IMG/VR virus record: IMGVR_UViG_3300027896_000027
DNA: 20,000 nucleotides
Direction: 5' to 3' (one strand)
Source of the DNA: an uncultured virus (IMG/VR IMGVR_UViG_3300027896_000027)
Taxonomy: Duplodnaviria > Heunggongvirae > Uroviricota > Caudoviricetes
The notes below the pieces were generated by a model that worked only from the letters and a program-made list of their open reading frames with translations, had not been told where the DNA came from and did not search any database. This document shows, in pieces, positions 1-20,000 of this stretch. The position numbers and the translations under genes were made by a program. Within the stretch, counting starts at the first letter, position 1, and every line of letters starts with the position of its first letter.

Positions 1-1866
1 GATACTGTCATTACTCTTGCTAATAGTGACTTTTTTAATGCTGGTGATCGCATCCTTATCTCTGGGACGGCTGTTGAGACAGGACTGCAGGCAGAAGAAA
101 ATCATATCATTCAATCAATTACTGGTTTTGATGCTACCCTTACCACTCCGGTGTATTATTCTTATCTTAACCCGACAGTTTATAATTATAGCTCAGTCGG
201 TGAGGTGACTACCTCGATCAATTATCCGTTTCGGCGCTTGGCTTTTGCTTTTTTTGATGACTGTTTGCTTGGAGCGTCGAATCGAATTCCGAGCATGCAG
301 TTCGTTATCCACAAATCTCCAGTCCTTGCCTTTTCACCCTTTAATCAGATTCAGACCTTTGATTATAACCCGGCTCATGCCATGTGGTATATTTTAAAGA
401 GCATGACCGGATTTCCAGAGCAATGGCTCGATTCAATTGATTTTGCAGATTTAGCGGAAAAACTTGCCCTTGAAAATAGGGGGATTAGCCTTTTGATCGA
501 TTCACTTCAAGCTTGCCTTAATTATATTGAAAACATCAATACCCATATCGACGGCATCTTACGATATGGTTCAGATGGAAAATTTCACCCTAAATTAATT
601 CGCAACGATTATGATCTTAGCAAACTTATCTCCATCGATGAATCGATGCTCCTGGACGAACCGGAAATTTCAAGAAAAAGTTGGATCGACACTGTCAATG
701 AAATGAAGGTTCAATATTCTGAAATAACTGGAACTGGAAAAGGTATTTTTACGGCCTCATATCTTGGCTTTGTTCCCCTTCATTTAGAGGTTGATGGAGG
801 TTTTATCTATGTCTGTGGCCAGCAGGCTTATAAGGTGGGTGATAATGGCTATTACGATGCAGTGGTAAGGAAGATAGATATAAAAACCCTTGAGATCGTC
901 GATGAGTTTAATCTTCACCAAGCGACCGATAGCTTGAATAATGCCTTTTACAGAGTTCATGTGGACGGGGATGATTTATATTTGGTTGGTTCTTCTTACG
1001 TGGATGCCAAGGTTCAAACTGTTATCACCAGGCGGAATAAGAATGATCTTGCCGCTGGGTCTTGGATAAGTTACTATTTCCTTGGAAATCCAAGTTATTC
1101 GGTCAATACAGGCTTAAGCTGCATTACAGATGATTTATATTTGTACGTCACGGGAAGCTGGCTTGATGCTATAAATCACGAAGCGGCGTGGAGATGGAAA
1201 TTAGATAAGGTGGATGGCTCCATAATTTGGGAAGGAAATGATTTTCCTTACAATTATATGACAGCGTATGACGGAATAGTTGACGATGACCCTTACGTCA
1301 TTATAGCGGGATCGGCAGGAGGAGACAGGTCCATTTTGAAAGTGAATAAGGCGACAAACGTCTCTACGATACATAATGTCTCAGGGGATCGCTACTCAAA
1401 TGAAGGGATTGTTCGAGATGGAACAGTTGACATTGTTTATTATGTTTGTGGTAAAAGTTATGCAACGACATACGGTGATTTTAGAGTTTCGGTGTTAAAA
1501 TATAATGACTTTTTTATAAAGGTTTGGGAATGGACTAAGAATTATTTCACCGCTCCACCTGATTTACTTGAAGAATTACTCAACTGCGTGATAGATACCT
1601 CTGGGGTTTATTCGATAGGACATTTGCAACACACAACCCCCAGCATCTATTATCAAGGGGTATTTGCAAAGGTGAGCCTTGATGGCTCCCCACTCTGGGA
1701 TCTTCAGCACGAGACTCAGTATCGGGCGGCCATGAGAGCGATTGGGCTTTTGGACGCTGATACTCTTGTGGTTGGGACCTATGACAATGACCCTTCTGTT
1801 TCGATCGTGGATCGTTACGGTTATCTTGAAAAAAGGTTAACTTCAACTGGGGCAATTGCCAGTTAG
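1..1866 (+). CDS. Phage tail tip/host-specificity protein, N-terminal part (5'-truncated by the window), with appended beta-propeller-like domain
   Basis: Frame 1 is open from base 1, upstream of the GTG at 151. Motifs DYNPAHAMWYIL, ENRGISLL and KLIRNDYD..SRKSWIDTVNEMKVQY resemble Phage-tail_3/GTA-like tail proteins. The C-terminal ~375 aa has repeated VDGxxLYxxG-type strands. Confidence 0.75.
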   Translation, partial: DTVITLANSDFFNAGDRILISGTAVETGLQAEENHIIQSITGFDATLTTPVYYSYLNPTVYNYSSVGEVTTSINYPFRRLAFAFFDDCLLGASNRIPSMQFVIHKSPVLAFSPFNQIQTFDYNPAHAMWYILKSMTGFPEQWLDSIDFADLAEKLALENRGISLLIDSLQACLNYIENINTHIDGILRYGSDGKFHPKLIRNDYDLSKLISIDESMLLDEPEISRKSWIDTVNEMKVQYSEITGTGKGIFTASYLGFVPLHLEVDGGFIYVCGQQAYKVGDNGYYDAVVRKIDIKTLEIVDEFNLHQATDSLNNAFYRVHVDGDDLYLVGSSYVDAKVQTVITRRNKNDLAAGSWISYYFLGNPSYSVNTGLSCITDDLYLYVTGSWLDAINHEAAWRWKLDKVDGSIIWEGNDFPYNYMTAYDGIVDDDPYVIIAGSAGGDRSILKVNKATNVSTIHNVSGDRYSNEGIVRDGTVDIVYYVCGKSYATTYGDFRVSVLKYNDFFIKVWEWTKNYFTAPPDLLEELLNCVIDTSGVYSIGHLQHTTPSIYYQGVFAKVSLDGSPLWDLQHETQYRAAMRAIGLLDADTLVVGTYDNDPSVSIVDRYGYLEKRLTSTGAIAS

Positions 1867-1878
1867 GAAAAGAACAAA

Positions 1879-3282
1879 ATGGAGATAGATGCAGTAAATA
1901 TTAAGCAGTCAACCGCCGATCCAATGGTCATTGATACGGGGAACCAAAAGATTCAGGGGCGGGTTGCGTCAAAGACCGTTCAATTTGGGCTTTTCACCAA
2001 CAACCGAAACGCAGTCTGGGCCTCCAAGAATCAGTTGAGAAAGGAATCTTACCCGTTCGCCACGCTTAATTTAAAGGTGAATCGAAACGCTTTTCCCTTT
2101 GAGACTGGCGATACCTTTAAATTTTCTTACTCAAAATATAACATCGTAGACATGGTGGTAAGAGTCCTGCAGAGAGGCGAGGCGGAACTTGAGTCAGAGG
2201 AAATTAACGTCGTGGTGATGGAAGATCTTTTTCAGATCACCAACACGATCTCAGAATACTCACCCACAACAAATCGTAAGCAGCCAAGGGTAGATTATAC
2301 GGTTGGCCCGATTATTCATGAAAAGCTTTTTGAACCTGTCTATGCTTGGTCTCTTGGAGAAGTGGCCATAACCCCCTTAGCTGCCAGAGAGTCTCAGATT
2401 GACCTTGGGTTCAATGCCTATATGAGTCTGGATGAAGGGGCTTCCTATTCTATAAACCCAATTGCTAAGGGATTATTTTTCAGGGCTTACGGGACGCTCG
2501 TTGGAAGCTATCCCAAAGAGACTTATGAGATCGATGAGTTGGTGGGGATGGTGATCGACTTTTCTAACGCGGATGTCGATCTGATTGAAAGTCAAACTTG
2601 GCCAGCGATTCTTTCGGGAAATCAAAACCTTGCTCTCCTTGGGGATGAGATCATTTCCTTTAAAACGATCACACCAGTTTCAGGGTCTCAATATAAGCTT
2701 GAGGACATCCTTCGAGGAAGGTATGGCACTATAAAACAGGCTCACGTAAATGGTGAAACTTTTTTCTTTCTTGGTCAGGATATCCCAGTCGTCACAAACA
2801 ATGATATTTCAACGGGAGCTGATAGGTTTTTTAAGCTCATTGGTTTTAATGCCGCTGAGTTTGGCGATATTTCTGTGGCGACTGCTATTGAACATCTATT
2901 CTTGGGGGTGGCGAAAACGCCCTACGTCCCGATTAATTTTGAAGCTAATGGCAATTCGTTTGCTGCCCGATACGATACTGACATCGTTCTCATCTGGTCG
3001 CCAAGGTATCGAAATAAAGGGGCGGGGATAGGAATTCCTGGGACAGTTCTTTCTGACCTGGATTATGAAGGTTTATTTGAGATTGAAGTTTGGGTTGGAG
3101 GCATTAAGGTGAGGACTCAAAGTGCCGTTGACGCCTTGACGTGGACTTATACCGAGGCGATGAATATCTCTGACAATGGTTCTCTGGCGAGCGAGGTGGC
3201 ATTTAAACTTTCTAACTATCGAACTGAAGATGTGATCACTTATCATTCGAGTCAGGCCCAAGTGACCTGTAAAAAGAATTAG
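1879..3282 (+). CDS. Phage tail tip/host-specificity protein, C-terminal part
   Basis: 467-aa ORF. The segments AVWASKNQLRKESYPFATLNLKV..FETGD and NLALLGDEIISF...ILRGRYGT resemble GTA/phage tail host-specificity proteins. Confidence 0.75.
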   Translation: MEIDAVNIKQSTADPMVIDTGNQKIQGRVASKTVQFGLFTNNRNAVWASKNQLRKESYPFATLNLKVNRNAFPFETGDTFKFSYSKYNIVDMVVRVLQRGEAELESEEINVVVMEDLFQITNTISEYSPTTNRKQPRVDYTVGPIIHEKLFEPVYAWSLGEVAITPLAARESQIDLGFNAYMSLDEGASYSINPIAKGLFFRAYGTLVGSYPKETYEIDELVGMVIDFSNADVDLIESQTWPAILSGNQNLALLGDEIISFKTITPVSGSQYKLEDILRGRYGTIKQAHVNGETFFFLGQDIPVVTNNDISTGADRFFKLIGFNAAEFGDISVATAIEHLFLGVAKTPYVPINFEANGNSFAARYDTDIVLIWSPRYRNKGAGIGIPGTVLSDLDYEGLFEIEVWVGGIKVRTQSAVDALTWTYTEAMNISDNGSLASEVAFKLSNYRTEDVITYHSSQAQVTCKKN

Positions 3283-3291
3283 GAGGCTTTT

Positions 3292-4074
3292 ATGGATAAC
3301 GACAAGTATGGTCTTCATGACGTCCTCTATGGTGTCCAGGGCTGGGATGCGATCATGGCAACCGACATGCAGATCATCAACGATCAGATGCCGACGAGGA
3401 TCATAGGAACTCTCGGGGAAACTGTCGTGGCCTATCAAGCTCTATACCAAAAGGCTGCTGATTCAAAATGGTGGAAGGCTAAAGCGGACGGGGCCAAACA
3501 GCCGTGCCAGGGATTAGCGGTTGAGGGTGGGGACGCTGATGACGAGATAAGAATTCATCGGATGGGAGAGATCACCGACGTCTCTTGGGCGTGGGGAACG
3601 ATTGGGGCACCAATTTATCTTGACGCTTCGACTGCAGGCGCTTTGACCCAGACCGCTCCACCTGATAATGTTCAGATTATCGGTTATGCTAAATCAGCGA
3701 CCACGATGATCGTAATACTCGGAGTTTTAAATGTCGGCATCCAGAAATTTAGCCAGGGTGGAACGATCTATAAATCTGATGGGATAGTTGATGCTGCGAA
3801 CATCATCATCTGGGAAGCACCCTTCGCCTGCACGGTGACGAACGTAAAAGGTTATCGGGTCGGAGGAACTGGAGCAACAGTTAATGCAAGAAAGAATGGA
3901 GCGGATGATCATCTTGCCGGTGCTTTATCTTTAACGAACCCTGATGTGTGGATGGACGGCGGGGTAGTTCAAAATACCGCCTATGCTCTTGGAGATAAGC
4001 TTGAGATCATGTTAGTTTCAGTGGCGGGCAGTCCTACTCAGATTGCCATTAAAGTAGATTTTAAGAGGCCGTAA
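3292..4074 (+). CDS. Virion structural protein (DUF2190/cement- or fibre-like N-terminal domain)
   Basis: 260 aa with AGGAGG RBS. GETVVAYQALY..WWKAKAD..GLA..GAPIYL..AGALTQTAP pattern is typical of phage decoration/fibre proteins; lies in the tail module. Confidence 0.55.
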   Translation: MDNDKYGLHDVLYGVQGWDAIMATDMQIINDQMPTRIIGTLGETVVAYQALYQKAADSKWWKAKADGAKQPCQGLAVEGGDADDEIRIHRMGEITDVSWAWGTIGAPIYLDASTAGALTQTAPPDNVQIIGYAKSATTMIVILGVLNVGIQKFSQGGTIYKSDGIVDAANIIIWEAPFACTVTNVKGYRVGGTGATVNARKNGADDHLAGALSLTNPDVWMDGGVVQNTAYALGDKLEIMLVSVAGSPTQIAIKVDFKRP

Positions 4075-4077
4075 AAA

Positions 4078-7000
4078 ATGTCTTGGCTGAGCGGTTGGTC
4101 TTACAGAAAAAACAGACCGATAAAAAGGACTGACGGGCTTGTTACCAACTATCAGATGAAGCTTCTGGTAGGTGAAAGTGCTGGTTTGGGTAATGTCGAC
4201 TGCGCTGGCCACGTCTTATCGAATTTCAATGATCTTCGTTTTACTAATCTAAATGGCGATGTCCTTGATTATTGGATTGAGTCAATAAGCGGAACGGGCA
4301 CGAATCATATTGCTACGGTCTGGATTGAATTCGATTCGATCGATACCTCTGATACCACCTTCTACATGTACTACGGAAAGGCAGATGCGCCGGCTTACAG
4401 CGATGGGGCCGCTACATTCTTATTCTTTGATCATTTCTTGGGGTCGAGTCTCGGCGCTCAGTGGAACTCGCAGGGAACTCCTACTGTCTCTGGAAGTGAG
4501 GTGGCTCTCAAATCGGCAGCGACAGGTTGGGATGCAATTAAAGCAGCATTATACACGATTCAGTATGCCCGGATTAGGTCAAGATTTAAAGTAAGTGCTG
4601 TAAATAATCACGCTAATGGGCTTTCCAATAGCGCGATGAACACTACCTTCTACGCCGATGAAAGTGCTTATTTTCTTGGCGTGCCAGGCACTCCCGCACA
4701 AGTTTATGCTATCTCCTCACATAATGGGACTTTAACCCAAAGTTCTCATGTGAACTGGGATGGCTCGTATATGATCGGAGAGATGCTTTGGAAAAGTGGA
4801 GAGATTAAATATGCTAAGGATGATGCGGCAGCGTTTGCTACCTATACGACAAATCTACCAGATACGGCTTGTGCCCCACGAGCGGATGGAGCGCACGGTG
4901 CAAGCCAAGGAACCTTGACCCTTGATTGGTATTTTGTTAGCCAATATCTTTCTCCAGAACCAGCTTGGCAAGGTAGCTGGTCAAGTGAAGAACCGACAAC
5001 TACAAGTACGACAACTACAACTACTACGACTACAAGCACGACGACTACAAGCACGACGACCACAACCACAAGTACCACGACCACAAGTACCACGACCACA
5101 ACCACGAGTACGACGACCACAACCACAAGTACCACGACCACAAGTACCACGACCACAACCACGAGTACGACGACCACAACCACGACAACAACAACCACTA
5201 CGGCGGGACCAGATATACCTTGGATCGATAATTTTAATGACGGGTCTTTGGATACTACAAAATGGGGGACTTCCGTCGCGGGGGATGGTGCCGTTGACGA
5301 ACCAGCTGGAGATACCTTAGACATTACTGAGGGCGCAAATGCTAACAACGCCGCCATAGTTTATCTGAAGGACATTATTGATACCACGAAGGAATATGTC
5401 TACACCGTTAGGCATAAGATCGATGGGACGCCAAACGGTGGGATATTTTTACTTGCCGCGTATGACGGGGTTCCTGCCGTTTCAGACAATAATACGGTCA
5501 ATGCTAATCTAAGGCTTCAGGTTCTTTATGTTACGGGTACACCGGATCGTATTTACGTGGTTTACACTGATACATCTGGCAACTCTGAATATTGGGATGG
5601 GAGTTCTTGGCACACTGAGCCTACTCATATTGATATTATTGATGAGGCATCTTGGATAGATGTTTCTTTCATTGTTAAAAATAATAGTTGGAGAGTTTCA
5701 GTCAGGCGTTCAGACAATGCCAAGTCAATAGTTGAAGCCTATCCAATAGCTTTTTCTGCCCTTAAGGCTTACACAAATCTCCGTCTTTTTTGGGGGGATG
5801 CTTACAACAATTATTATTACGTCACCTCAATGAAGACCGACTTTTTTCGGTACGACAATCAGACTCCGATTTGGGGATGGTATAATGGTTGTACTGCCGC
5901 TGGGAACGATTACAAGATAGGTGGATGCATTTCCTACGACGGTGGAGACGTATTTCTGCGTCACCATGGCCTCTGGGATGTTGGTCCGTTGACGGGTGAG
6001 AATCAGGTTTGGGGTCCATGTGTCATTGAAGTTTCCGGGACCCTTTATATGTTTTACACGGTATATAGAAGTGCTGATCCATATAGCACAAAAAGAAGGA
6101 TTAGGCTATGCCATTCGTCCGATGGTGAGACCTGGACGGACGATGGGTATGTAACAACGCCCGGAGGCGCTGGAGCATGGGACGAGAATGGACACACCTT
6201 TCCACTGGTGGCTTATGACTCGATCGCAAATAATTTCAAGATGTATGTGGCGGGTTTTAATGCCTCTAATATTTATCAGGTGGGTTTATTTACTGCCGAT
6301 ACCATCACTGGGCCATGGACGCCAAATGGAGGCAACCCGATCATTGCGGTTGGTGGGGTAGGTTCATGGAATGAAACGGTTGTCATGGCTTTTGCCATTG
6401 AAGGGGGTTCTTACTTAACCCTTTGGGTTACTGGTGCAGATGCCGCCAACCTTTATAAGGTTGGAAAATATACCTCAATAGATTGGGTGACGTGGACTCC
6501 AGACGGATCAAACCCGATCATAGCCAGGGATGCTTCCAAGACTACTACTGCGTCTAATGTGGCCGCGTATGCTAAATCGATAACCGTGGCTGACAGTTCC
6601 CTGTTCTCTGTAAATGACCCAATCATAATTAGAGATACCGCTAATCAGGAGATAAATAGAATCTTAGGAATTCCAAATTCAACTCAGATTGATCTCTGGT
6701 ATCAGATTGATTGTGCCTATGGCTATACTACTCCTAATGTAATCGGACTTAACCACGATGATTTGGGTCAGGGTAATATTGGCGGGTCTCTTGCTTTTTT
6801 ATCAAGTTGGTTTCAGGCTACTCCCCACTCAGAAAAGATGTCTCGATGGGAGCTTAGCGGTGGAGTATGGGTTTATAAACCGTTAAAGAGTCCTGGATTA
6901 TCAGTGGGTGCGGTGTGGGATGCGGTTAGCGCTGAAAACCTAAAGTTCATACAGCCCAATATTTCACTGTCGGGTACGACGACCACAACCAGTACGACCA

Positions 7001-7173
7001 CGACCACTACAACGACCACCTCAACAACTACGACATCTACGACAACCACAACAACCAGTACCACCACGACCACTACAACGACCACCTCAACAACTACGAC
7101 ATCTACGACAACCACAACAACCAGTACCACAACAACATCGCCGCCCATCTTTATCTTGTGGCTGAGCGAATGA
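4078..7173 (+). CDS. Large virion-associated protein: DUF2341-like N-terminus, Thr/Ser tract, lectin-like domain, GH32/43/130-like five-bladed beta-propeller, second Thr/Ser tract
   Basis: 1031 aa. WLSGWSYRK...FNDLRFT..LDYWIE..TFYMYYG is DUF2341-like. Repeated blades WGPCVIEV..LYMFYT, HSSDGETWT, WDENG..FP, GPWT..GGNPII, WNE, SIDWVTWT..GSNPII. Confidence 0.7.
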   Translation: MSWLSGWSYRKNRPIKRTDGLVTNYQMKLLVGESAGLGNVDCAGHVLSNFNDLRFTNLNGDVLDYWIESISGTGTNHIATVWIEFDSIDTSDTTFYMYYGKADAPAYSDGAATFLFFDHFLGSSLGAQWNSQGTPTVSGSEVALKSAATGWDAIKAALYTIQYARIRSRFKVSAVNNHANGLSNSAMNTTFYADESAYFLGVPGTPAQVYAISSHNGTLTQSSHVNWDGSYMIGEMLWKSGEIKYAKDDAAAFATYTTNLPDTACAPRADGAHGASQGTLTLDWYFVSQYLSPEPAWQGSWSSEEPTTTSTTTTTTTTTSTTTTSTTTTTTSTTTTSTTTTTTSTTTTTTSTTTTSTTTTTTSTTTTTTTTTTTTAGPDIPWIDNFNDGSLDTTKWGTSVAGDGAVDEPAGDTLDITEGANANNAAIVYLKDIIDTTKEYVYTVRHKIDGTPNGGIFLLAAYDGVPAVSDNNTVNANLRLQVLYVTGTPDRIYVVYTDTSGNSEYWDGSSWHTEPTHIDIIDEASWIDVSFIVKNNSWRVSVRRSDNAKSIVEAYPIAFSALKAYTNLRLFWGDAYNNYYYVTSMKTDFFRYDNQTPIWGWYNGCTAAGNDYKIGGCISYDGGDVFLRHHGLWDVGPLTGENQVWGPCVIEVSGTLYMFYTVYRSADPYSTKRRIRLCHSSDGETWTDDGYVTTPGGAGAWDENGHTFPLVAYDSIANNFKMYVAGFNASNIYQVGLFTADTITGPWTPNGGNPIIAVGGVGSWNETVVMAFAIEGGSYLTLWVTGADAANLYKVGKYTSIDWVTWTPDGSNPIIARDASKTTTASNVAAYAKSITVADSSLFSVNDPIIIRDTANQEINRILGIPNSTQIDLWYQIDCAYGYTTPNVIGLNHDDLGQGNIGGSLAFLSSWFQATPHSEKMSRWELSGGVWVYKPLKSPGLSVGAVWDAVSAENLKFIQPNISLSGTTTTTSTTTTTTTTTSTTTTSTTTTTTSTTTTTTTTTSTTTTSTTTTTTSTTTTSPPIFILWLSE
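4996..5202 (+). repeat. Coding low-complexity Thr/Ser tract 1 (69 codons) with an exact 57-bp tandem duplication
   Basis: 5053-5109 is identical to 5110-5166, and a partial third copy follows. Confidence 0.95.
6976..7140 (+). repeat. Coding low-complexity Thr/Ser tract 2 (55 codons) with an exact 66-bp tandem duplication
   Basis: 6997-7062 is identical to 7063-7128. Confidence 0.95.
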
Positions 7174-7185
7174 AAGGAGAAGATT

Positions 7186-7377
7186 ATGTTTCAAGAAAAG
7201 ATTAAATGCTGTGAGTGTCAAGCTTGGGAAAGAGACGGGGCAGATGGAATATGTAGACGAAAGTCTCCTGTACCAGCGTGCCTTCCGAACAATGCAAAAG
7301 GATTTACTCTTGTGTGGCCAAGAACCAAGGCCAATGAAGGATGCTTTGAAGGCATTCTGATAGAGGTAAAAAGTTGA
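7186..7377 (+). CDS. Small Cys-rich hypothetical phage protein
   Basis: 63 aa, AAAGGAG RBS, CCECQAW..GICRRKSP..WP.T....CFE pattern. Confidence 0.7.
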   Translation: MFQEKIKCCECQAWERDGADGICRRKSPVPACLPNNAKGFTLVWPRTKANEGCFEGILIEVKS

Positions 7378-8441
7378 AGCTGAGTGTCGTGATCCCAAAC
7401 CGGAACGACACGGTGATGTTGGCCATCACGGTCAGAAGCGTTCTTGAGGAACTGAAGGCCGTCGAGGGTGGCGGAGAGATCGTGATCGTTGACAACTCAG
7501 ATGAAGATCTTTGGTTGATCTTGAAGACCATGAACGTCAGCCCTCTCGCCCTTCAGTACGTCGAAGAGGGGAAGATCCAACTGATTCATCAAAAGTTTCA
7601 AAGTATCTATTCTGCACGAGGAGAGGCTTTCAGATCAGCGAGAGGAGAATATTCTTATAATGTCGACAGCCACATGCTCGTCGGTCACAACACCTTGAAG
7701 GACATGGTTGACTTCATGGATGCAGACACAGAAGGCAAGGTTGGATTTGCTTTCTCACCGATCGGTTGGTTCAATGCCCACGAGGCCATCGCAAGGCACG
7801 ATATCCGAATTGACCAGGGGACGATCTTCGGCAACTGGGGAAAGCGATATTATAAGCCGATGAAGATCTGCTGGAACTTTGGATCGTGCATCTGTCGAAC
7901 AAAATGGTTCAATGAGGATTTTGGAGGATACGGTTTCTTTGACAAGAAAAGAGTTTCCTGGGGCGGCGGAGAATTTTACGCCGCCATAAAAAGTTGGCTT
8001 TTAGGATATGAAAATTGGGCGGTTCCAACAAGCCCTCAATATCACATTGGCCCATTTTCAAAAGAGATTGAGTCAAGGACTTGCTACCGATTCAGACAGT
8101 ACGGGGGTTCAGGGAACGGAAAACTTGGCATTGGAATCTTTGCGGCCTTCTATGCCCTTGGCGGAGATGAGATGAAGGAAGAGGCACGGAACGCAGAAGT
8201 CGCTGGCGTGGGGAGTAACTATGGCCTTAGCGTCGAGCGAGATTGGGAAACAGCCAAGGAACTTGCGCACGAGGATTGGCTGTGGTTGCGGGATCGACAG
8301 AAGTTAACCTATTTTAAGCTCATGGAAAAACAACCCTGGAGGGAAGACGGATGGGGAGATTGGAACAACTGGAAGCCGGACAAAGACGCCGGGATAAAAA
8401 GGGTCTTCAATCTGGCCAATCTAAGAGTGATCGAAAGATAA
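7374..8441 (+). CDS. GT-A fold glycosyltransferase (GT2/GT27, polypeptide GalNAc-transferase-like)
   Basis: LSVVIPNRND, EIVIVDNS, ARGEY..VDSH (DxH at 7665-7673), WGGGE....KSWLLG....VPTSPQYHI. The TTG start overlaps the upstream stop codon. Confidence 0.85.
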   Translation: MKLSVVIPNRNDTVMLAITVRSVLEELKAVEGGGEIVIVDNSDEDLWLILKTMNVSPLALQYVEEGKIQLIHQKFQSIYSARGEAFRSARGEYSYNVDSHMLVGHNTLKDMVDFMDADTEGKVGFAFSPIGWFNAHEAIARHDIRIDQGTIFGNWGKRYYKPMKICWNFGSCICRTKWFNEDFGGYGFFDKKRVSWGGGEFYAAIKSWLLGYENWAVPTSPQYHIGPFSKEIESRTCYRFRQYGGSGNGKLGIGIFAAFYALGGDEMKEEARNAEVAGVGSNYGLSVERDWETAKELAHEDWLWLRDRQKLTYFKLMEKQPWREDGWGDWNNWKPDKDAGIKRVFNLANLRVIER

Positions 8442-8455
8442 CGCAAAGAACCTGG

Positions 8456-8914
8456 ATGAAAGGCATCATCGCCGACGTTCATCCGAGCGTAAAGTTTGGA
8501 AAGAATGTTTCGGTCTGGTCATTCGCCGTGATCTGTCAGGGAGTGAAAATAGGAGAGAATTGTGCGATCGGTTCGGGCGTGTTTATAGGCAAGAATTGCA
8601 GGATAGGCAATAACGTGAGGATCCAAGATAAGGCACACTTGACTCCGGGCATGATCGTTGAGGACAATGTCTTCATCGGCCCGTGCGCCGTAACAATGAA
8701 CGATAAATACCCGGTCGTATTAAATCCTGATTACGCAAAGCGGCCACCTCATTTGCTGGAGGGGTGTTCGATTGGGGCAGGGGCTGTCATACTTCCTGGA
8801 GTCACAATTGGCAGAGATGCAACGGTGGGTGCGGGGGCAGTTGTGACGAAGGATGTTCCCGACAAGGTAACGGTTGTTGGATGCCCAGCAAGAGGAACAT
8901 TAGAATTAAAATAA
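8456..8914 (+). CDS. Hexapeptide-repeat (left-handed beta-helix) acetyltransferase, WbpD/FdtC-like sugar N-acetyltransferase
   Basis: IGENCAIG, IGNNVRIQ, VEDNVFIGP..MND, IGAGAVILPGVTIG..ATVGAGAVVTKDVP...VVGCPAR. Start placed at ATG 8456; the ORF is open from 8351. Confidence 0.85.
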   Translation: MKGIIADVHPSVKFGKNVSVWSFAVICQGVKIGENCAIGSGVFIGKNCRIGNNVRIQDKAHLTPGMIVEDNVFIGPCAVTMNDKYPVVLNPDYAKRPPHLLEGCSIGAGAVILPGVTIGRDATVGAGAVVTKDVPDKVTVVGCPARGTLELK

Positions 8915-8935
8915 CCTATCGGAAAGGGGACTAAA

Positions 8936-9361
8936 TTGAAAAAAAGATTAAGGGTTATTCTGATTGTCGTATTCGGATTAATTTCCGTCGTCTGTTTGTT
9001 GAATGGCCAGGCAAATGTTTATCCAGGAGCAGTACCTGAGCCTTTTCATTTCTCTTTAACGGAAGTCGTTGGTCTGATCAGCGGGGTTATTTCAATATTC
9101 ATGGTCATCGTGGGATTTCTGCTCAAGCGATCCGTCTTTGGAGAAATCGATGGGGTAAAAATTTTGGTTGAAAAGATGGATATCAGGAAACAGGATAAGA
9201 CGATGTGCGAACAGATCGAATCTGTGGCTTGTAGAGATCGTGAGGAGATGAAGAAGGATCTTAAGGATGGGGTTAAAAAATTCAGCAGGATAGATCGGAA
9301 CATTGACCGTATCATGTTGAAAATGAAGCTTCCGACCGAGGACAATAAGGTCGACGATTGA
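8936..9361 (+). CDS. Membrane protein, possible holin/antiholin
   Basis: N-terminal hydrophobic segment, a second TM (VVGLISGVISIFMVIVGFLL) and a charged C-terminal tail; first gene of the lysis-like block. Confidence 0.45.
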   Translation: MKKRLRVILIVVFGLISVVCLLNGQANVYPGAVPEPFHFSLTEVVGLISGVISIFMVIVGFLLKRSVFGEIDGVKILVEKMDIRKQDKTMCEQIESVACRDREEMKKDLKDGVKKFSRIDRNIDRIMLKMKLPTEDNKVDD

Positions 9362-9377
9362 AAGGAGGAAAGAAATC

Positions 9378-10118
9378 ATGAAAAGAAGATATGATTGGAT
9401 TAGAGATCTACCAGACCATAGGGACTTTATGTTCTTGCGGTTGCCGACGAAAATTCCGAGTGCGGTTGATCTTCGTCCGAAGTGTTCTCCGATAGAGGAT
9501 CAATTGAATCTCGGAAGCTGCACGGCAAATGCCGGAGTGGGCATCTATGAGTGTCTTGAGCACATTCAGGGGATGAGGTTTGATAATAAGTCTCGATTGC
9601 TCCTTTACTATAATACCCGGCTCATTGAGCGTACGGTTAACACCGACAGTGGAGGTACTATCAGAGATACGTTTAAGGCTCTTGCCAAGTGGGGAGTTTG
9701 CTCAGAAAAGTTATGGCCGTATGACATTCAAAAATTCGCAGTGCTGCCTCCGAAAAATTGTTATGCTGACGCCATAAAACACGAGATCATCGTTTATCAA
9801 AGGCTGTCTGTCCTCGATGATTTGCTCAACTGCCTTGCTCTTGGCTATCCGTTTGAATTTGGCTTCTCAGTTTATCAGTCCTTTGAGAGTGCTAAGGTTG
9901 CCAGGACTGGAATAGTGCCGATGCCGAAAAAGACCGAGGCTTTTCTCGGGGGCCATGCGGTCGACGGGGTTGGCTACGAGATAGATAAGAAGTGGATCAT
10001 CTGCCGGAACTCGTGGGGGCCAAAGTGGGGGGACTACGGATATTTTTATCTCCCATTTGATTACATTTCCAATCCCAATCTGGCCGCTGATTTTTGGGTG
10101 GCAAAGAAAGAGACGTGA
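9378..10118 (+). CDS. Papain-like cysteine peptidase (C1A)
   Basis: VDLR, DQLNLGSCTANA (catalytic Cys), GGHAV (His), RNSWG..WGD.GYFY (Asn). Confidence 0.9.
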   Translation: MKRRYDWIRDLPDHRDFMFLRLPTKIPSAVDLRPKCSPIEDQLNLGSCTANAGVGIYECLEHIQGMRFDNKSRLLLYYNTRLIERTVNTDSGGTIRDTFKALAKWGVCSEKLWPYDIQKFAVLPPKNCYADAIKHEIIVYQRLSVLDDLLNCLALGYPFEFGFSVYQSFESAKVARTGIVPMPKKTEAFLGGHAVDGVGYEIDKKWIICRNSWGPKWGDYGYFYLPFDYISNPNLAADFWVAKKET

Positions 10119-10166
10119 TGCCTAAAATGTTCATGTCAACCTATTCTATAAAAGGAGGTGATGGTC

Positions 10167-10352
10167 ATGATCGAAACTATCTTGACGGCGATTGCGAGGA
10201 AGGTCATATTTATGGCTCTCTTGTTTGGAGCTTATAAGTTCATCGACAATTTCTACTTTAAAGCATTTGACACCGATGTGGTGATTAAGGAGAATCCCAT
10301 TGCGATTTCGATTTTGCTTGGTCTTTTTGCTGTTGCCCTTGCTTTTGCTTAG
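10167..10352 (+). CDS. Small two-TM membrane protein (holin candidate)
   Basis: AAAGGAGGTG RBS before ATG 10167; two hydrophobic segments; overlaps the transglycosylase start. Confidence 0.55.
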   Translation: MIETILTAIARKVIFMALLFGAYKFIDNFYFKAFDTDVVIKENPIAISILLGLFAVALAFA

Positions 10353-10878
10353 TTGTAAAGGGGAGATAACAACAGAGGCAATAGCTGAGCCAGTGGTGAC
10401 TAAAGTGTCAATCCCTGAGTCGGTTGGGAAGTATGATTTACTCTTCAAGCGATGGGGTGAGTTCTATTTCCCTTTTGACGATTGGCGTTGGTGGAGGTGT
10501 CAAGGAATAGCAGAAAGTAATCTCGACCCAAATGCAGTGTCATGGTGTGGGGCTGTCGGAGTCATGCAAATCATGCCTGCTACTGCAACGGGTTTGGGTG
10601 TAAAAAACAGGTTGGATGCGGAGGAGAGCATTCAGGGAGGAATTAAATACGACAATCAGGTTGATAGAGTTTTTAAAAGTGTTGACCAGCCGGAGCGGAG
10701 GAAATTCATGTTTGCTGGTTACAATGCTGGACCTGGAAATATTATAAAGGCTAAAAAATTGGCCGGTTCTGATGTGTGGGATATTACCGCAAATTCTCTT
10801 AACCTTGTCACCGGCCATAATTCGTTAGAGACAATAAACTACGTTAAGAGGATCTGCAAAATTAAAAAAGACCTTTGA
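10300..10878 (+). CDS. Lytic transglycosylase (SLT/MltF-like domain), predicted lipoprotein; probable endolysin
   Basis: AESNLDPNAVS..GAVGVMQIMPATA, AGYNAGPGN, ETINYV; lipobox-like LLLLSC; AAGGAG RBS before the TTG. Confidence 0.88.
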   Translation: MRFRFCLVFLLLPLLLLSCKGEITTEAIAEPVVTKVSIPESVGKYDLLFKRWGEFYFPFDDWRWWRCQGIAESNLDPNAVSWCGAVGVMQIMPATATGLGVKNRLDAEESIQGGIKYDNQVDRVFKSVDQPERRKFMFAGYNAGPGNIIKAKKLAGSDVWDITANSLNLVTGHNSLETINYVKRICKIKKDL

Positions 10879-10893
10879 AAGGAGGTGATACAA

Positions 10894-11157
10894 ATGAGAA
10901 AACTATCTACATGGATTATGCTTTTACTGTTGTGCCTCTTCTTACTCATCCCTGCCTGTTCGGGGCCAACGATAGGCTCGGCTGTCGAGAGGACGGTGAT
11001 CTTGATCGTAGTGCTCATCATAGTTGTTGTCCTTTGTGCCTTGGTCGCATTGGGAGTTGCCGTTTGGCAGTTTCTTAGGCACAATAGGGACAAGGTCAGT
11101 GAGATACATACTACTGTCAAGGATGTGAAGCAGGCTGTAGACAGCCTCAAAAAGTGA
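10894..11157 (+). CDS. Small membrane protein with lipobox-like signal and one TM segment
   Basis: AAAGGAGGTGA RBS; LLIPAC followed by a long hydrophobic helix. Confidence 0.6.
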   Translation: MRKLSTWIMLLLLCLFLLIPACSGPTIGSAVERTVILIVVLIIVVVLCALVALGVAVWQFLRHNRDKVSEIHTTVKDVKQAVDSLKK

Positions 11158-11269
11158 AAACCTTTGTGGGGCGGGGAGGTCAAACATGGGTTAGCCTTTG
11201 GAAAATTTTAATCTTGAAATACTCAATCCATGCCCCGCCCCGGTTTATGAGAAGGGAGGATTTTAAAAG

Positions 11270-11689
11270 ATGACAAAGATATTAGTATTTATCAAATCGC
11301 TTCCGTGGTGGATTTGGATTGCTGCGATTATCGGAGTGATCTTTCTCTGGCAGGCTCTTTCTGGATGGTCGATGTCCAGAAAGTATTTCAACCTGGCCGT
11401 TCAGGGTCTCAAGACGGAAGAGTCTCAGGCCCTCAAGGATAAGGACGAATACATCAAGGCGTGCGAAAAGGACATCCAAGAAAAGAAGGCAGAGATCGAT
11501 CAGATCAAAAAAGAAAAGGCAGCATTACAGATCGATAAAGTCAATTCGGCCGCTGAAGTTGTCCGGCTAAAAAGGAGCAACGATGACCTTAAAAGGCAGA
11601 TTCGAGAAATCATTATTCCTGATGATCCTGATCGGATCATTGACGATCTGCGGAAACGCTTTCCCTCAATCCATAAGATTCAGCCTTGA
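11270..11689 (+). CDS. N-terminal TM plus coiled-coil protein (i-spanin/Rz-like)
   Basis: GGGAGG RBS; WWIWIAAIIGVIFLW TM followed by a heptad-rich coiled coil; lies downstream of the endolysin. Confidence 0.55.
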   Translation: MTKILVFIKSLPWWIWIAAIIGVIFLWQALSGWSMSRKYFNLAVQGLKTEESQALKDKDEYIKACEKDIQEKKAEIDQIKKEKAALQIDKVNSAAEVVRLKRSNDDLKRQIREIIIPDDPDRIIDDLRKRFPSIHKIQP

Positions 11690-12032
11690 ACTTCCAGATC
11701 TCAAGGAGTGGGATAAGCAGACCCAAGAATATCCGCTTCAAAAGAAATTGATCGACGATCAGGCCAAGACAATTCAGGAGCTTGAAAAGTCTCTCGCCAT
11801 AGAAGTCCGAACCAATGAACTGAACCAGCGAGAGCTCAATTTAAAAGATCAGATCATCGGATTAAAAGATCAGGAGATAGCAGCGACGAACAGAGCCAAC
11901 GCTCAGTTGAAAGACGTCGCAGATAGGGCCATTAAGTTGGCTGAGATCTCGAAGCCGAAATCCAACTGGGAACTCCAGGGAATTCTCTCTGGGATGGCGT
12001 TAGCCGTCGGATATTTTCTCGGTCGGAGATAA
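11583..12032 (+). CDS. Secreted coiled-coil protein with C-terminal hydrophobic anchor (second spanin-like component)
   Basis: AAAGGAG RBS inside the previous gene (107-nt overlap, different frame); signal-like N-terminus, coiled coil, C-terminal GILSGMALAVGYFLGRR. Confidence 0.5.
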   Translation: MTLKGRFEKSLFLMILIGSLTICGNAFPQSIRFSLELPDLKEWDKQTQEYPLQKKLIDDQAKTIQELEKSLAIEVRTNELNQRELNLKDQIIGLKDQEIAATNRANAQLKDVADRAIKLAEISKPKSNWELQGILSGMALAVGYFLGRR

Positions 12033-12216
12033 CCCATGAGGAGCATGGTGATTCCCATCGTTAGACCGATCGTATATGGCGTAACACCCCCTTATTAGTC
12101 CAGGGAATATTCTCCTTCAACCCTTTATCCCCTTTTATTAAAACCCGCAAAACTCCATCCCTAAAACCTTAATAATATTAATGGGTTATTCGCTTCTCTT
12201 TTTTTTCTTTATTTTC

Positions 12217-12245
12217 TTGATTTTTACTTTGTGGTATACTATAAT
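12217..12245 (+). promoter_or_regulatory. Sigma70-type promoter
   Basis: TTGATT (12217-12222), 17 nt, TATAAT (12240-12245); overlapping TGnTATACT; T-rich upstream tract. Confidence 0.6.
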
Positions 12246-12442
12246 ACTCTGGACAGGTGAGGGGACAGTGAGATATATAGTGAGATTATTGGAGAATTTA
12301 TACAAGGAAAACAAAGTGGCAAAAAATGGTATTTTGGTGGCAAAATGCCGGCACTTTTTAAACATGACCATTTTTAACCTATTAAGATTATTACAGAAGA
12401 TTTTTTACAAAGTTGGAGCGGTTCTTGGATATATAATAGACA

Positions 12443-12455
12443 TGGTCTTTGACAA
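12443..12455 (+). promoter_or_regulatory. boxA-like antitermination element
   Basis: TGGTCTTTGACAA matches the rrn boxA consensus TGCTCTTTAACAA at 11/13, just after TATAAT at 12432-12437. Confidence 0.5.
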
Positions 12456-12599
12456 TTAAATATCCCGAACATCCAAAGTAGGGAAGCCAATACGAAGCAG
12501 ACCAAGCTGGTTGGTCAGTTAGATGGACGAAGCAGACTCTGAGGGGTCTGAAAGTAGTCCTCCCCGAATGGCTCAAAAACAAAGAGGGCGGGGCAGAGA

Positions 12600-12670
12600 G
12601 CAGAGGGGCAGAAGAATGAGCAATCAATCTTCTGCTAATGCACAAAGCCTGGTCCCAAGTCCAGGGTAAA
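12600..12670 (+). ncRNA. Twister ribozyme, circularly permuted (type P5-like)
   Basis: GCA(P2') GAGGG GCAGAAGA(P1') ... TCTTCTGC(P1) TAA TGC(P2) AC AAAG CCTGG TCCCAAGT CCAGG(P4) GTAAA. Pseudoknots CCC/GGG and AC/GT. Predicted cleavage between U12636 and A12637. Confidence 0.8.
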
Positions 12671-12693
12671 TAAAAATCCAAAAGGAGGACGAT

Positions 12694-12849
12694 ATGGAAA
12701 ACAAAGAAAAGAGAATAGAGGCATACGGAGTGAAGGGATTAAAGAATACGCCATGGAGAAAAGTTTTTATAAGCCTTAAAGCCTTTGAAAAGTGGCTGGA
12801 AAAAAATGATGGCTATGTGGAGGTTCTTGGAACAAGAGAGGTAGAATAA
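12694..12849 (+). CDS. Small hypothetical early protein (51 aa, MENKEKRIEAYGVKGLKNTPWRKVF...)
   Basis: Translated manually (absent from the ORF track); AAAAGGAGG RBS; TAA at 12847-12849. Confidence 0.75.
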   Translation: MENKEKRIEAYGVKGLKNTPWRKVFISLKAFEKWLEKNDGYVEVLGTREVE

Positions 12850-12876
12850 TGGACAAATCAAGAAAGGAGGAAAGTC

Positions 12877-13005
12877 ATGAAGGGTAACATTACAAAGAAA
12901 AGCTTTTTTGGAATCTGGAAGGTCATTGGATTTCTAACAGCGATTAAGATTCTATTTTCTTTAGAGCCAGTCGCACTTCAAATCCTCGTTAAGGGGATTA
13001 AGTAA
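12877..13005 (+). CDS. Small hydrophobic hypothetical protein (42 aa, MKGNITKKSFFGIWKVIG...)
   Basis: Translated manually; AAAGGAGG RBS. Confidence 0.65.
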   Translation: MKGNITKKSFFGIWKVIGFLTAIKILFSLEPVALQILVKGIK

Positions 13006-13023
13006 AAAAGAAAGAAGGAGACC

Positions 13024-13221
13024 ATGAGAACAAGAAGTTATAAAAGAATGAAAGCTGAGACAGAAGAGAGAATAAGAAAAGATCTTCAAAACAAAAAGTG
13101 TAAAATCTGTAAACGTGAAGGTTTAACCCTGGACAAAAATGATATCTGCCATAAATGCTGGCAGGATATTCAAGATTCAAAAGGAGGAGACCATGAAGAC
13201 AAAAGTTGTAATGGAGATTGA
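13024..13221 (+). CDS. Small Zn-finger-like protein (CKIC...CHKC)
   Basis: AAGGAG RBS; two CxxC pairs. Confidence 0.6.
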   Translation: MRTRSYKRMKAETEERIRKDLQNKKCKICKREGLTLDKNDICHKCWQDIQDSKGGDHEDKSCNGD

Positions 13222-13339
13222 AGTCAATGATGGTGAGATGGATGGCGACGGTCAAATTGAAGAATATATTAAAATGACCTTGGAAAATGGACCAGCAAAG
13301 GTCACGGTTGATTCAATCAACGCCAGGGAAATTTATTAA
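13193..13339 (+). CDS. Small acidic hypothetical protein (48 aa)
   Basis: AAAAGGAGG RBS before ATG 13193, an internal Met of track ORF 13139..13339. Confidence 0.65.
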   Translation: MKTKVVMEIEVNDGEMDGDGQIEEYIKMTLENGPAKVTVDSINAREIY

Positions 13340-13378
13340 AACCCTTAACCGCTCAATGAGCAAAAACGGAGGAGACCA

Positions 13379-13975
13379 ATGGAAAAGAATAAAATGTATG
13401 AGATCACTGTGGTAGAAGTAACACAATATGGGGCAAGCAGTTCACGTGTAGGCCTTAAACTTAATTCTCTGGAAGATTGCAAGAAGATCATTGAGATTGC
13501 TAAAATTGCAAATTGAGAAATTAACCTGACTGACGGCAGCTTTAGCGAAGAGTTGGTAGAAAGGTCTGAAGCATATCAAAATTTCCTTAACAAGGAAGCA
13601 GATGAGCGGGTGGAGTGGATCAAAAGCCAGATTGAAAAAACCGAGCGGATTAACGCTACTCCTAAAGAGTATATTTCCAAGATCCAACTTCCCGATGGTT
13701 GCAAGATTACCTATGAGCGCTCAGACGCCAATTTTAAGGCCCACATCTCTTCAAAAATTAGTTGGGGCCTTGGCACCAAGGTTTTTCACAATGAACATTC
13801 TCGATCGCTTTATGTCTATGAATATACCACCAAGGATATGCGAGTTCAGGTTGGTAAATTTGCCCGTGACATGACAGGATTTTTTGGAGAGGCCAGGCAT
13901 CAGATCAACCCTGAAATTATCCGTGACATTGTAAAAGAATTTGATGAGATCAGCGCCAAGATTAGAAACTCATAA
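13379..13975 (+). pseudogene. Hypothetical gene interrupted by a single in-frame TGA at 13514-13516 (nonsense, readthrough, or two ORFs)
   Basis: GGAGGAG RBS and ATG 13379 give 45 codons, then TGA, and the same frame continues without a stop into track ORF 13553..13975, which lacks a good RBS. Confidence 0.55.
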
Positions 13976-13976
13976 A

Positions 13977-14031
13977 ATCATCCTGACGAGACCTGAATGG
14001 TCGAAACCCGAGTTAAGCTCGGGTCGGTGAT
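13977..14031 (+). ncRNA. Hammerhead ribozyme, type I
   Basis: Stem I ATCATC/GGTGAT; core CTGACGA (13983-13989); stem II GACC-TGAAT-GGTC; GAAA (14003-14006); stem III CCCGAG-TTAAG-CTCGGG; GTC cleavage triplet, cut after C14025. Confidence 0.93.
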
Positions 14032-14060
14032 AAAATAAAATCCAAAAGGAGGATGAAAAG

Positions 14061-14375
14061 ATGAACGAACGACAGGCACAAGAGAAAGGGTATCATTTTC
14101 ATGGAGCGTATTCCCACAGTAAAGAAGAGATGAAGCGAACGGCAGCAGGGTTGAGAGAGAAAGGAAACAAAGCCATTGTGGTAGATGTCCCGTCCAGTAA
14201 ATATTCTCGGGGGGGCGGAGGCATGGGATACTCAGTGTATTGGATTGAGTCTGAGGAGAACATCATAGAAAGGCACAAAGTGGAAGATCTCTTAAAGAGA
14301 AATCAATTACTTGCGGAGCGAGAAGGACTCGTTGCTCGTATTGCAGAGATCGATTCTTTGGTGAAAGAACTTTAA
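14061..14375 (+). CDS. Hypothetical early protein
   Basis: 104 aa, AAAAGGAGG RBS. Confidence 0.75.
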   Translation: MNERQAQEKGYHFHGAYSHSKEEMKRTAAGLREKGNKAIVVDVPSSKYSRGGGGMGYSVYWIESEENIIERHKVEDLLKRNQLLAEREGLVARIAEIDSLVKEL

Positions 14376-14407
14376 TTTTAGAATCTATTTAAAAGGAGGA
14401 TGAAAAA

Positions 14408-14629
14408 ATGGCAATAAAACAATTACCAAACAGAGGAGAGAAGCTTGAGAATGGGGCCACAGTAATTGATTCAGCATTGGGAAAAACATATCCTATCGTC
14501 TTAGCGATGTGGCGTTCCGAATTCGTCACATGGGATTGGAACGCAGAAGAAGGCTACATTTATGCTGGAAATTATTTTACAGATATCTTAGCCGCAGCGA
14601 AGGATTTTAAAAAGAGATTGAATGGTTGA
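14408..14629 (+). CDS. Hypothetical early protein
   Basis: 73 aa, AAAAGGAGG RBS; LENGATVI..EFVTW..GNYF..A..DF..R pattern seen in small phage proteins. Confidence 0.75.
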   Translation: MAIKQLPNRGEKLENGATVIDSALGKTYPIVLAMWRSEFVTWDWNAEEGYIYAGNYFTDILAAAKDFKKRLNG

Positions 14630-14663
14630 AAGACATGAACAAACTAAGAAAGGAGGACGGGAG

Positions 14664-14954
14664 ATGGGAATATCAGCAGACATAGAAGAATTGAAGAAGC
14701 TGGTAAGAGAAAAGGGAATGGACCCGGAAGAGTTCTTCCCATCTTGCCGAGGATGTGGGTATTGCTGCTGGGAGGCGACGTGCTCTTTGGGGGTGCAGTT
14801 GCATGGAAGTCAACATCCTTGTCCTTCTCTTCTATGGAATGGAAAGCGATACGTGTGCGAGTTAGCAGCGGAATTTAAGGATCATCTGCATATTGGATGT
14901 GGGTGTCCGAGCACTTTAAACGATTGGAGAAAAGATGTCAAAAAAAGGTTTTAG
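14664..14954 (+). CDS. CxxCxxCC-motif (YkgJ-like) metal/Fe-S-binding protein
   Basis: CRGCGYCC plus further Cys (CPSL, YVCEL, GCGCP); start moved to ATG 14664 after AAAGGAGG. Confidence 0.65.
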   Translation: MGISADIEELKKLVREKGMDPEEFFPSCRGCGYCCWEATCSLGVQLHGSQHPCPSLLWNGKRYVCELAAEFKDHLHIGCGCPSTLNDWRKDVKKRF

Positions 14955-14969
14955 AAAGGAGATTAAATC

Positions 14970-15674
14970 ATGAAACTCAAAGATTTTGAAAAATTAGTTT
15001 CAGGGACTGAAGTCGTGATCAAAAGACGCCGAGCTAAGCTCGAAGGGAGCATTCATATTAGTGGAGGATTTGGGCAGACAAACATATCTCATCCGGCGGA
15101 ATACGGCTGGGGTGAATTTCGTTATCTGGATACCGGGCGGCGAGTGACTAAACGGAATCGTCAGGTAGAGTTAGCACCAAAATGGAAGGAGGACAAAATG
15201 ACAAGAACAGCGAAGAAAATTGAACAAAGATTGATGTCTGATTTGCTTACTATGGCAGAAACCAGTAAGCAGTATCTGAACGGGGAGCAGTGGGCGGTCA
15301 ACGCCGTTGCCATGGCTCGAATGATTTTTGGGCAGGAAGATCCACGTAAACCTCTTTTCATCACAGAACCTTCCAACGATGGAATTACGGTTCAGTCAAT
15401 GGAGTTTCTCAAGAAGAACCTTTCTAAGCTTGGCCCCATAGTTAGGATTAGGGGCTATAAAGATGAGAATAAACTTGAGGAGTTTGATTATTGGGTTGAG
15501 TTCGCGGATCGAAATCACAACACAATCCGAGTGTCAGGTTTTTCCTGGGGGTACGGTGGCGAAGGACCAAATGGCCTTGCCGATGCCTGCAAGCTGGTCG
15601 GCTTCCCTCTTACACTTTCAGACATAGCGGGTATACCGATGGAGACCAACTGGGAAAAGTTTAAATCTAACTAA
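14970..15674 (+). CDS. Hypothetical protein with C-terminal GFSWGYGGEGP (DUF6166-like) motif; internal in-frame start at 15198
   Basis: 234 aa; AAAGGAG RBS; internal AAGGAGG-ACAAA-ATG. Confidence 0.65.
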   Translation: MKLKDFEKLVSGTEVVIKRRRAKLEGSIHISGGFGQTNISHPAEYGWGEFRYLDTGRRVTKRNRQVELAPKWKEDKMTRTAKKIEQRLMSDLLTMAETSKQYLNGEQWAVNAVAMARMIFGQEDPRKPLFITEPSNDGITVQSMEFLKKNLSKLGPIVRIRGYKDENKLEEFDYWVEFADRNHNTIRVSGFSWGYGGEGPNGLADACKLVGFPLTLSDIAGIPMETNWEKFKSN

Positions 15675-15702
15675 TAATCTCAGAGTGAGAAAGGAGGAAA
15701 AA

Positions 15703-15900
15703 ATGTTAGTTTATCATATCGGAATTTTCGATACTCAGACGAAAAAAGTGACCACAATTCTTTGCTTGCCAGAGAGAAGAAGAGATCCGAAGAGAATTAC
15801 AAGAACCTCAATTAATAAATGGATTCAATCAATTATGGGCTCCCAATGGTGGGACGAAAATTGGCCAAAAGTTTCAACCGTTACGAAACGAGTCAATTAA
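15703..15900 (+). CDS. Hypothetical protein
   Basis: AAAGGAGG RBS before ATG 15703. Confidence 0.65.
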   Translation: MLVYHIGIFDTQTKKVTTILCLPERRRDPKRITRTSINKWIQSIMGSQWWDENWPKVSTVTKRVN

Positions 15901-15926
15901 TCTCCGATAGAAAGGAGGATACTAAA

Positions 15927-16274
15927 ATGGCGAGCTATTGGGTAAAGATCCAAGTGAGTGGAAGCAATATCAAGTCAGTAAGAAAAAAGATGGAGAAGGT
16001 TTTTCCAGGAGAGGCGTTCAGTGTGGATAAGATCAACCCTAATCGTAGCCGAGCTGAGCGGCTGAGCGAAGCCGAAAGCTCAGTGGAAGATGCGAAGAGT
16101 ACTGTCGAAGAGCTCAAAGAGGAGATCGAGAGTTGGATTGGCAATCTTCCTGAGAACCTTGAAGGTGGAAATAAGGCGAGTGAGTTGGAAGAATGTCAGC
16201 AAGCTCTGGAGGAGATTGTCGACGGCCTGGAGCAGATAGACTTCAGCAGTGTCAATTTTCCCGGTATGATGTAA
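15927..16274 (+). CDS. Hypothetical acidic coiled-coil protein
   Basis: AAAGGAGG RBS before ATG 15927; ELKEEIESWIGNLPENLEGG..A.ELEE helical region. Confidence 0.7.
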   Translation: MASYWVKIQVSGSNIKSVRKKMEKVFPGEAFSVDKINPNRSRAERLSEAESSVEDAKSTVEELKEEIESWIGNLPENLEGGNKASELEECQQALEEIVDGLEQIDFSSVNFPGMM

Positions 16275-16288
16275 AGGAGGAGACGTAA

Positions 16289-16504
16289 ATGAAGCAAATA
16301 GATAATGTCAATTTTCACCTCACAATGACAAAGAGATTTATTTCTATCACCATTAAATATACTTGCCTTTGTGGAAGCACCATTACAGCACATCGGTACA
16401 TCCCGGGAGGAAACCAGCCCATCGTGTGTGTGAAGTGCGGTAAAACCTTGAGGTTGGTAGAGAGGAGGAAAAGTGAATATCGAAAGAGTTCGAATCAACT
16501 ATGA
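16289..16504 (+). CDS. Small Zn-ribbon protein (YTCLCG...CVKCG)
   Basis: AAAGGAGG RBS; CxC and CxxC motifs. Confidence 0.65.
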   Translation: MKQIDNVNFHLTMTKRFISITIKYTCLCGSTITAHRYIPGGNQPIVCVKCGKTLRLVERRKSEYRKSSNQL

Positions 16505-16997
16505 TGACTACAGACGGCTTATCGCCGAAAGAGCATGGTACTGGGCCGAACGCACAGGATGGGATTTTGCAGAACTAATGGCGGAGGGTAATCTTGTTTT
16601 CGTCCTGGCCCTTCGAGAATGGAAGAGGGAGAGATCTCGCTTTTCTACATTCCTTTATATTCGACTCAACGGTCGCTTTGGCAACTTGACCAAAGGACTC
16701 TGGAGAGGAGAAATAGCGGACGTAGATCCAGATCAGATTTCGTCTTCCGACGGCAATCCTGAGCATGTAGAAGCTTTAAAGGAGATGATTAGGCACTTGT
16801 CTAAAGATGCCCGAACCCTGGTCGAGTGCATCCTGGAGACCCCGCGAGATCTGATGTGGATGGTTGGACATCATGGGAAAGGTGTCAAAATTACTAAGCG
16901 TAAGCTCGAGAAGTATTTTGTCCAGAAAAAGGGTTGGAGCCACCCGCGGTGCTGGCAGGCGTCCTCAGAGATTCGTTTAGCGTTGAATACCTTATAA
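16473..16997 (+). CDS. Phage-encoded sigma70-family (region 2-containing) sigma factor-like protein
   Basis: ELMAEGNLVFVLALREWKRERSRFSTFLY resembles sigma region 2 (DLIQEGN.GL..A...F......FSTYA); AGGAGG RBS before the GTG; helical C-terminus. Confidence 0.7.
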   Translation: MNIERVRINYDDYRRLIAERAWYWAERTGWDFAELMAEGNLVFVLALREWKRERSRFSTFLYIRLNGRFGNLTKGLWRGEIADVDPDQISSSDGNPEHVEALKEMIRHLSKDARTLVECILETPRDLMWMVGHHGKGVKITKRKLEKYFVQKKGWSHPRCWQASSEIRLALNTL

Positions 16998-17011
16998 AAG
17001 AGGGGGTTAAA

Positions 17012-19009
17012 ATGAGCCAAACAGCCGACAAGGCCACTAAAGCGCAACCTGTTACCACCTATGAGGAGTTATCTCAATTAATTGACTCCTCTCCAGAGTG
17101 GACTGTGGGTTGCCTCATCAAGCTCTACCAGTTACAGACTCCAGATGAGCAACAGGCGCGGGCTACCCATCATCTCAATGATTGCGGGTTCAATAGCTTC
17201 GATGCCGGCCCCTTGACCAGCATGGCCCGGTTCTATTTGGACAGAGGGTTTCTGACGCTGAGACAGCTGGCTTTTGCCCGCAATACTCTTAAGAAGTATG
17301 TTAATCAGTTGCTCCAGGTTGGAGTTGATCCCTTGCCCGTTAAGCCTTTCACTCCAGTCCGAGAGAGAACCATCCAGACGGCCTCTCTGTTACTTAAAGA
17401 TGAGAAACCGGTGGGGATTCAGGTTCGGTTCAACTTCCCAAGAGGGGATAAGCGGTTCGGTGAGATGGTCGCCAACATTAAGAGTCTGCCTGACCGCCAC
17501 TGGATTCCTGAACAGAAGTATTGGAGAGTAGGCTTATCATTGGAAGGGGGGAAGAAACTGAAAGAGTGGGGATTTCAATTCTCTGACGGCCTCCAGAAGT
17601 GGTTTGATGATTTGGTCAGACCTGTCGATGAGAAGTCCATAGACATGAGCCAGCTTGATTCCCGTCTCTATCCGTTTCAACGTACGGGGGTAGCTTTTAT
17701 CGAATCTCGGAAAGGGAGGGCATTGATTGGTGATGAAATGGGGCTCGGGAAAACTGCTGAGGCTGTTTCCTGGCTCAAGCTTCATCCTGATTTGAGACCT
17801 GTAATTGTGGTTTGCCCAGCGTCATTGAAAATCAATTGGGAGAGAGAACTGAAATTGTGGGGGCTTGAGAAGGAGAGGATTCAAATCGTTTCTGGAAAGA
17901 AAAATGGTTATGTCTTAACTGGTCAGATTATCATTATTAACTATGATATTCTGACAGCTTGGCTGGGAGCTCTGGAGACTTACAAGCCGAGGGTTGTAAT
18001 CCTTGACGAAGTCCATTATACGAAATCTCGAAAAGCTCAAAGGACTAAAGCCTCTAAGGTATTGGCCAAAAAGGTCCCTCATATAATCGCACTTAGCGGT
18101 ACTCCAATCGTCAATCGACCAATAGAATTTTTCAATTCCATAAATATGATTCGTCCAGACATATTCCCTGATTTTTGGTCTTTTGCTCAGAACTTTTGTG
18201 GTGCACAGTGGAATGGATTTGGATGGAACTTCAGCGGGGCCACCAATACTGATAAGCTCCACAAACTTCTAACAGAAACCATCATGCTCCGGCGTCTCAA
18301 GAAAGATGTCCTAAAAGATCTTCCTGACAAGGTTCATGCGGTAGTGCCTTTTGAGATTGAAAATAGAGATGAGTATAACCGGGCATCGACTAACATCATT
18401 GATTGGATTCTGAAGAATGAGGGGAAAGAGAAAGCCGATCGAGCTTCGCAGGCGGAGGTTTTAGTGGAATTTGAAAAGCTCAAACAGTTGGCTGTAAGGG
18501 GGAAGATAGAATTTGTCAAAGAGTGGGTTGCTGACTTCCTGGAGTCTGAAGAGAAGTTAGTCCTGTTCGCCACTCACACTTTAACCCTTGATATGCTCCA
18601 ACGGGCTTTTCCAAAGATTTCTGTTCGGCTTGATGGATCAACATCTCAGAAGGACCGACAGAGGGTAGTTGATGAGTTTCAGAATAATAATAGGGTCAAA
18701 CTCTTCCTGGGGAATGTTAAAGCGGCGGGGATTGGTATTACCCTCACCTCAGCCAGTAATGTTGCCTTTGTAGAACTCCCTTGGACCCCAGGAGATTATG
18801 AACAAGCTTCTGATCGGCTCCATAGGATAGGCCAGAAGGACACGGTCAACGTCTGGACGCTGGTGGCTCAGGACACCGTTGAAGAAGATATCGCAGTCAT
18901 ACTTTCAGAGAAACAAAAGGTCTTGGCAGCGGTTCTGGATGGTAGGCAAGTTGATGAAGGAACGGTCCTAAGTCTGTTGATTCAAAAGATAAAAGAAAAA
19001 AGACTTTAA
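17012..19009 (+). CDS. SNF2-family helicase/ATPase (SMARCAL1/HARP-like) with extra N-terminal domain
   Basis: LYPFQ, DEMGLGKT, VCPASLKINW, DEVH, LSGTPIVN, LRRLKKDVL, GIGITLT, QASDRLHRIGQ; start at ATG 17012 after GAGGGGG. Confidence 0.92.
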   Translation: MSQTADKATKAQPVTTYEELSQLIDSSPEWTVGCLIKLYQLQTPDEQQARATHHLNDCGFNSFDAGPLTSMARFYLDRGFLTLRQLAFARNTLKKYVNQLLQVGVDPLPVKPFTPVRERTIQTASLLLKDEKPVGIQVRFNFPRGDKRFGEMVANIKSLPDRHWIPEQKYWRVGLSLEGGKKLKEWGFQFSDGLQKWFDDLVRPVDEKSIDMSQLDSRLYPFQRTGVAFIESRKGRALIGDEMGLGKTAEAVSWLKLHPDLRPVIVVCPASLKINWERELKLWGLEKERIQIVSGKKNGYVLTGQIIIINYDILTAWLGALETYKPRVVILDEVHYTKSRKAQRTKASKVLAKKVPHIIALSGTPIVNRPIEFFNSINMIRPDIFPDFWSFAQNFCGAQWNGFGWNFSGATNTDKLHKLLTETIMLRRLKKDVLKDLPDKVHAVVPFEIENRDEYNRASTNIIDWILKNEGKEKADRASQAEVLVEFEKLKQLAVRGKIEFVKEWVADFLESEEKLVLFATHTLTLDMLQRAFPKISVRLDGSTSQKDRQRVVDEFQNNNRVKLFLGNVKAAGIGITLTSASNVAFVELPWTPGDYEQASDRLHRIGQKDTVNVWTLVAQDTVEEDIAVILSEKQKVLAAVLDGRQVDEGTVLSLLIQKIKEKRL

Positions 19010-19053
19010 AGAAATTTGTTTCCTTATATAATATAAAGAAAGGAGGAAGGGTC

Positions 19054-19584
19054 ATGGCTAAATGCTCACTTTGTGGAGGCAAGGCAGATGAGGAGGATAA
19101 GTGCAAAGGGTGTGAAGCCTACATTTGTCAAAACTGTTTGGAAGACGATTGTGTCTCTGGTCCTCATACCTCAGATGCACACTTTACCAGTAAGAGAGAA
19201 CGTGAACAAGAGTCTGGCAGCTCAAAAGCTCAAACCGAAGCTCTTCAAAAGGCTTGGAGTCAGGGGGCAGAAAGAGCAAGATTCTCGACCCCTCACTTCA
19301 CCCGTACTGTCCCGATTCCTTCTCTGGAGAAGCCAGCTCGTCTAATTCACTATTGTGCCAAAGAGAATATCAGACAGTTTTTCGATGTTTGCAAAGATAA
19401 GAAGTGCGGGCATCTCCGTCCCCTTCGCCCACCGGATGAGGGAAGTTGTGACTTCGTACCAAAGAAACAAAAAGACGAGGAGAAGCATATAAACAAAAAG
19501 AAGAATGGCAAAAGGGGCAGAAAGCAACCTACTACAGTACAAGACCGAGAAGAAGAATTTGTAGAGGGAAACTCCAATGGATAA
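19054..19584 (+). CDS. Hypothetical Cys-rich (Zn-finger) protein
   Basis: AAAGGAGG RBS; CSLC, CKGC, CQNC motifs. Confidence 0.65.
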   Translation: MAKCSLCGGKADEEDKCKGCEAYICQNCLEDDCVSGPHTSDAHFTSKREREQESGSSKAQTEALQKAWSQGAERARFSTPHFTRTVPIPSLEKPARLIHYCAKENIRQFFDVCKDKKCGHLRPLRPPDEGSCDFVPKKQKDEEKHINKKKNGKRGRKQPTTVQDREEEFVEGNSNG

Positions 19585-19918
19585 CAATTTTCTTCCTAAC
19601 ATCAGATGTCCCTTCTGTAATCATGTTGGCCCTTATGCCATTTCGGGATTTGGTGGAGAGTTAAATGTCAGAGTAAAAAAATGCCCGAAGTGCAAGCGAG
19701 AATTTGTAATGATCGTTTATGCCTGCGCTTTGCTCCCTGGGGCTAAACCAGATGCCGACGACATACTTGCCTCTCTTAAAGAAAGAACCAAATGGCTTAG
19801 AAGACAGAGAAAGAAAACCGTTGGTATGCTACTCCTTGAACACAATTCTGCCAAGAAGCTTTATGATGAGTCTTTAGAGCAAGCGCGGAAAATGGCCGAG
19901 AAAAGGAGGATGAATTGA
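19577..19918 (+). CDS. Hypothetical Zn-ribbon protein
   Basis: CPFC...CPKC; overlaps the upstream stop codon. Confidence 0.65.
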   Translation: MDNNFLPNIRCPFCNHVGPYAISGFGGELNVRVKKCPKCKREFVMIVYACALLPGAKPDADDILASLKERTKWLRRQRKKTVGMLLLEHNSAKKLYDESLEQARKMAEKRRMN

Positions 19919-19948
19919 GTAGGCAAAAGAATCATGAGGGAAATACCA

Positions 19949-20000
19949 ATGATTGACTTCCAACGCTTCTGTCAGGACTTCTATATTTCAACTGCCCCCC
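19949..20000 (+). CDS. Start of next gene (truncated), function unknown
   Basis: GAGGG RBS, then MIDFQRFCQDFYISTAP open to the window end; too short to assign. Confidence 0.4.
   Translation, partial: MIDFQRFCQDFYISTAP

Follow-up and report, generated by a model that had tools for sequence, protein, structure and literature searches.

A predicted type-P5 twister ribozyme directly upstream of a ribosome-binding site in the early region of an uncultured tailed phage

Self-cleaving RNAs of the twister class were introduced by Roth et al. (2014), as cited in excerpts of PMC5408937 and PMC10085705. For hammerhead ribozymes, excerpts of Perreault et al. (2011; PMC3088659) describe several prophage copies that flank genes and cleave in vitro, with cleavage also seen in native polycistronic fragments. 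The same excerpts report a hammerhead in the haloviruses HF1/HF2 that lies 13 nt before the first early open reading frame (ORF), with a transcript 5' end at most 3 nt from the cleavage site, and propose that clustered prophage hammerheads divide long phage transcripts into mRNAs of gene length. Furthermore, twisters and hammerheads are known to lie close to phage-type genes and also to one another (excerpts of PMC10085705 and PMC6765202). The biological role of ribozymes linked to phage genes is termed unknown in the passages at hand of PMC6765202, PMC10085705, and PMC5408937.

In this study, we closely examined a 20,000-nt stretch of DNA (here called the window) from an uncultured virus of the class Caudoviricetes (IMG/VR record IMGVR_UViG_3300027896_000027). 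Judged by its sequence, the segment 12599-12665 on the plus strand is a copy of a known self-cleaving RNA class, the type-P5 twister ribozyme. It resembles the hammerheads in the excerpts of PMC3088659 in being a coding-strand ribozyme some tens of nucleotides before a phage early start codon, with a second ribozyme nearby; unlike them, it is a twister known from sequence, whereas theirs are backed by cleavage and 5'-end mapping. As in the co-location of twisters and hammerheads described before, a hammerhead candidate is found 1.3 kb from the twister, with phage genes around both. Here the two classes sit on nearly identical copies of a leader with a ribosome-binding site (RBS), a detail that the excerpts of PMC10085705 and PMC6765202 do not mention. 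The layout upstream of a gene has already been described for phages, and the present copy is an ordinary, if clean, instance of it. Still, it adds a clean, testable case to the long-standing question of why phages put self-cleaving ribozymes before early genes. RiboJ is an engineered hammerhead-plus-hairpin insulator that is placed before an RBS, where cleavage strips off the sequence context upstream and yields a leader with a 5'-OH end. The likeness of the phage locus to RiboJ is functional only and consists in a ribozyme of a self-cleaving type directly upstream of an RBS.

A preliminary description made from the letters alone had read the segment as a circularly permuted twister, and the covariance-model check bore this reading out. 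Searching the whole window with cmscan against Rfam 15 (4,227 families) yielded a single match above any gathering score, namely, Twister-P5 (RF02684) at 12599-12664 on the plus strand, with 51 bits compared to a gathering score of 37.6 and an E value of 3.5e-8. The match covers the full length of the model (positions 1 to 58 of 58) and exceeds the cut-off by 13 bits, and among the three twister models of the clan it is the type-P5 model that matches. The same model gave no matches in 14 control genomes. The match to the type-P5 twister family is far beyond chance. In addition, the minimum free energy (MFE) fold of 12599-12665 consists of exactly P2, P1, and P4 at -27 kcal/mol (z = -3.75), a value equalled by none of 200 shuffled sequences.

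Model alignment and MFE fold agree on the permuted order of elements, P2 (5' strand), L1, P1 hairpin, UAA, P2 (3' strand), L2, and P4 hairpin, so that all the twister core elements listed in the preliminary description were recovered in the order given there. The whole motif extends from 12599 to 12665, one base beyond the Rfam match, so as to include the outer P4 pair C12648-G12665. The 5' strand of P2 (GCA, 12600-12602) pairs with UGC at 12639-12641 to form 3 bp, the fourth pair of the consensus being absent. It is followed by the 3' side of L1 (GAGGG, 12603-12607), which lies opposite UAA and matches the conserved GAGgG of the model. The P1 hairpin (12608-12635) is an inverted repeat with 8 bp between 12608-12615 and 12628-12635, extended beyond an A/A mismatch by 3 bp (UGA/UCA, 12617-12619 with 12624-12626) and capped by GCAA at 12620-12623. 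The UAA of L1 (12636-12638) corresponds to an invariant UAA in the model, with the predicted scissile bond between U12636 and A12637, where the preliminary description had also placed it; in solved twisters, the cleavage step is likewise U-A (PMC6154101). P4 spans 12648-12665 and is formed by CCUGG (12648-12652) and CCAGG (12661-12665) around the L4 loop UCCCAAGU (12653-12660). The 8-bp P1, its TGA-GCAA-TCA cap, the UAA/GAGGG L1, and the CCUGG/CCAGG P4 had each been named in the preliminary description and are all present in the sequence.

The nucleotides conserved in L1 (GAGGG / UAA), L2, and L4 (GUCCCAAG..C) equal the consensus except for the T2 positions, which co-vary. The copy shares with RF02684 the order of elements, a chain that is open between P4 and P2, a loop-closed P1, the conserved L1, L2, and L4 nucleotides, the UA step, and two pseudoknots. 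It departs from the type-P5 twister as printed in three respects, all of which are frequent in phage copies: T2 is made of A-U and C-G pairs, P2 has 3 instead of 4 bp, and one P4 pair (U12650-A12663) is U-A in place of the consensus C-G. The departures in T2 and P4 are both compensated. Within 12585-12615, the G-rich stretch just upstream of the motif partly repeats the 5' half of the ribozyme (AGAGGG..GGGGCAGAGA compared to AGAGGGGCAGAAGA), and GCAGAGA at 12593-12599 could pair with the 3' strand of P1 as a weaker alternative helix.

The tertiary contacts were assigned following the scheme in excerpts of PMC5408937. There, P4 is lengthened by two further pairs, an invariant G-C and a U·A; the two nucleotides enclosed by them make T2 with the L2 dinucleotide, and the remaining four L4 nucleotides make T1 with L1, with three Watson-Crick pairs. 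Mapped onto the present copy, the scheme from these excerpts places the invariant G-C pair at G12652-C12661 and the U·A pair at U12653·A12658. The L2 dinucleotide AC (12642-12643), as one strand of T2, is directly complementary to its partner (A12642-U12660 and C12643-G12659). T1 can form between GGG at 12605-12607 and the complementary CCC at 12654-12656, and we infer this assignment from the consensus and from the excerpts of PMC5408937.

The L2 dinucleotide is termed a "conserved GC" in the portion of the review PMC5408937 at hand, and the AC/GU pairing of the present copy had initially been described as a variant pseudoknot. We therefore compared T2 across the family, using a scan pattern in which the conserved blocks were fixed and the T2 positions were left free. 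In IMG/VR, the pattern hit 94 loci with 113 matches, 107 of them distinct; as it requires the consensus L1, P2, and L4 blocks, the resulting census carries no bias with regard to T2 but does not represent twisters as a whole. T2 was AC/GU in 56 of the 107 distinct copies, GC/GC in 38, GC/GU in 12, and of another kind in 1, and the A·C mismatch did not occur. In bacterial genomes and metagenome-assembled genomes (MAGs; 24 loci, n = 29), the corresponding counts were 10, 16, 2, and 1, again with no A·C. Consequently, the variant label stands with respect to the printed "conserved GC," but AC/GU is the commonest state in IMG/VR, and A-U/C-G is the majority state of T2 among phage type-P5 twisters in this pattern-based census. 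The proposal that AC/GU replaces GC/GC as a compensatory change agrees both with the direct complementarity and with the census, and the strict covariation, with no A·C in 136 instances, provides natural support for T2.

A P2 of 3 bp and the lack of a P5 stem had been pointed out as atypical. Both are indeed found in the sequence, but both are usual in phage type-P5 twisters. In many IMG/VR matches, and in the present copy, the T2 dinucleotide comes immediately after UGC, so that a P2 of this length is common. For P5, the pairing energy of the 15-nt flanks was compared with that of shuffled sequences: in the window, no such stem was detected between the ends of the motif (flank duplex of just -2.3 kcal/mol; z = -0.62), and in 131 type-P5 instances the mean z was 0.00, with 4.6% of the values below -2. 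The Rfam model RF02684 is also without P5 pairs. Absent from the window, the family sample, and the Rfam model alike, P5 is not a defining feature in practice.

The position of the ribozyme relative to translation signals was assessed by searching the adjoining 40 nt for a Shine-Dalgarno (SD)-like motif together with the start of an ORF of 30 or more codons. Such a site followed the ribozyme in 90 of the 107 IMG/VR twisters, compared to 7/107 on the antisense side and 29/210 at displaced points of the same strand. The distance from P4 to the start codon has a median of 21 nt across the family and is 28 nt in the window, and a start lies within 120 nt in 100/107 cases. Hence, the position ahead of an RBS is a family property of type-P5 twisters. 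Keyword searches of the literature did not find the RBS-proximity statistic or the T2 census, both of which may be recorded in Roth 2014 or Weinberg 2015 and their supplements. For a specialist, the present copy would be an expected find, and the T2 census, the RBS spacing, and the shared leader described below leave its classification unchanged.

In other phages, the same ribozyme occurs in arrays. Five IMG/VR records, picked because each held several pattern matches, contain 6, 8, 9, 11, and 15 matches to the Twister-P5 model (E values up to 0.001), which share one strand within each record and span 2 to 10 kb. All Rfam matches above cut-off in the five array regions were Twister-P5 (45/45; 43.5 to 66.2 bits), and the 51 bits of the window lie in the middle of this range. 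Arrays of type-P5 twisters were also seen in bacterial MAG contigs of distant phyla, one of which comprises ~7 kb of a MAG chromosome; these arrays presumably lie in prophages. Pattern matches to Twister-P5 occur in MAGs of many phyla, and the family is not confined to Clostridia.

Every sizeable ORF of the window is on the plus strand, and the stretch reads as part of a tailed phage. The lysis module includes an SLT transglycosylase (endolysin-like; 10300-10878) and a weakly spanin-like ORF (11270-11689), both identified by family matches, and a weak terminator-like hairpin follows at 11993-12008. Between the lysis module and the ribozyme lies a gene-poor region (12033-12598), which forms part of a gap of ~660 nt that reaches to 12693; the remaining intergenic gaps of the early region are shorter than 90 nt. 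This region holds a doubtful 92-amino-acid ORF (12181-12459) without a family match, which is overlapped by promoter-like and terminator-like sites. The promoter-like site at 12217-12245 is a consensus match only and no better than chance, as 6 such sites were found in the window and 6.2 are expected from shuffled sequences. A coding reading of the ORF at 12523-12669 was rejected in view of the missing SD-like sequence before ATG 12523 and the strong match to the RNA model.

Behind the ribozyme, an A-rich leader (12666-12693) carries an SD site and the 16-mer AAATCCAAAAGGAGGA at 12674-12689, and leads to the first ORF (12694-12849), which encodes 51 amino acids and has no PHROG or Pfam match. 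From 12694 onward, small early-type ORFs without family matches follow one another. The placement just upstream of the first early ORF, as previously described, agrees with this gene map, the ATG being 28 nt past P4. Since an early promoter was not located, the designation "leader of the early operon" follows from gene order only.

Further downstream, a type I hammerhead candidate was found at 13977-14031 on the plus strand, with predicted cleavage after C14025. The hammerhead core consensus comprises CUGANGA, GAAA, and UH around three stems, as is also seen in the model line, and the core of the candidate is intact (CUGACGA at 13983-13989, GAAA at 14003-14006, and U14024-C14025). Its MFE fold has three stems, with II and III capped and I open (z = -2.66). 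The match to Hammerhead_1 (RF00163) reached 29.4 bits compared to a gathering score of 34, with an E value of 0.0011 on the window and of 0.00028 on 5 kb, and it is reported as a candidate because this score is under the curated cut-off. A weak RAGATH-1-hammerhead match at 13947-14030 (29.1 bits compared to 56.3) overlaps it. Besides the twister, the hammerhead, and this overlap, a search of 12000-17000 for other ribozymes with E values up to 10 returned noise matches only.

The candidate ends 29 nt before the ATG of an ORF at 14061-14375, which encodes 104 amino acids and has no family match. The segment in front of this ORF (from 14032) is a second copy of the leader and RBS. The 16-mer AAATCCAAAAGGAGGA is identical behind both ribozymes, starting at 12674 and at 14038 (14038-14053), compared to 0.52 matches at up to 3 mismatches in shuffled sequences, and the repeat as a whole (12667-12720 and 14031-14084) extends over ~54 nt with 70% identity. 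The presence of two unrelated ribozyme classes on one leader suggests that it is the cut that matters, not the class. A third, looser copy of the leader at 13173-13188 precedes ATG 13193 and has no ribozyme.

Taken together, we consider it probable that the segment is a functional-looking type-P5 twister in the 5' leader that precedes the first of the small early-type ORFs, where it would cut itself and thereby process the transcript. Its most likely role is to process the early transcript shortly before the RBS by means of RNA alone, as has long been proposed for phage ribozymes that occur in clusters. In the mechanism that we propose, the transcribed RNA would fold into P1-T1-P2-T2 with P4 and then cut itself at U12636/A12637, probably soon after transcription. 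The upstream piece would terminate in the P1 hairpin and one U that bears a 2',3'-cyclic phosphate. On the other side of the cut, the mRNA would carry a 5'-OH and have as its first segment a 29-nt remnant of the ribozyme, including the P4 hairpin 11 nt from the end; this remnant would be followed by the 28-nt A-rich leader with its strong SD and by the ORF. Cleavage would thus free the translation start region from upstream RNA, be it an extended leader or transcripts that run on out of the lysis genes, and would give the message a fixed 5' end. The hammerhead candidate 1.3 kb downstream may do likewise for ORF 14061 via its nearly identical leader. How a 5'-OH affects the fate of the mRNA, whether by stabilizing, destabilizing, or insulating it, depends on the host. 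In Bacillus, RNase J1 breaks down the RNA with a 5'-OH that the glmS ribozyme leaves behind, so that stabilization by the cut is not a given.

Three other explanations of the locus were weighed against this role. The motif could be what is left of a decayed twister-like RNA that no longer cleaves, or it could match by chance within a 48-codon ORF, as the reading frame from ATG 12523 to TAA 12669 spans it. This is highly unlikely, because the match has an E value of 3.5e-8, every conserved nucleotide is present, and all changes are compensated; moreover, its score is mid-range among the matches of the phage arrays (43.5 to 66.2 bits). Alternatively, the main task of the ribozyme could lie at the boundary between modules: on a template that is circular or concatemeric, it would cut late transcripts that read through from the tail and lysis genes apart from the early genes, rather than process a transcript from an early promoter. 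Its location in the gap of ~660 nt after the lysis genes and on their strand would fit such a cut, as would the weakness of the only terminator-like hairpin, at 11993-12008. However, other phages carry this ribozyme repeatedly ahead of many consecutive small genes of one module, which is not a role at a boundary, and we regard this explanation as improbable. Cutting at the boundary and processing of the early transcript are, moreover, not mutually exclusive.

The remaining explanation concerns translation that is activated by cleavage: an anti-SD sequence upstream of the cut (GUCCUCC, 12557-12563) would mask the SD (GGAGGAC, 12684-12690) until self-cleavage detaches it and turns on the first early ORF. 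The MFE fold of 12520-12720 does pair these 7 nt with the SD, and the energy of the duplex (-14.7 kcal/mol) was reached by 0.85% of 2,000 shuffled sequences. At the second ribozyme, UCAUCCU in the 5' strand of the hammerhead candidate (13978-13984) is complementary to AGGAUGA at 14050-14056, but this pairing reaches a P value of only 0.085. Nor does the effect generalize across the family, given a mean z of 0.04 over 123 twister instances, with values below -2 in 6.5% of them compared to 1.6% in a downstream control, and CCTCC occurs in 5/135 upstream and 4/133 downstream segments. Furthermore, if the ribozyme is fast, cleavage would be over by the time the SD, which lies 120 nt downstream, is transcribed. 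Masking of this kind therefore appears improbable as well. A related idea, in which two ribozyme classes on copies of one leader-RBS cassette, with an anti-SD mask on the twister copy, make up a natural and portable "cut-to-translate" insulator, is only slightly less doubtful. If it were true, such a unit would make translation of the first early gene depend on folding of the ribozyme and, hence, on Mg2+ or temperature in the cell just infected. Processing of the early transcript by the twister is the reading we prefer to all of these.

We also searched for relatives of the phage. In a blastn search of 12000-15000 against GenBank phages, no match was obtained, and a search with the helicase described below found nothing in IMG/VR. 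In metagenomes, the helicase search returned two short contigs alone (4.1 and 2.4 kb), both without the junction region. The best phage matches of the helicase are 30 to 35% identical and come from phages with hosts of several phyla, so that they point to no particular host. One public run contains the stretch, a DNA run from a freshwater metagenome, and no RNA run is listed.

The other genes of the window were assigned by family matches as well. Two tail proteins (1-1866 and 1879-3282) are followed by a DUF2341 protein (4078-7173) and by a family-2 glycosyltransferase, a hexapeptide-repeat acyltransferase, and a papain-family (C1) peptidase (together 7374-10118); the location of this trio between tail and lysis genes is unusual. 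At the other end of the window, an SNF2 helicase is encoded at 16934-19009. The ORF just before it (16473-16997) shows a weak match to sigma-70 region 2 (E value of 3e-4, below the cut-off) and may encode a sigma-like factor of the phage.

Follow-up and report, generated by a model that had tools for sequence, protein, structure and literature searches.

We found that in a 20-kb window (20,000 nt, the whole stretch of DNA that was analysed) from an uncultured freshwater tailed phage, a twister ribozyme on the 5′ side and a hammerhead ribozyme on the 3′ side enclose 1389 nt with five small genes, each preceded by a GGAG-type SD. An arrangement in which a phage gene or short gene block is enclosed by at least two same-strand self-cleaving ribozymes was reported by Perreault et al. 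in 2011 (PMC3088659). Phage context is given by genes for tail proteins, a lysin, a spanin-like protein and an SNF2 helicase on the plus strand, which also carries all window features described below, and an operon that, judged solely by gene order, is presumably early reads rightwards out of an AT-rich region 3′ of the lysis genes. The single sequencing run found to contain this DNA is a DNA metagenome, no RNA run being listed; its contigs over 13209-14400 were all identical to the window, and blastn of 12400-14400 against GenBank phages returned no match.

Upon examining the enclosed genes, we observed that gene 1 (12694..12849, 51 aa) has no family match, and that gene 2 (12877..13005, 42 aa, hydrophobic) shares 93% identity with a gene of G001, a complete 74-kb relative. 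Gene 3 (13024..13221, 65 aa) carries a CxxC..CxxC pattern and gives weak zinc-ribbon hints only (phrog_29115, E 3.9e-4; DZR_2, E 0.005, below cut-off). Gene 4 (13193..13339, 48 aa) has homologues in L013 (62%) and G001 (94%), with a hammerhead directly 5′ of the G001 copy. Gene 5 (13379..13975) is an SD-led ORF of 198 codons for which Pfam, PHROGs, NCBIfam and Atlas yielded no usable function and a PDB profile search a best E of 0.034. A search of viral contigs with a 140-aa part of gene 5 returned a single 17-residue match, a search of viral contigs with the helicase returned none, and a search of cellular genome contigs with the gene-5 alignment found no relative and hence no host clue. The first gene past the hammerhead (14061..14375, 104 aa) starts 35 nt after the predicted cut; no ribozyme lies near its homologues in L005 and L006 (50-55% identity), and none was found at E <= 1 at its relatives in L005-L008.

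The gene-5 frame contains an internal TGA at 13514-13516, which the preliminary description does not mention. This position is Trp in all eight homologous proteins and TGG in five of five relative loci. Since the window genes hold 147 in-frame TGG codons against this one in-frame TGA, and TGA terminates 9 of the 27 genes, a different genetic code was rejected and the codon is read as a nonsense change.

When the window was searched against Rfam, the sole match at gathering score was a type-P5 twister ribozyme at 12599..12665 (RF02684, Twister-P5; match at 12599-12664 on the plus strand, 51.0 bits against a gathering score of 37.6, E 3.5e-08, model positions 1-58 of 58). Its stems are P2 (GCA/UGC), P1 (GCAGAAGA/UCUUCUGC, loop-closed) and P4 (CCUGG/CCAGG), the pseudoknot T2 joins GGG with CCC of the P4 loop, and T1 (AC with GU) was called by eye, with an uncertain alignment. 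Across four twisters (those of the window, L013, L014 and L002b), 71 of 72 cells were paired and 11 of 18 pairs showed compensatory changes, including two of the three T2 pairs; the L013 and L014 twisters have such changes in P1, P4 and T2, with GGG:CCC of T2 becoming CC:GG in L014. The predicted cut, U12636/A12637, was placed by mapping onto the Rfam consensus '..ggUAAUGC..' and onto the U-A step at which twisters are known to cut (PMC6154101), and the 3′ product would begin with a 5′-OH at A12637.

The second ribozyme is a type-I hammerhead at 13977..14031, beginning 2 nt past the stop codon of gene 5, with an open stem I, closed stems II and III and a GUC cut site. Stem I (AUCAUC/GGUGAU) has six pairs, one of them G-U, stem II (GACC/GGUC, loop UGAAU) is followed by GAA, and stem III (ACCCGAG/CUCGGGU, loop UUAAG) is followed by C17, which is C14025. 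The core, CUGACGA..GAA..A-U..C17, agrees throughout with the core criteria of PMC3088659 (C3 U4 G5 A6 N7 G8 A9 G12 A13 A14 A15.1 U16.1 H17, with no core-adjacent mispair), and the closing pairs G10.1-C11.1, C2.1-G1.1 and A15.1-U16.1 are intact. Standard hammerhead numbering predicts a cut after C14025 (14025..14026), and the 5′ product would end in a 2′,3′-cyclic phosphate. This stem layout, the full consensus core and the GUC site are shared with the Rfam families RF00163 (Hammerhead_1) and RF03152 (the RAGATH-1 hammerhead variant), but the window hammerhead scores below both cut-offs (29.4 bits against a gathering score of 34 for RF00163, with E 0.0011 over 4227 families; 29.1 bits against 56.3 for RF03152) and belongs to a phage subfamily.

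We characterised this subfamily by a scan for the core and stem II, which gave 78 viral loci and, from these, 61 distinct hammerheads in which all six stem-I pairs form; one locus, L050, is without stem I. The same pattern occurred in only five stretches of cellular genomes. In this subfamily stem II does not vary (GACC-UNNAU-GGUC), stem I always has 6 bp, and an invariant A flanks stem I on both sides; the invariant loop II (UNNAU) and the flanking A residues suggest a tertiary contact. In an alignment of 53 of the 61 hammerheads, from which 8 with long stem-III inserts were omitted, 100% of 778 stem cells were paired, against 25-37% in slid controls; picking the stem-I partner by best pairing during extraction somewhat favours pairing. 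Both partners change in 9 of 15 pairs, 0 of 500 shuffles attained the covariation score, and compensatory changes cover all six stem-I pairs and three of five stem-III pairs; stem II was set by the pattern used in the scan, but the third G001 hammerhead has GGCC/GGCC there. None of 20 subfamily loci reached the Rfam gathering score, most of the subfamily thus escaping Rfam's thresholds. In 38 members an SD and a start codon lie within 70 nt of stem I (median about 28 nt). The mixed pair is uncommon in this sample, with a P5 twister within 2.5 kb (model R1) at 1 of the 78 loci, and no other Rfam ribozyme reached gathering score near the hammerheads at any of 20 loci. Given the small E-values and the stem covariation of both motifs in relatives, a chance origin is unlikely, and by sequence, structure and covariation both ribozymes look functional. 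The same-strand bracket of twister and hammerhead around five RBS-bearing genes had been put forward in the preliminary description, with cuts before A12637 and after C14025. The U12636-A12637 step does sit at the consensus position, C14025 reads as C17, and the piece between the predicted cuts comes to the length given there (14025-12637+1 = 1389 nt).

Next, we examined the region upstream of the twister. The best sigma-70-like promoter match, TTGATT-17-TATAAT at 12217..12245 (10/12), is weak and tentative; it lies within an AT-rich stretch (12100-12499, 31-34% GC), and promoter-like sites number 5 against 5.1 expected from shuffles, so that this site is put forward only tentatively as a possible start of the twister-bearing transcript. 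A non-coding block at 12450..12524, with stops in all three frames, has 80% identity to L013 1625-1700 (blastn, 76 nt, E 1.8e-14) and lies 75-150 nt 5′ of the twister in the window and L013 alike; it may be a promoter or leader element. Between 12351 and 14500 no terminator-like site was found on the plus strand. Downstream of the twister, an A/U-rich leader with an SD (..UAAAUAAAAAUCCAAAAGGAGGA) occupies 12667..12689, and a second copy follows the hammerhead cut at 14030-14053. The 16-mer of this leader has exactly two copies in the window plus one with 2 mismatches, three matches being reached in 1 of 200 shuffles, and the same leader is present in L010, L013 and G001. In this group of phages each ribozyme precedes the conserved leader, and about 20-60 nt separate it from the start codon that follows.

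Upon comparing relatives, we observed that the ribozyme sets vary. Among relatives that share gene 5 at 59-66% identity, L010 and L013 have a hammerhead immediately 3′ of it, with stem III CCGAG/CUCGG becoming CUGGG/CCCAG and CUGGA/UCCAG, and L013 and L014 carry a twister upstream. The preliminary description had called for a survey of related phages for paired ribozymes around early genes: the twister..hammerhead bracket does recur in a second lineage, L013/L061, around a 1232-nt piece, but the pair is not kept elsewhere, since L014 has the twister only, L010 a hammerhead and another element, G001 three hammerheads and no twister, and L012 no ribozyme. Rfam assigned no family at E <= 10 to the additional element of L010 and G001. 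L011 has no ribozyme downstream of gene 5, and the relatives lacking ribozymes (L012, and L011 after gene 5) imply that cleavage is dispensable for these genes. Phages with structural genes 77-95% identical thus carry the same early region in four ribozyme states: twister with hammerhead, three hammerheads, twister, and nothing. Gene 5 before the hammerhead is conserved, and the gene 3′ of it differs among the window, L010 and L013.

The most likely function of this arrangement, and one that we regard as probable, is self-processing, by which a polycistronic and presumably early transcript would be divided into linear segments. This is the best-supported reading because the two ribozymes look functional, lie on one strand and have no terminator-like site between them. 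The twister would cut at U12636/A12637 during transcription, taking off the 5′ leader and leaving a 5′-OH end that carries the P4 hairpin, 57 nt before the start of gene 1. Hammerhead cleavage after C14025 would release a five-gene piece whose 3′ end is structured (stems II and III and a cyclic phosphate), and give the next message a 5′-OH end 35 nt before its start. The outcome would be linear sub-operon mRNAs with defined ends and a common short A/U-rich leader and SD, in which translation and decay of each block may be uncoupled from those of neighbouring blocks. Synthetic ribozyme insulators such as RiboJ offer a comparable uncoupling. Motifs, core integrity, covariation, position and recurrence are observed features of the locus; co-transcription, cleavage in vivo and effects on stability and translation are what they would imply. 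That a 5′-OH end resists 5′-monophosphate-dependent decay had been given as established in the preliminary description; such protection is host-dependent, and in Bacillus RNase J1 degrades the 5′-OH product of the glmS ribozyme. The same description had the transcript processing itself into leader, 1389-nt cassette and downstream mRNA, which agrees with the reading preferred here; processing of this kind had already been proposed in 2011 (PMC3088659).

The ribozyme and leader might instead serve mainly as a repeated junction for recombination of early genes, with RNA cleavage of little effect, which we consider unlikely as the main role. The leader stands ahead of many different genes in relatives, several of them in L010, and at least 9 copies lie on the minus strand of G001 at 53.9-57.7 kb, with or without a ribozyme; furthermore, close relatives carry ribozymes at different junctions, and the turnover of the gene after the hammerhead next to a conserved gene 5 fits such exchange. 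Against a minor effect of cleavage, the cores are intact and changes in every stem are strictly compensatory (n = 53), which indicates selection for a folded, active RNA and not for a DNA repeat alone. Exchange at these junctions and self-processing are compatible and not exclusive of each other.

The preliminary description had further suggested that the excised cassette may be circularised, and this we found unsupported. A host RtcB-type ligase joining the 1389-nt piece into a stable, translatable circle is very improbable, and a circular five-gene mRNA that shields early messages from exonucleases, as a natural counterpart of the engineered Tornado system, is more doubtful still. In principle the ends have suitable chemistry, the 5′-OH and 2′,3′-cyclic phosphate named earlier being textbook products (PMC6765202), native RtcB has circularised engineered ribozyme-flanked mRNAs in E. 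coli (PMC12628768), and the bracket recurs in L013/L061. The engineered system, as its description sets out, depends on matching ends (PMC12628768), and in the window no end-pairing stem is evident, as had been noted: duplexes of the first and last 40, 60 and 80 nt (-14.3 to -21.9 kcal/mol, shuffles -13.4 to -20.0) were matched by 0.23-0.38 of dinucleotide shuffles, and end pairing as an aid to circularisation was rejected. Additionally, the new 5′ end AAUGCA is unable to pair with the hammerhead stem-I strand AUCAUC, and since each end stems from a different, unrelated ribozyme, no ribozyme fold can join them. Viroids, retrozymes and Tornado likewise have ribozyme cuts that give 5′-OH and 2′,3′-cyclic phosphate ends joinable by RtcB or tRNA ligases (PMC7761336, PMC6765202, PMC12628768), but they unite those ends through a ribozyme fold, a rod or designed complementarity, a single ribozyme fold holding both ends in viroids and retrozymes, whereas the window piece has none of these. 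The pair is not conserved in L014, L010, G001 and L012, no RtcB is among the Pfam matches of the window, and the complete G001 encodes none (PF01139). In the experiments reported by Perreault et al., circular or spliced products of tandem hammerheads were sought and none was detected (PMC3088659).

Finally, a switch in which the SD of each following gene is masked by the segment 5′ of the cut, and cutting frees it to turn translation on, is highly unlikely and was rejected: minimum-energy folds do pair UCAUCCU (13978-13984) with AGGAUGA (14048-14054) and GUCCUCC (12558-12564) with GGAGGAC (12683-12689), but the pairing is not conserved, since in L010 the same stem I is followed by GGAGGAGACC, the change to GUCACC in L013 improves stem I and breaks the SD pairing, the anti-SD is absent from the L013 twister leader, and across 38 subfamily hammerheads real upstream/SD duplexes averaged no stronger than mismatched ones (-5.88 against -5.89 kcal/mol, p = 0.45).

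Self-processing into linear mRNAs places the locus within a known layout. Perreault et al. describe prophages in which ribozymes lie on either side of single genes or small groups of genes, propose the processing of long phage transcripts and raise spliced or circular products; in the same report, tandem phage hammerheads cleave transcripts of about 2 kb in vitro and in E. coli, and the first early gene of haloviruses HF1 and HF2 is preceded at 13 nt by a hammerhead, with the mapped 5′ end at most 3 nt from the cut (PMC3088659). As in the blocks of that report, the window ribozymes lie on one strand around small variable phage genes, each just 5′ of a start codon, with proposed processing into operon- or gene-length mRNAs; unlike them, the window has two ribozyme classes instead of one. 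Ribozyme-flanked phage gene layouts are therefore already known, and the window is a further case. In bacteria and phages, twister and hammerhead share gene neighbourhoods and associate with each other (Roth 2014 and Weinberg 2015, as cited in PMC6765202 and PMC4604425), and here too unrelated classes occupy interchangeable positions, as three hammerheads in G001 against the window pair illustrate, although the mixed pair within 2.5 kb is uncommon in the loci sampled here. What the numerous self-cleaving ribozymes of phages do biologically is not yet settled (PMC6765202); the locus opens no new question alone, and it provides a clean comparison case for that role. The varied ribozyme sets support the view that a cut at that place matters and not the cutting motif, and the relatives constitute natural variants for asking if mRNA stability or translation is determined by the cut.

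We found that a twister and a hammerhead ribozyme on the + strand bracket a block of five SD-led genes (12694-12849, 12877-13005, 13024-13221, 13193-13339 and 13379-13975), an arrangement confirmed by Rfam matches, core criteria and covariation. The coordinates and the gene count of the preliminary description were correct, the predicted cuts at U12636|A12637 and after C14025 enclosing a piece of 1389 nt. The type-P5 twister at 12599-12664 is the sole Rfam family reaching its gathering score in the window (51.0 bits versus 37.6; E = 3.5e-08), and its cut was predicted from the sequence read against the consensus, the U-A scissile step of twisters being described in PMC6154101. Across four aligned twisters, 71 of 72 cells are paired and compensatory changes occur in 11 of 18 pairs, and the T2 pseudoknot covaries, the window's GGG:CCC being replaced by CC:GG in L014, a metagenome locus of a relative.

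The type-I hammerhead at 13977-14031 was seen at a permissive threshold (29.4 bits, with a gathering score of 34; E = 0.0011 in Rfam), and the RAGATH-1 hammerhead variant scores lower at the site (29.1 versus a cut-off of 56.3). It displays all the core features that PMC3088659 gives as criteria, with stem I AUCAUC/GGUGAU, core CUGACGA and GAA after stem II, stem II GACC-UGAAU-GGUC, stem III ACCCGAG-UUAAG-CUCGGGU, and C17 at C14025. Upon scanning IMG/VR for the core plus stem II with the pattern CTGANGAGACCTNNATGGTCGAAAC, we obtained 78 loci on 76 contigs; together with the window and its relatives these yield 61 distinct hammerheads with 6/6 stem-I positions paired, stem I being absent only from L050; a match truncated by the end of its contig was skipped. 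In an alignment of 53 of the 61 (8 with long stem-III inserts were omitted), standard pairs fill 100% of 778 cells, with compensatory changes in 6/6 stem-I and 3/5 stem-III pairs, figures to be read with two caveats: the search pattern dictated all of stem II and some of stem III, and a script selected the stem-I partner for best pairing. The covariation score was reached by 0 of 500 shuffles, slid controls gave 25-37% pairing, and stem II covaries outside the pattern's reach (GGCC/GGCC in the third hammerhead of G001, a complete relative genome). In the subfamily, stem I is exactly 6 bp long with invariant A residues on either side, and loop II has the form UNNAU. The Rfam cut-off misses it, as 0 of 20 subfamily loci gave a ribozyme at gathering score, and it is rare in cellular genomes (5 stretches when 185,579 species were represented by a single genome each).

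Gene 5, the largest of the block, consists of one 198-codon frame that an in-frame TGA interrupts at 13514-13516, a position that is Trp in 8/8 homologous proteins and TGG in 5/5 relative loci. We rejected another genetic code, given 147 in-frame TGG versus this one in-frame TGA and the use of TGA as the stop codon of 9 of the 27 window genes; because the window uses TGG in frame and TGA as a stop, the TGA is a nonsense change. The same TGA is found in contig L009, identical to window 11605-14260 (2656/2656), and in a DNA contig of the freshwater metagenome run X1, and it could mark a nonsense allele, mean that the gene is split, or be read through at a low level.

All long ORFs of this freshwater DNA metagenome sequence lie on the + strand, and as a set they are those of a tailed-phage genome. 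Family matches identify tail proteins (1-7173), a glycosyltransferase, a hexapeptide transferase and a papain-like peptidase (7374-10118), an SLT-type lysin (10300-10878) and an SNF2-type helicase (16934-19009), with a weak sigma-70 region-2 match at 16473-16997; after the spanin-like genes (11270-12032) comes a series of small genes that match no family. Between these two groups lies an AT-rich stretch (12100-12499, 31-34% GC) containing the best sigma-70-like promoter match of the region (12217-12245, 10/12). We infer that the five-gene block is early only from gene order, because promoter-like matches are not above chance in number (5 versus 5.1 expected). A 92-aa ORF (12181-12459) overlapping the best match is of low complexity (FFFFIFLIF), has no homologues in the loci examined and is probably not a gene. 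Additionally, a non-coding block at 12450-12524, opened by a perfect TTGACA at 12449-12454, has 80% identity to the relative L013, lies 5' of the twister in both phages and may be a promoter or leader element.

Upon examining six metagenome loci retrieved with an alignment of gene-5 homologues, we observed that the paired ribozymes, which the preliminary description had proposed to survey among related phages, recur in L013, where gene 5 is at 59%, the twister scores 50.2 bits, a hammerhead lies immediately 3' of gene 5 and the bracket encloses 1232 nt. Of the remaining loci, L009 is the contig identical to the window sequence, L010 has the hammerhead with a different, 5'-truncated element upstream, the twister of L014 is weaker (34.4 bits) and its hammerhead is missing, and L012 has neither; L011 has no hammerhead and is too short upstream. 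G001, a 74-kb IMG/VR genome whose tail and lysis genes are 77-95% identical to those of the window and whose early module is inverted, lacks a twister; its hammerheads are three in tandem, spaced by 646 and 648 nt, and the gene-4 homologue directly follows one of them. In stem III of the hammerhead, CCGAG/CUCGG of the window has become CUGGG/CCCAG and CUGGA/UCCAG in L010 and L013. Motif and exact junction thus differ from one close relative to the next, and the shared feature is a predicted cut ~20-60 nt 5' of a start codon, ahead of a conserved leader (..AUAAAAUCCAAAAGGAGGA) that occurs twice in the window and in many copies, with or without a ribozyme, in L010, L013 and G001. In L010 (1176-1189), gene end and ribozyme overlap: the gene-5 stop codon supplies U4-G5-A6 of the core, and stem I is encoded by the codons just before it.

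Directly 5' of the conserved leader, a likewise conserved element of ~60-100 nt occupies the ribozyme position at L010 1-65 and 2795-2890 and at L105 and L106 (G001, minus strand, 375-470). It has the core CCGGCG(G/C)..AA(G/A)UUAA(G/A)GG and a closing stem of ~5 bp, matches no Rfam family at E <= 10 and is absent from the window. It was seen in 4 copies only, over two phages, with 1 compensatory pair; its position makes it a candidate structured RNA or ribozyme. Furthermore, an unrelated phage, represented by three near-identical IMG/VR contigs (L002-L004), combines ribozymes and leader in the same way. On one strand of L002 1451-4720, three P5 twisters and a P1-like one lie at intervals of 600-1600 nt; by eye, there are also two type-III hammerhead-like motifs (U-U at 10.1/11.1) and one unassigned structured spacer, and each of these elements is followed by the same leader, AUCUAGAAAGGAAUGGAACAAUG.

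The mixed pair is uncommon in our sample. A P5 twister within 2.5 kb was found at only 1 of 78 hammerhead loci (L061, with the same length and hammerhead as the L013 contig) by a model built from the twister alignment, which detects only P5 twisters resembling its four training sequences. Same-class tandems are commoner, with two hammerhead-pattern copies 246-699 nt apart on 6 of 76 contigs (L017, L024, L046, L056, L058 and L092). In five of these, the upstream stem-I 3' strand could pair fully with the downstream stem-I 5' strand (L046 has one mismatch), so the two ends of an excised piece could together re-form a nicked hammerhead, as retrozymes do. Stem III has diverged in L017 and L046. 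This complementarity could reflect recent duplication or be functional.

Self-processing of the transcript by the window ribozymes is plausible and their most likely mode of action. We infer cleavage in vivo and its consequences as follows: transcription would probably start in the AT-rich region, the twister cut would take off the leader and the hammerhead cut would part the block from the downstream genes. No terminator-like site was found on the + strand between the two ribozymes. Every downstream message would carry a 5'-OH and have the common short leader at its start, and the two hammerhead hairpins plus a cyclic phosphate would form the 3' end of the upstream piece. This reading is already published in PMC3088659, which provides strong precedent: genes or short gene blocks in prophages are often flanked by hammerheads, transcripts of ~2 kb are cut in vitro by three such arrangements, of which one also works in E. 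coli, and in a halovirus the mapped 5' end coincides with a hammerhead located 13 nt before the first early gene. According to the review PMC6765202, twisters and hammerheads occur in common gene neighbourhoods, which exact motif is present seems unimportant, and polycistronic processing is suggested and remains unproven.

The preliminary description had proposed an excisable, possibly circular mRNA; excision is the plausible part, and the circle is unsupported. Its end chemistry would suit closure and E. coli RtcB circularises engineered ribozyme-flanked mRNAs (PMC12628768), but those rely on matching ends, whereas the first and last 40-80 nt of the 1389-nt piece pair no better than shuffled sequence. 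The two ends stem from unrelated ribozymes, which leaves no ribozyme fold that could align them; the end rebuilding described for tandems is inapplicable here. Moreover, the pair is not conserved as such among relatives and G001 does not encode RtcB. Perreault et al. (PMC3088659) raise circular or spliced products that were not detected, and the titles and abstract openings of the papers listed in literature searches yielded no natural phage mRNA circle made by flanking ribozymes. Folds of both regions, in which the downstream SD pairs with a segment 5' of the cut, suggested that cleavage frees the SD, which we rejected since this pairing is not conserved in L010 and L013 and is null over 38 hammerheads (real -5.88 versus mismatched -5.89 kcal/mol, p = 0.45). 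Overall, with self-processing as the plausible reading, the window locus is a further case of a ribozyme-bracketed phage gene block, of the kind known from PMC3088659.
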